NCBI GenBank assembly: GCA_030390025.1
Contig: CM059432.1
Coordinates: forward strand, 96,908,001 to 96,972,000
Length of the DNA stretch: 64,000 nt
Source: Squalus acanthias
Lineage: Eukaryota
Direction: 5' to 3'
A model generated the notes under the pieces. The model saw only the letters and a program-made list of their open reading frames with translations. It was not told where the DNA came from and made no database searches. Positions 1 to 64,000 of this stretch are shown one piece after another; positions within the stretch are counted from its first letter, which is position 1; each line of letters starts with the position of its first letter. The translations under genes were made by a program, and so were the position numbers.

Positions 1-548
1 TGATTGCCTTATCTGAGGAAGGATGTTCTTGCTATGGAGGGAGTGCAGCGAAGATTCACCAGACTGATACCTGGGATGGCAGGAATGACGTATGAAGAGA
101 GATTGGGTCGATTGGGCTTGTATTCACTAGAGTTTAGAAGAATGAGAGGGGATCTCATTGAAACTTATAAAATTCTAACAGGACTAGACAGACTAGATGC
201 AGGAAGGATGTTCCGGTTGGCGGGGGCGTCCAGAACCAGGGGTCACAGTCTAAGGATAAGGGGTAAGCCATTTAGGACTGAGATGAGGAGGAATTTCTTC
301 ACCCAGAGAGTGGTGAACCTGTGGAATTCTCTACCACAGAAGACAGTTGAAACCAATTCATTAAATATATTCAAGAAGGAGTTAGATGTATTTCTTAAGG
401 CTAAAGGGATCAAGGGATATGGGGAGAAAGCAGGGACAGGGTACTGAATTTGGATGATCAGCCATGATCACATTGAATGGCGGAGCTGGCTCGAGGGGCC
501 GAATGGCCTACTCCTGCTCCTATCTTCTATTTTTCTATGTTTCTATGT
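1..548 (+). mobile_element. CR1-clade LINE (HER1-like) 3' end: ORF2 C-terminus, 3' UTR and (TTCTATGT)n tail
   Basis: ORF 4..447 PYLRKD..VQRRFTRLIPG..RRMRGDLIETYKI..FFTQRVVNLWNSLP; 3' UTR GAATGGCCTACTCCTGCTCCTA and tail TTCTATGT; nearly identical to the reverse complement of 28642-29170. Confidence 0.95.
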
Positions 549-769
549 GGACATACATACGGATTATCTTTATTAAAATCCAATGCATGTGCAAGCAGGG
601 AAGACTTGACCAGCAATGGACATATCCGTTACACAATTACTGATGTTATTCTTTATAACTTAATATTTTGAATACTACAGGTGGGATAAAAAAATCAGCA
701 ACTTAACATTGGACCTGCTAAAGTCTAATTTAATTCAGTTGTGTACTTGTTGTATATCTGGGACTGTCT

Positions 770-922
770 TCTCTAAAAGACTGTGGATGCTGGGTCGGTT
801 GGTAAAGTTATCAAGAGAAATAGAGCAAAGGTAGGTAAATGGAGACACAGATTAGCCACAATATAACTGAATGGCAGAACAGGCTTGAGGGGCTGAATGG
901 CCTACTCCTGATCCTATGTTGT
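770..922 (+). mobile_element. Degraded CR1/HER1 3' UTR fragment
   Basis: GAATGGCAGAACAGGCTTGAGGGGCTGAATGGCCTACTCCTG..CCTATGTT resembles 475-548. Confidence 0.7.
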
Positions 923-1379
923 TCTTTAGATAGCATTCCCACCGTCCCTGAACCACAGCACAAGTTCCATGTAGGATTTGTTCAATCTACATCTACAGTT
1001 TCTTGCAGTTAATTCAAAGTCATTTTTTTGCTCAAAGAAACTTCTAATTACCAGTGATTTGAATTCATAAAACAGCACAAGACCTGTTTTTTTACATGAT
1101 TTCAATGTGCATTAGTAGTTAATATGAAATAAAGGAGTAGACTGTATTTCAAAATTCCACATGATATTCCAAATGGGGCCTCACCATTGATCTATGCAAA
1201 GATATAATAAATTCATTCAACTTATAGTCGACCAACCTTGAAATGGATTCTAGAATTAAATTGACTTAAAACTTTCAGGGAATGATTAATCATCATGCCC
1301 AAATCCTTTTCCTCCTCCAAGTTGCTAAATGAAACCTTTTCATTGTGTATACATTCTTACTGTTGTACATTTCAATATC

Positions 1380-1600
1380 TATTGCCATAACATTTATATA
1401 TAGTATAAGCTTATTGCAATTCATAGCTATATGCTTAATTGGTCCATTGGTATCTTCAGATTTCTTTTTAATATTATTGCAAGAAGTACTTTCCTCCAAG
1501 TCATTTATGAATAGTGTGAATAACAGGTGTTCCCGATTAGGCTGTTGTGGCAGTCTCCTCTATGATGCATTCAGAATTAACATGAACTCTGATTTTAGCA
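1380..1600 (-). pseudogene. Very old CR1/L2-type RT remnant
   Basis: Minus strand reads LPQQ..LLFTLFINDLEESTSCNNIKK.SEDT, similar to PQLFTIYINDLDEGTRCNISKFADDT in the CR1 RT at 28926..29726. Confidence 0.5.
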
Positions 1601-2089
1601 TCATTTTGATTTTTATCCCTAAGTGTATTTGATTAATTTGAAGCAAATTATAGTGAATTTTGTACTGTGCATGTGTGCCCAATGGGAACACTGCCTTGGC
1701 ATCAGATTGCTCAAACTCATTTTATTCGAACATTTGACAGCTGCAGGGGAGGGCGAGGAATCTAGATGCCAACCGTGGAGGCTCGATTTTAACACAGATC
1801 TCAGAGGTGAAAGGACAACCATTTTTGAGAATTAAAAAATAAGTTATAAAAGGGAATGGTAATCAGGATTAGGAACCTTACTGATTTTCCTCTCCCTAAC
1901 CCAGGGGCTAATTGTAGTGTCCCTACCACTTTCCAGGCTAAGATCAGTTAACTTAGCACAGACCTATTGAGTTTTGTTAAGTATTCGGGAAAAGTCAAGA
2001 GCAAGTGCCAACAGGTTGTTTCATTATGGGGAGCATTACAACCAATTCTAACCTCCCCCAATGTTCACACATAGATTCATAAATGATAG

Positions 2090-2602
2090 AATCATGGAAA
2101 TTACAGCAGGTAAGGAAGCTATACAACCCACTGTGCCTGTGTTGGCGCTAGCTTTTCAACAGGAGCTATCTACTGTAATACCATTTGCCTGCCCTTCCGA
2201 TTCCTTTACAAATGATGTCAGTTCCCATGTCAATAGGCAGTCAGTAGCAAAGTTTTAATAACTCGGTGTGTGAAAATGTTTCTTCTAATTTCGCCTAGCA
2301 ATAATTTAGAGCCTATGCTCTCTTGTTACCAATTCACTGACCAATAGAAATAATCTTTCATTACTTACCCTACTCTCATAACCTTTCATAATGTTATTAG
2401 GTCACCATTTAATCTTCTCTGTTCCATGAAAACGACTCAATTTCTCAAGCCTTTCTTTATAACTATGAACTTTAACTTCTGATATCATTCTAGTGAATCT
2501 TCACTGTACCCTTTGCATGGCTTTAATATCCTTCCTATAATGGGATGCTCTAAAAAGCATCTAATACTTCAATTATAATCTAACCAATGCCATGTATATG
2601 TG
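2090..2602 (-). mobile_element. Old CR1-type LINE 3' fragment; target of the Penelope insertion, resumes at about 7227-7310
   Basis: Degenerate similarity to the minus-strand CR1 at 10912-11745 (AGGTCACC..CTTCT, CTAGTGAATCTT, CTAACCAA); continues after the Penelope TSD. Confidence 0.55.
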
Positions 2603-3854
2603 CATGGACTACTCCTCAGAATCGGTTTCATTCTTGGACACACGAATCTCCATCAAAGACGGACGCCTCAGCACTTCACTCTACCGCAAGCCCACGGACA
2701 ACCTCACGATGCTCCACTTCTCCAGCTTCCACCCTAACCACGTTAAAGAAGCCATCCCTTATGGACAAGCCCTGTGAATACACAGGATCTGCTCAGACAA
2801 GGAGGAACGCGATGGACACCTACGGACACTGAAAGACGCCCTCGTAAGAACGGGATATGACGCTCGACTCGTCGATCGACAGTTCCGACGGGCCACAGCG
2901 AAAAACCGCATAGACTTCCTCAGAAGGCGAACACGGGACACAACCAACAGAGTACCCTACGTCATCCAGTACTTCCCCGGAGCGGAGAAACTATGCCATG
3001 TTCTTCGCAGCCTTCAACATGTCATCGATGACGATGAACACCTTGCTAAGGCCATCCCCACACCTCCACTACTCGCCTTCAAGCAGCCGCCTAACCTCAA
3101 AAGTACCATCGTTCGCAGCAAATTACCCAGCTGTCAGGAGAACAGCGACCACGACACCACACAACCCTGCCACGGCAACCTCTGCAAGACATGCCAGATC
3201 ATGAACACAGATACCGTCATCACACGTGAGGACACTACCCACCAGGTACATGGTACATACTCATGTGACTCGGCCAACATTGTCTACCTGATACATTGCA
3301 GGAAAGGATGCCCCAGAGCATGGTACATCGGCGAGACCATGCAGACACTGAGACAACGTATGAACGGACACCGCGCAACAATCGCCAGGCAGGATGGTTG
3401 CCTCCCAGTCAGGGAACACTTCAGCAGTCAAGGGCATTCAGCCTCGGATCTGCAGGGTTAGCGTTCTCCAAGGCGGCCTTCGAGACACACGACAACGCAA
3501 AATCATCGAGCAGAAACTGATAGCCAAGTTCTGCACTCATGAGGACGGCCTCAATAGGGATATTGGGTTCATGTCACGCTACAGAACGTGACTTGACATC
3601 GTTGTCTGTCTTTCCAGTTTTTAAAAAACAAACACAATAAAGCAAACCCAAAAAACAACCCAAAAAGGATGGAGAGAGAGGAAGGGATATGGAGAGGATA
3701 TGCAGACAGCAGGATTTGACACGTTGGACCCCCTGGGACACATCTCATTGTCTTGGCTGTGCTCTTGGTGTGTCTTTGATGTAAGGAAAGATTGTATCTC
3801 TGCATTTTCTGTGTTTATATTCTGTGAACTTTTGTAGATTCACTCATTGTAACT

Positions 3855-3896
3855 TTACCTGAAGAAGGGGCGATCGATAGCTCCGAAAGCTTGTAA
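3855..3896 (+). ncRNA. Minimal hammerhead ribozyme-like motif in the Penelope pLTR
   Basis: TTAC-CTGAAGA-A-GGGGC(GATCGATA)GCTCC-GAAAGCTT-GTAA: CUGANGA and GAAA cores, stem I TTAC/GTAA, palindromic AAGCTT in place of stem III. Confidence 0.72.
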
Positions 3897-3983
3897 TTTT
3901 AAATAAATCTGTTGGACTATAACCTGGTGTTGTGCGACTTCTCATTTTTGTCCACCCCAGTCCAACGCCGGCATCTCCGCATC

Positions 3984-6873
3984 ATGACCACTATTGACAC
4001 CGCAAACTGCCGGCTCAAAGTGGAGAGAATCTCCAAGAAGATCGTGCATATTGACACAGACATCAAGTATCTGCAGAGATGCAAGAAAGCAGACAAGATT
4101 CCGAAAGGACTACAGATCACGAACCCACTCAAGTCGACATACAACACAGACTACGCTGAGAGACTTTGCCGTTGTACCTCTCGCACACTCCTCAACCATC
4201 TCGTACACCAACTCTACAGCAGACGCCGCAACCTCGAAACCAAGATAGAGTCAATGCTCTCAGCCTGTGCTCAGAACACAGCAGACCAGCTATGAGACAC
4301 CGCCAAACAGACGAGGCAACGGAACTACGCTTCCTACATGCGCATCAAGAACAGGAAGCTTGAGAAACTCGGCATCACCACCAGCTGCAACCAAGCCTCC
4401 CCCGGTACCACGGTTGCAACCACAGGGAAGTCCATCGTCAACCTGTCGGACCACACCCTTCAACCAGACGAAATCGAAGTTCTCGCCCTAGGGCTCAAGT
4501 TCTGCCCCACCACCAAAATGGACCCCATCGGTCTCGCGGCAGACACAGAGGAATTCATCAGGAGAATGAGTATCCGGGAATACTACCACAAATCCCAAGA
4601 TGTCAGCAACAAACCCAATGAGACAATCAATGATCCAGAACAGCAGACAGAGGGAACCGCAGTGCTGCAACCGAAGAAGAAAGAGTCAAATTGGACCCCT
4701 CCGGAGGGTCGCTGCCCTAAGCTTTACATGTATGCTCAAGCTGTCAGGAGATGCATCAACACCAGATTCATCAGCCGCACTCACAAGACAGTCCAGAATG
4801 TCACCCGAGCACAACGCAACGCCATCCACGCTCTCAAGACCAACCGCAACATCGTCATCAAACCAGCGGACGAAGGAGGAGCCATCATCATACAGAACAG
4901 AATGGACTATTGCAAAGAAGCATACCGACAACTGGACAACCAGGAACACTACAGACAGCTACCCGCAGATCCGACCAAAGAACACACCCGCCAACTCAAT
5001 AGACTGATCAAGACCTTCGATCCAGACCTTCAAAACATCCTACACGCTCTCATCCCACGTACTCCCCGCGTAGGAGACTTTTACTGCCTCCCAAAGATAC
5101 ACAAAGCCAACACACCCAGACGTCCTATCGTATCAGGCAACAGAACCCTGTGTGAGAACCTCTCTGGGTACGTCGAGGGCATCCTGAAACCCATCGTACA
5201 GGGAACCCCCAGCTTCTGTCGCGACACTACTGACTTCTTGCAGAAACTCAGCACCCATGGACCAGTTGAACCAGGAACACTCCTCGCCACGATGGACGTA
5301 TCGGCACTCTACACCAATATCCCCCACGATGACGGCATTGCTGTGACAGCCTCAGTACTCAACACCAACAACAGCCAATCTCCAGACGCCATCCTACAAC
5401 TCATCTGCTTCATCCTTGACCACAATGTCTTCACCTTCGACAACCAGTTTTTTACCCAAACACACGGAACAGCCATGGGGACCAAATTCACACCCCAATA
5501 CGCCAACATCTTCATGCACAAGTACGAACAAGACTTCTTCGCTGCACAGGACCTCCAACCAACGCTGTACACCAGATACATCGACGACATCTTCTTCCTT
5601 TGGACCCACGGCGAAGGATCACTGAAAGGACTACACGATAGCATCAACAGGTTCCATCCCACCATCAAACTCACCATGGACTACTCCTCAGAATCGATTT
5701 CATTCTTGGACACACAAATCTCCATCAAAGACGGACGCCTCAGCACTTCACTCTACTGCAAGCCCACGGACAACCTCACGATGCTCCACTTCTCCAGCTT
5801 CCACCCTAACCACGTTAAAGAAGCCATCCCCTATGGACAAGCCTTGCGAATACACAGGATCTGCTCAGACGAGGAGGAACGCAATGGACACCTACGGACA
5901 CTGAAAGACGCCCTCGTAAGAACGGGATATGACGCTCGACTCGTCGATCGACAGTTCCGACGGGCCACAGCGAAAAACCGCACAGTCCTCCTCAGAAGGC
6001 GAACACGGGACACAACCAACAGAGTACCCTATGTCGTCCAGTACTTCCCCGGAGCGGAGAAACTACGCCATGTTCTTCGCAGCCTTCAACATGTCATCGA
6101 TGACGATGAACACCTTGCTAAGGCCATCCCCACACCTCCACTACTCGCCTTCAAGCAGCCGCCTAACCTCAAAAGTACCATCGTTTGCAGCAAATTACCC
6201 AGCTGTCAGGAGAACAGCGACCACGACACCACACAACCCTGCCACGGCAACCTCTGCAAGACATGCCAGATCATGAAATCAGATATCGTCATCACACGAG
6301 AAGACACTACCCACCAGGTGCATGGTACATACTCATGTGACTCGGCCAACATTGTCTACCTGATACATTGCAGGAAAGGATGCCCCAGAGCATAGAAACA
6401 TAGAAACATAGAATCTAGGAGCAGGAGTAGGCCATTCGGCCCGTCGAGCCTGCTCCACCATTCAATACGATCATGGCTGATCATCCAAATCCAGTACCCT
6501 GTCCCTGCTTTAATCCCCACAGTACACATATCCCACCCTACCCCCGTAACCCCACGTATTTAATTCCCCCTAACATATCCCATCCTATCCCCATAACCCC
6601 ACATGGTACATCGGCGAGACCATGCAGACACTGAGACAACATATGAACGGACACCGCGCAACAATCGCCAGGCAGGATGGTTGCCTCCCAGTCGGGGAAC
6701 ACTTCAGCAGTCAAGGGCATTCAGCCTCGGATCTGCGGGTTAGCGTTCTCCAAGGCGGCCTTCGGGATACACGACAACGCAAAATCATCGAGCAGAAACT
6801 GATAGCCAAGTTACGCACTCATGAGGACGGCCTCAATAGGGATATCGGGTTCATGTCACGCTACAGAACGTGA
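3984..6873 (+). pseudogene. Penelope RT + GIY-YIG endonuclease ORF, disrupted by one in-frame TGA (4293-4295) and a SINE insertion
   Basis: ORFs 3912..4295 and 4338..6395 share a frame; motifs IKPADEGG, LPKIHK, RPIVS, MDVSALYT, GTAMG, RYIDD, FLD; IVYLIHC..(insert)..WYIGET..R..H; ends GLNRD. Confidence 0.92.
6394..6601 (-). mobile_element. 5'-truncated HE1-like SINE inserted in the Penelope GIY-YIG region
   Basis: Reverse complement of about 60405-60620; (CATAGAAA)n tail; target CAT repeated; absent from the upstream Penelope duplicate (3318-3325). Confidence 0.88.
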
Positions 6874-7137
6874 CTTGACATCGTTGTCTGTCTTTCCAGT
6901 TTTAAAAAAACAAACACAAAAAAGCAAACACAAAAAACAAACCCAAAAAGGACGGAGAGAGAGGAAGGGATATGGAGAGGATATGCAGACAGCAGGATTT
7001 GACACGTTGGACCCCCTGGGACACATCTCATTGTCTTGGCTGTGCTCTTGGTGTGTCTTTGATGTAAGGAAAGATTGTATCTCTGCATTTTCTGTGTTTA
7101 TATTCTGCGAACTTTTGTAGATTCACTCATTGTAATT

Positions 7138-7175
7138 TTACCTGAAGAAGGGGCGATAGCTCCGAAAGCTTGTAA
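7138..7175 (+). ncRNA. Second minimal hammerhead-like motif (3' pLTR copy)
   Basis: TTAC-CTGAAGA-A-GGGGC(GATA)GCTCC-GAAAGCTT-GTAA. Confidence 0.72.
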
Positions 7176-7337
7176 TTTTAAATAAATCTGTTGGACTATA
7201 ACCTGGTGTTGTGTGACTTCTCATTTATGTATATGTGCAGAAGTAATTATTTGCTTTTATATTCAATCTTCCTATATATAAATCCAGAATCCCATTTAAC
7301 CCTTTTTATGGACTGTTCTCCCTGTGTTCTCACACCT

Positions 7338-7750
7338 GGGTCAGCCGTGGCTCAGTGATAGCACTCTTGCCTCTGAGTCAGAAAGTTGTGGATTCAAGCC
7401 CCACTCCAGAGACTGAGTGCATAATTTAGGTTGATTCACCAGTGCAATATTGAGGAAAAACTGCACTGTCAGAGGGACCATCTTTCACATGAGACAATAA
7501 ACACAAAAGATCCCGTGGCATTGTGTGAAGAAGAGCAGGGTGAGTTCTCCCGGTGTTCTGACTAACATCTATCCCTCAACCAACACCACTAAACAGATTA
7601 TATGGTCATTTAACTCATTGATATTTTTGGGACCTTGTGTGCAAATTGGCTGTCATGTTTCTGTACATTACAACAGTGACTACACTTCAAAAGTACTTCA
7701 TTGGTTGTAAAGCATTTTGGGACATTCTGAGGTTGTGAAAGGTGCAATAT
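7338..7750 (+). mobile_element. tRNA-derived Deu-domain SINE (SacSINE1-like)
   Basis: A box TGGCTCAGTGATAG, B-box-like GGATTCAAGCCC, Deu-like core AAAGATCCCGTGGCA..GAAGAAGAGCAGGG..TCTCCCGGTGTTCTG.CTAACAT..TCCCTCAACC. Confidence 0.7.
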
Positions 7751-9490
7751 CTTTCTTTGTTCCTACTATTTAAAGATGTATGTAATGGAAATTTTAAATC
7801 TCTCTGTGCCTTCTCCCTGTTAAGGTCTTACTATTCAGTGCATACTTATTTTCACTGTCCTTTTTCTAAAATTCTATTACGTCACACTGAACTGCATTTT
7901 CCACCTATCTGCCCACTCCACTAACTAGACTATATCCTCCTGTACTGAGTTTTCCATGCCCTCTTGTACCTATCTCCAAATCATTTACAAAAAAAAAGGA
8001 GGTGACAGTACATTTCATTACATTATTATCCACAGCCCACAAAGACATAAAACATCCTACTTAGCCTTACTCTTTGCTTTCTGTCTCTACTATCCATACA
8101 GCTAAATTCACCATCATGTCAAGTATTTTAGCTTCAATAACAAGTCCATTATATGACACCATATAAATGTTCTGCATCAATCAGAAGCAAGATCTGTAAA
8201 TGCGTTTACCTGTCCCTAGTCCAGGAGCACTCCAACCAACTGCCCTGGCCTGCTAGCATCGCAGATGAGCTCAACTTATGCTGCACAGAACTGGAATCAA
8301 ACTTGAGACCTTCCTGGTCTGTACAATTCAGTTGCACGCAAAGTAATGCGTTTACCAACTGACCCATTAGCAGAACTTTAACTAAGGTTAAATGTGGTCC
8401 GCAGTGCAATAATGAAATATTATTGATTATGTTGTTATTAAGCTGGAAAATGTCTTGCAAGGCACTTTAGCAGATGACAATGACCCTTTTATCTCAGAGG
8501 TCAGTAACAATGACGAATTTCTGAAACGAATTCCTTGTTGATACTTCAAAGGCTGAATCTCCAAAATTAGACACCTGTACCAACACTAAATTTAAGGCAA
8601 CAATTGATTAAATACTGAAATCATAAGAGCAAAACTTGAGCAATTAATTTTCATCTAACCTCTATGATAAAATTATTTTTATTGGTAATTACTCTCACAG
8701 TCCATTATAACTTATATAGCAATAAGTATTAAGCATGCGGTATTGTAGACTTCTAGATGGTGTTGGTTTCTCTTGCAACAGGTGTCATGGTCAACATTGA
8801 TGACCAGGATGCTCTAATCACTCAGCTGATGTACTGATATATTCACTGAATGAATAAATATGTGTCGTAATTACTGCAAAATGTTGGCCAACAACCAACA
8901 AACTCAAACAGAAAAGCTTACTAGTGGAGAAAATATGCACAATAAGCATGGCTATGAATTTATTGTGGAATATTTGCCTAGATATTGTTGTTGATACAAG
9001 TTATCGTGGTGCGCTATAGCAAATAGACCATGAGTCAGGCTTGTTCTGTTTGTTAATTCAGGGATCATTACTTGTTGAGGAGAAAGCCCACAAAATTGCT
9101 ATCCTCAAGCATTACATGTACAATTTGTTAATCTTGCCAATATGAAATGTGTGTTAGAATGCAGGCAAATTCTCACGTGCCAGGTAAGAGGAGCCATTGG
9201 CTAAAAATTGGTTATGGGTTGTTTTCAGGTGCATACCAATGCCGTGCACAGCATTCAGGAGGCCCGTGGCTCACCCAAAATTGGATCTTGGGCCTCATTC
9301 CAATCATTTGCATGAGCTGCCCGCTCCTGTTGTGTCTCCAGATGCAGCTCACCTACTTCCAGTATCAAATTCCAGGTTGCCTCCCTTGCTGGGAGCAGCC
9401 TTTAGGTAAGTCCTGGGGGAGGGGGTGGGGAAGATCATGGACTGGCAGTGGCCTGGCTCCACAGGAATATGTTTTTCATTTAGACACTTA

Positions 9491-10383
9491 GGGGGAAAAA
9501 TTCAGTTGGTTGCGCCTCCCGTTAGCGCCTTAAGAGGGCGCTAATGGGGCGCAAAGCAGCTAGCGCCCGGGCGCAGCGATGTTTGCGCCGCTCGCGAAAT
9601 TAACTAGACATTTTGCGGCGGCGCTAAACTTTATCGCCGCGATCTCCTGCGCCGGCAGATCATGACGTCACTCGAGTGCGCAACGCCCCGGTATCGCCCC
9701 GGAGCGGATATTGAGTGGTGCCCCCTGCCTTACCGCCTGACGCTAGCAACGACAGGTTGAGGGGAGCGTTCTGCAGTCATGAAGGGAAAGTGGGAGCGCT
9801 ATTTAAAGGTGACCGCTTCCTGCCTTTTATTGTTGGTGCCATTTTTGAACTACGCATTCTGAGAGAGAGAGGGAGAGACTTCTGGAGAGATTCAACGTTG
9901 TGTGAAGGAGTTTTGGGTACTGAGCAGCACTTTGCAGGTTCATTTTGATTTGCCATTCCTTGTATCGATTTAGCAGAGACTGTGGGGGCTGCACTCTGAG
10001 CTCTTTGCCTGGTACTCTCCATTGTTCTTTCCAGCACATTTGATGTGCAGGTCTCTCCAGGCCGAGATTCAAGGCTGCAATGAGCAGGATGTGGATGGAA
10101 AGCAAGATTAACCATCCCCTTTAAGAACTGGCCCGTGCCATTGTGTGTGTGTTCCATTGCTGACTGACATCACATGAGCTTCGCCAGCGCTCTGAGGTAG
10201 CGCCTCGCTCCTCAGGCTTTGCGCCTTAAGACAGGTGTGAAGCGCCTGATTTAGCGCTGCAATCACCTCCAGGGGCGATAAAAGTCAAGTTTGCAGTCGG
10301 TGGCAATAATTAGCGCCAGGCGCTAATTTTTGTGCCCGGACGATATTTGCGCCCCAAATGGGGCGCGACTGAATTTTTCCCCC
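9491..10383 (-). mobile_element. 893-bp Harbinger MITE (same family as the 40740-46596 array, opposite orientation)
   Basis: TIR GGGGGAAAAATTCAGT / ACTGAATTTTTCCCCC; TTA TSD (9488-9490, 10384-10386); same 126-aa pseudo-ORF as the array units. Confidence 0.93.
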
Positions 10384-10911
10384 TTAGGCCTTTGATTCAC
10401 TTAAGGCTCACCAATTTAGTGTAGAAGTCGTGAAACAAGCGTTAGGACTCTCATTTACAAATGTAAAATGGCTATTGACTGTTTCAGGCAGGGACCAAGG
10501 TCGACTGAGAAGCCACATAACCCTCGCGCTGATGGGCGCAGAATGTTGCTCCCCAAAATTGGGCCTTGTTGCGCCTGTCTAACGCCCATAAAATGGGCGT
10601 AATGAGGTCCAATTTCTACCCCAATAGCTGCAGTTTCAATCACCTTGTGCATGTATAAAGTTTCCAATGATAGGAATTGTTTCGAGTTTCCCCTTCCCCC
10701 ATTTCTTGATTCTATGTCGGAGAATGAACAGGAGTGGAGAAGGGCTGCCGGAAAATTCAGATGGCACCAGAGGTGTTCTGACTGTACCCACCAATATGCC
10801 ACCTTCATGTTGATAGAACCAGTCAATTGCTGAGAAGCATTTTCTCGGGAGGCTCAGATTTAGCAAGAAAGCAGTTGCAGGACAGTGACACCTGACTCAA
10901 GAAGACATAAT

Positions 10912-11745
10912 TACATAGCTACATAAAGGCTACAGAACAGAAACAGGCCATTCGGCCCAACTGGTCTATGCTGACGTTTATGCTCCACACGAGCCTCCTC
11001 CCACTAATCTTCCCTTTAGCTGTCTGGAGGTCGCGCGCAGGCACCAATGGAAATACTGCGCATGCGCAGAGATTTGAATAGGCCGCACAGTCCATTAAAG
11101 GGGCAGTGCACCAAAAAAAAATCCTGGTTACATTGCCTCCCACTCCTCTTCATCTCACCCTATCAGCATATCCTTCTATTCATTTCTCCCTCACGTGCTT
11201 ATCTAGCTTCCCCTGAAATGCATCTATGCTATTTGCCTCAATTACTCTTTGTGGTAGCAAGTTTCACATTCTAACCACTCTCTGGGTAAAGAAGTTTCTC
11301 TTGAATTACCTGTTGAATTTATTGGTGACTATCTAATATTCATGGCCCCTAGTTTTGGTCTCCCCCACAAGTGGAAACGTCTTCTCAATGTCTACCCTGT
11401 CAAACCCTTTCATAATCTTAAAGACATATATCAGGTCACCCCTCAGCCTTCTTTTTTCTAGAGAAAAGACTCCCAGCTTGTTCAGCCTTTCCTGATAAGT
11501 CTATCCTCTCACAATCTGGTATTATCCTTGTGAATCTATTTTGCACATTCTCCAGTCGTTCTATATCTTTTTTATAATATGGAGACCAGAACTGTGCACA
11601 GTACTCCAAGTTTGGTCTAACCAAGGCTTCTATACAAGTTTAACATAATTTCTCAGCTTTTCAATTCTATCCCTCTAGAAATCTACCCAGTGCTTGGTTT
11701 GCTATTTTTTGGCTTTGTTAACCTACGTCGTTACACTTAGTGACA
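10912..11745 (-). mobile_element. CR1/HER1-type LINE 3' fragment
   Basis: ORF 11436..11624 VRPNLEYCAQFWSPYYKKDI..VQNRFTRIIP; 3' UTR ACAGGCCATTCGGCCCAAC. Confidence 0.85.
11005..11135. mobile_element. 131-bp hAT-type MITE in the CR1 3' UTR
   Basis: 8-bp TSD CCTCCCAC at 10997-11004 and 11136-11143; degenerate ends TAATCTTCC / GGTTACATTG. Confidence 0.6.
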
Positions 11746-12037
11746 TAAGACAAATATACATATGAGCTCAGCACTGCCAATGGCTGCCAAGGGACCACTG
11801 TCCTCAATTTTAATATCTCCAGATAATTTCAGATTGGCTGAAATTAAATCTGGAGTATCAACTAATTTGCTGTCTATAGATGCATCGGTACAGTTCACAG
11901 AGTTTTCAAGATTACTGTTTTCTTCTGCATGCTTCATAATTTTGCTACACAAAAAGGCCTAACCATGGAGGAGAAGGAAAAAGAGGAGAAGGACAATCTG
12001 GAATCAAGAACAAGGCAGACAGTAACCCCATTCTAAG

Positions 12038-12137
12038 ATAACAACAGAAAACGCTGGAAAAACTCAGCAGGCCAGGCAGCATCCGTGGAGAGAGAAAGAG
12101 AGTTAACGTTTCAGGTCGATGACCTTTCATCAGAACT
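12038..12137 (-). mobile_element. 100-bp Penelope pLTR-derived insertion carrying a hammerhead motif
   Basis: 10-bp TSD CCATTCTAAG (12028-12037, 12138-12147); minus strand AGTT-CTGATGA-A-AGGTC(ATC)GACCT-GAAACGTT-AACT; matches the 5' region of the Penelope at 23017-23095. Confidence 0.82.
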
Positions 12138-12570
12138 CCATTCTAAGTGTTGATTACTCATGGGGGGGTAATTTTGATCGGGCCGATAGTGTAAAACGGG
12201 CGCAAGCGAATCGGCACCAGTTTTCCATCTCTCCCAATTTTCTTTTCTATTGAAGTCCTTAAAGAGACTGCTAGAGGCCACTCACAAAATGGCCAAAGTT
12301 TTATTTTAATGTTTTTTGTGGGGCCAGGAGGAACAGGAGTCTGTTGTGCCTTCTAATGCCTTCATTATATTTTTTACATGAAGGCCTCAGTTTCTCTTAA
12401 TAGCCTGGGCTTGGAATTATTATTTTTGCCCAGTCCTGTGATGTGAGCTGAATTTGTATTATGCAATCTGAGCATCTGAGCAACTCAGCTCTATATCTCC
12501 ATAGGTCAGCTAATTCTTACAAAAACAGCGATGCTGGAAATCTGAAACAAAAAGCAGAAAGTACGAGAAC

Positions 12571-12674
12571 TGTAAAGAGAAAAGACAAGTTAATGTTTTG
12601 GATGTAACCATTTTTCAAAACAGTTCTGATGAAGCTTACATGCCCAAAACATTAACTTGTCTTTTCTCTTTACA
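12571..12674. repeat. Perfect 31-bp inverted repeat in a degraded Penelope pLTR remnant
   Basis: TGTAAAGAGAAAAGACAAGTTAATGTTTTGG (12571-12601) and its reverse complement (12644-12674); loop contains AGTTCTGATGAAG. Confidence 0.8.
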
Positions 12675-12684
12675 TCAATATTCA

Positions 12685-13096
12685 TACGATACAAAGCTAG
12701 GTGGGAAAGTAAGCTGTGAGGAAGACGCAAAGAGCCTGCAAAGGGATATAGACAGGTTAAGTGATTGGGCAAGAAGGTGGCAGATGGAGTGTAATGTGGG
12801 GAAGTGTGAAAGTATTCACTTTGGTAGGAAGAATGGAAAAGCAGAATCTTTTTTAAACGATGAGAGACTCAAAAATGTTGGTATTCAGAAGAATTTGGGT
12901 GTCCTTGTACACAAATCACAGAAAGTTAACATGCAGGTACAGCAAGCAATTAGGAAGGCAAATGATATGTTAGCCTTTATTGCAAGGGGGTTGGAGTTTT
13001 AGAGTAAGGAAGTCTTGCTACAATTATGTAGGGTTTCGGTGAGACCACACCTGAAGTACAGTGTACAGTTTTGATCTCCTTACCCAAGGAAGCATA
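12685..13096 (+). mobile_element. CR1 ORF2 RT C-terminal fragment; a 3' end fragment follows at 14846-15075
   Basis: DTKLGG..LQRDIDRLSDWARRWQM..KC..HFG..LGVLV..KAN.MLAFIARG. Confidence 0.85.
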
Positions 13097-14845
13097 CTTC
13101 TCTAATTTCCCTTTTAATTCCCAACCTCCGTATTACTGTTTGGAGGTCTATATACCACACCCACTAACGTTTTCTGCCCCTTGTTATTTCTCAGTTCTAC
13201 CCATACAGATTCCGCATCATCAGAGCTAATATCCTTCCTTTCAATTGTGTTAATCCCCTCTTTAACCAGCAATGCTACCCCACCTCCCTTTCTTTTTTGC
13301 CTATCTTTCCTAAATATTGAATACCCCTGGATGTTGAGTACCCAGCCTTGGCCACCCTGGAGCCATGTTTCTGTAATCCCAATCAAATCGTGTTAATTTA
13401 CCTCTATTTGCGCAGCTAATTCATCCACCTTTTTCCGAATGCTCCTTGCATTAAGATACAAAGCCTTCAGGCTTGTTTTTTTAACGCTGTCAGACCTATA
13501 TGAATTATTATTTACTGTGACCATTTTTGATTTAAACCATTGAGTTCTTTGCCTTCTACTTTTGGTTTTTCTCCTTCCTGTCTTTTGCTTTTATCCTTGT
13601 TTCCCTTTCCTCTGTCTCCCTGCTCAGGTTCCCAACCCCCTGCCACTTTAGTTTATACCCTCCCCAACAGCACTAGCAAACACTCCCCCTAGGACATCGG
13701 TCCCAGCCCTGCCCAGGTGCAGACCGTCCTGTTTGTATTGGTCCCACCTCCCCCCGAACCAGTTCCAATGTCCAAAGAATTTGAATCCCTCCCCCTTGCA
13801 CCATTCCTCTAGCCACGTATTCATTTGAAATATCCTCCTATTTCTACTCTGACTAGCACGTGGCACTGGTAGCAATCCTGAGATTACTACCTTTGAGGTC
13901 CTATTTTTTAATTTACCTCCTAACTCCCTATATTCTGCTTTTAGGACCTCATCCCATTTTTTACCTATATCGTTGATGCCTATGTGCACCACGACAACTG
14001 GCAGTTCGGCCTCCCTCTCCAAAATGTTCTGTAGCTGCTCCGAGACGTCCTTGACCCTTGCACCAGGGAGGCAACACACCATCCTGGAGTCTCGTTTGCG
14101 GCCGCAGAAACGCCTATCTATTCCCCTTACAATTGAGTCCCCTATCACTATAGCTCTTCCACACTTTTTCCTCCCAGCCTGTGCAGCAGAGCCACCCATG
14201 GTGCCAGGAAGTTGTCTGCTGCTGCCTTCCCCTGATAAGTCATCCCCCCCAACAGTATCCAAAGTGGTATATCTGTTTGAGAGGGGGATGGCCACAGGGA
14301 CCCTTGCACTACCTGCCTGCACCTCTTACTCTGCCTGGTGGTCACCCATTCACTTCCTGCCTGTACACCCTTTACCTGCGGTGTGACCAACTCGCTAAAC
14401 GTGCTATCCACGACGTTCTCAGCATCGCGAATGCTCCAATATGCATCCATCCGCAGCTCCAGCGCCGCAATGCGGTCTATCAGTAGCTGCAGCTGGATAC
14501 ACTTCCCACACACATAGTCGTCAGGGACACGGGAAGCGTCCCTGATTTCCCACATATAGCAGGAGGAGCATATCACGGGGCGGAGCTCTCCTGCCATGAC
14601 TTACCCTTTAATTAATTAATTAAAATTAAATTAAATGAATCCCACCAATTTCACTTCAATTAAATGATATACTCAAGGGCCCTTTCCCGACACTGGCCTC
14701 TGTAAAAAGCCCACGAAAGTGAGTTTAAATACTCACTGTGCTGCTGCTCTCTCTGCTCCTGACACTGGCCTCTGTAAAAAAGCCCGCGAAAGTGAGTTTA
14801 ACTACTCACTGTGCTGCTGCTCTCTCCGCTCCCGACACTGGCCTC
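13097..14845 (-). mobile_element. CR1 LINE 5' half (5' UTR repeats, ORF1, endonuclease start), 3'-truncated
   Basis: ORF1 zinc finger CSSC..CGKC (14148..14597) and SGNH esterase GDS/GIND/DGLH (13648..14322, frameshifted); APE motifs IGITETWL, GGGVALLV, VYRPP; about 73-bp 5' UTR tandem repeat 14686-14845. Confidence 0.92.
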
Positions 14846-16140
14846 AGTGGGTTGCAAATCTTTGTAATTCTCTACCCAAGAGGGCTGTGGATTCTCAGTC
14901 ATTGAGTTTATTCAAGTCTGAGATCGATAGATTTTTGGGCATTAAGGGAATCAAGGGATATGAGGAAAGGGCAGGAAAGTGGAGTTGATGTAAAAGTGCA
15001 GCCATGATCTTATTGAATGGCGGAACATGCTCGAAGGGCCATATGGCCTACTCCTGCTCCTATTTCTTATGTTCCATTCCTGCTAGCCTCCATTTTAACC
15101 TCGCGCTTTTCTTTGGCAGCAGAGGTGCCCACCAGAAGGGCGCCTTATGAATAGATGAAAAGTGGGTGCTGTGCTCAGGAAAGCCTGACAGGGAAGAAGA
15201 TAAGTCAAAAACTATCATTAGTGGGGCCAGGAGGAACAGCTAGCCAGTGGGATGTAATTGAGGCCGGGCAGTTAATATCCTTTTGGTATTAGTATTTTTT
15301 CTGGTATTTTGCTCCTCCCAGGAGATTACATGGCTGCTGGGGGTGGGTTAGGGTTAGGGTTAATGCCTAGTCATGATGCCCTCATGAGTGTGGGGCAGGC
15401 TTGATGGACGGGCTGGCCTTTTCCTGCCCGTCACTTTTGTATGCTCATAAGTTCCCGTCTGGGAGTTAAAATACCCCCAATTGCTATTGGCCTGCTTAAA
15501 CTGTAATAATAGGAAGTGCAGAGGGCTCTGAAAGTACAAAACTTATTTACCTTGACAGTTGTTTCCTTGGATCCACCAGATTATGAACATGCTTTAAACT
15601 GATAAACTAATAAGATTCACCTGCAATGGCTTCTCTTCCTGCTCCCGCACCATTACCTCTGGTGTCCCCCAAGGATCTATCCTTGGCCCCCGTAATACCA
15701 ATTATATCATATCCATTTACATCTATTTGCGCAGCTAATTCATCCACCTTATTACGAATGCTCCTCGCATTAAGACACAAGGGGGTAGAAATTAGGTCGC
15801 GCCCCATTTGGGGCGCAAATATCGTCCGCGCGCAAATATTAGCGCCTGGCGCTAATTATCGGCACTGACAGGAAACTTCACTTTTACCGCCCCGGGAGGT
15901 GAGTGGAGCGCTAAATTAGGCGCTGCACACCTCTCTTAAGGCGCAAAGGCCTAGGAGTGAGGCGCTAACTCAGCGCACGAGCGCAGCGCAGCTGCTGCCA
16001 GTTAGCGAGGGAACACAGACACACTGGCGCCGGACACTTCTTAAAGCGGGGGGGGGGCCACTTGCTCCCCAGCCACACCCTGCTCATTGCAGCCTTGAAT
16101 CTCAGCCTGGAGAGACCTGTAATCCATTTTGCTGCCAAGC

Positions 16141-17997
16141 ATGGAGAGGGTGAGAGAACGCACTCATCGCTTCACCGAGCGGGCCTTGGATGCTCTGGTT
16201 GACGCAGTGGAGCGCAGACGATGCATGCTGTTCCCGGAGAGTGGCAGGAGGCCTTTGCCACGCGAGTTCAGAAGAGTGTGGAGGGAGGTGGCTCAGAGCG
16301 TCTCCTCCAGGAGCATGGTGCCCAGGACCCATGTCCAGTGCCGCAAAAAGTTCAACGACCTCACTCGGGTCGTCAGGGTGAGTGGCTTTTTCTCAATACC
16401 TCTCCATCCCTCCATCTCAACCTCACTCTATGGCCAGAGGGTCTTAAAACCCCAATGCACAACACTCATGCAACACCTATGGCCCTTTCATCAAACACAC
16501 ACACACATTCCACACTTTGCATACAGTAAGGGCTATTCACCTATGGGAGGCACATCAGGCAAGACCATGGCTGTATATTGACTCAGATGCTGTCCTTTTT
16601 CCTGCAGGCTAAGCTGGCTCATAATCGGAGACAGCAGCAACGGACGGGTGGAGGGCGGCTTCAGCTGCAACCCCTCAGCGATCTGGAGGAGCGCGTCCAC
16701 AGGATTGTGGCAAGCCGGGTGATCGGTCCCGTCGCCACTGGAGACGCCGACCCCGTTGTGGACAGCAATGGTAAGGTCATCACCTTTTTGTCCTCTGTCC
16801 TTCCACTTGTCCCTCACAATACCAGCCTTTGACACTTTCAATCCAACTTGCTAACTCGCTGCACTTATTCCTCCCTTACTGCCACCCTGTCCTCACGCTA
16901 AAGCCACTCTTGTACCTCCCTGCTTTCAGATGGTGATTCACCAGCTGAGGAGATGGTCCCTGAAGCTGCCACTGGGAGTGATGCTGCAGCTGAGGAGGAA
17001 GAGGAAGCCGGAGCATCAGTGCCACCCTCTCCCGAGGAAGCCCATGGCCACACTGGGAACACGCCTTCCCCGGAGGGGAGCAGGGGGGAAGGGGCTGATG
17101 ATGGTGAAGTTCCAGGACCCAGCGGGCTGCAGCAACGCCATGGGGGGGGGAGGGAAGAACGGGGGAGCAGGGGGGAAGGGGCTGATGATGGTGAAGTTCC
17201 AGGACCCAGCGGGCTGCAGCAACGCCATGGGGGGGGGGAGGGAAGAACGGGAGCCTTCTCCCCAGAGGGAGAGTATGCCAGACACTCCTAATGCAATGGA
17301 CGCAGAGGAGGAGCGGCTGATTGCAGAAATGAACAGCCAGGCGGTGGTCATGCACACTGAGCTCATGGGTGCAGTGGGAAGGGTGCCCGAATGCATTGAG
17401 GCACTGGCAAGGAGTGTGGAGCACTTCGCTGTAGCACAGGCGGATGCCACACTAAAGCTTACTGCTGCAATTCAGTCACTGGCTGCCAGGAACCCATCTG
17501 AGCCTGCTCTCATGCAGACTCAGATTGAGGCCACGCGAGCACTGACTGCTGCCATCCTCGATGGTTCGTGCACATGTCCCCGGGGCTGTCACCGCGCCGC
17601 AGCAGGCCAGCAATCTGTTCTCCGGCAAATTGCTCCGGATGCTGAAGTGCTGCCCCGTGGGAGTGCCAGTGTGTCGGGCGAGCAGGGAGTTGCTGTCCTC
17701 TCTCACGATGACAGCATTCCTGCTGCCAACACTGTCACTTCTCCACTGCACTTGCCACCGCCTGTAGGACAGACTGCTGCCGCCCATGCAGAGTTGGTGC
17801 AGTCTGCAGCCGGGCCCTCCAGGCCCAGAAGTGGTCGAGGCCGTCCTTCAGGGGCATCTGCAGTGTCAGGGTCTGACAAGCAGCAGCCTTCCACCAGCCT
17901 TGCTGCAGCCACTGAGGTCCCATTACGGAGGAGCAGTAGGGTTAGAAGGGGGGAAGTGCGCAAGGGAAGGAGATCACCCTCGAAGGGCAAAAAGTAG
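16141..17997 (+). CDS. Harbinger Myb/SANT-like DNA-binding protein; predicted exons 16141-16377, 16608-16770, 16930-17997; +1 frameshift in a G10 run at 17229-17238
   Basis: RFT..ALDALVDAV..W.EVA..V..RT..QCRKKFNDL; GTGAGT / TTTTCCTGCAG (phase 0) and GTAAGG / CTTTCAG (phase 1) junctions keep the frame (AKLAHNRR..TGGG); AATAAA at about 18175. Confidence 0.82.
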
Positions 17998-18291
17998 GAG
18001 GTGTGCCAAAATGCTGGTCATTTTTTTATTAAAGGCCGAGGTTCATGGCCCAACTTTTGTTTAGTGTTTTGGACATTATCTCCAGGTTGTGAGAACCAGT
18101 TATGTTATTGACTGTTTTTTTGTGTTTATTTCTATGAGTTTGTCATGAGGAATTGACACACACAGAGTTTGTACAATAAATAAGTTTCTGTATTCAAAAT
18201 ATACATGGCTGGTGGTTGGAATTATTGGTGCCTTGGCCGGCTTAGGGGTTGCGTGCTGGGTTGATTCGTGTTTGTAGCACTGGCAGGGGCC

Positions 18292-19452
18292 CTAGAAGCG
18301 GCTTGCTATTAGTCGTTGACGGACGGCCCTTGCAGTTTGAGCATTGTGGGCCGCCCTCCTGCCTTGGTGCTGCTGCTGATCATCGTCCTCGGCCTGTTCC
18401 TCCTCTTCCTCCTCCTCCTCTTGTGGTGCTGCAAGGCCTGGTGGCATTGGCTGCGTCCTGAGGATTGCCATGTTGTGCAACATGCAGCACACCACTACGA
18501 ATTTGGAAACTTGCTCAGGCGAGTACTGCAGGGCTCCTCCGGAATGGTCCAGACAGCGGAATCGTTGTTTGAGCACGTCGATTGTGCGCTCAATAATGTT
18601 CCTGGTTGCTTGTTGGCTTTCCTGGTTCCGCAGCTCAGCAGGGGTGTTTGGCGCACGGAGCGGTGTCATCAGCCAGGTGCTCAATGCGTACCCCTTGTCC
18701 CCCAGAAGCCAACCAACTGGCTGATGCGGTGCCTCGAAAATTTCTGCCACAGTACTCTGGCGCAGGATGAAAGCATCGTGGCAGCTGCCCGGATAGTGGG
18801 CATTGACAGCGAGAATCACCTGTCTGTGGTCACAGACCAACTGCACATTCAAGGAATGGAACCCCTTTCTGTTCCGGAACTCCTCTGCATTCTCTCGCGG
18901 AGCACGCAAAGCCACATGCGTGCAGTCAATGGCGCCCTGCACTATGGGGAAGCCCGCTACCCTCGCAAAGCCCATAGCACGGTCATGCTGCCTGTCTGGG
19001 GTCATAGGGAAGGAGATGAAGTCTCGTCTCCTTGTGAAGAGGGCATTGGTGACCTGCCGGATGCAGCGATGCACCGCAAACTGGGAGATATTGGCGAGGT
19101 CCCCAACAGCAGCTTGGAATGAGCCAGTGGCGTAGAAGTTCAAAGCCACTGTGACCTTCACTGCCACCGACAGAGACGTCCTGGACCTCAGCTGAGGCTG
19201 CAGATCTGGCTGCAGCAGGTGGCAGAGCTCAGTGACCACCTCCTTGCTGAATCGCAGCCTTCGCAAACACAGCTCCTCGGACATGTGGATGTAGGAGAGC
19301 TGTTCACGATATACCCTGGGAGGGTAAGCTCTCCTGTACATGCGCCTGATGGGCCTCCTCCGTCTGGCCATCATTGCCACTCTCTGTCTGCGTCTCACTC
19401 TCCTCCGATTGAGCTGGAGCAGGACGATGCCCCCAATCATTGCAGCCCCCAT
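18292..19452 (-). CDS. Harbinger DDE transposase (HARBI1-like family), 386 aa, uninterrupted
   Basis: [38 protein letters not shown]...LKQRFRCL, CCMLHN. Confidence 0.95.
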   Translation of the reverse strand: MGAAMIGGIVLLQLNRRRVRRRQRVAMMARRRRPIRRMYRRAYPPRVYREQLSYIHMSEELCLRRLRFSKEVVTELCHLLQPDLQPQLRSRTSLSVAVKVTVALNFYATGSFQAAVGDLANISQFAVHRCIRQVTNALFTRRRDFISFPMTPDRQHDRAMGFARVAGFPIVQGAIDCTHVALRAPRENAEEFRNRKGFHSLNVQLVCDHRQVILAVNAHYPGSCHDAFILRQSTVAEIFEAPHQPVGWLLGDKGYALSTWLMTPLRAPNTPAELRNQESQQATRNIIERTIDVLKQRFRCLDHSGGALQYSPEQVSKFVVVCCMLHNMAILRTQPMPPGLAAPQEEEEEEEEQAEDDDQQQHQGRRAAHNAQTARAVRQRLIASRF

Positions 19453-21539
19453 CTTCTCTTTGCCAGAAAAGTAATGAGGTACAGCAACGAAAGTAGCAGC
19501 AAAGTTAGGATGAACTAGGCAAAACTACCTCACAAAGCGTTGAGTCAATGTAGAAGTCTCTCTCTCTCTCTCTCCGAATCTCTCTCTCTCTCTCAGAACG
19601 AGTGGTGCATAAATGTCGACCACAGAAAAAGACAGGAAGAGGCCCCCTTTAAATAGCGTCCCCCCCAGCCCCACACCGATTGATAACGTTCCAGTCTTCC
19701 GGTCGTTGGAAGCGCCAGGCGGTAAGGCAGGGGGCGCCACTCAATTTCCGCTCCGGGGCGTCCCAAGGGCGTTGCACCACGGAATGACGTCACAATCTGC
19801 GCGCGCAGGTGGTCGCAGCGGTAAGTTTTAGCGCCGCCGCACAATCTCAAGTTAAGTTCTCGAGCGGCGCAAACAGCGCTGCGCCCGGGCGTTAGCGCCT
19901 TAACGCCCCATTAGCGCCCATTTAAGGCGCTAACGGGAGGCGCAACCAACTGAATTTTTACCCCTTAGACCTTTTAGAATTATTATTTACTGTGGCCATG
20001 TTTGATTTACACCCTTGATTTCTCTGACTGCCACTTTTGCTATTCTCCTTCCTGTCTTTTGCTTCTATCCTTGCTTCCCTTTCCTCTGTCTCCCTGCACA
20101 GGTTCCCAACCCCCTGCCATTTTAGTTTAAACCCTCCCCAAAAGCACCAGCAAACACTCCCCCTAGGACATCAGTCCCGGTCCTGCCCAGGTGCAAACCG
20201 TCCAGTTTGTACTGGTCCCACCTCCCCCAGAACCGGTTCCAATGTCCCAGAAATTTGAATCCCTCCCCCTTGCACCATTCCTCTAGCCACGTATTCATCT
20301 GAAATAGCCTTCTATTTCTACTCTGACTAGCACGTGGCACTGGTAGCAATCCTGAGATTACTACCTTTGAGGTCCTATTTTTTAATTTACCTCCTAACTC
20401 CCTATATTCAGTTTTTAGGACCTCATCCCAGTTTTTACCTATATCGTTGGTACCTATATGCACCACGACAACTGGCTGTTCGCCCTCCCTCTCCAGAATG
20501 CCCTGAAGCTGCTCTGAGACATCCGTGACCCTTGCACCAGGGAGGCAACATACCATCCTGGAGTCTCGTTTGCGGCCGCAGAAACGCCTATCTATTCCCC
20601 TTACATTAGAATCCCCTATCACTGTAGCTCTCCCGCTCTTTTTCCTCCCCACCTGTGCAGCAGAACCACCCATGGTGCCAGGAAGTTGGCTGCTGCTGCC
20701 TTCCCCCGATAAGCCATCTCCCTCAACAATATCCAAAGCGGTATATCTGTTTGAGAGGGGGATGGCCACAGGGGACTCCTGAACTACCTTCCTGCGCCTA
20801 CTACTCTGCCTGTCGGTCACCCATTCCCTTCCTGCCTATGCAGCCTTTACCTGCGATGTGACCAACTGATTAAACGTGCTATCCACAACGTCCTCAGCAT
20901 TGCAAATGCTCCAGCGCCACAATGCGGTCTGCCAGTAGCTGCAGCTGGATACACTTCCCGCACACATGGTTGTCAGGGACCCAGGAAGTGTCCCTGATTT
21001 CCCACATAGTGTAGGAGGAGCATACCACGGGGCCGAGCTGTGCTGCCATGACTTACCCTTTAATTAATTTAAATTAAATCCATGCCACTAATTACACTAC
21101 AATTAAATGATATACTCAAGGGCCCTTGTTTACTAGCACTCCCTGCTACACAACAGAGACCTTAGAAACTACAACCACAAAAATTAAGACCTTTTAAACT
21201 TTATAAACTATTAACCTTAACTGTCAAACTATAGAGTAGTATAAATACTCACCTGGCCGTACTCACCCAATCAGCTGCTTCCTCTTGCCCGCGTCACTTT
21301 TTGAATTGTGGCATGGCTTTGGTACGCCGCTGCCGGTCTGCGAGATGACCAGCCTTTGAAAAAAAGCCCGCGAAAGTAAGTTTAAATACTCACTGTACTC
21401 TCCTGTTGCTCCCGACACCGGCCTCTTCCTACAGGGTGAAAAGTTAGGAAAAACAAAGGAGAAGCAAGGGAGATCCTCCTTCCACTCCTCACCTAACTCC
21501 GACTCACCCAACTCGCAGCACTCTGTTGAAACCACACTC

Positions 21540-23013
21540 GGAAGCTCAGGGTCCCCCTTACGGACTGAACGGAGATGTTCCGCAAAGCGGTCACCCAATC
21601 TGCGTTTGGTCTTCTCAATGTAGAGGAGACCACATCGTGAGCAGCAAATACAGTATACTAGATTGCAAGAAGTACAAGTAAATTGCTGTTTCACCTGGAA
21701 GGGGTGTTTGGGGCCCTGGACAGTGGGAAGGGGGGAGGTATAACGGCATATGTTGCATTTCCTGCGCGGAAATGGCGGTGGATGATCCGTTGAATGTGAA
21801 GGCTGGTGGAGTGAAAGGTGAGGACAAGGGGAACCCTATCATGGTTCCGGGATGGAGGGGCAGGGGTGAGGGCAGAAGTGCGGGAGATGGAACGGACACG
21901 GTCAAGGGCCCTGTCAACCACAGTAGAGGGGAATCCTCGGTTGAGGAAAAAGGAAGACATGTCGAAGCTCTGGTATGTAAGGTGGCATCGTCAGAGCAGA
22001 TGCGGCGGAGACGGAGAAACTGGGAGAATGGAATAGAGTCCTTACAGGAAGCGGGATGGGAGGAAGTGTAGTCCAGGTAGCTGTGGGAGTCAGTGGGCTT
22101 GTAGTGAATGTTTGTCAATAACCTATCCCCAGAGATAGAGACGGAGAAGTCGAGGAAGGGAAGGGAAGAGTCGGAGATGGACCATGTGAAGGTGTGGAAA
22201 GGGTGGAAATTGGAAGCAAAGTGAATGAAATTTTCTAGTTCAGGGCGAGAGCAGGAAATGGCACCGATACAGTCATCAATGTACCAGAAAAAGAGGTGAG
22301 GGAGGGGACCTGAGTAGGACTGGAACAAAGAGTGTTCCACATATCCCACGAAAAGGCAGGCATAGCTAGGACCCATGCGGGTTCCCATAACAACACCTTT
22401 GATCTGGAGGAAGTGAGTGGAGTCAAAGGAGAAGTTCTTCAATGTGAGAACAAGTTCAGCCAGGCGGAGGAGGGTGGTGGTGGATGGGGACTGGTCGGGC
22501 CGCTGTTCAAGGAAGAAGCGGAGCGCCCTCAGGCCATCCTGGTGGGGGATGGAGGTGTAGAGGGATTTTACGTCCATAGTGAAAAGGAGGCGGTTGGGGC
22601 CAGGAAACTGGAAACTGTTAAAGTGGCGGAGGGCGTCGGAAGAGTCGCGGATGTAGGTGGGAAGAGACTGACAAGGGGAGAAAAAATAGAGTAGAGATAG
22701 GAAGAGATAAGTTCTGTGGGGCAAGAACAGACTGAAACGATGGGTCTACCAGGGCAGTCCTGTTTGTGGATCTTGGGAAGGATGTAGAAGCGGGCTGTGC
22801 GGGGTTGGGGAACTATGAAGTTGGCGGCCGTGGGGGGAAAGATCTCCAGAGGAGATGAGGTCAGTGGCAGTCTTGGAAACAGTAGCTTGATGTTCGGTAG
22901 TGGGTCATGGTCCAGGCAGAGGTAGGAGGAGTTGTTGGTGAGTTGGCGTTCAGCTTCCGCTAGGTAGAGGTCGGTTCGCCAAACAACAACAGCACCACCC
23001 TTGTCAGCAGGTT
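21540..23013 (-). mobile_element. Second Penelope family: RT and partial GIY-YIG, degraded
   Basis: MDVKSLYT, MGTRMGPSYA, WYIDD, FLD, HYKPTD (21615..22724); LVYCICC..LYIEKTKRRL..RFAEH (21263..21694). Confidence 0.9.
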
Positions 23014-24297
23014 AACTGAAACGTTAACTCTGTTTCTCTCTTCACAGATGCTGCCTGACCTGCTGAGTATCTCCAGCATTTTCTGTTTTTATTTCAGATT
23101 TCCAGCATCTGCAGTATTTTCTTTTTGTATTAGTGTTTAATTCACTGCCACTTCTCTTCCAGGAATGCCCACATTAAAGAAGTTCTGCTCTTCTCTCCGA
23201 CAGGATTTCCATTTGTCTCTTTTACCTTGTTCATCTTCATTGCTTTCTGTCTCCCTTCTCGTGATTGATCAGGTATCTACCAAAACTCGCTTTTACAGCC
23301 ACATATCTTTCCTCAGCAACTGTCTCCGGCTCCGACTTACTCCACGTGGATTCCAACTGAAATTCCACCCTTCGTGTTTTGGATCCACCCAGGACTACAG
23401 ATATCTCCAAGATATTCATCGTTCCTCGAACCACTGCTCTCGCCGTATCCTGGCATCCACGCTGAATGCCATGCGACGCCACATGAACACTCTCGACCTC
23501 TCCTCAGCAGCACCGACTCACTCTATCTCAAAGCTGTCCTGGTCCGCAGTTCCATTTCATCCTTCGCCTCATCCGGCGCTTCAACAAAAAACTTTTTTTC
23601 TTCCTTTCAGGTGTCAAGGATCGCAAGCTTCAACAACTCTTGACACCAACACCCCTCCGGAACCTTCTTCCCCTTCACTTTCCTCTGACCCCATCCCTTC
23701 TCCCAATCTCACCCCCTGCTGCATTTTCACTGTCCCCTCTGACCTTCCCCTCTCTGACCCCGAACGATCAGTCCTTAGCAAAGGCCTGAGCTTTATCCCC
23801 TTACACCCCCACCTCAATGAATTTCGGGCTCGGCACGATGCTGAGCTCTTTTTCCGCCGCCTTTGTCTCCATGCCCACTTCTTTGGCCAGGAGTCTTCCC
23901 CCCGCACGGCTGATCCTTTCTCCCACGTTCAGAATTGTCGTTCTACTGGACACCTCCCTCTGGCCTCTGAACCTCTCTAGATCTTTTCATTGCAAACTGC
24001 CGGCGTGACATCGGCTGTCTCAATTTCTCTGCTCCCCTCACTCCAACCTACCTCCCTCTGAACTTGCAGCACTCCATTCTCTCAGATCCAATCCCAACAT
24101 TGTCATTAAACCTGCTGACAAGGGTGGCGCTGTTGTTATTTGGCGAACTGACCTCTACCTAGCGGAAGCTGAACGCCAACTCTCCGACACCTCCTTCTAC
24201 CTCTGCCTGGACCATGACCCCGCTACCGAACATCAAGCCACCGTTTCCAAGACTGTCACTGACCTCATCTCCTCTGGAGATCGTCCCCCCACGGCTG
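23014..24297 (+). mobile_element. Inverted 5' part of the same Penelope family (pLTR remnant, N-terminal ORF)
   Basis: GAAACGTTAACTCTG..GATGCTGCCTGACCTGCTGAG 5' region; HISFLSNCLRLRLTPRGFQL, VLSKGLSF, FFRRL, IKPADKGG; 24108-24297 is an inverted duplicate of 22824-23013. Confidence 0.85.
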
Positions 24298-24409
24298 CAA
24301 ATGGAAGTGTTTGTATAGTAGGGTTGGAGGCCAGAATGTCTGGAGCTGCCATGTTCTTCTTACAATTCAGAATAAATCTGTTTATATAGAGTCATATAAT
24401 TACATAGTT

Positions 24410-27400
24410 GGGAATGGTAGCATAGTGGTTATGTTACTGGACTAGTAATCCAGAGGCCTGGACTAATAATTCAAGCAGACGTAAATTCAGTTAATTAAAT
24501 AAATCTATAATAAAAAGCCAGTATCAGTAATGCTGACCATGAAACTATCGGATTGTCGTAAAAACTCATCTGGCTCACTAATGTCCTTTAGGGAAGGAAA
24601 TCTGCTGTCCTTACCTGGTCTGGCCTATATGTAACTCCACACCCACAGAAAGGTGGTTGATTCTGGACTGCCCTCTGAAATGGCCGAGCACTAGCAACAA
24701 ACCGCTACGAGAAACAATAATAAGAATAAAACCGGTCGGACCAGCCGGCATCGACTTCGGCACCGGCTTCGGACACAACAATGTCCAGTCGACTTACTAA
24801 CATCTGGGGATTGTGCCAAAATTGATAGAGCTGTCCCACAGACTAATCAAACAACAGCCTGACATAGTCACACTAACAGAATCATACCTTTCTGCCAATG
24901 TCCCAGACTCCTCCATAACCATCCCTGTCCCACCGGCAGGACATACCCACCAAAGGCGACGGTGCAGTGATAAACAGTCGGGAGGGAGTGGCCCTGGGAG
25001 TCCTCAACATTGTCCACATTTGACATAGGGTCGGGAGTCAATGAAACCTTCTGCTGATTACCACCTACCACCCTCCCTCAGCTGATGAATTAGCACTCCT
25101 CCATGAAGAAGCATTGAGAGTAGCAAGGGCACAGAATGTACTCTGGGTGGGGGATTTCAATGTCCATCACCAAGAGTGGCTCGGTAGCACCACTACTGAC
25201 AAAGCTGGTCGAGTCCTGAAGGACATAGCTGGCAGACTGAGCCTGCTGCAGGTGGTGAGAGAACCAACACAAGAGAAAAACCTAATTGACCTCATCCTCA
25301 CCAATCTACCTGTCACAGATCCATCTGTCCATGATAGTATTGGTAGCAGTGACCACCGCACAGTCATTGTGGAGACAAAGTCCCATCTTCACACTGAGGA
25401 CGCCCTCCATCGTGTTGTGTGGCACTACCACTGTGCTAAATAGGATAGACTCAGAACAGATCTAGCAGCTCAAAACTGGGCATCCATGAGGCGCTGTGGG
25501 CCATCAACAGCAGCAGAATTGTATTCCACCACAATCTGTAACCTCATGGCCTGGCATATCCTCAATCTACCATTAACATCTAGCCAGACGAACAAACCCT
25601 GGTTCAATGAGGAGTGTAGAAGAGCATGCCAGGAGCAGCAGCAGGCATACCTATAAATGAGGTGCCAACCTGGGGAAGCTGCAACACAGAACTACATGCA
25701 TGCTAAACAGTGGAAGCAGCATGCTATAGACAGAGCTAAGCGATCCCACAATCAACGGATCAGATTAAAGCTCTGCAGTCCTGCCACATCCAGTTGTGAG
25801 TGGTGGTGGACAATTAAACAACTGACGGGAGAAGAAGGCTCCATGAACATCCTCATCCTCAATGATGGCGGAGCCCAGCACGCGAGTGCAAAAGACAAGG
25901 CTGAAGTGCCGAGTGGATGATCCATCTCGGTCTCCTCCTGAGGTCCCCACCATCACAGAAGCCAGTCTTCAGCAATTCGATTCACTCCACGTGATATCAA
26001 GAAATAGCTGAGCGCACTGGATACAGCAAAGGCTATTGGCCCAGACAATATCCCGGCTGTCATGCTGAAGACCTGTGCTCCAGAACTAGCCGTGCCTCTT
26101 GCCAAGCTGATCCTGTACAGCTACAACTCTGCATCTACCAGACAATGTGGAAAACTGCCCAGGTATGTCCTGTTCACAAAAAGCAGGACAAATCCAATCC
26201 GGCAATTACCGCCCCATCAGTCTACACTCAATCACAAGTAAAGTGATGGAAGGTGTCGTCGACAGTGCTATCACGCGACACTTACTAATAACCTGCTCAC
26301 TGATGCTCAGCTTGGGTTCTGCCAGAACCACTCGGCTCCAGACTTCATTACAGCCTTGGTCCAAACATGGACAAAAGAGCTGAATTTCAGAGGTGAGGGG
26401 AAAGTGACTGCCCTTGACATCAAGCCAGCTTTTGACCGAGTATGGCATCAAGGAGCCCTAGTAAAAGTGAAGTCAATGGGAATCAAGGGAAAGACTCTCC
26501 ACTGGCTGGAGTCATACCTAGCACAAAGGAAAATGTTTGTGGTTGTTGGAGGCCAATCATCTCAGCCCCAGGACATCGCTGCAGGAGTTCCTCAGGGCAG
26601 TGTCCTAGGCCCAACCAGCTTCAGCTGCTTCATCAATGACCTTCCCTCCATCATAAGATCAGAAGTTGGGATGATCGCTGATGATTGCACAGTGTTCAGT
26701 TCCAATCGCAACATCTCAGATAATGAAGCAGTCTGTGCCCACATGCAGCAAGACCTGGACAACATTCAGGCTCGGGCTGATCAGTGGCAAATAACATTCA
26801 CGCCACACAAGTGCCAGGCAATGACTATCTTCAATAAGAGAGAGTCTAACCACTGCCCCATTGCCAAATCGCACAGCATCAACATCCTGGGGGTCACCAT
26901 TGACCAGAAACTTAACTGGACCAGCCACATAAATACTGTGGTTACAAGAGGCTGGGTTTTCTGCGGCAATTGTCTCACCTCCTGACTCCCCAAAGCTTTT
27001 CCACCATCTACAAGGCACAAGTCAGGAGTATGATGGAATACTGTCCACTTGCCTGGATATGTGCAGCTCCAACAACACTCAAGAAGCTCGACACTATCCA
27101 GGAAAAAGAAGCCCGCTTGATTGGCACCCCATCCACCACCTTAAACATTCACTCCACCACTAGCACACCGTGGCTGCAGTGTGTACCATCTACAAGATGC
27201 ACTGCAACAACTCGCCAAGGCTTCTTCGACAGCACCTCCCAAACCCCCGACCTCGACCACCTAGAAGACAAGGGCAGCAGGTGCATGGGAACACCATCAC
27301 CTCCAAGTTCCCCTCCAAGTCACACACCCTCCTGACTTGGAAATATACTGCCGTTCCTTCATCGTCACTGGTCAAAATCCTGGAACTCACTCCCTAACAG

Positions 27401-27540
27401 CACTGTGGGAGTACCTTCACCACACAGACTGCAGCAGTTCAAGAAGACGGCTCACCACCACCTTCTCAAGGGCAATTAGGGATGGAAAATAAATGCTGGC
27501 CTTGCCAGCGCGCCCACATCCCAGGAATGAATAAAAAGAA
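24410..27540 (+). mobile_element. CR1-like LINE (EN+RT pseudogene) with a tRNA-derived LF-SINE-like 5' segment and 3' tail
   Basis: Head GGTAGCATAGTGGTTATGTTACTGGACTAGTAATCCAGAGG and body to about 24690; ORF2 fragments QQPDIVTLTESYL, VGDFN, SDH, NYRPISL, AFDRVWH, GVPQGSVLGP, ADD; tail GGCAATTAGGGATG..AATAAATGCTGGCCTTGCCAGC..CCCACATCCC..GAATGAATAAAA. Confidence 0.85.
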
Positions 27541-28079
27541 TTAGTCCCTGATATTGACAGGAGCATGTTTTCCTCGTAGGGTCTGCGGAGTTTTGAACGG
27601 GAACCCCGCATGCTGCGGAGTTTTAACTACAAAGTGTGTGCACTTTTTTTGTCAGTTTCCCCGTCAGGAAGTCAGACCGATTGACAGCCTTGGCTTCCAG
27701 TTGGGCAGGGCGCACTGCGGTGCAGAATGCAGCCACAGGTAAGGAGCCTGCAGCTGCTAGTGGGAGTGTAGGGGCGGGGGTCTGATCCTGGAGTGGGCCC
27801 GATTCCATGGGGGTTTGATCCCCAATCCCAGGTGGGGAGTCCTATCCCTGATCGGGGGCAGGATCTTTGGATGGGGTGTCTGATGTGGGGTGGTCCGATC
27901 CCAGGGAAGCAGTGAAGGGATAATTACTAGTCCTAGCCCCTTTAGGGCTACCCCGGATCAGGCGTATTCCTCAGACGTTCACTTTGAACTAAAGTTTGAG
28001 GTAGCCGAATCCTAAAGACGCTTAATTGGGTCTAAAGGTCTGGACTATGTCGCTCTAAAGGAAAGGAACAACCTGAAAA

Positions 28080-28641
28080 TGTTACCGTCCTCCAGATAGC
28101 ACTTTTAATAAGTTTAGCTAGACTGTAACATTCTGGATATTATCAGGGTTCGGAAACCTCCCCCAAAATTCTGCAACTCCTCACCAAAGAGTGTACAGAG
28201 ATTGAGTTTGCGAGTTTGATACAGAAGTCTTATGTGAGACAATTCTAAAAATATATAGATTTATTAAAGAACCGACATGTAATTTACAGTTGGTGAGTCA
28301 ATCGCAACATTAACAGTTCCAAAAAGAAAAAGCTTACAATTCTATTATCAGAGAACCTTACTCTCAAATCTGAACTTCGCTACAGTTTTACAGTTCTTAG
28401 TTTTCTACAGGATATCCACCAAAATCAAATACCTTTGATCCTCGAGGTACAAAGAGTTGGAGACTTACAGAGCCACCTCTGAAGCCGAGAATCGCTTTGC
28501 CCCTTTAAAACGAGTCTACTATCCATTTGAGAGTTCAATATTTATACCCTTTTCCAGTGGTATTTCCTTTAAGGTTTTCTGCTGGTGTAAGCTAATTATC
28601 TCTAGTCATTTTTTTGCTGATCCCTGCAATTCTTACAGTCA
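28080..28641 (-). other. Possible LTR-like element split by the CR1; continues at 41699-41733 and 46600-46896
   Basis: Minus-strand TATAAA (about 28541) and AATAAA (about 28260); flanked by the CR1 TSD; ends and TSD not resolved. Confidence 0.3.
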
Positions 28642-28925
28642 AAGAAACATAGAAGATAGGAGCAGGAGTAGGCCATTCGGCCCCTCGAGCCTGCTCCGCC
28701 ATTCAATGCGATCATGGCTGATCATCCAAATTCAGTACCCTGTCCCTGCTTTCTCCCCATATCCCTTGATCCCCTTAGCCTTAAGAAATATATCTAACTC
28801 CTTCTTGAATATATTTAATGAATTGGACTCAACTGCCTTCTGTGGTAGAGAATTCCACAGATTCACCACTCTCTGGGTGAAGAAATTCCTCCTCATCTCA
28901 GTCCTAAATAGCTTTCCCCTTATCT

Positions 28926-31576
28926 TTAGACTGTGACCCCTGGTTCTGACTCCCCCACCATCGGGAACATCCTTCCTGCATCTAGTCTGTCTAGTCCTGT
29001 TAGAATTTTATAAGTTTCAATGAGATCCCCTCTCATTCTTCTAAACTCTAGCGGATACAAGCCCAATCGACCCAATCTCTCTTCATACGTCATTCCTGCC
29101 ATCCCAGGTATCAGTCTGGTGAATCTTCGCTGCACTCCCTCCATGGCAAGAACATCCTTCCTCAGATAAGGCGACCAAAACTGCACACAATACTCAAGGT
29201 GTGGTCTCACCAAGGCCCTGTACAACTGCAGCAAGACATCCTTGCTCCTGTACTCGAATCCTCTCGCTATGAAGGCCAACATACCATTTGCCTTCTTAAC
29301 CACCTGCTGCACCTGCATGCTTACCTTCAGCGACTGGTGCACAAGGACACCCAGGTCTCGTTGCACTTCCCCTTTTCCCAATCTATTGCCATTCAGATAA
29401 TAATCTGCCTTCCTGTTTTTGCCACCAAAGTGGGTAACCTCGCATTTATCCACATTATACTGCATCTGCCATGCATCTGCCCAATCACCCAACCTGTCCA
29501 AATCATACTGGAGTTTCTCGGCATCCTCCTTACAGCACACACACCCACCCAGCTTTGTGTCGTCTGCAAACTTGGAGATATTACATCTAGTTCCCTCATC
29601 TAGATCATTAATATATATTGTGAATAACTGGGGTCCCAGCACGGATCCCTGCGGTACCCCACTAGTCACTGCCTGCCACTCAGAAAAAGATCCGTTTATT
29701 CCAACTCTTTGCTTCCTGTCTGCCAACCAGTTTTCTATCCAAGTCAGTACCTTACCCCATTCCCATGTGCTTTAATTTTGCACGCTAATCTCTTATGCGG
29801 GACATTATCGAAAGCCTTCTGAAAGTCCAAATACACCACATCCACTGGTTCTCCCTTATCTATTCTACCAGTTACATCCTCAAAAATTCCAGTAGATCAG
29901 TCAAGCATGATTTATCTTTTGTAAATCCATGTTGACTTTGTTCGATCCTGTCACTGTTTTCCAAGTGCTCTGCTATTACATCTTTTATAATGGACTCTAG
30001 CATTTTCCCCACTACCGATGTCAGGCTTACCGGTCTATAATTCCCCGCTTTCTCTCTACCACCTTTTTTAAATAGTGGGGTTACATTAGATACCCTCCAA
30101 TCCATGAGAACTGTTCCAGATTCTATAGAGTTTTGGAAGATGACCAGCAATGCATCTGCTATTTTTAGGGCCACTTCCTTAAGTACCCTAGGATGTAGAT
30201 TATCAGGCCCTGGGGATTTATCGGCCTTCAATCCTGTCAATTTCCCGAACACCATTTCCCTACAAATACTGATTTCATTCAGTTCCTCCCTCTCATTAGA
30301 CCCTATGTTCCCCAACATCTCTGGGAGGTTATTTGTGTCCTGCTTTGTGAAGACAGAACCAAAGTATGTATTTAATTGAACTGCCATTTGTTTGTTCCCC
30401 ATTATAAATTCCCCTGATTCTGACTGCAAGGGACCTACGCTTGACTTCACCAATTTTTTTCTCTTCACATATCTATAGAAGCTTTTACAGTCACTTTTTA
30501 TGTTCCCTGGAAGCTTACTCTCATACTCTATTTTCCCCCTCTTAATTAATCCCTTTGTCCTCCTTTGCTGAATCCTAAACTGCTCCCAATCCTCAGGTTT
30601 GCTGCTTTTTCTGGCCAATTTATATGCCCTCTCCTTGGATCTTATGCTATCCCTAATTTCCCTTGTTAGCCATGGTTGAGTCACCTTTTTTGTTTTATTT
30701 TTATGCCAAACATGGATGAACAAATTCTGTAGTTCATCCATGCGATCTTTAAATGTTTGCCATTGCCTATCCACCGTCAACCCTTTAAGCAACATTCTCC
30801 AATCCATCCTAGCCAACTCGCGCCTCATACCATTGTAGTTTCCTTAATTTAAATTCAGGACCCTAGTCTCTGAGTCAACTACTTCACTCTCCATTTTAAT
30901 GAAGAATTCTATCATATTATGATCGCTCCTCCCCAAGGGGCCTCGCACAACAAGATTGCTAATTAATCCTTTCTCATCACATAATACCCAGTCGAGTATG
31001 GCCTGGTCTCTAGTTTGGTCCAGGAAACCATCCCGTATACACTCTAGGAATTCCTCCTCCACAGTATTGTTACTAATTTGGTTAGCCCAATCTATATGTA
31101 GATTAAAGTCACCCATGATAACTGCTGTGCCCTTATTGCACACATCTCTAATTTCCCATTTAATGCCATCCCCAACCTCTGCATTACTGTTTGGGGGTCT
31201 GTATACAACTCCCACTAACATTTTTTGCCCCTTGGTATTTCTCAGCTCTACCCATACCGATTCCACATCATCAGAGCTAATATCCTTCCTTACTATTGTG
31301 TTAATCTCCTCTTTAACCAGCAATGCTACCCCACCTCCTTTTCTTTTTTGCCTGCCCTTCCAAAATATTGAATACCCCTGGATGTTGAATTCCCAGCCTT
31401 GGTCACCCTGCAGCCATTTCTCCGTCATCCCAATTATATCATATCCATTTACATCTATTTGCGCAGCTAATTCATCCACCTTATTACGAATGCTCCTCGC
31501 ATTAAGACACAGAGCCTTTAGGCTTGTTTTTTTTAACACTCCCAGACAATTTAGAATTATTGTTTACTGTGGCCAT
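28926..31576 (-). pseudogene. CR1 ORF2 (APE endonuclease + RT), frameshifted
   Basis: LNARS, MGDFN, LDWV, SDH, KSPGPD, NYRPVSLTS, QHGF, GVPQGSVLGP, FADD. Confidence 0.93.
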
Positions 31577-32202
31577 GTTTGATTTACACCCTTGATTTCT
31601 CTGCCTTCCACTTTTGCTTTTCTCCTTCCTGTCTTTTGTTTCTATCCTCGCTTCCCTTTCCTCTGTCTCCCTGCACAGGTTCCCAACCCCCTGCCATTTT
31701 AGTTTAAACCCTCCCCAACAGCACTAGCAAACACTCCCCCTAGGACATCGGTCCCGGTCCTGCCCAGGTGCAAACCGTCCAGTTTGTACTGGTCCCACCT
31801 CCCCCAGAACCGGTTCCAATGTCCCAGGAATTTGAATCCCTGCCCCTTGCACCATTCCTCTAGCCACGTAGTCATCTGAAATATCCTTCTATTTCTACTC
31901 TGACTAGTACGTGGCACTGGTAGCAATCCTGAGATTACTACCTTTGAGGTCCTATTTTTTAATTTACCTCCTAACTCCCTATATTCTGCTTTTAGGACCT
32001 CATCCCATTTTTTACCTATATCGTTAGTACCTATATGCACCATGACAACTGGCAGTTCACCCTCCCTCTCCAGAATGCCCTGCAGCCGCTCCGAGACATC
32101 CTTGACCCTTGCACCAGGGAGGCAACATACCATCTCGTTTGCGGCCACAGAAATGCCTATCTATTCCCCTTACAATAGAGTCCCCTATCACTATAGCTCT
32201 CC

Positions 32203-32312
32203 TTTTCCTCTGATCTGCCGCAGCCTGTTGCTGCACTGACCCCTTCCTCTGATCTGCCGCAGCCTGTTGCTGCACTGACCCCTTCCTCTGATCTGCCGCA
32301 GCCTGTTGCTGC
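32203..32312. repeat. 39-bp tandem repeat x about 3 in the pol tail
   Basis: CTTCCTCTGATCTGCCGCAGCCTGTTGCTGCACTGACCC; encodes AATGCGRSEEGVS. Confidence 0.9.
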
Positions 32313-35300
32313 TGCGATGGGGCCGGGCTGTATCTGGGCTGCCTTAACCTTGAGTCTACGCCTTGGGACAGTCTGGGGCCATACCCACATCTTCCTGGGC
32401 TGGGGTTCTCTACTTGACCTACGGGGAGTTGTCAGGGGCAGGGATCCCATGACCGACGGACCGGGTTCCGAGACTTCCATCGGGACGACCTGTGGTTCCA
32501 CCACAGTCGCTGGCTCCGCCTCCGCTGACTCCGCCTCCCTAACCTCGGGGCTTGCAGTTTGTGGCTCCGCCCTGCTCGGCCCAGCAGGCGACCCTTCACT
32601 CACGATCTCTGCCTCCCCCGAGGGCGGGACGTTCAAAGCGGGCGGCTCGGGCTCGGAGGTTCTCACCGTCACTCCCTGTGTTCTCACAGCGGCTGGCTCC
32701 GCCTCCCCTAGCTCCTCCCTCCTGTGTTCGGGACCTGCAGCTTGTGTGTCCACCCTGTGTGGATCTCCATCTGCAGTCCGTGTCCTCCCTATACCTAAAA
32801 TGGGAACGCTCCTTACGTTCCCCAAAACCCACTCGCCTTCATCACCATCCTCATCTGACTCCCATCCCCACAAAAATGCTTCATGATCTTCCAGGATGTC
32901 TCCTCCCCTGATGCAAGCTGCTTTGCCTGCCTGTGTGCCTTGTGGTCCTACCTGGGGCTGCGCTTCCCCACTCGCGGGGTTTACCCCTGTGGTTTTCCCT
33001 TGCGCACCTGGCTTGTACAGTTTGCACTGGTTTACGTGGAACCACTTAGTGCGCCGAGGTACCTTTACGGCGTATACCATGGGACTCGCCTTGTCTACAA
33101 TATTGTAGGGTCCCATATACAGTGGTTCCAGACTCCCTACTCTGGCGTAGTTTCTGACCATGACCTGGTCTCCTACTTCCCACTCCCGCGTTTTGCGGGG
33201 TTCCAGCAACAGGCGATTGCCCTGATGCTGTCTTCCCATGTTCCCAGCCGCCTGCTCATAAACCTGCTTCAGGCGCTCCAAGAGGGTCTGGGCGAACTTG
33301 TCCCTGCTTATCTCTTGGAGCTGACCCTCAGTGAGCACCGGCGCTAGCACATGGGTGGGGGTTCGCATGAGCCTCCCAGTCATCACCTCATGCGGGGAGT
33401 ACCCCGTACTTTTTGACTGACTGGCCCGGACCCCCATGAGGACTAAAGGCAGAACTTCCGCCCATTTTTGGGGCGAGTTCCTAGTCTCTTTCCTCAATTT
33501 CTCCTTCAGGGTCCGGTTCATACGTTCAACAATCCCGGATGACTGGGGATTGTGTGCTACGTGCCACTTCCCTTCAATGCCCAAAAGCATGAGGGTGTTC
33601 TGCATCACCTGGCCGGTGAAATGACTCCCTTGGTCTGACTCCACAAAACGGGGGAGTCCCCACCGCGAGAACACTTCCCGGACCAAGATTTTTGCAGTAC
33701 CCAGTGCCGTAGCTGTTCGACAGGGGAAGGCTTCCACCCATTTGGAAAACACATCCACCAAGACGAGGCAGTATTTATAGCCTCCCTGGGTGGTGGGCAG
33801 GGGTCCTAAATAGTCGATCTGTATCGACTGCCATGGTCCCTCTACCCTTCTTACGTGTCCCATGGGCACTTTCCTTTTCTGGGGGTCTGGGTTGTTTGCA
33901 GCGCACACAAGACAGTTTGCATAGAACTCGCGGACTTGTTCCCTGAGCCCTGGCCACCATCCCGCTTGCTCTACCCGTTGCCAGGTAACCTCGGGCCCGG
34001 GGTGCCCTGCCCCTGGTCCCTCGTGAGCCAACTGGAGGAATTCCCTCCTGTGCTGCTGCGGCACAACCCACTGCTCCTCGCGGAACAGCATGCCTTCCTT
34101 AACTGAGAGGGTTGCCGTACTGTACGGACCCTCTACCTGCTTCCCCTCAGCAATGGTTTTTAGGACTGCTTTTAGGGCGGGATCCTGGGTTTGGACAGTC
34201 TTAAGGTCTAGGGGCAATGCTACCCTGGTGTTCCCGGGATTCCCGTCCCTGCCTTGGATCGCTGCCATGGGTCTGGTCCCATAGGGGTCCCAGAAAATGC
34301 CGTTGCGGGCACCTTCCCTGGCTAGCGCATCCGCCTGCTGGTATGCCCTCCCCACGGGGCTCTGTGGAGGAGTGAGCCTTCACCTTATGGATGAAAATCT
34401 CCCCTTCCTCCCCTACTGCTGCTAGGATCTTTTCCAGCAAGGGCTTCACCGTTAAAGGTCGCCCGTCCGCGGAGGTGTATCCACGGCGGGACCAAATGGC
34501 CAGGTATTCCGTACACGAATTGCAGGTGAACATACTGTCCGAGCAAATCGTGTATGGGGTTGGGAAAATGTCCGGGTGGGTAACAACGTACACCACGGCA
34601 GACAGCTCAGCCTGCTGCGCGCTCATGGTGCTAGGGAGCTTGATCGCCAGGGCAAGGTTTGCCGCAGGGTCATAAACTCCACACCCTGTGAGTCGTTCGC
34701 CAGCCGATACTGTGCTAGACCCATCAACATAAATCTCGCGCCCAGTGGGATGTATCCCGGCCCGCAAACCTATGTTGACGTCCCACACCCCTTCCACCGA
34801 ACATCGGTGGGCTGTACCGGGGTATACCAAATTGGCCGCAAGCCTGGGCTCGCAAAGACCTTTAACTCTAAGATCCATCTGGGAAAGAAGAAGGGTCCAG
34901 CGCGCAATACGCACGCTGCTTACGGTCCCATCTTTAATCCTCCCATCTAGAAGCATCTTAGTTGGTGTGTGATGTGTGAGGAGAGTGATGGGAGAGAGCC
35001 CTGTGAAGATCGCTGATCTTTTCACAGCCCAATGCGTGGCTAAAAGGTGCCTTTCGCAATTGGAGAAACTTCTCTCCACATCCGTTAACACCCTGGATGA
35101 ATAGACAACCGGCCTCAGCTTGCCGTGACGCTCTTGGAGCAGCACAGCGCTCAAGCTGTCTCCGCTGGCAGCTACCTCCAGGAAAAACTCCTTCCCCCCA
35201 TCTATGGCCCCTAAGGCTGGCGCGGTCTGCAGATCCCTTTTTAACTTCTCGAAGGCTGCTTGGCAGCCCTCGTCCCAAGACCACTCCACTCCCTTATGGA

Positions 35301-36684
35301 GGAGTCGGAGGAGCGGCGCCGCTGTGGCCGCATAGTCTTCGATAAAATCCCTGCAGTAACCGGTCAGTCCCAAGAAGGACCTCACACCCCTTATGTTGTT
35401 GGGAATCGGTAACTCTTGCACCGACTCCCTCCTAGCTTTGTCTATGGCTCTTTCCCCAGCGCAAATGGTCAGTCCCAGGAATTTTACTTCCTGCTGACCG
35501 ATACGTGCTTTCTTAGGATTTATTTTAAAACCCTTTCTCGCTAGCAGCTCCAATAACTCGTCCAGCAGTGGTCCATGCTCCTCCCTTGAATCCGTAAATA
35601 GGAGCAAATCATCCACGTACTGCACTATCTGATTGGGCTGACTAAACTCCTTTAAACTTCCTGCCATACACTGATGGAAAATACTGGGGCTATTGTGGAA
35701 ACCCTGTGGCAGACAGTTCCATGTGTACTGTTGTCCTTTGAAAGTAAAGGCAAACTTGTACTGGTCCTCTCGCCTCAGCGGGATGGACCAAAAACCGTTC
35801 GAGATATCCAACACCGTGAACGTGGTCGCGGACGCTGGGATACTCCCTATTAGGTCAGCAACTGCTGCTACCGTGGGCGCGCAGGCGGGAATGTTACTGT
35901 TAAGGACTCTGTAGTCCACCGTGGCTCTCCACGAATTATCCGGCTTCCTAACCGGCCATAATGGGGAGTTCACGTGTGTGGCTATCGGCCTCAACACGCC
36001 CTGCTGCACCAAGGAGGACATTGCTGTCTCCATATCGGGTTCTGCTTCTTTGGGGAAGTTATACTGTTTTTGGGGCCGGGTCATGGGGTCCCCATCTACG
36101 CTGACCTCAAACCCGGCAACCCTCCCACAATCGTGCTTGTGGGTTGCAAACGCGTGCATATTATCTGACACGTACGTTTGCATGTCCGTTGGGACATCTG
36201 CGACCATAAGCCCGAGGTCGTAGCCTCCGGATGGCTGCACGGTACACAGGACCCCTGTTTCCTCCTCCCCCGGAATCACTACTACCTCGCCTTTTTCACT
36301 CTTAGCCCCCCAAAGACAGTGATTTCTGAGGTCCACGAGGATCCCGTGTCCTGATAGAAGATCGGACCCGAGGATACCTCTTCCACCCCCCTCCTGCCAT
36401 TCCATCAGTATGCACTTCCACTTGAGGTGAAGTGCTCCCAAACGAATGGATAGCGGAAGGGAGAACGCGCCAGCCTGTTCTTTTCCCGTGAACCCCGCTA
36501 ATGTGAATGGGACCTTGGTAGATAGCGGCGAGTCAAAAGGGCTATCTGTATGGATTATGGTGCAAGAAGCTCCCGTGTCCAACAAATAACTACCCTTCTG
36601 TTTCTCTACCTCCATCTCCACCAAAGGTCGCTTCCACGCATCATAGCTGAGCGGACACAGGTAGACGGGCTGCGCGGGCTCTAG
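32203..36684 (-). pseudogene. pol: Pol (protease, RT, tether, RNase H, integrase, long acidic/Pro-rich tail); single 1-nt frameshift at about 34343
   Basis: LLDTGA; NSPLWPVRKPD..WRATVDYR; LDISNGF; LPQGFHNSP; YVDD; RNase H YVDGS/AQQAEL/SDS/HKVKAH; IN H..GH..C..C, QIDY, SDQG, GIVERMN, GPY; removing base 34343 restores GEGNQQAD. Confidence 0.92.
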
Positions 36685-38493
36685 TCATGGGGTACGATTA
36701 GACGGTCCTGCGGCACCTATGGGGCCGGTAGCAACCGCCACCTTTCCATGTGCACTCAATAAACTGCGCATGGCTCCCAACACTACTTCGAGGTCGTCGG
36801 GAGGGGTGGGTGCACTAGCTTCCCTTGCAGGGACAGGCGTCTGGGCTCGGGCTGCGGGAATTTTATCCCTGGAATCCTTCCAAGGGTTCCTGCAATTCTT
36901 GCGCCAGTGCCCTGTCTTCCCACACCCGTAACAAGCATTACTTGCCTGCGGGGCGCGATTCCCCTCCTGATGCCACTCCCTTTGATACGGGGCTGCGGGT
37001 CGTACCTCATGTACTTTTCCCTTAAGGGGACGTGTTCCCATACCCCTTATATTGCGATATCCTAACGTGAGTCGATTCAAGACCGACTCTTCCGTAATGT
37101 TGGGGTCATTGGGATCAAACCATGCTTTTGCCTGCTCTCTGACGGCTGGTAAACTGTTGGCTACTATGCACCTAAGCCAATGATTTAAACCGGCGCCGTC
37201 CATATCGTCGCGCTCTAGCGCACCTAGACAGCTGCGCTGATATACTGGCCACAGCCTGTCGGCAAAAACCTTCGGGGGTTCTCCCTCCATCTGCACTGTC
37301 TGTCCCACTCTAGCGAACGGACCTTCATCGTCCGCCCCCAACACTTCCAGGACCTCATTCTTTAATGCCTCATAAGTCTTGGTTCCCCTCTTGCTCTCTC
37401 CCGAGAGACACTGAAGGATTGAACTGCCTAACGAAAACAACAGCATTTTTGCTGTTTCCCCATCATCGCAGCCGTTAATGGCTGCGGTTTGCTCAACTTC
37501 TCTGAAATGTACGGAAGGGTCGTCTAACTCGGTCAGCTTCCGTACATGACTTATCATAACTCTCAGCTGGTGTGAGCTGTGAGGCAACACAAGCTGGCCG
37601 AGGAGATCCCCTGGTTCCCCCCCACCGTTTCTGTTTGGGCCCCTTTTTATACCCGTTACTGGATACAACGGTCCCTTTTCCACTTCTTTCTCAATGGGCT
37701 CTTTCGTTTCTTCCACTACTTCCTCCCTTACCCAGGTTTCCGAATAGCTGGGTGGCGCGGAGGGCGCAGTGGCTAATACTTCCTCTGCTTTACTTGGTGG
37801 GGACTTCTGAAACTCCTCTTTTACTAGCGGCTGGTGTGCTGACGGACTGATAAGGCACACCATGCCATGCGCTTTGTTTACGGCCCTTTTGAGGTGCTCT
37901 ATCTCTTTTTGGCAGGCGCTATGATCGGCTCCCTGAAACTTATCCTCAAGGGCCAACTTATATGCCGCCCTAACCCCCGTTAAGCTCTCTTCCTGAGTTC
38001 TTATCTGGGCAGCTTGGCGGGCACATCGTTCCTTTAATCTGCCCTCATTTAACTTTGCCTCAGTGACCTGGCACTCGAGGTATTCTATCCTTGTTTTATG
38101 GTGACTGGAGATTTCCTGGCGTTCTTGGTGCAGCGCACTTAAATTCCTAATGAGCAACTCCCCTCCAGAGACCTTCTCATCCATTTCTCCCTCTAAATGA
38201 CTGATTCGAGCTGTTAGCGCTGTAATGACCTGGTTTGAAATCTGGACCTGCCTTTTGTAACACATTAGCCAGACTGCTTTCTCGAGTGTCTTTTTATGTT
38301 CTTTACTATCTGTCCACCTTTCGGCTGCCTCTAGTGGACTTTTATCCGCTAACAATTCACTTATCCATTTCTTAGTTAGATTAACCTTTCCGAACACATA
38401 ATCTGCTATCTTTTCCTGCATAACATTTCGTACAGTCATACCAAAGTCTAACACACTACCCTCTCGCTGCCAGTGTCCTGCCGCGGTCGCCAT
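36685..38493 (-). CDS. gag: Gag-like protein (602 aa) with coiled-coil-like region and one CCHC zinc knuckle
   Basis: Uninterrupted ORF from ATG 38493; CYGCGKTGHWRKNC; PSAPPSY (PSAP plus PPxY late-domain-like). Confidence 0.88.
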   Translation of the reverse strand: MATAAGHWQREGSVLDFGMTVRNVMQEKIADYVFGKVNLTKKWISELLADKSPLEAAERWTDSKEHKKTLEKAVWLMCYKRQVQISNQVITALTARISHLEGEMDEKVSGGELLIRNLSALHQERQEISSHHKTRIEYLECQVTEAKLNEGRLKERCARQAAQIRTQEESLTGVRAAYKLALEDKFQGADHSACQKEIEHLKRAVNKAHGMVCLISPSAHQPLVKEEFQKSPPSKAEEVLATAPSAPPSYSETWVREEVVEETKEPIEKEVEKGPLYPVTGIKRGPNRNGGGEPGDLLGQLVLPHSSHQLRVMISHVRKLTELDDPSVHFREVEQTAAINGCDDGETAKMLLFSLGSSILQCLSGESKRGTKTYEALKNEVLEVLGADDEGPFARVGQTVQMEGEPPKVFADRLWPVYQRSCLGALERDDMDGAGLNHWLRCIVANSLPAVREQAKAWFDPNDPNITEESVLNRLTLGYRNIRGMGTRPLKGKVHEVRPAAPYQREWHQEGNRAPQASNACYGCGKTGHWRKNCRNPWKDSRDKIPAARAQTPVPAREASAPTPPDDLEVVLGAMRSLLSAHGKVAVATGPIGAAGPSNRTP

Positions 38494-38707
38494 TTTCTGT
38501 AAGGGTTTGCGTGCGTGTCTCTCAGCCTGTGAGATTCGCGCGGCTCTGTGCAGCCTGTATGTCAGTGCGGGTTTCGGCCTTGTTGCCTGTTCTGGTCTCC
38601 AGCCAGTCTGGGAGCACTAGACACACCTGTGAGTGGTTCGAATCACTCGCCCTTACGGTTCTAGACACTGGACTTAGATGCGAGAGCAGTAATGGAGATG
38701 AAACTCA

Positions 38708-40172
38708 TGTAGACTCGGTTGAATGGTACGAAATGGAAAATCTTTATTGCATAATATTCAAGATTACGAAATACATGTCATAAGCACAGATTAATGACAG
38801 TACAATCTTACACGCAGTTATGTAGCTAATTCTAGGGAAACGAGGAACGAACGACACACCGTAAATGGGGGCACACATTACAAGTATCCTTAATACTTAA
38901 GCCCTCCCCTATCAATATCTGTCCTAGCTAGATTCGTAGGATTCGAGACTCATGCTCACCACTCGTGATAACTCGGAGAAATTCCGAGTAGCTGATCGGA
39001 TGTTTTCACCGCAGCACCCACGTGTCGATCAGGGGGTCTCCTGGCCCCACTTGTTTACTTGCTTCTGCTCCGGCTAGCAGGCTGGAACGTCTGTTGTTAC
39101 GAAGATCTCTGTTGGTTGGTTTCACGTACCAGTCAACACTTAAGAGAATAATCTCTCGGTGTCCGTCATGAGGATCTGCCCTGATGGGTTTCACAGATCA
39201 GTCAATATCTCAAAGGAGAATCTTTCGGGGTCCGTTCTTTAAAGTTCAAAGAAGTCTTCCTGGCAAGGAGAAATGTCTATTCGACCTACAGGCGCGGTCG
39301 GGGCTTACTGACCGTGGCGATAAGTATGATCTTCGTCTCTTCTCATCTCATCTCATCTCTTCTCGGGCCTTTGGTTCCGATGCCGGTTACCAACACAGAT
39401 CTTCGTGACACAACACGAGGTAGATCCGAACAGATCACAAAGTTCAACAGTCTTTTAAAAGAGACACCAGGCAAACAGGAACAAGTCGGCGAGTCAAGAA
39501 CACAGGAGCAGCCACGAGGATGAACACCAGCAAGATAAGAGAAAGATGGATGGTTGGAGCTTGTAATTATAGTACAAAATCTTCCGTTTCCCGCCCAACC
39601 TTAATGCCTTTTCTTTTGTTTGGGTTTGGCGCTCAAATGTCTTGTATAGGTGATCTCCGTTTTTAATGGGTTTCGGGGCTACTCGTAAATGTCTGAGTAC
39701 CTGTTAATATTTCTCCCATTGTTAAATCGGTCGGTGTTCTCCCTGGAGGGGTTTTGGGGCTTCCAAGTGTCTTGTGTAACTACCCGCTAACGGCTCTCTC
39801 ATCGTAGAGTCGTTGGGATTTTACATATTAATGTCTTTGGATGGGCCCTTGATTACTTGGTACAATAGCCTTTATTCGTACCCGGGAGACCGATTTCAGT
39901 ATCTATGTGTATACTGCAAACCCATGATGTCTTGTGTATTATCTTCAATGTGCTGAATCTTAATCGATCTTGCACAAATGTTTATTGGAACGCCATCTTG
40001 TCTGTCTGTCGAAAAGTCTAGAATGTTCCGCCACGAGGTGCGGCGGCCATTTTACAGGCTGCTTGTGTCCACTTTGAAAACCTGACAGCATTCTGCTGAA
40101 ATAAAGCTGTTTGAACGAAACTATGTGTTTTTCTCCTTATTTATAAAATCGCGATATATTGCGAATTCTACA
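38708..40172 (-). repeat. 5' LTR, about 1465 bp
   Basis: Starts TGTAGA at 40172 exactly where CR1 homology stops; ends TCTACA at 38708; AATAAA at 38748-38743; inner end inferred because there is no second LTR. Confidence 0.72.
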
Positions 40173-40739
40173 GTGACCAATTCATTAAACGTGATATCCA
40201 TCATGTCCTCAGCATCGCGAATGCTCCAGTATGCATCCATTTGCAGCTCCAGCGCCGCAAAGCGGTCTGCAATAGCTGCAGCTGGATACACTTCCTGCAC
40301 ACATGGTCGTCAGGGACACAGGAAGTGTCCCTGATTTCCCACATCGCGCAGGAGGAGCATACCACAGGGCCAAGCTGTGCTGCCATGACTTACCCTTTAA
40401 TTATTTTAATTTAAATTAAATCAAATCAATACCAGCAATTACACTTCAATTAAATGTTATACTCAAGGGCCCTTGTTTACTAGCACTCTCCGCTACACAA
40501 CAGAGACCTTAGAAACGAAAACCACAAAATTAAGACCTTCTAAACTTGATAAATTATTAACCTTAACTGTCAAACTATAGAGTAGTATAAATACTCACCT
40601 GGCCATACTCACCCAATCAGCTGCTTCCTCTTGCCTGCGTCACTTTTTGAATCATGACGTGGCTCTGAAATGCTGCCGCCGATCTGTGAGATTGGTAAGT
40701 CTTTGAAAAAAAGCCCGTGAAAGTGAGTTTAAACACTCA

Positions 40740-43700
40740 GGGGGAGAAATTCAGTATCGCCCCATTTGGGGTGCAATTATCGGCCGGGCGCAAAGATTAG
40801 CGCCTGGCGCTAATTATCGCCACCGACTGCAAACTTGACTTTTATCGCCCCTGGAGGTGATTGCAGCGCTATATCAGGCGCTTCACACCTGTCTTAAGGC
40901 GCAAAGGCCGAGAAGCGAGGCGTTACCTCAGAGCGCTGGCGAAGCTCATGTAATGTCAGTCAGCAATGGAACACACACACAATGGCACGGGCCAGTTCTT
41001 AAAGGGGATGGTTAATCTTGCTTTCCATCCACATCCTGCTCATTGCAGCCTTGAATCTCGGCCTGGAGAGACTTGCACATCAAATGTGCTGGAAAGAACA
41101 ATGGAGAGTACCAGGCAAAGAGCTCAGAGTGCAGCCCCCACAGTCTCTGCTAAATCGATACAAGGAATGGCAAATCAAAATGAACCTGCAAAGTGCTGCT
41201 CAGTACCCAAAACTCCTTCACACAACGTTGAATCTCTCCAGAAGTCTCTCCCTCTCTCTCTCAGAATGCGTAGTTCAAAAATGGCACCAACAATAAAAGG
41301 CAGGAAGCGGTCACCTTTAAATAGCGCTCCCCCTTTCCCTTCATGACTGCAGAACGCTCCCCTCAACCTGTCGTTGCTAGCATCAGGCGGTAAGGCAGGG
41401 GGTGCCACTCAATATCCGCTCCGGGGCGATACCGGGGCGTTGCGCACTCGAGTGACGTCACGATCTGCCGGCGCAGGAGATCGTGGCGGTAGTGTTTAGC
41501 GCCGCCGCAAAATGTCTAGTTAATTTCGCGAGCGGCGCAAACTTCGCCGCGCCTGGGCGCTAGATGCTTTGCGCCCCATTAGCGCCCTCTTAAGGTGCTA
41601 ACGGGAGGCGCAACCAACTGAATTTTTTCCCCTCACGGTCCTCTCCTGTTGCTCCCGATACCGGACTTTGAAAAAAAGCCCGCAAAAGTGAGTTTAAATA
41701 CAGTCACCTCAGCTGGTAGCATTACAGAATTATGGGGGAGAAATTCAGTATCGCCCCATTTGGGGCGCAATTATCGGCCGGGCGCAAAGATTAGCGCCTG
41801 GCGCTAATTATCGCCACCGACTGCAAACTTGCGTTTATCGCCCCTGGAGGTGATTGGAGTGCTAAATCAGGCACTTCACACCTGTCTTAAGGCGCAAAGG
41901 CCGAGGAGCGAGGTGCTACCTCAGAGCGCTGGTGAAGCTCATGTAATGTCAGTCAGCAATGGAACATACACACAATGGCACGGGCCAGTTCTTAAAGGGG
42001 ATGGTTAATCTTGCTTTCCATCCACATCCTGCTCATTGCAGCCTTGAATCTCGGCCTGGAGAGACTTGCACATCAAATGTGCTGGAAAGAACAATGGAGA
42101 GTACCAGGCAAAGAGCTCAGAGTGCAGCCCCCACAGTCTCTGCTAAATCGATACAAGGAATGGCAAATCAAAATGAACCTGCAAAGTGCTGCTCAGTACC
42201 CAAAACTCCTTCACACAACGTTGAATCTCTCCAGAAGTCTCTCCCTCTCTCTCTCAGAATGCGTAGTTCAAAAATGGCACCAACAATAAAAGGCAGGAAG
42301 CGGTCACCTTTAAATAGCGCTCCCCCTTTCCCTTCATGACTGCAGAACGCTCCCCTCAACCTGTCGTTGCTAGCGTCAGGCGGTAAGGCAGGGGGTGCCA
42401 CTCAATATCCGCTCCGGGGCGATACCGGGGCGTTGCGCACTCGAGTGACGTCACGATCTGCTGGCGCAGGAGATCGTGGCGGTAGTGTTTAGCGCCGCCG
42501 CAAAATGTCTAGTTAATTTCGCGAGCGGCGCAAACTTCGCCGCGCCTGGGCGCTAGATGCTTTGCGCCCCATTAGCGCCCTCTTAAGGTGCTAACGGGAG
42601 GCGCAACCAACTGAATTTTTTCCCCTCACGGTCCTCTCCTGTTGCTCCCGATACCGGACTTTGAAAAAAAGCCCGCAAAAGTGAGTTTAAATACAGTCAC
42701 CTCAGCTGGTAGCATTACAGAATTATGGGGGAGAAATTCAGTATCGCCCCATTTGGGGCGCAATTATCGGCCGGGCGCAAAGATTAGCGCCTGGCGCTAA
42801 TTATCGCCACCGACTGCAAACTTGCGTTTATCGCCCCTGGAGGTGATTGGAGTGCTAAATCAGGCACTTCACACCTGTCTTAAGGCGCAAAGGCCGAGGA
42901 GCGAGGTGCTACCTCAGAGCGCTGGTGAAGCTCATTTAATGTCAGTCAGCAATGGAACATACACACAATGGCACGGGCCAGTTCTTAAAGGGGATGGTTA
43001 ATCTTGCTTTCCATCCACATCCTGCTCATTGCAGCCTTGAATCTCGGCCTGGAGAGACTTGCACATCAAATGTGCTGGAAAGAACAATGGAGAGTACCAG
43101 GCAAAGAGCTCAGAGTGCAGCCCCCACAGTCTCTGCTAAATCGATACAAGGAATGGCAAATCAAAATGAACCTGCAAAGTGCTGCTCAGTACCCAAAACT
43201 CCTTCACACAACGTTGAATCTCTCCAGAAGTCTCTCCCTCTCTCTCTCAGAATGCGTAGTTCAAAAATGGCACCAACAATAAAAGGCAGGAAGCGGTCAC
43301 CTTTAAATAGCGCTCCCCCTTCCCCTTCATGACTGCAGAACGCTCCCCTCAACCTGTCGTTGCTAGCGTCAGGCGGTAAGGCAGGGGGTGCCACTCAATA
43401 TCCGCTCCGGGGCGATACCGGGGCGTTGCGCACTCGAGTGACGTCACGATCTGCCGGCGCAGGAGATCGTGGCGGTAGTGTTTAGCGCCGCCGCAAAATG
43501 TCTAGTTAATTTCGCGAGCGGCGCAAACTTCGCCGCGCCTGGGCGCTAGATGCTTTGCGCCCCATTAGCGCCCTCTTAAGGTGCTAACGGGAGGCGCAAC
43601 CAACTGAATTTTTTCCCCTCACGGTCCTCTCCTGTTGCTCCCGATACCGGACTTTGAAAAAAAGCCCGCAAAAGTGAGTTTAAATACAGTCACCTCAGCT

Positions 43701-46596
43701 GGTAGCATTACAGAATTATGGGGGAGAAATTCAGTATCGCCCCATTTGGGGCGCAATTATCGGCCGGGCGCAAAGATTAGCGCCTGGCGCTAATTATCGC
43801 CACCGACTGCAAACTTGCGTTTATCGCCCCTGGAGGTGATTGGAGTGCTAAATCAGGCACTTCACACCTGTCTTAAGGCGCAAAGGCCGAGGAGCGAGGT
43901 GCTACCTCAGAGCGCTGGTGAAGCTCATGTAATGTCAGTCAGCAATGGAACATACACACAATGGCACGGGCCAGTTCTTAAAGGGGATGGTTAATCTTGC
44001 TTTCCATCCACATCCTGCTCATTGCAGCCTTGAATCTCGGCCTGGAGAGACTTGCACATCAAATGTGCTGGAAAGAACAATGGAGAGTACCAGGCAAAGA
44101 GCTCAGAGTGCAGCCCCCACAGTCTCTGCTAAATCGATACAAGGAATGGCAAATCAAAATGAACCTGCAAAGTGCTGCTCAGTACCCAAAACTCCTTCAC
44201 ACAACGTTGAATCTCTCCAGAAGTCTCTCCCTCTCTCTCTCAGAATGCGTAGTTCAAAAATGGCACCAACAATAAAAGGCAGGAAGCGGTCACCTTTAAA
44301 TAGCGCTCCCCCTTTCCCTTCATGACTGCAGAACGCTCCCCTCAACCTGTCGTTGCTAGCGTCAGGCGGTAAGGCAGGGGGTGCCACTCAATATCCGCTC
44401 CGGGGCGATACCGGGGCGTTGCGCACTCGAGTGACGTCAAGATCTGCTGGCGCAGGAGATCGTGGCGGTAGTGTTTAGCGCCGCCGCAAAATGTCTAGTT
44501 AATTTCGCGAGCGGCGCAAACTTCGCCGCGCCTGGGCGCTAGATGCTTTGCGCCCCATTAGCGCCCTCTTAAGGTGCTAACGGGAGGCGCAACCAACTGA
44601 ATTTTTTCCCCTCACGGTCCTCTCCTGTTGCTCCCGATACCGGACTTTGAAAAAAAGCCCGCAAAAGTGAGTTTAAATACAGTCACCTCAGCTGGTAGCA
44701 TTACAGAATTATGGGGGAGAAATTCAGTATCGCCCCATTTGGGGCGCAATTATCGGCCGGGCGCAAAGATTAGCGCCTGGCGCTAATTATCGCCACCGAC
44801 TGCAAACTTGCGTTTATCGCCCCTGGAGGTGATTGGAGTGCTAAATCAGGCACTTCACACCTGTCTTAAGGCGCAAAGGCCGAGGAGCGAGGTGCTACCT
44901 CAGAGCGCTGGTGAAGCTCATTTAATGTCAGTCAGCAATGGAACATACACACAATGGCACGGGCCAGTTCTTAAAGGGGATGGTTAATCTTGCTTTCCAT
45001 CCACATCCTGCTCATTGCAGCCTTGAATCTCGGCCTGGAGAGACTTGCACATCAAATGTGCTGGAAAGAACAATGGAGAGTACCAGGCAAAGAGCTCAGA
45101 GTGCAGCCCCCACAGTCTCTGCTAAATCGATACAAGGAATGGCAAATCAAAATGAACCTGCAAAGTGCTGCTCAGTACCCAAAACTCCTTCACACAACGT
45201 TGAATCTCTCCAGAAGTCTCTCCCTCTCTCTCTCAGAATGCGTAGTTCAAAAATGGCACCAACAATAAAAGGCAGGAAGCGGTCACCTTTAAATAGCGCT
45301 CCCCCTTTCCCTTCATGACTGCAGAACGCTCCCCTCAACCTGTCGTTGCTAGCGTCAGGCGGTAAGGCAGGGGGTGCCACTCAATATCCGCTCCGGGGCG
45401 ATACCGGGGCGTTGCGCACTCGAGTGACGTCACGATCTGCCGGCGCAGGAGATCGTGGCGGTAGTGTTTAGCGCCGCCGCAAAATGTCTAGTTAATTTCG
45501 CGAGCGGCGCAAACTTCGCCGCGCCTGGGCGCTAGATGCTTTGCGCCCCATTAGCGCCCTCTTAAGGTGCTAACGGGAGGCGCAACCAACTGAATTTTTT
45601 CCCCTCACGGTCCTCTCCTGTTGCTCCCGATACCGGACTTTGAAAAAAAGCCCGCAAAAGTGAGTTTAAATACAGTCACCTCAGCTGGTAGCATTACAGA
45701 ATTATGGGCGAGAAATTCAGTATCGCCCCATTTGGGGCGCAATTATCGGCCGGGCGCAAAGATTAGCGCCTGGCGCTAATTATCGCCACCGACTGCAAAC
45801 TTGCGTTTATCGCCCCTGGAGGTGATTGGAGTGCTAAATCAGGCACTTCACACCTGTCTTAAGGCGCAAAGGCCGAGGAGCGAGGTGCTACCTCAGAGCG
45901 CTGGTGAAGCTCATGTAATGTCAGTCAGCAATGGAACATACACACAATGGCACGGGCCAGTTCTTAAAGGGGATGGTTAATCTTGTTCTCCATCCACATC
46001 CTGCTCATTGCATCCTTGAATCTCTGCCTGGAGTGACCTGCACATCAAATCTGCTGGAAAGAACAATGGAGAGTACCAGGCAAAGAGCTCAGAGTGCAGG
46101 ACCAAAGTCTCTTCTAAATCAATACAAGGAATGGCAAATCAAAATGAACCTGCAAAGTGCTGCTCAGTACCCAAAACTCCTTCACACAGCGTTGAATCTC
46201 TCCAGAAGTCTCTCCCTCTCTCTCTCAGAATGCGTAGTTCAAAAATGGCACCAACAATAAGAGGCAGGAAGCGGTCACCTTTAAATAGCACTCCCCCTTT
46301 CCCTTCATGACTGCAGAACGCTCCCCTCAACCTGTCGTTGCTTGCGTCAGGCGGTTAGGCAGGGGGCGCCACTCAATATCCGCTCCGGGGCGATACCGGG
46401 GCGTTGCGCACTCGAGTGACGTCACGATCTGCCGGCGCAGGAGATTGTGGCGGTAGTGTTTAGCGCCGCCGCAAAATGTCTAGTTAATTTCGTGAGCGGC
46501 GCAAACATGTCCGCGCCTGGGCGCTAGATGATTTGCGCCCCATTAGTGCCCTCTTAAGGCGCTAACGGGAGGCGCAACCAACTAAATTTTTCCCCC
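40740..46596 (+). repeat. Tandem array of six Harbinger MITEs, 993-bp period (about 893-bp MITE + about 100-bp spacer)
   Basis: MITE starts at 40740, 41734, 42727, 43720, 44713, 45706; ORF track repeats every 993 bp; TIR GGGGGAGAAATTCAGT. Confidence 0.97.
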
Positions 46597-48047
46597 TATG
46601 TCTCTTCTCTAGGTGTTCTAAGTTTACCATAAAAAACGGTGTAATGGCAGGTGCGTTTTACTTGATGTCATTTTTACGAAGGCAGATGTTTGTGCTTTTT
46701 TACGAAGTGTAAATTAGAACCCCTTAACCAGGGTGAACCATTGTCTTGTTCCAAAAGATTCAGACTAACGGAGCCTTTAACCTTCTGTTTCAATAAGGTT
46801 ATTGATTCAGTGTCAACAACTATCTTATCTCTAAAGCCAGAATGCTATCACAGCTTTTTCATAGTTAGGTTTCTAGATTTCCAGACCCGGTTTGTCATGT
46901 TTTAATAAGGCCAGAATTCTTTCATGGAATGGTGTATTTTTCTGAAGAGGTTATATGGCTTATTCCTTCACAGCAGGAGAGCTTGGGGGAGCAGGGGGAA
47001 GCAATCCTGCACCTCCTGGGGTGGAAGTAGTGCTGTAAGGGCAGTTACCTTTTCCCTGAAACTGTCCTCACCTCCCTTGAGTTGCTGGGTTTCCCAAGAC
47101 CTGGGAATCCCGGCTGGCCAGGGTTAAATCTGTAAGGGAAGTTAAATGTCAGGCTCCCAGCCTTATTATAATATTTAAATGTCAATCCACCTCCTGGGAG
47201 CCGGTTCGCTGCCCTCCCCCTGTTCTGCCTCCGTTAAACCCTGAAGTGGGTGGGTTGAAGGCGGGTTGAGGTCGGGTTTGAAATTTTAAAATTTTTTACA
47301 TCTCACGTGACCCCAACCCACCTGTTTTGGGTGGTTAAAATTCACCCCATTGAGTCTATAGCACAGAAACAGGCCATTCGTGCCCAACTGGTCAATGCCA
47401 GCGTTTATGTTCCACAGGAGATCCTTCCCACCCCTCTTCATCTGAACCCTGTTTAACTAAGTTACAGTCTGACACTATGTCACACATACAATAACCAAGG
47501 CGGGAATTTTCTGGCTGCCATGTGTGCCGGATTGGAGGCAGGTCGGGAATGAAAGTTGAAATAAATTGGAGCGGATCGGGAACTCGCTGTCATCCCACCT
47601 CCTCGCGCCTTTTACTTGGGCGCGTTTGCCTGCGCAGCCTCGACCTGAACGGCAAAGGCGGCCGACCTAATTTTGATAATTATTAGGTTGTTGTCAGACT
47701 GTTAAGCGTCCTTTTAACCCTACCTTTGGAATTTCACTGCATGACCACGGGAATCAAGCAGCTTGGGAACCACGACTATGAATCTGAGGCGGAAGTTCAG
47801 TCGCCATTGATGGAACTCATTACTGCACAGCATGGAAAGCACAATAAATAATCCCACCTGATACCTGGTTACTTTCCCAAGGCAGATGCTTTTGCTGAGT
47901 GCATTGTGAGCACAGATTTAGGTTTCTAGAGGTTGCAAGTGTTTTCAGCAAATTCGGGAACCACTGTCACCTCATTGTTACAACCTTTCACACCATTGAC
48001 AGATTGCTTCTTTCATCTCTACTTGACCTGCCATCTATTACATCAGC

Positions 48048-49275
48048 ATGGGTGCCGTTTATACTGTCTCACCTTGGTCCTCAGAATCGGACCACGATGA
48101 GCCCCAACACCAGCAACACCAGGCACACCAGCAGCAGTAACAACAACACCACCAACCTTCTCCTCAATGACCTGATGCTCCACAGGGCAGAGGACATCAG
48201 CACAGGGCTGCACCGAGCCAGAGGCAATACCCCCAACACAGGGTATGCAGGCAGAGATGAGCTTCCTCAACATGACTGAGCAGCAGTGCCAAAGGAGGCT
48301 CCGGCTATCGCACCAGGTCATCACAGGCATTTGTAGCTTGCTGGAGCAAGACCTGCAGCCCAGAGGACCTGGTGGACATGCCTTACCAGTGGCTGTCAAA
48401 GTCACCAGCACCCTCAACTTCTTTGCTTCAGGCTCCTTCCAGGGATCTGCAGCAGACATTTGCGGCATCTCACAGTCGGCCACCCACAGATGCATTACAT
48501 AGGTCACCGATGCCCTGTTTGATAAGTCAGCCAATTATATCAACTTTGCCACTGATGAAGCCAGTGTTACTCAGTGGGCACTCGCCTTTTCCGCTCTGGC
48601 TGGCTCCCCACGGGTGCAGGGCATCATTGACTGCACACATGTGGCCATCAGGGCACCACATCATCACCCTTTGTCAGCTGCAAGGGCTTCCACTCCCTCA
48701 ATGTGCAACTCATCTGCAAGCATAGGAAAATCATCATGCATGTGTGCTTTCCTGGCAGCTGTCATGACTCTTTCGTCCTGCGCCAGTCCACCCTCCCTCA
48801 GCTCTTCGCACCTCCAAACAGACTTTCCGGTTGGCTGCTTGGACACAAGGGCTATCTAATGAAGACGTGGCTCATGACACCCTTGAGGAGACCAAGTCCT
48901 GAGGTCGAGGAGAGTTATAATGGAAGCCACATGTGGACCAGATGTGTCATGGAGCAGACAATAGGCATGCTGAAAATGCACTTCAGATGCATTGACAGAT
49001 CTGGAGGAGCCCTTCAGTACACACCAGCCAGGGTCTCCAGAATCATCGTGGTCTGCTGCACCCTGCACAACATAGTGCAGCAGCGAGGATTAACGCTGCA
49101 TGAGGAGCAAGGCTCTGAGCAAACAGCCTCTTCAGAGAAAGAGGAGGAGGAAAAGCATCAGCTGGAAGACGAGGAGGAGGAGCAGGAGGAACCTGAGGTC
49201 CAGATCCCACCAGCACCCGAGCACATTGCTGCCCGGGAGACCAGAGATGGTCTCATCATGGCCAGATTTTCTTAA
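48048..49275 (+). pseudogene. Harbinger transposase pseudogene
   Basis: [52 protein letters not shown]; stops and frameshifts. Confidence 0.9.
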
Positions 49276-49550
49276 CTTCAGGCATTACACCCATATAGCT
49301 GCCATATGCTGCACCAGGTTCCCACCACCCTAGAGCAATACCATAAAGCATCCCTACAATGACCAAGCCATTCCTTTCACACTGACCTCCATTGCTGGAG
49401 GTAACGTTATGTCTCACCATTCACTCCAACTCACTAAGCCACTTCCAAAGTTGCAGACAAAAGTGGTGAAAATAAATAGTTTTATCTGTGACATAAGAGT
49501 AATGGAAGCTTAACAGTTATTAAAACATCTAAGTGCTTACACTTGTGCAT

Positions 49551-51430
49551 CTACTTGTGTGTCATCTTTCTCTTATGCGTGCTTCTACGAGGTGCTACCC
49601 CTATGGCTTCAGCAGAGGTAGAGGCAGCCTGCTCACTTCCCTGCTGTGACTGCTTAGACACTTTTGGCGGATGTCCTCTGGGTCTTGGAGCCTGTGATGG
49701 TTCCGCCAAAGTCTGCTCCTCGTGTGACTGTGCAGGAGCAGACTCGGCCATCACGATCCCAGGAGGCATGTTGGGCTCTGACTGAGGGGGATGCAACAGG
49801 GGAGAAGTGTGAGCACTTTGAGAGGAGCCCCCACTTCCATGTCCCCTCTCATTGTCATCTCTCTCATGGGCTACCCGCACTTCCTTGTGAGCAAGGAGCT
49901 GGACAGCACCTTGATGCACCGCACTGGGGCCATGAGGACCCAAGTCTACATTGACATCCCTCCTAGAGAGGCGGTCTATGAGCCTCTGCCATCTATTCCC
50001 CATAGATAGCATGTGCTCATGTGAGAAGTCCATTAGCTGCTCATGCAGGTGGCCATCCTTTCATTGGAAGAGCCTACAGTCACCATTGCCTGTGACACAG
50101 TGGTGCTCTTGTTGGAGATGGACTCCTCCACTCTCTGCACATTTGCAGACTTCATGGTCGCAAAACCTGTCAAAGCCTCCTGCACTTCTTCCTGCACGTC
50201 CTGGATTGCCCTCTTTCTGGATGGCCCCCGAGCTCAGCTTTTGCATGCAGCTGAGCAGAGCTGGGAGCATCCTGCACCCTCCGGCGAGGATTCCACTGCT
50301 GTCCCTGTCTCTATCATCTCCTCCTGCTCACTTGTGAGTTGTGACACACCAGGTGACAACACTACTCTATCTCGCGTGGGACCCACCGAGGTGTGGGTAT
50401 CTGTGCTGGTGCTGGGTGCGCTTATGTCTGCTGACAGTGCACCCTTAGAGGCTGGAGGCTCCAATGAGGAGTTGCCTTCCTCTTCCTCCTGGACAGTGGA
50501 GGTGGGTGGGGGGAGGGGGGTGCTCTTGATGGACTTGTGGGAGAGTAAAGAGATGAGTTAGATATGTCATATGAAGAATGGGTACAGATACCATTATGCA
50601 CATGATGAACATTCACTAGCTGCTGACATCAGTCCCCACATGAGTGACTGCTGTATGCCATGTGGCTGTATGAGATGTAATTATGTCACCAGTTGCTGAG
50701 ATGTCCCCCTCTCTCCATCTCCCACCACCAGCTGTTCTGCAACACCTGAGACCTCCAGGGCGACCTCCTCTGCTGCAGTTAAGGTGGAAATGATGGAGGG
50801 CCACCTCCGGTTCTCTCCCTCTCTCTCTTATTGTGGGCTCTCTTCTCCTGCAAGGAGGGAAAGAAGAGAAGTTTGAGTGAGGGTGATGGAATGAGTGTAA
50901 GGAATGGATGGGTTACATCTGTAGAGGGTGACTATGAGGGAGTCTGCTGGCCATGCTAAATGGCCTTCTTGTGGGTGTTATTTGGTATGATTGCATTAGG
51001 ATGAGGGTGAGTGTGAGGGGTGGCTAGTCAGCTGGGGATGTGATAATGTAGATAGAGAGAGAGTGATGGGTGGACGTGCAAGGTATGTTGGTGTGAGTAA
51101 TGATGTGCAGGAGTAGGCTTGGGAAGGCAGAGCGATGGGGATGTGATGAGAGGCACAGCAGGATGAAGTTAGGTGTGGCTTTGTACTCACCTTTCCTGAT
51201 CTAATGAGATTATTGAAGTGCTTCAGGCACTGCACCTAGGTCTTCCTCACAACATCCCTGCTGTTCACCTCCTCTGCTATCTCCAGCCAGGCTCTTTTAG
51301 TCTGCTGAGGAGGTCTCTTGCATCCATCAAAAGGGAAGAGGACCTCCCTGCGTGCTCACACTCCCTCTACAAGCATATGGAGGGAGTCTGCTGAGAACCT
51401 GGGTGCAGCCCTCTGCCTCTGTGCAGTCAT
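49551..51430 (-). pseudogene. Harbinger Myb/SANT gene, spliced, decayed
   Basis: MTAQRQRAAPRFSADSL..QCLKHFNNLIRSGK then GTGAGT donor at about 51190; acceptor at about 50848; C-terminus PRPRG..AASTSAEA..APRRSTHKRK. Confidence 0.75.
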
Positions 51431-51805
51431 GTTTTCAAGGCTTAGCAAGACCCAAATGCTTTAATACAGTGCCTGCACACTCTTAGCTGAACCTTCAAAT
51501 GCAATGTGGCCAAGGCACCATTAAATATCCCGGCTGGAAATGAGTCATTGATGACATCATCAGACCCGCATCATTTAATAGGGCTGGGTAACGCGCAGGG
51601 CTGCCTTAATAGGCGCCATTAAGGGAAAGTCGCTCTAAGAAGCGGCATGAAATGAGGAACGGGGTCCTGACCCGCCACGCCAACCGTCCGCGCACGACCC
51701 GCCCAGATAAACAAAATTCTGGCCCAACAATCAGTATGGCAGCAAACTCAGCTCTAGTTATCCAGCCTTCATGTGTATCCTGTTCTTCTATGAGATAAAT
51801 TAACT

Positions 51806-52871
51806 AGCCCAGAATTTGCGGTTGTAATGATGGCGAAACTGTCAGTGCTCGCTGTCATTACTGTGTAAAACTGACAGCAACTTCTGGCATCTGCACATGC
51901 GCAGTTAAATGCAGAAATCCAGAAGTTGCTGTCAGTGATACCCTGCTCGTCCAGAGGGTACACTGTTGCAGTCTTCACAAATGCAATCAACACAGAATCA
52001 GTGAATTAAGAACATAAGAACATAAGAAATAGGAGCAGGAGTAGGCCAATCGGCCCCTCGAGCCTGCTCCGTCATTCAATAAGATCATGGCTGATCTGAT
52101 CCTAACCGCCAATCTACTATCTATCACAGAACCATCTCCTGCATCTAACAGAATCGCACACACGAAATAGGATCAGAATCAGGCTACACGGTCCCTGGGC
52201 CCGCTCCACTACCCACAGGGCCATGACCGATCCGAACCTAGACTCATGTCCAAATTCCTGCCCGCTCCCCGTAACCCTTAATGCCCTGAATTGACATGAA
52301 CTTCAACTTTTTATGCACAATTCTCACTGTAAAAACCATTAAAAATGTTAAGCCTTGTTGAATGAGGTATAACTGAGTTTTTAACAGTGTACTAAGTCAT
52401 AATTACTGCTGAACAACCTCTCTGGCCCTGAAAAACTAATTTTAGAAGTGTGGAGTGTAATTCTCTCAGAATAACATTTTAAAATTGGATGATTTTTAAA
52501 ATAATAAAAATTAATTTAATTAAAAACATTTAAAGTTTATTTATGATATTTTAGCTGCTACCTTAATCACATGTGTATGTCCCAATCTTTATTTCGCTTT
52601 CTGTAAAATGATTAAAAAATGAATTATAATCCGTGCTTTTTCCTTCCTGGTTTGCTGTCTGTGAGAATTCTTCAATCTGACTGGCTGATCAGCCTTCTTG
52701 ATGACTTCTCTGTTACTGGATGCCACAGATCCCCTATAGATGGCACCAGATTCAAAGTCATGTTGGAATAGAGGAAATCAATGCTCTAGTGCCCGCTAAA
52801 TCTTTGTGGGCAGCTTTTTTCGAGGTCAGAGGCAATGCTGTCCTTCCACCGCTGATCGCAAAATCCGGGCC
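51806..52871. mobile_element. Harbinger-type MITE containing a minus-strand HER1-tailed fragment (about 52007-52290)
   Basis: Ends GCCCAGAATTTGCG / CGCAAAATCCGGGC; internal GCAACTTCTG..CAGAAGTTGC inverted repeat; (AAGAACAT)n tail. Confidence 0.7.
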
Positions 52872-55063
52872 ATTATAAAATTTGGTGTTATTATGTCTAC
52901 TACTGGTCCCTAAGACAGATATTCGGTTTGCAAATAATCATTCCTTATTTGTGGTAGATAAGAGATGCCACCAACGCAATGGGTACATTGGTGCTGGGAC
53001 TGCTGCACATCAGGCACTTTATGCACATTTTGGAGAAGTAGATGACCTTGCACCATAATTTGAGGTCACCTAATATAATATTTTTGTGTCATTCCTGGGC
53101 AGAATGGCTCCATACACGGAGAGTCCTTTGAAAATCAAGCAAAGGGAGGCCCAGCAATGAACAGTGGTCTTATTAGAAGTAGAGGACCCCCCCCCCCCCA
53201 CCCCCAGGAAAGAAAGGTCAAATTTCCCTCCTGTCCTTTCTTGATGGAACTTTTGGAAAAGGGTGCTAGAATGCTTTTTAGGGACTCCAACTGTATTATG
53301 GGTTTTTTCTCTAGTTGTGCAGTCAGTGCACAGTCTCAACGCGCGGAAAGCGCACGGGCCAACGTTGTTCTTTGCTGTGCTCATCAGGCGATGGGTGAAC
53401 TTTAGACCCCCTGATAATAGGGGGTCATTGGGCTTGAAGTTCAGGCCTCTGAGCACATTACTGACCCCAATACAAAATGGACTGTAAATGTGTAAATGGA
53501 GTTGATGACAGTGTCCCATTATTCTACATTTCAGTCAATATGGCACAATGGAAAAAGTATCAAATACCCCCTTTGTAAACTTTGGAAGTTTATAGGTAGC
53601 CTTATCAATTATTTTCTTTCCATTTGGTATAAAGCAATTTCTATGTTGTCTTTATATATGGTGAAATGGGCCAATAATAGCAAAACATAGCCTACTGCCT
53701 CAAGAAATTGAATGGGTGGAAGTGAATGCACTGTCACCACCCACATCTATTACAAACTAATGACTTCATTGAAACTGTGCAAACACATTTTTTCATCCTT
53801 GCTGAATCAGCCAGCAGGAATTTCATTAAGTCAGACTTTTATCCATCAATCAATGCTCAACCAGTAGCAACAATGGACTTAATATAGACCGACTAGTTTC
53901 TGATAACTGGTTCTATACTTTCTGATTCTGTTAATTTACAATACTAAAAATATTTTGACACTACCTTGATCAATAGTCTCATATTTGTTTGTTAACAATA
54001 TCAAATCCCAAAGAGACTCAGCTGTTTTCTATGTTTTCTGGTTGACCACACAGGAGCTTCAACTCTAATGAAGAGATATTGGATTCTCTGCCCATTGACT
54101 ATGAATGGGTGGTTATCTTGTTTAAAGTTAGTTTCTACCAGTCAGTCTTAACAATTTCCATGCCATTCCTCTTTCCTGTTCTGTAATGAGTATTATAAAT
54201 CAGGGCAAAGCAATAAGCCTATCTGTCCGATTGCTCTTTTGGAGCCACAGTGCAGTAACAGTGAATGGCTAAACACTGACTGCTATAATGGAGTGCTATC
54301 TACTGGTTGTATTCATGCATGAATAAAATTCTGTGGGAATACATGTGAATATAGGTTGTCAATACTTATTCTCAAACTTCAACTTTGTCTCTCTATTTAC
54401 CTCCCTCTGAAAAAAGCATCTCTACTGAAATCAAATTACATTGCTGGCATCTAACATAGTTAGACCAAAATTCATGAAGTTAATCAAGTTTTATCTCAGC
54501 ATTTACCTTGGGAATGGCAGATGTCCCACTTAATTGGAATTTTATTTCATCTATATATTGAATAGACCCATGAGAGGCAAAAGCAATTTTCAGTGAATAA
54601 TTTACTGCAAGAAACATACAAGCATAGAAATATTTAAATTACCCACACCTCTGATAATTTTAATATCTTAGATCATGTTCTTTTTCAGTCACTTTTTTCA
54701 ATGAAAACAAATATATCTGTGTGTCTTTCTTTATAATTTACAGCAGGGATGTCAAACCTTCTGGTGATGAAGACCAGATACACAATGAGTTGGCCACATA
54801 TGCTCGTGGATATAATGCATGCCCAAAAATGTAAGCCCTGTACACAAAACGCGAGATCCCCAATACACAAAAATGTAAAATCATGAGGCCTAGCCATCCT
54901 CTCTTCCCCCCACTCGTCCTTCCATTTCTTTCCTCCATTCATTCTCCTCCTTCTTTGCACTCATCTTCCCATTCCCCAAAACCTGGTTATGTCATTCTCC
55001 TCTTGTCACTCTTTTTCATCTTCCTACTGTAAGTTACCCTAGTTGTGTATACATATAAACATA

Positions 55064-55816
55064 GGGAGAGAAATTCGGTATAGCCCTATTTGGGGCGCTA
55101 ATACTTTGAAAGTTGAAAAACTGGCGCCAGGCGCTAATCATTCTCGCCGCCCACGAAATTCACTTTTAGCGCTCCAAGAAGGAAGTGGGGCGCTAAATCA
55201 AGTGCTGAACACATCTCTTAGGGCGCTAAAGTCCGAGAGCGGGGCGGTAGCGGCAGAGCGTTAAACAATTTTGAGCGCATTGTGAATGGCACTCTTTCAT
55301 CACAGAGACTGCTTCCCTCGCTTAAAGGGAAGGGCCAATGATGCTGCACAAGCTAGTTGTCATCAGTTCTGTTTTGCAAGGCGGCCTGGGCGACTGCCAT
55401 TACAGCCCCAAACACTCACAAAGTGCAGGGCTTGGACATCTTGCACCAATGAAACAGTAAAAACTTTGCGCAGGCTTCAGACTGGTGCAAATAATAAAGG
55501 TTGTGCTAGCTGAAAACCATTCCTTTTAATTAACGCTCCCGAAGCGGCCAGCCGCGTTCACAACGCCTCCTCTTGCTGGCATTGTCGGTGTGAGGCGATA
55601 AAGCAGGGGGCGCAAGTGAATTTTCCATCCGGGGCGATAACAGGTGCTGCGTATTTTATGATGCCACGATCTGGGAGGCGCTAGAGGCCCAGGAGCTAAG
55701 AGTTAGCGCCAGCACTAAACCGGCACTGAAGTTCGCGGGTGTCGCTGCATTCACCGCGCCCGGATGCTAAACCATTAGCGCCCCTACGAGGCGCTAACAT
55801 ACCAAATTTCTAGCCC
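55064..55816. mobile_element. Diverged Harbinger MITE related to the 893-bp family
   Basis: TIRs GGGAGAGAAATT / AATTTCTAGCCC; ATA/GTA flanks; GGCGCTAA repeats. Confidence 0.8.
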
Positions 55817-56328
55817 GTAGTGTTAGCATTTGGTTTAATCTCATATGATTAAAATTTTTGCTTTCTTTTTACTTATAAATGGCTTGTGAATTTGTACTGT
55901 AGCTAGATATAATGAAATGGTTAAAGTTGTTCATTCCCAGGATGCTTTAGGGTTTAACGTGCCAGGGTACAATTTATGTGTCTGGACTTGGTCGAACAAA
56001 ATAAATGGATTTTTGCTGTTGCAACCATATTTGATGTTGGATTCAAACTGTCTTACACTACTCCTTTTCCTGTTTCTCTCTCTACCTCGGCTCTAGATCT
56101 CTCTCACTCTATCTCTATATCTCTAGCCTCTGTTATCGCTCCATCTTTGGTTCTCACTTTCCTCTGCTTCTCTCTCTTCTGCTGCTCTCTGTCCTCTATT
56201 TACGTGTCCTTCTCTCTCTCTTCTGCTTCTTTCACCCCCTTGTAGGTAAAAGTACATCTTTATAAGGATTTCACTATTTTCAATATTATAAGCAACTCTT
56301 CAAAAGACGATTCCTCTGTGAACATGGG

Positions 56329-56478
56329 GGGCTAGAAATACGTCTCGGGCGGTGGCGCAAAACAGGCGGTATGGGATTAGCTGCAGTCAATGGAACTGAA
56401 TATCAGGCGCTGTGTATAACAGGCGGACGATCCCATACTGTCCGTTTTGCGCCACTGGCCGAGACAAATTTCTAGGCT
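56329..56478. mobile_element. About 150-bp foldback Harbinger-type MITE
   Basis: GGGCTAGAAAT..GTCTCGG..GTGGCGCAAAAC..GTATGGGAT mirrored by ATCCCATAC..GTTTTGCGCCAC..CCGAGAC..ATTTCTAGGC. Confidence 0.75.
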
Positions 56479-57359
56479 GAGCTGTCTTAGTTACTAATTT
56501 CCCTCAGTCTGTGTATTATTCTTTTAAGTAAGTAGACTTTCTGGAAGATAAAATGGTGTGAACCACAAGGGATGGGCAATAACGGACTATGGCTTGGACT
56601 TTTCTCTGCTGGCTAAATCAGAACATCAGTAGTGGAATATTGCCAGGACTTTCTTTCTGCCCACTTTACATCCCAATGTCGTTTACATGGTGGGTACTTC
56701 ATTTAAGTAACAATTTGGGGGTGTGTTTGTCTTCAGGCTATCTGCTGCCATTTTGGCATGTAGGATGTCAGACATAAATAGTGCCCAGGGTTCCCAGGTA
56801 GCAGTACGTATACTAAAGGCTATAGAAATGTTACATTAATGATAAAGAAAGTGTATTTCTACAAATTCTTAACCAATTTTTATTTTTTTGGTTGTATTTA
56901 TTTTCTTGCTGGCATTTAGGTTCCCTTGAGACATTGTCCAATTGTTGCACATTATTTATTTTTTCCTCCAACATTATGAAACCAACGGGCTTCCTGGTGG
57001 AACTCCCTCTATCTGACATATTTGCAAGAAGATGAGGACCAAAGAAGGGATGCAGGCAGTTCAGGCCAGATTAACAGAAAGAGGCAAACAGAGCTCACTT
57101 TCCAGACAAGCTTCTATATTCAAAGATAGCTTAAAATATGTGCATGTTCCACTTACTGTAATGTTGAGTGTTTTCTTGCAAGCACTCCACTCAAGGTATG
57201 AAATGCATTCAATGGCAGTGCAGAAAGGAAGGCATACCAGGGTGATCCACAGCCAGCATAGCCTGATAGGCTAGACCCACCCAGATACCTTCACTTATTT
57301 CTGTAGGCCCTAGCACACGTGCCTAACAATGATCATGGCAACTGTCTTCACAGCATCAG

Positions 57360-58110
57360 CACAGAGCCAGCATCCACAGCCTTTTGGAGGAGGGAGTTCC
57401 AGAATTCCACGACCCTTTGCATGTGTTTGCTGATTTCACTCCAAATTGGCCAAGCTCCAATTTTAAGATTCTGGCCCCTTGTTCTGGATTCTCCCACTAG
57501 AGGAAATAGTTTTTGCTGTATCTACCCTACTATCAATTTAAAGACCTTGATTATGTCACCCCTTAATTTTCTGAACTCATGGGAATACAAACCAAATTTA
57601 TGCAACTTGTTCTTATAATTTAACCCTTTAAGTCTTGTATTATTCATGTGAATCTCCGGTGCTCCTTCTCCAAGGCCAATATATTTTTCCTGAGGTACAG
57701 TGCCCAAAACTGAATGCAGTACTCCAGATGGGGTCTGATCAAGGCTTTGTACAACTGAGGGATCACTTGCTCATTTTTGTATTCCAGCCCCATTGAAATA
57801 AAGGCCAACATTCCATTAGCCTTTTTGATTACTTTTTATATCTGTGCGCTACCTCTTAGTGATTTGAGTACATGGACACCTAAATCCCTTTGCTTCTCCA
57901 AAGCACCTATTCTCTCACCATTAAGAAAATATTCTGATTTGTCTTTCTCAGATCCAACGTAGATGACCCCACACTTTCCCACATTGAACTCCATCTGCCA
58001 TAGTTTAGCCCACTCAGTGGTCTGTCTATGGCCCTTTGTAATTTTTTACCCTCATTTACACAACTTGCTGTGCCTCCTAACTTAGTGTAATCAAACTTTG
58101 ATGATATGTT
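57360..58110 (-). mobile_element. Old CR1 ORF2 3' fragment
   Basis: SKFDYTKLGG; GLYSHEFRKLRGDIIKVFK. Confidence 0.8.
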
Positions 58111-59280
58111 TATCAGGTAAGAGCAGCAAACCAAAAACCGACCAGTTCAGAATAATTTGCTGAATTTGGACACTGGGTTCAGATTAGCCCATTCATGAGA
58201 AAAAAAAACTGATGACCATGCACACACGTAACTTACCGTGGAGACTGATAATCAGCCATGCTAGCATGACTACTTTTTGGACTTCATACGGTGGTAAATA
58301 TCTCACTTTAAGATGAAGTGGAAAGGCTACAATTTCTTCAATGTAGCAGATCAATTTACAAGAATAAACTTAAACACCGAACATGAAGTTAATTGGCATT
58401 ATATAAGTCTATTACCTCAATAAGGCATACCATGTACGCAAATGAGTAAAACATTATATGCTACTAGCTTTAAAGATAGTAAAGAGTAGACTGTTGTTAA
58501 GGCACAGACCACCAATTTTCACAAAATCTGATTTAGTGAAACAAGTCATAAAATTTAAAGACCGTTTCTTTAGGACTCAATCAATACTACTTTGATTGTT
58601 GCACAAAGACTATTAATGCAAAATTTAAGTCAATAAAATTCCTAAAGTTAGCTGAGTATCACAAAATTGCAGAAAATGCCTTAACAAGCTGAAAGGGTGA
58701 CAACAAGATTGATTTCAGTACACACAGGTCCAAAACGCAACAGAAAGCCTAAACCAGCCAGATGTGACTTTGCAGCAGGTAGCTGGCTAATAAATAACCT
58801 TTTGCCTCAGTCTTCAAGCAAAACAAGTTTCCCTTCAGAGCCACAAATATTCCGACATATTTGAGCTCAATGTTCTAGGCAGGAAAACCAGCAAGTGCAA
58901 AGAAAGAACTTAAAATGGCTGGGATTATATTGGCCCGTATTTTCCGATCGCAGGCCTCCCACATGCGGAGGCCTGCGATCTGGAAAAATCTACACCCTTA
59001 CCTGAGGGCTCCCGGGACGCACACGCTTCAGTTCCTGGGCCTCTCCAAACGCCAAGTGCGCTGGGCCCATGTATCCCAGAGGCGCAGGCAGTTCGCAGCG
59101 TCCCTGGGATCACGTGGGCCATGGGGAGCCAATCAAAGAAGGAAATCTCCCTTCATACACTTGACAGGAAGACCTGTCAAATATATGAATGGAGATCACC
59201 CCAAAAACATAGTAAAACTTTAAATAAATTAAAAAAATAATCACCTTTTTAAAATGACTTGAAATTACAATAAATTAAAT

Positions 59281-60022
59281 GGCCCAAAAATTCATCCCGG
59301 TGCGCGAGAGTACGCAGTGCGTACTCTCGCGTATTCCCTCTGCAATTGCCGGTTTTCTGCATGCCCTGCGCATGCGCTGAAAACCGGCAATTGCTCTTTT
59401 GAAAAGGGGGCGGTTCCTCGGTGCATTGCGTGCGCGCTACAGGCTGCGCGCACGCTGTGCACTTCATGCTTTGGACGCGCAGGTAAGTACTGAAGATTTT
59501 AGAAATGTAAAAAGGAGGAGTAAGACCCACTTTTAACAAGGTAAGTAGTGAATTAAGTATTTTTTTGATTTTTTTTTTACAGGTATATCTTTTTTAGAGA
59601 CTTTAAAGACAGGTAAGTTTATTTTTATAACTTTTTAAAAGATTTAAAATTTTTTCAAAAATTTAATTTTTTATTTAAAATGGTTAATTTATTTAACTAT
59701 ACTTATTTTATTAATGTGATGGTTTTTTTTTAATTTAATTGAGGTTTAGCTGTTATTTTGGGGGGGTGTAAGATTCATAGATTTCACAGCACGTATGTGA
59801 AACTTATGAATGGAAGATGGTGTGCTGCCATTGGCTCTAACTGAGTCACGTGATCCCACAGCTCGCACGAATTCACTACGCCGGTAGGATACGCAAGCAC
59901 TGCCCGGCTGATGTCTGGAACATCAAGTTCGTGCGAGCTGGATCTGAAAAAGCACAAGCGAGGTGAGAGATCGCGGGGAAGGCATACCCCCGCGGGAACA
60001 GAGCGAGATCAATTTCTGGGCC
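59281..60022. mobile_element. Nested Harbinger-type MITE
   Basis: TIRs GGCCCAAAAATT / AATTTCTGGGCC; AAT TSD. Confidence 0.75.
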
Positions 60023-60186
60023 AATATTTGTAACAAAAAGTTAATTTTTTGAAAAAAATAATTAAAGTTTTTTACGGGGCTAAAAATAAACTTACCTTTT
60101 TTAAAGTATTTTTAAATGATAAATCAGTAACATTTTATTTTTTTATTTTTTTTCAACTCTTATCCTGGTAAAAGCAGGCCTTATGC

Positions 60187-60630
60187 AACACGGTGGCATA
60201 GTGGTTAGCACTGGTGCCTCACAGCGCCAGAGACCCGGGTTCGAATCTGACCTCGGGTGACTGTCTGTGTGGAGTTTGCACATTCTCCCCGTGTCTGCGT
60301 GGGTTTTCTCCGGGTGCTCCGGTTTCCTCCCACAGTCCAAAAATGTGTGGGTTAGGTTGATTTGGCTATGGTAAATTGACCCTTAGTGTTAGGGGGGATT
60401 AAATATGTGGGGTTATGGGGATAGGATGGGATATGTTAGGGGGAATTAAATACGTGGGGTTACGGGGGTAGGGTGGGATATATGTAATGTGGGGATTAAA
60501 GCAGGGACAGGGTACTGGATTTGGATGATCAGCCATGATCGTATTAAATGGCGGAGCAGGCTCGACGGGCCGAATGGCCTACTCCTGCTCCTAGATTCTA
60601 TGTTTCTATGTTTCTATGTTTCTATGTTTC
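60187..60630 (+). mobile_element. Near full-length HE1-like V-SINE with HER1-derived tail
   Basis: A box GGTGGCATAGTGGTTAG, B box GGTTCGAATC, V-domain CTGTGTGGAGTTTGCACATTCTCCCCGTGTCTGCGTGGGTTTTCTCCGGGTGCTCCGGTTTCCTCCCAC, tail shared with 428-548, (TTCTATGT)n. Confidence 0.92.
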
Positions 60631-61210
60631 TATGCCTGCTTTTACCAGGCGTAAGAATTGTAAGGGTTTTCTGCGGGCGGAGGGTCTCCAAAAAGTGGAA
60701 CTATCCGCCCGCAGAGGCCCTTCTCCAGGGCAGCCGGAGGATCTGTCAAGAGCATTCTTGACAGATCGGAAATACCGGTTTTCAGCACATGCGCTGTGCA
60801 TGCCTGAAACCGGCATTTCCGATGTCCCTACAGGTGGGTACACAGCGCGTACTCACCCGTAGGGATCGGAATATCTGGGCCAATATATCAGAATAAATGC
60901 TTGAGACAGATTTTTTTTCGTAAGATTACCTCAATCATTTTGAAGGAATTTGTCTGTTCTTCATGAGAATAATTTTCTTTGGTACAGTCCGAGAGTTTTT
61001 ATTATTATGAACATCTTAGCCTCAGAAGTAACCAATTTAATATAATTTCAAGTTTGTTTAATTTTAATCAAAGGAGTGGAAGTGTGTAATTCTTCCTGGA
61101 CATAACATTTTTGAACAAATGTTCTAAAACAAAAGTTCAAGATGTTACCAAAGGAACAGCATGAGATTGCACCTTAGCACAGTCTGTAGTCTGTCAGGAC
61201 CACACATCAG

Positions 61211-62982
61211 GGGCTGGATTTTTCCAACCTCGGCTGGTCCGGGACAGGCGACGTCGGTGACATGTGGGGACCTCGTATCTGTCCCAATCCTGGCCTCCAA
61301 CAAGATATTCCGATGATGGGCCTTGTTAAGCCCGCCATGTGAGGTTTCCGGCCAATTAATAGGAAGCGGGTCTGATGATGTCATTTGATGACACGTCGTC
61401 AGCCTGTTTCCTTAAAGGGACCATGGACACATTGATTTTGACAGTTGTGCTGTCAGTGTTCTGCAGCATTGAGGTGCTGCAAACACTGACAAGCACTGCA
61501 CAAAGGTGCACGGCTGCACCCAGGCTCTCCCATGACTCCCTCTATCTGCTTATGGAGGGAGTCGCAGCACGCAGGGAGGTTCCCTTCCCTTCCAATGGGC
61601 GGAAGAGACCTCCCCAGGACACCAGCGCAGCCTGGTTGCACATTGCACAGGAGGACACAAGCAGGGGTGTCGTCAGGAGGACCAGGCTGCAGTGGCGCAA
61701 ACCTTTCAATGATCTTAGTAGATCACGAAACGTTACTGCCATGCCACACTCAACCACATCCTGCTGTGCCACTCATCACATCCCCATCACTCTGCCTGCC
61801 TTCCCTACCCTACTCCTGCACACCTTTACTCACACCAACTTACCCTGCACCTCCACCCATCCCTCTCTATCTACATTATCACTTCCCCATGTCACTAGCC
61901 ACCCTCACACTCACCCTCATCCTACTGCAAGCATACCAACTAACAACACACAAGGGTAGGCACTTGGGTGGTTTAGCTAATGTTCATGTGAAGTTTCTGG
62001 AAATGTGCTGTCAAACAGTGAAATCTTTATTTTCAACACTTTATGTTCTTGGACAGATTTGTGTGCAGCTTTGAAAGTGTCTTAGTGAGTTGCTGTAAAT
62101 GGTGAGACATAACGTCCCTCCCCCTCCCAATGGTGATGAGTGTGAAAGGAATTGCTTGGACATTGTAGAGATGCGTTATTGTGCTGGTGTGGGATGGTGC
62201 CAACCTGGTGCATCCTGTGGTAGCCAGGGGGTATAGTGTTAAGTGAAGCTAATCTGGACATGGTGAGACAATCCCTGGCCTCCCGGGCAGCAATGTGCAT
62301 GGGTGATGATGCCCTATGTCCAGTGCAGCATCAGTTGATTGCGGAGAAGATTAGTGTTGATGTTGGTGCTGCTGGTGTGCCCGGTGATGCTGGTGTTGGG
62401 GCTGATCATTTTGGGATTCTGAGGACCAAGGTGAGAGAGTATAAAGGGCACCGATGATGATGGAATAGATGGCAGGTGAGGTTGAGATGACAGAAGTAAT
62501 CTGTCAGTGTTTAGATAGGTTGTTCCAAGGAGGTGACAGTGGATGGAGAGATTACTCCAAACACTTCAAAAGTGCATAAAGCTCAAAAGTGGGTTCCAAA
62601 TACTGAAGACTGAAGCTTCTGAGATTGGAAACTGACCAGCTGTAAAATGGCAGGTTTTAAACCACTTTTGCAGCTATCACCTAATGAAATAAATGGAGAG
62701 TTGTTCAGAACCCGACATACTTACCTGGCGTGATCCCCGAGCGATGGGAACCTCTGGAACTGGTAAAATGGGGATTTAATTACTTTAAACACCCTCCTAA
62801 CAAGCACAATTGAATGACCTGCCGCTTAGTGCCGTGTCTGCAAAGCGCAGGCAGAACTGGCATTTGGGAAACTGACAAGGAGGCGGGTTCAGAACGGGAT
62901 ACTGGCCCGCTGTCAATCTTTTTGATTTTGACAGCGGACCCGCCTCCAAACCCGCCCTCTTAGCGCAGGCAAAATTCAGCCC
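61211..62982. mobile_element. Internally deleted Harbinger related to 47499-51724
   Basis: TIRs GGGCTGGATTTT / AAAATTCAGCCC; CAG TSD; Myb exon 1 remnant (+, about 61500-61730); transposase N-terminus fused to C-terminus HIAAREARD (-, about 62250-62460). Confidence 0.85.
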
Positions 62983-63069
62983 CAGGAATGTGGATGCATT
63001 GCCTCCTATGATTTCCTGTCTATTTGAAAGAACTTGAATTTATATAGTGACTTATCACATCTGCATATT

Positions 63070-63582
63070 GGCCCTGAATTTGCGGTCAGTATGACGGTGT
63101 ACTCATACTGCCTTTGAAACTGACTGCAACTTCGGGATTTGACAGAAATCCTGAAGTTGTGGTCTGTCAATAACAGCTCCGAAACTGGCTGCGGTGTGGC
63201 CACTGCCCCTCCCCGCCCCCCACCAACAGAGCCGACAATCAGTGAAATCTCATAAATCATTGAAACTGACAAAAACTTCGGCTCTTCCGCAGTAAGTATG
63301 CTGTTAAATTCCCCACTAATTGTTAGACTCAAAGGGATTAGGTGTAACTGGGGTTTTAACAACGTATTGACTGCTAAAGAAATGTTAAGGGCCTGGAAAA
63401 CTAATTTTAATTTTGTGCAGTGTGAAATTTGTCCATTTTAATAAAAAGTAAAATTTTTAGGAATCTTTTCAAAAAAATATAACTTTTTTCAAAAGTTTTT
63501 GCATCTTTATTTCAGGTTTGCCTTTTCCCCATGTGAGGACCCCAATCTTTCTTTTGCTCTCTCTAACTATTTTAAAAAGTTA
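63070..63582. mobile_element. Harbinger-type MITE (related to 51806), interrupted by the next element
   Basis: Starts GGCCCTGAATTTGCGG; GCAACTTC..GAAGTTG inverted repeat; shares AAAAACTAATTTT block with 52431. Confidence 0.6.
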
Positions 63583-64000
63583 GGGGTAAAAATTAGGTCG
63601 CGCCCCATTTGGGGCGCAAATATCGTCTGGACGCAAATATTAGCGCCTGGCGCTAATTATCGGCACTGACTGGAAACTTCACTTTTACCGCCCCGGGAGG
63701 TGAGTGGAGCGCTAAATCAGGCGCTGCACACCTGTCTTAAGGCGCAAAGGCCAAGGAGTGAGGCGCTACCTCAGAGCGCTGGCGAAGCTCATGTAATGTC
63801 AGTCAGCAATGGAACACACACACTATGGCACGGGCCAGTTCTTAAAGGGGATGGTTAATCTTGCTTTCCATCCACATCCTGTTCATTGCAGCCTTGAATC
63901 TCGGCCTGGAGAGACTTGCACATCAAATGTGCTGGAAAGAACAATGGAGAGTACCAGGCAAAGAGCTCAGAGTGCAGCTCCCACAGTCTCTGCTAAATCG
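63583..64000 (+). mobile_element. 893-bp-family Harbinger MITE running off the window end
   Basis: TTA then GGGGTAAAAATTAGGTCGCGCCCCATTTGGGGCG; interior matches the array units. Confidence 0.92.

Follow-up and report, generated by a model that had tools for sequence, protein, structure and literature searches.

A young endogenous retrovirus family in a shark genome, likely of the SnRV-like grade, with a predicted F-type envelope

The window, the whole 64,000-nucleotide stretch of DNA analysed here, contains on its minus strand (32203-40172) an endogenous retrovirus of which the 5' two-thirds remain. We are confident that this element represents a family of canonical retroviruses that likely belongs to the SnRV-like grade (clade Huo), probably owes its spread in the shark germ line to reinfection, and has an Env protein predicted to combine an Ig-like head with a body of the paramyxovirus F type. 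The copy in the window is an ordinary dead, truncated insertion; the family is young and present in many copies, and its envelope was read from sister copies that are 97-99% identical. The earlier attribution to a probable shark host stands.

Structure of the insertion

The provirus lies within a LINE, which we take to be of the CR1 type.

40173..40700, minus strand: host LINE, 5' part of ORF1, target of the provirus; 84-87% to LINE copies at 20858-21346 and 14383-14684
38498..40172, minus strand: 5' LTR (TGTAG...CTTACA), 1675 nt; termini checked in sister copies
38475..38492, minus strand: primer-binding site, complementary to the 3' end of tRNA-Arg(TCG) (tRNA 3' pattern and ARAGORN)
29872..32202, minus strand: remainder of the host LINE (sequence and comparison with LINE copies)

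The LTR has at least 40 matches in the genome at 97-100%, itself included, with 40 of 6123 candidates scored. The tRNA 3' pattern has 422 exact matches in the genome and the control has none, and ARAGORN called tRNA-Arg(tcg) in both of two loci; the primer-binding site overlaps the first in-frame ATG of gag. LTRs, PBS, PPT, and TSD are all present in sister copies, and the TSD measures 4 bp in 12/12 insertions having both flanks. At the deletion junction (~32203), ~225 nt of the LINE and ~4.86 kb of the provirus, including env and the 3' LTR, are missing, in agreement with the preliminary description, according to which any env had been lost with the 3' end. The provirus integrated into the LINE and then lost ~4.9 kb via a short purine-rich stretch shared by the two ends of the deletion.

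The gag and pol genes

The coding features of the window copy are the following.

36685..38493, minus strand: gag, 602 aa, open frame with a coiled-coil-like N-terminal half (by eye); ORF and Pfam
37744..37764, minus strand: overlapping PSAP/PPSY late-domain-like motif, of putative function (sequence)
36681..36687, minus strand: gag TGA stop followed by in-frame CTAG and pol; context shared by 8/8 copies holding gag
36352..36636, minus strand: aspartic protease (LLDTGA); Pfam RVP, E 3e-4
35275..36012, minus strand: reverse transcriptase (LPQGFHNSP, YVDD); Pfam RVT_1, E 2e-36, and trees
34879..35196, minus strand: tether, a degenerate RNase H fold in which the first catalytic Asp is missing; Pfam RT_RNaseH, E 5e-18, pol residues 497-602, with model and fold search
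34310..34737, minus strand: second, catalytic-type RNase H; Pfam RNase_H, E 3e-15, from pol residue 650
33015..34064, minus strand: integrase with H2C2, DDE core (rve), and GPY/SH3-like C-terminus; Pfam and tree
32203..33014, minus strand: acidic, Pro/Glu-rich pol tail, ending at the deletion junction

Gag contains one CCHC knuckle (36933-36892; Pfam zf-CCHC E 0.0035, short of the curated threshold), and among copies where the late-domain stretch was found PSAP is present in 12/12 and PPSY in 11/12. Gag weakly resembles SnRV Gag (pairwise E 5e-05) over the coiled-coil region and the CCHC knuckle. Pol continues in the frame of the gag stop, where SnRV has an in-frame TAG. UGA-CUAG is a leaky stop context, and the TGA-CTAG junction is likely a readthrough site.

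The domain order of Pol is PR-RT-tether-RH-IN with dual RNase H, as in canonical retroviruses. The proposal that a dead first RNase H is followed by an intact second one was borne out by Pfam, by 32 copies, and by fold matches of an AlphaFold model. The first catalytic position of the tether is A in 32/32 copies covering that position, and D/E/D/D of the second RNase H is retained in 31-32/32 copies. In the model of both domains (pLDDT 85.7), residues 32-151, which correspond to the tether, matched CaMV RT (Z 15.4, rmsd 1.8 over 117 residues) and Ty3 RT (Z 12.7), confirming an RNase H fold for the segment at 35190-34870, and residues 187-321, the second RNase H, matched human RNase H1 (Z 14.6-14.8). 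The remaining features listed in the preliminary description are likewise present: LPQGFHNSP and YVDD in the RT, the GPY-type integrase, CCHC, the coiled-coil-like stretch, PSAP/PPSY, an intact gag, and one frameshift in pol, a single-base indel near 34343 relative to a natural sister copy.

Phylogenetic placement

In an RT tree of 53 rows, the element was positioned within the canonical retroviruses with support of 100/98 and the lokiretroviruses were outside; with betaretroviruses added, its position within the canonical retroviruses was supported at 99/98. An RT+tether tree likewise had the element among canonical retroviruses and lokiretroviruses outside, and the RT+tether+RH tree is in line with this placement. 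In the integrase quick tree, the lokiretroviruses grouped at 99 and the element belonged to the other clade (97). Lokiretroviruses fell outside the element's clade in 4/4 Gypsy-rooted trees, and AU tests rejected a clade of the element and loki-type RTs (p 0.027 and 0.0002). The trees contained 47-59 rows picked from 167 RT matches and viral loci (a 95-row RT tree is a quick tree); lokiretroviruses are represented in them by 2-4 eel sequences (P0098 and P0091 among them) identified by comparing their motifs with the published rows, and Odin and CmiERV are absent. P0110, a long branch, was left out of the RT+tether+RH tree and of the RT+tether tree and AU analysis that gave p 0.0002, and seven candidates with too little integrase were dropped from the integrase tree. 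The RT and integrase trees uphold the initial view that the element is deep-branching and lies on the retrovirus side, not with Ty3/Gypsy.

The more specific initial assignment, to a lokiretrovirus or Odin-like lineage, is extremely unlikely; it would make the element the first of its kind in cartilaginous fish. The element shares with that lineage a dual RNase H and an F-like Env of the kind described for lokiretroviruses (PMC7947760), and its integrase is closer to loki-type sequences (36%, 229-246 bits) than to SnRV (31%, 135 bits). A loki survey was positive in 0/3 Chondrichthyes genomes, a thin sampling that leaves room for such a find. The top homologs of the element are named NYNRIN-like, and NYNRIN is presumably CGIN1. 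Lokiretroviral integrase has been put near CGIN1 (PMC7947760). However, where the element has the RT motifs LPQGFHNSP and QYVDD, the loki/Odin rows have PFGY-NSP and RWPM/GWPV (Odin compared by eye only), and the env frame of the family contrasts with its lack in Odin; the trees and AU tests given above largely refute a loki identity. An F-like Env and dual RNase H are not loki markers, because an F-type Env also occurs in foamy viruses, in SnRV by homology, and in models of epsilonretrovirus Env and, to our knowledge, all retroviruses have tether and RH.

Gypsy (100/100), class I (100/99), and foamy viruses (100/100) were each split off in the RT tree by a branch excluding the element. A conventional Ty3/Gypsy retrotransposon, a class I (gamma/epsilon) ERV, or a foamy ERV is therefore very unlikely, even though the 4-bp TSD, CCHC, GPY, and in-frame gag-pol fit the ERV1 profile (PMC4299795, Table 1) and MLV and foamy RT are the best PDB sequence matches. 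Support for class I was 62/99 once betaretroviruses had been added, yet the element stayed with the frog/coelacanth group at 93/92.

The RT lies outside the class I, class II, and foamy clades; it is 46% identical to that of SnRV, 35-39% to loki-type, and 32-39% to foamy RTs, and the closest homologs over RT-RH are frog and coelacanth ERV proteins (40-45%). Sisterhood with SnRV was unsupported in every tree and was not rejected by the AU test (p 0.19). Because SnRV-like sequences form a grade or polytomy in the trees, and no clade, the Huo label is based on similarity and position. The element could instead represent an unnamed canonical lineage that also includes ERVs of frogs, coelacanth, turtles, and ratites and that split off before foamy viruses, SnRV, and class I, 'SnRV-like' being then a name for a basal grade only; we regard this as possible though the less probable reading. 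An RT+tether quick tree united foamy viruses, SnRV, and class I without the element (SH-aLRT 98), and the integrase quick tree gave the same exclusion (91). Both are quick trees, however, and the foamy branch is very long; careful RT trees gave a polytomy, and in the RT+tether+RH tree SnRV, class I, and the element came together at 92, with foamy viruses apart. This basal lineage and our favoured placement in the SnRV-like grade overlap and differ only in the root. Viral contigs searched with the RT gave no match. An atlas search returned one chordate cluster at 0.84, which we treat as a lead only.

The envelope of sister copies

Sister copies inspected from integrase to the 3' LTR were found to carry a fusion-protein-type env, which encodes a 783-aa Env between pol and the 3' LTR; the interval from env to the 3' LTR showed no ORF of at least 200 aa. 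The env frame is open in 22/42 loci and not in the other 20, two of which are cut by the stretch end. A signal peptide, RQRR, and TM were recognized by eye. A profile comparison with SnRV Env gave a probability of 96% (E 4e-9), and on this sequence evidence the two proteins are homologous. The Env model matched hPIV3 F by Foldseek (E 6.5e-11) and NDV F (Z 11.1, rmsd 18.8, 377 residues) and foamy Env (Z 8.5) by VIA, and foamy Env was also the best match in a PDB profile search (E 0.0024). Residues 32-173 gave Ig V-type fold matches (Z ~6; Pfam Ig E 0.015). From this model of modest quality (pLDDT 61.6, pTM 0.41), Env is predicted to consist of an Ig-like domain and a paramyxo/pneumovirus F fold.

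Pfam detected no fusion-protein family in Env, PF00523 included, nor in 16 of 17 Env homologs; the remaining homolog matched Baculo_F (E 0.0011). A profile of the Ig-like domain gave E 0.19 against SnRV Env, inside the range of 20 shuffles, and no match in five distant Env homologs, one of which has its own weak V-set match. Epsilonretrovirus Env models are also F-type. In the open-access literature we found neither this family nor an F-type Env of SnRV-like or epsilon retroviruses described.

Age, constraint, and spread

The three true two-LTR copies have 2, 10, and 2 mismatches between 5' and 3' LTRs of 1684 nt, consistent with the young age initially proposed for the window copy. Loci L003/4 and L007 were excluded as LTR-dating copies; each has two LTRs, but the identical flanks mark them as local duplications.

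Among variants shared by at least two copies, omega was 0.09 in env, 0.10 in RT, 0.13 in the tether, 0.12 in RH2, 0.11 in IN, and 0.30 in gag; the pol tail, which at 1.08 is apparently without constraint, provided an internal control. The env value reflects 124 synonymous and 28 non-synonymous shared variants (p 7e-41), and env singletons gave 0.49. Gag, pol, and env are under purifying selection, which is strong in env. The copies were sampled by their similarity to a single env, LTR, or pol, taking the best matches, a choice that favours young, intact copies.

Because env is under such strong purifying selection, spread by reinfection is likely. Multiplication mainly within cells by retrotransposition, with env as a passenger, is unlikely given that env is as constrained as RT and that its singletons also remain below 1. 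Consistent with such a mode are the loci in which the 783-aa frame is not open and an abundant subfamily that shows that mobilisation in trans occurs. In this subfamily PR-RT-RH-IN is swapped for ~245 nt of coiled-coil coding sequence; it accounts for 7/42 loci, and its insert has at least 40 near-identical matches (40 of 1286 candidates scored). Such copies would need a helper, depending in trans on copies that bear pol. Contigs from four runs of three organisms covered all 30 bins of one copy, mostly at 90-99% identity, and contained no env splice joint; they cannot show transcription.

In the life cycle that we propose for the reinfecting family, the LTR would drive genomic RNA, Gag-Pol would be made via readthrough of UGA-CUAG, and Gag would bud using PSAP/PPSY. 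Env would be cut at RQRR and would fuse membranes in the manner of F, attachment being the likely role of its Ig-like head domain, after which RT and the second RNase H would produce DNA for insertion by integrase.

Implications for envelope evolution

Independent gain of an F-like Env by lokiretroviruses is one scenario for retrovirus origin in the lokiretrovirus papers. F-type Env may instead be ancestral in retroviruses, a view favoured by a canonical non-foamy retrovirus with a constrained F-type Env like those of SnRV, foamy viruses, and epsilonretroviruses. More speculatively, and with considerable doubt, the shark family could belong to the earliest canonical grade, below foamy viruses, with an F-type Env in the ancestor of loki, foamy, SnRV-like, and epsilon lineages, later replacement by gamma/beta-type Env, and loss in Odin; the family would then have been recently infectious, with an Ig attachment head and helper-dependent, pol-substituted genomes. 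The youth and abundance of the family, together with its many open env frames, make it possible to test directly how an F-type Env of a fish retrovirus is built and which receptor it uses.

Comparison with known systems

Lokiretroviruses (PMC7947760) resemble the element family in having gag-pol-env and tether plus RH. Their Env, described as F-like in fold and as having a signal peptide, an RXXR site, a fusion peptide, a coiled coil, and a TM (PMC7947760), is like that of the element family by this description. The element differs in that its RT lies outside the loki clade and has other motifs, and in that no separate smc ORF was seen. Odin, found in sea anemones and without env (PMC9040795), shares the dual RNase H and differs in RT motifs (by eye).

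Foamy viruses share the dual RNase H and an Env with a paramyxo/pneumo F core, and foamy Env has been assigned to fusion subclass Ib (Fernandez et al., 2024, PMC11468914). In contrast to foamy viruses, the element has an RT outside the foamy clade, a CCHC in Gag, a pol that continues in frame beyond the gag stop where foamy pol has its own start, and an Ig-like N-terminal domain in Env where foamy Env has an inserted RBD. XtERV-S (PMC8278194) and ERV4 (PMC4299795) are, like the element, non-class I/II ERVs, and XtERV-S also joins gag and pol in frame across a TGA and possesses a tether. Both have a 5-bp TSD, ERV4 is without CCHC and GPY/F, and XtERV-S has a class I Env, whereas the element family, in which the TSD is 4 bp, CCHC and GPY are present, and Env is F-type, departs from the ERV4/ERV3 profile.

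SnRV-like ERVs constitute clade Huo (Xu et al., 2018, PMC6001957) and have already been published from elephant shark as CmiERV lineage I (Han, 2015, PMC4422223). SnRV differs from the element in Env length (1123 versus 783 aa), in its gag stop (TAG versus TGA), and in a 205-aa ORF after env where the element family has none of at least 200 aa; the element, unlike SnRV, has a 1.7-kb LTR and a long acidic pol tail. The two nevertheless share the motifs LDISNGFWSI, LPQGFH-SP-IFHQ, QYVDD, and KINPKK, an in-frame gag stop ahead of pol, a Gag with a coiled coil and one CCHC, and a homologous Env body, and their RT identity is the highest among the named viruses compared.

Anatomy of the truncated copy

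The element (32203-40172) contains the following features, all on the minus strand:

40172-38498, minus strand: 5' LTR with TGTAG...CTTACA termini
Beginning 5 bases past the LTR, minus strand: 18-nt primer-binding site complementary to host tRNA-Arg(TCG)
Minus strand: gag, open over 602 aa, with a coiled-coil-like half, PSAP/PPSY and one CCHC knuckle
Minus strand: pol, encoding in order protease, RT, RT_RNaseH (E 5e-18), a second RNase_H (E 3e-15) and an integrase that carries a GPY motif

The gag motifs and single pol lesion of the preliminary description are all present; the lesion is a single-base frameshift near 34343, ahead of the integrase. The primer-binding site overlaps the first in-frame gag ATG. 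The tRNA-Arg(TCG) primer has 422 exact matches across the genome; on contig G000:C26 (38.99-42.2 Mb), genes for this tRNA sit in extensive tandem arrays whose units measure about 1623 nt. In all eight gag-holding copies the gag TGA is followed by in-frame CTAG and pol. UGA-CUAG is a leaky stop context, and readthrough would yield Gag-Pol. XtERV-S is described with an in-frame TGA at its gag-pol junction (PMC8278194).

The proposed pairing of a degenerate RNase H (the tether) with a complete one (RH2) is borne out by Pfam domain matches, by fold matches to both halves of a predicted structure (pLDDT 85.7) and by residue counts. The tether model matches CaMV RT (Z 15.4) and Ty3 RT (Z 12.7) with rmsd under 2, and the RH2 model matches human RNase H1 (Z 14.6-14.8). 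The first catalytic Asp is absent from the tether in 32/32 copies, and the acidic residues of RH2 are retained in 31-32 of the 32.

Both flanks of the element match ORF1 of a LINE that has further copies in the window. At the 3' junction the LINE lacks about 225 nt and the provirus 4857 nt (counted on a sister copy). Provirus and LINE have a short purine-rich stretch in common there, so a single deletion following integration likely removed both pieces. Env had been thought lost with the 3' end, and sister copies do carry it between pol and the 3' LTR.

Elsewhere in the window, six 993-nt units (94-100% identity) form a tandem array at 40721-46605, with dispersed copies at 9483-10402 and 63582-64000. 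Frames at 16855-19524 and 48631-49275 resemble a nuclease of Harbinger/PIF type and its partner ORF. RT frames at 2778-6395 and 21615-23980, one of them a 699-aa open frame, are presumably Penelope-like elements, judging by resemblance.

Family, age and selection

Searches of the genome with the LTR, env and pol as probes gave at least 40 matches apiece at 97-100% identity, and the LTR search recovered two-LTR copies. Target duplications of 4 bp flank 12/12 insertions having both flanks; eight of the fetched LTR matches are solo LTRs. LTRs repeated with identical flanks at L003/L004 (G000:C19) and L007 (G000:C3729) represent local tandem duplications or assembly duplicates. In three true two-LTR copies the paired LTRs show 2, 10 and 2 mismatches over 1684 positions, in keeping with the youth first ascribed to the element. 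Insertion would date to roughly 0.3-1.3 My at a mammalian rate and ten times earlier if the shark rate adopted in Han 2015 applies, both rates being borrowed rather than the host's own.

The third frame, env, encodes 783 aa from Met and is open in 22/42 loci; in one or more of the two-LTR copies retrieved, all three frames are open. Among the 42 loci, 31 have pol, seven a pol substitution and four other deletions. In the substituted subfamily about 245 nt stand in place of PR-RT-RH-IN; they encode a coiled coil and share the reading frame of the gag stop and the pol tail:

L001:5897-6142 (G000:C13): pol substitution; also in L002, L003, L010, L038, L045, L046 and L058

The insert has at least 40 near-identical copies in the genome, and the pol-substituted proviral genomes would be mobilised in trans. 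By eye the insert's coiled coil resembles that of Gag; no source for the insert was found.

Annotated shark sequence includes a 95%-identical fragment, and homologs of Env occur in sharks, rays and frogs, which makes a shark the probable host. Env fragments of the family appear fused to host gene models in P0065 and P0066 (sawshark; Niban 1-like and ZFP2-like) and P0214 (F-box protein), which may reflect an annotation artefact or exonisation. No description of this family was found in the open-access literature searched.

Selection was evaluated on at most 45 copies, the best-scoring rather than a random sample. For variants common to at least two copies, omega is 0.09 in env (124 synonymous, 28 non-synonymous), 0.12 in its Ig-like part, 0.10 in RT, 0.13 in the tether, 0.12 in RH2, 0.11 in IN, 0.30 in gag and 1.08 in the acidic pol tail; singleton variants give 0.39-0.82 across regions. 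Env therefore stayed functional while the family spread, which points to particle-borne reinfection as the route. PSAP/PPSY would drive ESCRT-type budding.

Placement among retroviruses

The preliminary description favored a lokiretrovirus (loki; PMC7947760) or Odin (PMC9040795) lineage. The element was compared with snakehead retrovirus (SnRV; locus L035, matched to its published row), 16 foamy-type genomes and 11 betaretrovirus-type loci, with eel proteins whose RT agrees with the loki rows, and with proteins of class I and Gypsy; trees were built without Odin or elephant shark ERV (CmiERV) sequences. LDISNGFWSI, LPQGFH-SP-IFHQ, QYVDD and KINPKK are common to the window RT and SnRV, and the PFGY-NSP and WPM/WPV motifs of loki and Odin rows (PMC9040795, supplementary file 2) are absent. 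The window RT is 46% identical to that of SnRV, against 35-39% for loki types and 32-39% for foamy viruses. The careful RT tree places the element inside canonical retroviruses (100/98), with loki falling outside; the closest neighbours of the element are frog and coelacanth ERVs (86/88; 93/92 once betaretroviruses are added), and a quick integrase tree agrees (support 97). Forcing the element with loki is rejected by AU tests (p 0.027 for RT, 0.0002 for RT+tether). Motifs, trees and AU tests thus give no support to a lokiretrovirus or Odin identity, Odin being compared by its motifs.

Integrase BLAST scores are higher for loki types than for SnRV. A sister placement with SnRV is never supported by the trees (AU p 0.19), and SnRV-like sequences emerge from them as a grade. 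In two quick trees the element's grade lies below foamy+SnRV+class I (support 98 for RT+tether, 91 for integrase), whereas the RT+tether+RH tree does not, and careful RT trees leave the branching order as a polytomy. The element is a dead copy, and the young ERV family to which it belongs is likely SnRV-like. SnRV-like ERVs are described in elephant shark (PMC4422223, PMC4977317) and as clade Huo (PMC6001957); ERV class traits are treated in PMC4299795, and the available text of PMC10435555 and PMC4131045 holds nothing decisive for the element.

The loki survey supplement lists 0/3 Chondrichthyes as positive (PMC7947760). Loki-type Pol proteins P0091, P0093, P0096 and P0098 belong to the eel Synaphobranchus kaupii, a name without a match in that supplement's text.

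The envelope

The interest of the family is its Env. The preliminary description advised looking for a fusion-protein env between IN and the 3' LTR, and the 783-aa product found there in sister copies has a predicted paramyxo/pneumovirus fusion protein (F) fold. By eye it comprises a signal peptide, an Ig-like stretch, RQRR, a hydrophobic peptide, long helices, a Cys-rich region and a TM segment. HMMER gave 50 relatives. The profile built from them and SnRV Env align across 275 columns (probability 96%, E 4e-9), and the best PDB match of that profile is foamy Env (E 0.0024). The structural model is modest (pLDDT 61.6); even so, F proteins of paramyxo- and pneumoviruses are what it matches throughout (hPIV3 F at E 6.5e-11), with Z 11.1 against NDV F and 8.5 against foamy Env. 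Among predicted viral structures it matches the Envs of walleye epidermal hyperplasia virus (E 4e-11) and walleye dermal sarcoma virus (E 3e-8). Modeled residues 32-173 match Ig V-type domains (Z about 6). Furin cleavage would precede F-type fusion, and the Ig-like head would serve attachment.

No report of F-type Env in SnRV-like viruses was found in the open-access literature searched. Gamma-type Env can bear IgV-like binding domains (bioRxiv 2024.03.17.585361), epsilon Env is said to belong to neither the gamma nor the beta type (bioRxiv 2021.11.23.469661), and a core common to foamy Env and F has been reported (PMC11468914; also PMC12583693, PMC13524379). F-type Env thus extends from loki and foamy viruses to the SnRV-like and epsilon lineages, and is no marker of loki.

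Follow-up and report, generated by a model that had tools for sequence, protein, structure and literature searches.

The window, the whole 64,000-nt stretch of DNA analysed here, contains on its minus strand a multi-copy endogenous retrovirus in which gag ends at a UGA that is followed by CUAG and lies in frame with pro-pol. Judging from the junction and its relatives, the active ancestor of this copy very likely produced Gag-Pro-Pol by readthrough of the gag UGA, and the signal probably includes, besides UGA-CUAG, a predicted RNA rod of ~220 nt. In-frame stop codons between gag and pol, UGA among them, are known; what is apparently new is a two-part signal of the alphavirus type. A preliminary description of this DNA had proposed that programmed UGA readthrough sets the Gag:Gag-Pol ratio of the element, and the proposal is supported by a stop codon that is in register across copies and relatives and by conservation of the peptide encoded after it.

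The provirus and its reading frames

The provirus, its gag-pol junction and the LINE that it splits are mapped in Table 1. Pfam matches run in the order protease, reverse transcriptase (RT), tether (a degenerate RNase H), RNase H and integrase, and this PR-RT-tether-RNase H-IN order with dual RNase H is that of Retroviridae (ERVs). The N-terminal third of Gag looks coiled-coil when judged by eye, and the active-site Asp of the protease is codon 36 (36579-36577). Comparison with intact relatives by tblastn places a shift of the Pol frame at 34334-34315, at the end of RNase H, and neither env nor a second LTR is present in the window, the 3' end of the provirus having been lost at the LINE junction. 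With the RNase H frame broken and the 3' end lost, the window copy is defective and could not yield an intact Pol; because the copy is broken, its readthrough signal is counted as an inheritance from an active ancestor.

The host LINE, which we take to be CR1-like, halts at 40173 and resumes at 32202, and about 225 nt of LINE sequence are absent at the junction, as is the 3' end of the provirus. At this deletion junction (32205-32312), within the long open tail that follows integrase, a 39-nt unit occurs three times.

Table 1. Positions of the provirus, its gag-pol junction and the host LINE in the window
Feature	Position	Strand	Basis
gag, 602 aa from ATG 38493	36685..38493	minus	ORF, Pfam; one CCHC zinc knuckle near 36936-36889
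pro-pol, first frame: protease, RT (YVDD), tether, RNase H	34330..36684	minus	Pfam
pol, second frame: integrase (to ~33015) and open low-complexity tail into LINE	32157..34334	minus	ORF, Pfam, tblastn
5' non-coding region (LTR and leader)	38494..40172	minus	Begins TGT at LINE junction
Gag stop UGA, in frame with pro-pol, proposed readthrough site	36685..36687	minus	Sequence; no variant among those listed, 4 runs
CUAG 3' context, Beier-Grimm type II (UGA-CUA)	36681..36684	minus	Sequence; class definition in accessible parts of PMC13517186, PMC3159437
Predicted unbranched RNA rod, 84 pairs (45 G-C, 29 A-U, 10 G-U)	36462..36682	minus	Folding
Host LINE, 5' part, split by provirus	40173..40739	minus	Resembles LINE copies 20858-21392, 14383-14684
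Host LINE, 3' part (endonuclease, RT)	28926..32202	minus	Pfam, self-comparison

The gag-pol junction

On the minus strand the codons around the gag stop read ACC CCA TGA CTA GAG CCC, with the TGA at 36687-36685, and the stop-to-stop ORFs 38616-36685 and 36684-34201 adjoin in one shared frame. The 60 nt after the stop (36684-36625) translate as LEPAQPVYLCPLSYDAWKRP, followed by LVEM..LLDTGA. Sequence and ORF coordinates thus confirm the preliminary description in placing gag and pol in the same frame across UGA-CUAG with 60 open nt between them; the start that it gave to the pol ORF, 36624, is a TTG codon, and the open pol frame begins immediately 3' of the gag stop. Since gag and pol share a frame, Pol would most simply be made by readthrough. 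CTAG follows 8 of the 2267 TGA triplets on both strands of the window and 1 of the 98 on the sense strand of the element, the one at the gag-pol junction. The junction thus has UGA-CUA, one of the two type II hexamers (UGA-CUA or UGA-CGG), in frame with a downstream ORF, and its UGA-C differs from the UAG-G of the gammaretroviral type III signal. A -1 frameshift between gag and pol was also considered and was rejected, as the junction has no slippery heptamer nearby and the remaining two frames are closed.

The stretch that follows the stop recurs as PL...RP in three relatives (the predicted proteins P0002 and P0273, and the 10,688-nt provirus L001) and as PL...R in a fourth (P0126). The first AUG after the stop is codon 24, 12 codons ahead of the protease Asp, and none of these four relatives has a Met counterpart to it. 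Because its peptide is conserved in relatives, the segment between the stop and this AUG was probably translated. The in-frame AUG so close to the protease would suit a Pol made by reinitiation or internal initiation; however, it is unmatched in 4 of the 4 relatives that span the site, and a start there would drop the conserved N-terminal stretch. We regard such initiation, taken together with recoding of the UGA by A-to-I editing or as selenocysteine, as very improbable.

The stop codon in copies and relatives

Variants were drawn from 4 sequencing runs of four organisms, and 20 of the 24 runs listed contain part of the stretch. Among the best 40 of 67 variants, none falls at positions 36688-36680, none places a sense codon at the gag stop and none is an indel; each of the four runs has variants at the neighbouring positions 36689, 36679 and 36673. 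We infer that a sense-codon majority would have ranked among the best-supported variants, and minor variants at the stop may exist beyond the best 40 of 67 variants and 20 of 49 loose ends. The span 36544-36672, free of listed variants, is not used as evidence; its cover is interrupted at 36595-36622.

The 20 of 49 loose ends, which were read by hand, revealed two further subfamilies with different gag tails and the TGA in register. The subfamily in runs X3 and X7 differs in its gag tail and can be aligned starting with the stop. The other, seen in one X12 contig, has a gag end identical to that of a Gag protein from a skate (P0122), then the TGA in register, then CATC rather than CTAG. As to whether TGACTAG is fixed, a question raised in the preliminary description, the TGA is fixed and no listed variant falls within TGACTAG, but CUAG is not fixed in the lineage because the X12 contig reads UGA-CAUC; the stop and the C at +4 hold. 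The Gag proteins P0122 (53% identity) and P0123 (44%) terminate at the homologous residue, and in L001 the stop is in frame, 31 codons ahead of the protease Asp vs 35 in the window.

A sense codon in other copies, which the preliminary description had named as the sign of a private nonsense mutation, was found neither among the listed variants nor in the two divergent subfamilies nor in the Gag relatives. A TGA that arose by nonsense mutation in a once-fused gag-pol, whether private or fixed in one master copy, would fit a window copy that carries another lesion, in the gene models of P0002 and P0273 gag-like sequence leads into protease with no intervening stop, and some lokiretroviruses are annotated with a fused ORF. 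Nevertheless, four organisms, three gag-tail subfamilies, two distant Gag proteins and L001 all have the stop in register. These observations largely refute the nonsense mutation, which we consider extremely improbable.

Foamy viruses express Pol from a spliced mRNA. A similar arrangement here would use an acceptor at or near CTAG to remove the stop, and by eye a CTAAT ~20 nt upstream and the CTAG do resemble a branch point and an acceptor; in the skate-type contig a CAG occurs two bases farther downstream. However, the pyrimidine tract is weak, the phase of the acceptor would be unequal between subfamilies, and 3 of 7 lokiretrovirus junctions have CTAA in place of CTAG. Splicing would also have no need of a frame shared by gag and pol, and no spliced joint was found among the contigs, which come from DNA or unlabelled runs. 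Splicing is thus improbable as the route to Pol.

A predicted RNA rod after the stop codon

Folding predicts a rod that spans +6 to +226 (core +16 to +217, 36672-36471) and overlaps the start and the active-site codons of the protease. It starts within 5-15 nt of the stop and, by prediction, provides the extended 3' stem that begins ~8-16 nt after the stop in type II signals. A single unbranched rod appeared in folds of 218 nt (z -4.12) and of 230 nt (z -4.91, which replaces a z of -7.3 from 30 shuffles), with 0 of 200 shuffles for either length, and folding just 50-160 nt downstream of the stop gave no structure (z -1.8 to +1.2; -0.82 at 155 nt), the rod being captured only in fold windows of 200 nt or more. 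The stimulatory stem that the preliminary description sought in the downstream 150 nt is thus missed at that length and appears, as a rod of ~220 nt, in longer windows. The antisense strand folds more weakly (-83.1 vs -95.8 kcal/mol). Across 775 windows of the 7.7-kb element this is the longest rod, with 84 pairs vs 57 for the next; 76 pairs were reached by 0 of 300 shuffles, and the 14 other retroviral junctions have at most 31 pairs. In three wider folds, each of four sampled core pairs had p=1.00. The next-longest rods of the element lie at 33731-33563, 38967-38811 and 39644-39495 (57, 54 and 50 pairs).

Eleven listed variants fall in +1 to +218, five at unpaired sites and six at paired sites, and 6 of the 6 at paired sites retain the pair, all by one-sided A/G changes opposite U. 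The chance of finding no broken pair is ~0.03 when the whole rod is counted and ~0.08 when the count is confined to the 3' arm, the site of all 9 variants, and two-sided covariation is absent among the listed variants. The element is structured generally, with z <= -4 in 4 of 55 stepped windows, one of which overlaps the rod. We regard the rod as well predicted and its conservation as suggestive.

In the proposed mechanism, most ribosomes would terminate at the gag UGA and release Gag, and a few percent would insert an amino acid and continue into protease, RT, RNase H and integrase. As in alphaviruses, two parts would make up the signal: the UGA-CUAG context, and an extended RNA stem that would have its base at the mRNA entry channel (~+12 to +16) while the UGA occupies the A site. 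UGA-CUAG drives readthrough in reporters, with 1.5% for UGA-CUA alone (PMC4132726). The stem of Sindbis virus (SINV), which begins at +16, raises readthrough 3.2-fold, and that of Venezuelan equine encephalitis virus (VEEV), which begins at +12, raises it 9.5-fold (PMC13517186), and alphavirus readthrough with an extended stem is also described in PMC3159437. On these grounds we lean slightly toward a rod that stimulates readthrough.

It is also possible, though unlikely, that readthrough is real, that UGA-C(UAG) suffices for it, and that the rod serves packaging, dimerisation, splicing control or nothing. Maximal readthrough of four mammalian genes was obtained from 12 nt after the stop (PMC4132726), the effect of structure in chikungunya virus (CHIKV) is described as unresolved in PMC13517186, the element has strong folds elsewhere, and the listed variants lack two-sided covariation. 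A rod without a role in readthrough would, however, leave to coincidence that the longest rod of the element starts 5-15 nt from the stop, where alphavirus stems start. The long duplex could also attract ADAR, as recoding of the stop by editing would need, but the UGA is not part of the rod, and the pairing predicted for it depends on the fold window. Also against recoding, no Rfam family comes near threshold over 36300-37000; a single miRNA match, weak at 18.5 bits against 70, was dismissed.

Relatives and classification

The closest named Gag relative is P0122, and the window Gag matches that of L001 weakly (E 5e-05). The top Pol relatives (41-44% identity) come from coelacanth and Xenopus, and Pol is 34% identical to a snakehead retrovirus (SnRV)-type protein. 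The skate Gag and these top Pol relatives make a cartilaginous fish the likely host of the family. L001 is taken as SnRV because its UAG-GGC junction equals the published context (PMC13517186). No relative was found among the viral contigs scanned with the window Pol, and alignment scans gave 61 metagenome and 15 viral loci, mostly gamma-like and with <=39% identity in the best segment.

In an RT tree of 69 rows, which contains no named ERV-L or OVEX1 reference, the window element falls within the retrovirus clade, on a 99/99 branch with foamy viruses, gammaretroviruses and L001 and apart from Ty3/gypsy. Within it the element groups loosely with L001 (88/76; SH-aLRT 87 in a second tree). This loose grouping with SnRV, together with the in-frame gag-pol stop and the single zinc knuckle, favours placing the element in the SnRV-related (clade Huo, class III-like) radiation. 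SnRV-related ERVs constitute clade Huo (PMC6001957) and occur in elephant shark (PMC4422223). Membership of the lokiretroviruses was rejected: the RT lies outside Loki-like proteins (99/99 branch; AU p 0.0143, for a group picked after the first tree and with the Loki label of P0007 and its kin resting on a by-eye match to supplement text).

Comparison with known readthrough systems

The preliminary description had set UAG plus a pseudoknot or frameshifting against the present junction; this was corrected, as in-frame gag-pol stops, UGA too, are known in aquatic and class III retroviruses. In SnRV and OVEX1, as in the window, gag and pol share one frame with a single, presumably suppressed stop, one zinc knuckle, and tether plus RNase H. 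Their stops are described as amber (PMC2717909, PMC1224870); SnRV differs further in its UAG-GGC (type III-like) context and the lack of a long rod, and env is lost in the window copy. MoMLV resembles the window in using an in-frame stop and a 3' structure to set the Gag:Gag-Pol ratio, but has UAG-G with a ~50-nt pseudoknot and belongs to a separate RT clade. XtERV-S and bullfrog class III ERVs have an in-frame TGA between gag and pol that is stated to be suppressible (PMC8278194), but are ERV-L-like, with YIDD, no distinguishable NC and a dUTPase-like segment. Lokiretroviruses share with the window the tether plus RNase H and TGA-CTA-R at gag-pol (PMC7947760). Among the other loci examined, the gamma-related ERVs L018 and L026 have TGA CGG, the other type II hexamer, at gag-pol and no long stem, and the gag-pol junctions of L043 and L060 have an in-frame TGA followed by G.

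The closest parallel in design is the nsP3/nsP4 junction of alphaviruses (SINV, VEEV), with UGA-CUA, a short spacer, a long-range stem from +12 to +16 and a polymerase downstream. The alphavirus structures measure 126-177 nt and are closed by two short distant segments, whereas the predicted rod of the window, ~220 nt, is paired throughout (PMC13517186 for the alphaviruses).

As vertebrate genes with a UGA-CUA(G) stop, the preliminary description had named AQP4, MDH1 and LDHB, the last of which is reportedly such a gene. AQP4 and MDH1 stand, and with OPRL1, OPRK1 and MAPK10 they carry the same UGA-CUAG heptamer, in their case with short cellular extensions and no need of structure; LDHB has no hit in the accessible text of PMC4132726. 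In AQP4, conservation of the extension reaches as far as cartilaginous fishes (PMC4132726).

Recurrence of UGA-CUA at gag-pol junctions

In the lokiretrovirus consensuses of PMC7947760 (data set S1), the stop is followed in the same way wherever it is readable: TGA-CTA-R in 7 of 7, with TGA CTA A in Bsp, Lro and Dcl and TGA CTA G in Ofa, Cne, Pyo and Sau. By eye, 6 of these 7 junctions are in frame with the annotated pol; of the remaining consensuses among the 24, 7 are annotated with a fused ORF and 10 have no readable junction. The first bullfrog provirus of PMC8278194 (supplements 4 and 5) reads GAT TGA CTA GAG, and XtERV-S and XlERV-S read GAT TGA CAG.

The accessible main text of PMC7947760 has no hit for readthrough or stop codon, that of PMC8278194 does not discuss the UGA-CUA context, that of PMC9040795 has no hit on junction readthrough, and the accessible parts of PMC10435555 and PMC4299795 add nothing further on the junction. 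The retroviral contexts in the available part of a 2026 review (PMC13517186) are UAG-G types together with UGAAGA, UGACGA and UGAAGU, and do not include UGA-CUA; outside gamma- and epsilonretroviruses it lists UGAAGA, UGACGA, UGAAGU and UAGGGC, and it calls the cis-elements outside gammaretroviruses unclear. In the accessible open literature we found no report of a UGA-CUA(G) signal or of an extended stem in retroviruses; subscription papers and Repbase may mention one.

Taken over the fish ERV family of the window, a frog class III ERV and the lokiretroviruses, it is rather likely that type II readthrough at UGA-CUA(R), in some lineages with a long stem, is a widespread and overlooked gag-pol strategy of deep-branching retroviruses. 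That it is the ancestral retroviral state, from which UAG plus pseudoknot and frameshifting were derived later, is doubtful, but the ancestral Gag-Pol strategy becomes a testable question. If confirmed, the two-part signal would give retroviruses a second, alphavirus-like readthrough design and provide a short cassette that can be assayed. The recurrence also points to a misreading of the junction, in lokiretroviruses and class III-like ERVs, by pipelines that break up or drop gag-pol pairs of this kind.

Other features of the window

A 993-nt unit is repeated six times head-to-tail at 40700-46600, the copies being 94-100% alike, and dispersed copies lie at 9483-10402 (inverted), 15782 and 63583. 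Convergent ORFs at 16855-19524, presumably Harbinger-like, encode a DDE_Tnp_4 transposase (410 aa, minus strand) and a 380-aa product (plus strand) without a Pfam match. Divergent RT ORFs, which we take to be Penelope-like, are found at 4296-6395 (699 aa) and 21615-22745 (376 aa), with a part duplicated at 2603-3461.

Follow-up and report, generated by a model that had tools for sequence, protein, structure and literature searches.

A short tandem array of 993-bp units between two neighbouring non-autonomous Harbinger elements in Squalus acanthias

Five head-to-tail copies of a 993-bp unit, 4,965 bp in all, are present in a 64,000-nucleotide stretch of Squalus acanthias contig CM059432.1 (hereafter the window). 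The best reading of this array, and probably the right one, is a TE-mediated multi-copy tandem amplification, i.e. one homology-directed exchange between two neighbouring elements, A and B, followed by at least two further steps. The rearrangement is of a known kind that is recorded unusually cleanly here.

Organization of the array

Sequence comparison within the window displays six non-autonomous Harbinger elements of 891–893 bp each, which alternate with five identical 101-bp spacers (the spacer length counts both TSD triplets). The positions are:

40737..40739, no strand, left TSD of element A (TCA)
40740..41632, plus strand, M1 = element A, non-autonomous Harbinger, 893 bp, 16-bp TIRs (14/16 matched)
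41633..41733, no strand, spacer 1: TCA (right TSD of A), 63 bp of CR1 5′ end, the CR1 TSD TACAGTCA (41699–41706), 24 bp of repeat R, TAT (left TSD of B)
41734..42625, plus strand, M2, B-left/A-right chimera, 892 bp
42626..42726, no strand, spacer 2, same sequence as spacer 1
42727..43618, plus strand, M3, chimera, 892 bp
43619..43719, no strand, spacer 3
43720..44611, plus strand, M4, chimera, 892 bp
44612..44712, no strand, spacer 4
44713..45604, plus strand, M5, chimera, 892 bp
45605..45705, no strand, spacer 5
45706..46596, plus strand, M6 = element B, 891 bp, 95.2% identity to A
46597..46599, no strand, right TSD of element B (TAT)
40998..45962, no strand, the amplified stretch itself, five 993-bp units U (each A-right + spacer + B-left) with 6 variable columns; cuts at 40998, 41991, 42984, 43977 and 44970

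The flanking triplets are TCA/TCA for M1, TAT/TCA for M2–M5 and TAT/TAT for M6, which confirms the six-unit array with mismatched TSDs of the initial annotation. The approximately 100-bp spacer of CR1 5′ end and flank was said there to have been co-amplified, and this agrees with the five identical spacers and the CR1 TSD found inside them. Harbinger, CR1 5′ end and repeat R, three different repeat families, all contribute to the unit U. Tandem Repeats Finder with a period limit of 500 does not report the 993-bp array. The window is saturated with repeats and shows no host gene among the examined open reading frames of 100 aa or more.

The element family

Three relatives of the array elements in the window were used as outgroups:

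15782..19964, plus strand, Harbinger relative of autonomous type, Myb/SANT open reading frame on the plus strand and DDE_Tnp_4 transposase on the minus strand, about 80% identity to both array-element ends; used also for classification
9491..10383, minus strand, O1, solo full-length family copy, TSD TAA, perfect 16-bp TIRs
63583..64000, plus strand, O2, family copy after TTA, cut by the window end

The autonomous-type relative encodes PF13359 (E 4e-37) and PF13873 (E 6e-9) by Pfam, and the two-protein make-up of DDE transposase and Myb/SANT protein defines autonomous Harbinger elements (PMC8616336, PMC9921582). The array element has 80% identity to this relative over positions 1–369 and 79% over positions 494–893. 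Its own 130-aa stop-to-stop frame gives no Pfam hit. The 16-bp TIRs match at 16/16 positions in O1, 14/16 in M1 and M2 and 13/16 in M6. A 3-bp TSD is found on both sides of A (TCA), B (TAT) and O1 (TAA), and TTA lies upstream of O2; the Harbinger TSD consensus is TAA/TTA, from which TCA and TAT deviate.

Contigs, not reads, of four out of 24 public sequencing runs (X1, X3, X5 and X19) were compared with positions 45505–47004 only. In each run 10,167–15,767 contigs match this 1.5-kb stretch and the summed depth is highest over the element, thus the family is of high copy number. Four young insertions of the family are found in the window. The TIRs, 3-bp TSD, ends shared with the autonomous type, non-coding sequence and high copy number together classify the array element, on sequence grounds, as non-autonomous PIF/Harbinger. 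The term MITE used for it in the initial annotation holds in this sense. In the narrow sense it does not fit a length of 891–893 bp, the MITE size in the accessible part of PMC9659126 being about 400 bp, and non-autonomous Harbinger is the better name. An older age of B than A (32 vs 11 derived sites, P = 0.002) was considered and is not firmly held, as there are only 1–3 outgroups per site and the clustered changes of B may come from a minor subfamily.

Independent insertion of A and B

The surroundings of the two elements contain three further features:

28634..28641, no strand, far-side 8-bp TSD (TACAGTCA) of the CR1 whose 5′ end sits in the spacer, with the left half of the older multi-copy repeat R just before it; in runs X3 and X19 the consensus of loose ends on the left side of 45671 agrees with it
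28642..40736, minus strand, CR1-type LINE, host of insertion A: 3′ tail near 28642, broken ORF2 and ORF1 with a GDSL esterase domain (PF13472 on 31702–32160), 5′ UTR
46600..47004, no strand, remainder of the older repeat R, which is multi-copy; contig depths add up to between 2x10^4 and 4x10^5 across the four runs

The LINE, which we take to be CR1 from its domain layout, is split by a Gypsy-like element at approximately 32203–40172. Six-frame translation gave repeat R no identity. Two other CR1 5′ ends of the window carry the empty site of A, which reads ...AATACTCACTG... and confirms TCA as its TSD. Empty paralogs of repeat R in runs X1, X5 and X19 join both sides of B with a single TAT and so confirm its TSD; these joints, whose depths reach 1,588, represent paralogous copies of R and not an orthologous allele. 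Neither the two-element ancestral allele nor the reciprocal deletion allele was found among the contigs compared. The empty sites bear out the earlier claim of two independent neighbouring insertions, and independence of A and B is supported by sequence.

Apart from a single copy at 28634, the CR1 TSD is found only in the five spacers, one copy to each; the spacer was thus single-copy before amplification. The insertions shown by the sequence are CR1 into the older repeat R (8-bp TSD), B into R at 24 bp past that TSD, and A into the CR1 5′ UTR.

Chimeric structure of the internal elements

M1 and M6 differ at 43 of 893 alignment columns, and M2–M5 agree with one another at all 43. In their left part M2–M5 display the M6 (B) allele at 12 of 12 sites (element positions 33 to 235) and in their right part the M1 (A) allele at 29 of 30 sites (positions 282 to 889). 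The phasing has two exceptions, position 4 (an M6-private C) and position 643 (an M1-private A). These misfit a pure chimera and would call for later mutation or exchange between homologues. The switch lies in a block that is identical in A and B:

40975..41020 in M1, no strand, 46-bp identical block, element positions 236–281, holding the A/B switch
41968–42013, 42961–43006, 43954–43999 and 44947–44992 (M2–M5) and 45940–45985 (M6), no strand, the same block in the other elements

There are five runs along the phased sites, and none of 200,000 shuffles gave as few. The maximum chi-square for the switch, 34.0, was reached in none of 20,000 shuffles. Each middle unit has 3–4 mismatches to a B-left/A-right model, compared with 14–15 to pure A, 31–32 to pure B and 14–15 to the reverse chimera. 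The chimeras are of full length and without an indel at the switch. With derived states polarised by O1, O2 and the autonomous Harbinger relative, chimeras and parents have in common seven B-derived sites on the left and five A-derived sites on the right. M2–M5 as B-left/A-right chimeras, with a single switch 236–281 bp into the element, are thus supported. The initial annotation had read units 2–5 in this way with one crossover about 240–280 bp in; alignment and phasing place it there, and all six allele motifs quoted for it are present on the side given.

Variation among units and copy number

Mean divergence among the 993-bp units is 0.28%. All five U sequences are distinct, with three B-left and five A-right haplotypes. 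Five distinct units are more than the two that a diploid two-element locus could supply, which counts for real amplification. U2 and U4 have in common two derived bases, T at 42462/44448 and T at 42936/44922. There is one differing site between U2 and U4 and there are two between U3 and U5, and mismatches number 5 in 2,979 bp in the two-unit register, 14 in 3,972 bp in the one-unit register and 7 in 1,986 bp in the three-unit register. The higher-order two-unit register rests on the two derived bases of U2 and U4, and these bases imply a probable later two-unit duplication.

A two-unit signature would also be expected from assembly of two three-unit (U-U*-U) haplotypes into one five-unit array, in which case the chimera would be real, as would a short array, and the copy number inflated. 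The differences between U2 and U4 and between U3 and U5 fit such a join, as two haplotypes at a diversity of 0.002 (the epaulette shark value) should differ at about 4 sites per 1,986 bp, and contig depth gave no copy number. However, a real 3+3 unequal crossover would leave the same pattern as haplotype joining, and the 64-kb window of dense repeats contains no N, which suggests long reads of a length that would span 5.9 kb. Inflation of this kind is considered unlikely. Dating was attempted: at the epaulette shark rate, 2–4 differences per 1,986 bp correspond to about 0.7–1.4 million generations, with a 95% range of about 0.09–3.7 million. It was dropped, since standing diversity alone predicts the same differences.

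The right flank of the array is repeat and contig depths are therefore without a single-copy baseline. A 93-base X1 contig matches the A-right/spacer junction at 45577–45669 with no differences; X1 may be the source sample and so not independent. Its depth of 24.5 (one sample, and depth is not copy number) is among the low values listed (8.8–57.5) and far below the family sums of 10^5–10^6. Among the 32 matches listed of 56,467, none crosses the A/B switch and none is exact over the variant-dense middle of B; the latter is a weak point as contigs drop rare variants. These 32 also include no exact contig over the junction from X3, X5 or X19; with so few of the 56,467 listed, neither absence is given weight. 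One X19 contig has a joint that skips 993 bp, its short side having 21 letters; as a contig of the family that fits in two places, it was discarded.

Proposed origin of the array

A and B belong to the same Harbinger subfamily and are in the same orientation, 101 bp apart with both triplets counted. In a first step, a homology-directed exchange would have joined upstream B to downstream A inside the 46-bp identical block. The product would be A-S-[B/A]-S-B (S, spacer), which contains two perfect 993-bp copies of U, and unequal crossover and replication template switch would yield the same product. The perfect 993-bp repeat would then be a far better substrate than the 95% A/B pair, so that later exchanges would fall inside U. 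Such exchanges would also have copied the single breakpoint, which explains why all four chimeras have it in common. A three-unit stage, U-U*-U, followed by a two-unit (1,986-bp) duplication would give U-U*-U-U*-U. Unequal exchange, to which the array was ascribed in the initial annotation, can account for the A/B step but not as the sole step, since one exchange gives two units only and five need at least two more.

Classical NAHR in mammals is quoted with more than 100 bp of perfect identity in the accessible text of PMC9675761. The 993-bp unit exceeds this value for the later steps. The 46-bp switch block and the longest perfect A/B block today (78 bp) are both below 100 bp, thus the first step may not be a classical crossover. 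Meiotic unequal crossover, replication template switch and circle re-integration at the 46-bp block would all leave the same sequence.

An excised circle might also account for the whole array in a single burst, where A/B recombination releases a 993-bp circle that is rolling-circle amplified and re-integrated, with the likeness of U2 and U4 due to later gene conversion. Such a circle would match the structure of U exactly, with the same single breakpoint, and in the available part of PMC5932611 rolling circle is put forward as a way for TE tandems to form. The burst would need, in addition, gene conversion over 475 bp or more (unit columns 472 to 946) between units that are not adjacent, whereas stepwise exchange explains the two-unit register without one, and a single burst appears decidedly improbable.

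Less probable again, and very doubtful, is a first duplication that was non-homologous or transposase-driven at the element ends (A-S-A-S-B), with B alleles later converted into the left 235 bp. TIRs are intact at most element ends, which counts in its favour. However, the only novel junction is internal and homologous, there is no footprint or indel at any element end, and two events are invoked where one exchange suffices. Transposase-made junctions and a double insertion at one site were both rejected on junction anatomy; for the latter, a 101-bp spacer with two different TSDs is found and not a single TSD. A pure artefact, in which the animal has A-spacer-B only and the assembler looped between the two elements, is barely credible, as it needs several consensus errors to give five distinct units, two of them repeated in the same unit pair, and a loop via a 46-bp match would presumably need overlaps shorter than any long-read assembly uses.

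Comparison with known systems

Exchange followed by stepwise amplification is a process of an already described kind, as far as the consulted parts of the sources go, with examples in human Alu multi-copy TE-mediated variants (PMC9675761) and a model reviewed in PMC12628747. Balachandran et al. 2022 describe four multi-copy CNVs of human genomes that have homologous TEs on their flanks, and these authors state that TEMRs facilitate further copy gains after the first rearrangement (accessible text of PMC9675761). Two marks of such variants given there are found here, a breakpoint at homologous positions that rebuilds a full-length chimeric TE and more than two copies of the intervening segment (five in the assembly). 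The locus also resembles them in the direct orientation of the homologous TEs, the breakpoint homology and the intervening DNA that was duplicated and then amplified further. Unlike the human Alu and LINE-1 cases presented there, the pair here consists of class II Harbinger elements and comes from a shark, only about 100 bp lie between the two, 90% of the unit is TE and internal variants record the dimer step.

The Wong and Choo model and NAHR between paralogous TEs (PMC12628747, PMC9659126, both as partly available) likewise derive a tandem repeat from unequal exchange of homologous TE copies. These are proposed models, whereas this locus still has both of the parents and their TSDs, together with the breakpoint and the spacer, but in only five units. 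In the double insertion of McGurk and Barbash 2018 (hobo with 13–19 copies, R1 and Bari1 arrays), two insertions are again the substrate which unequal exchange expands. The junctions given in the accessible part of that paper (PMC5932611) have a single TSD from same-site insertion, whereas the 95 bp of other DNA here lie between two TSDs that differ, and the internal elements here are, unlike those tandems, chimeras of two distinguishable parents. In Xenopus Xstir (Hikosaka and Kawahara 2004, as summarized in the available text of PMC12628747), two nearby MITEs also give hybrid elements and tandem arrays. The Xstir model has a stem-loop between elements, excision of the loop and amplification of internal MITE sequence, whereas in this array the intervening DNA was kept and amplified, and the elements form direct repeats.

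The joining of three repeat families in one unit recalls composite satellite monomers from ‘TE graveyards’ (section 5 of PMC12628747). Those satellites are abundant and made of degraded TE pieces, whereas five units of young sequence at one place are found here. Maize CRM1TR and CRM4TR (Sharma et al. 2013; PMC3648361, consulted in part) are also locus-confined tandem repeats wholly from TE sequence. Unlike the Harbinger pair, they come from retrotransposon LTR/UTR, with intrastrand deletions and gene conversion proposed. A literature search that covered few subscription papers turned up no shark case in which a MITE or Harbinger pair had been amplified together with its spacer.

Significance

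Head-to-tail monomers are present (5 x 993 bp) but a long array of many copies is not, and the expansion call in the accessible part of PMC5932611 required more than 10 copies. The locus is a short tandem array and not yet a satellite. The “birth of a satellite” “caught in the act” of the initial annotation is an overreach for five units in 4,965 bp, with a low-depth junction contig in one sample and an unconstrained age. Neither a new mechanism, a function nor a satellite is shown by the array, which is not known to affect any host gene. Neutrality is most likely for the locus, and a neutral array as short as this would be expected to fluctuate and often to collapse.

About 0.3% of family copies would have a same-orientation neighbour within 100 bp, as extrapolated from four young insertions in about 60 kb of one window. 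It is conceivable, although a tentative view only, that the five units of the array are real, that it still segregates and has many counterparts in the genome, and that close pairs are a standing source of composite monomers, some of which grow into true satellites.

If long reads confirm it, the locus would be a teaching-grade case in which both parents, three TSDs, one breakpoint and the later dimer step are all readable. It would show how a monomer from several TE families can arise in one step; the origin of composite satellite monomers is listed as an open question in the accessible text of PMC12628747. Mismatched TSDs together with an allele switch provide a search pattern for a genome-wide census, and a census of A-S-(B/A)n-S-B loci would give the rates of birth, growth and collapse for the inter-element route to composite satellites.

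Structure of the array

The array consists of six non-autonomous Harbinger elements, and the window contains no N. Start-to-start spacing is 994 once and then 993 four times. The five spacers are 101 bp each, display no differences among them, and begin with TCA and end with TAT.

Elements of the array and their left/right flanks
40740-41632, M1, parental copy A, TCA/TCA
41734-42625, M2, middle element, TAT/TCA
42727-43618, M3, middle element, TAT/TCA
43720-44611, M4, middle element, TAT/TCA
44713-45604, M5, middle element, TAT/TCA
45706-46596, M6, parental copy B, TAT/TAT

Alignment of the six elements shows that A and B are 95.2% identical, with differences in 43 of the 893 columns, and that the four middle elements agree with one another at all 43. 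These carry the B allele at 12 of 12 sites on the left (positions 33-235) and the A allele at 29 of 30 sites on the right (positions 282-889). The exceptions are position 4, with a C private to M6, and position 643, with a CpG change private to M1. The allele order forms five runs, and as few were found in 0 of 200,000 shuffles; the maximum chi-square of 34.0 was equalled in 0 of 20,000. Under a B-left/A-right model each unit retains 3-4 mismatches, any cut within 235-281 fitting best; the corresponding figures are 14-15 for pure A, 31-32 for pure B and 14-15 for the reverse chimera. The initial annotation had described the units as such chimeras with one crossover at about this position, and the SNP phasing bears out both the anatomy and the crossover.

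Bases were polarised by two further copies of the family, O1 (9491-10383) and O2 (63583-64000), and the autonomous relative at 15782-19964, with one to three outgroups per site. Seven derived bases are common to the chimeras and B on the left, and five to the chimeras and A on the right. These point to descent from both parents and not to decay of the edge units. The array and its chimeras are genuine features of the assembly and are well accounted for.

Identity of the element

The element has TIRs of 16 bp (perfect in O1, 14/16 in M1) and TSDs of 3 bp. The ends of the 4.2-kb element at 15782-19964 share about 80% identity with positions 1-369 and 494-893 of the array element; the longer element codes for two proteins, one of the Myb/SANT type (PF13873, E 6e-9) and the other a DDE_Tnp_4 transposase (PF13359, E 4e-37). 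This two-protein layout defines PIF/Harbinger according to PMC8616336 and PMC9921582. The array element's own 130-aa frame displays no Pfam match. At 893 bp the element is larger than the MITE size of about 400 bp given in PMC9659126.

Contigs were compared throughout, from 4 of 24 public sequencing runs (X1 and X3, one sample; X5; X19), over 45505-47004. The abundance of the family is very high, with 10,167-15,767 contigs from each run placed on a 1.5-kb stretch, 60% of which is element. In several X19 contigs (organism K), about 215-223 bp of element sequence are missing (B coordinates 45904-45910 to 46125-46134), which suggests a shorter variant of the family in that organism.

Nine subterminal bases are common to A and B against O1 and the autonomous relative (positions 17, 18, 38, 44, 745, 753, 809, 815, 825), so that A and B are members of one subfamily. 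A common donor or a local hop is possible. The flanks of A (40733-40739 / 41633-41639), B (45699-45705 / 46597-46603) and O1 agree with the target motif A-N-N-Y-[TSD]-R-N-N-T at 3/4 positions each (9/12 in total), with Y at -1 and T at +4 in all three.

Other elements in the window
2603-7230, RT-encoding element with a 699-aa frame (RVT_1, 4296-6395), which we take to be a Penelope-like layout; its downstream part is present twice with 97% identity (2603-3951 vs 5675-7230), with a 214-bp insert in one copy
15782-19964, autonomous-type Harbinger; transposase frame 410 aa stop-to-stop (18292-19524, - strand), Myb/SANT frame 16123-16581 (+ strand), tandem duplication of 87 bp (17075-17251) and duplication of 20 bp (19559-19598); no matching 3-bp TSD at the ends as taken
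32203-40172, - strand, Gypsy-like LTR retrotransposon within ORF1 of the host CR1; gag-like, protease/RT/RNase H and integrase-like frames
47937-51627, older Harbinger-type element, DDE_Tnp_4 at 48631-49272
55064-55784, 66-71% relative of the array element
61308-62566, inverted 74-81% relatives of the element at 47937-51627

For 38601-40172 a search for a second LTR gave none, and relative to the CR1 copy at 19967-21424 the Gypsy-like site lacks about 224 bp of CR1. Together these suggest that one end was deleted.

Separate insertions of A and B

Two other CR1 5′ ends of the window (21290-21424 and 14660-14870) are uninterrupted where A would lie and carry a single TCA at that point. At the site of B, contigs from X1, X5 and X19 join both sides with a single TAT, and some other contigs carry CG or G variants. 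The contigs without B are empty paralogs of R, an older multi-copy repeat which holds CR1 and B. A and B are thus separate insertions.

The left half of R, recovered from loose ends left of 45671, is found once in the window, at 28614-28633 (1 of 100 shuffles matched). To its right, TACAGTCA occupies 28634-28641, and the CR1 3′ tail comes next. The same eight bases directly follow the CR1 5′ end in 5 of 5 spacers; the 8-mer is also at five other window positions. R therefore received a single CR1 insertion, marked by an 8-bp TSD, and the 5′ end of this CR1 was subsequently amplified fivefold together with its TSD. The spacer was single-copy before amplification. The order of insertion is R, then CR1, then A inside CR1. 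B sits in R at a distance of 24 bp past the CR1 TSD, and it may have arrived before or after CR1 and A. A motif of 73 bp is tandemly repeated in the CR1 5′ UTR (2.2 copies at 14685-14845) and is also found at 21348-21424, 40701-40736 and in each spacer; A is inserted within one such motif.

The 993-bp repeat unit

When divided at the switch, the array reads A-left, five copies of a unit U (spanning 40998-45962) and B-right. U is A-right, spacer and B-left, 993 bp. The copies have five distinct sequences, with six variable columns and a mean pairwise difference of 0.28%.

Copies of U at the six variable columns
U1, TACCGG
U2, TGCTGT
U3, CGCCGG
U4, TGATGT
U5, TGCCCG

U2 and U4 have two derived bases in common, a CpG transition and a transversion, 474 bp apart. 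The array matches itself better at a shift of two units (5 mismatches/2,979) than of one (14/3,972) or three (7/1,986); four units give 2/993. The simplest history, carried by the two bases, would be one unit, two by A/B exchange, three (U-U*-U, U* having the derived bases), and five by a 1,986-bp duplication. That a real three-unit allele was doubled in assembly is unlikely.

Mechanism

The parents, TSDs, breakpoint interval, co-amplified spacer and dimer register are established. The array quite probably arose by homology-directed exchange between A and B in the 46-bp block, identical in both, that holds the switch, followed by exchanges in the 993-bp repeat. The first step would give A-S-[B/A]-S-B (S, spacer) and thus a perfect 993-bp direct repeat, in which the later exchanges would take place; their use of this repeat would explain four chimeras with one common breakpoint. 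A rolling-circle burst with conversion is a distinctly improbable source of the array, and end-to-end duplication with conversion is very improbable. A pure assembly loop is scarcely credible.

With 46 bp, the block falls short of the >100 bp given for mammalian classical NAHR, and human homology-type TE rearrangements have short junction homology in most cases (both from PMC9675761). The first step, the A/B exchange, may therefore have been a template switch or annealing event; these and unequal crossover are indistinguishable by sequence alone.

Contigs and age

The A-right/spacer junction, a sequence with five occurrences in the window, is matched exactly by a 93-base X1 contig (depth 24.5). 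The X1 sample, possibly the source animal itself, therefore contains the junction. The depth of this contig ranks with the low values listed (8.8-57.5), and summed family depths are far higher at 10^5-10^6; this argues against a large satellite in that sample, although depth lacking a single-copy baseline gives no copy number. None of the 32 pieces listed of 56,467 crosses the switch. Since TIRs are retained, composite mobilisation of array segments is possible in principle; within 40740-46596 it is conceivable for any left end with any downstream right end, spacers being carried. The low junction depth in X1 gives no sign of this at scale.

The epaulette shark has a mutation rate of 7 x 10^-10 per base per generation and a diversity of 0.002 (PMC10587355). 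If that rate applies, 2-4 differences per 1,986 bp correspond to about 0.7-1.4 million generations; at that diversity, about 4 differences are expected from exchange between homologues with zero elapsed time. The suggestion that the array was caught in the act may or may not hold.

Comparison with known systems

The origin of tandem repeats in unequal exchange between homologous TEs is described by two models, that of Wong and Choo and that of NAHR, as reviewed in PMC12628747 and PMC9659126. Balachandran et al. describe four cases of higher-order amplification with homologous TEs on either side, and conclude that such rearrangements ease further copy gains (PMC9675761). The array works like these multi-copy TE-mediated rearrangements and has the sequence features they use. 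McGurk and Barbash's double-insertion route, with one TSD at its junctions (PMC5932611), is different, and so is the Xstir stem-loop route as summarised in PMC12628747. Chimeric elements with mismatched TSDs in maize centromeres (PMC4806543) and locus-confined TE-derived repeats (PMC3648361) have also been described. No report of this anatomy, whether for a Harbinger pair or in a shark, was found among the papers listed by searches of openly accessible main texts. The array is a new, unusually legible case of a known rearrangement type. It is below the satellite size criterion, and the earlier label of satellite is not retained; by theory cited in PMC5932611, neutral arrays contract to one unit eventually.

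It is possible, but we are inclined to doubt, that this inter-element route is common in the genome and feeds real satellites. Three TE families are combined in the unit, which makes it a kind of monomer whose origin is called open (PMC12628747, section 5), and this is the array's one link to that question.
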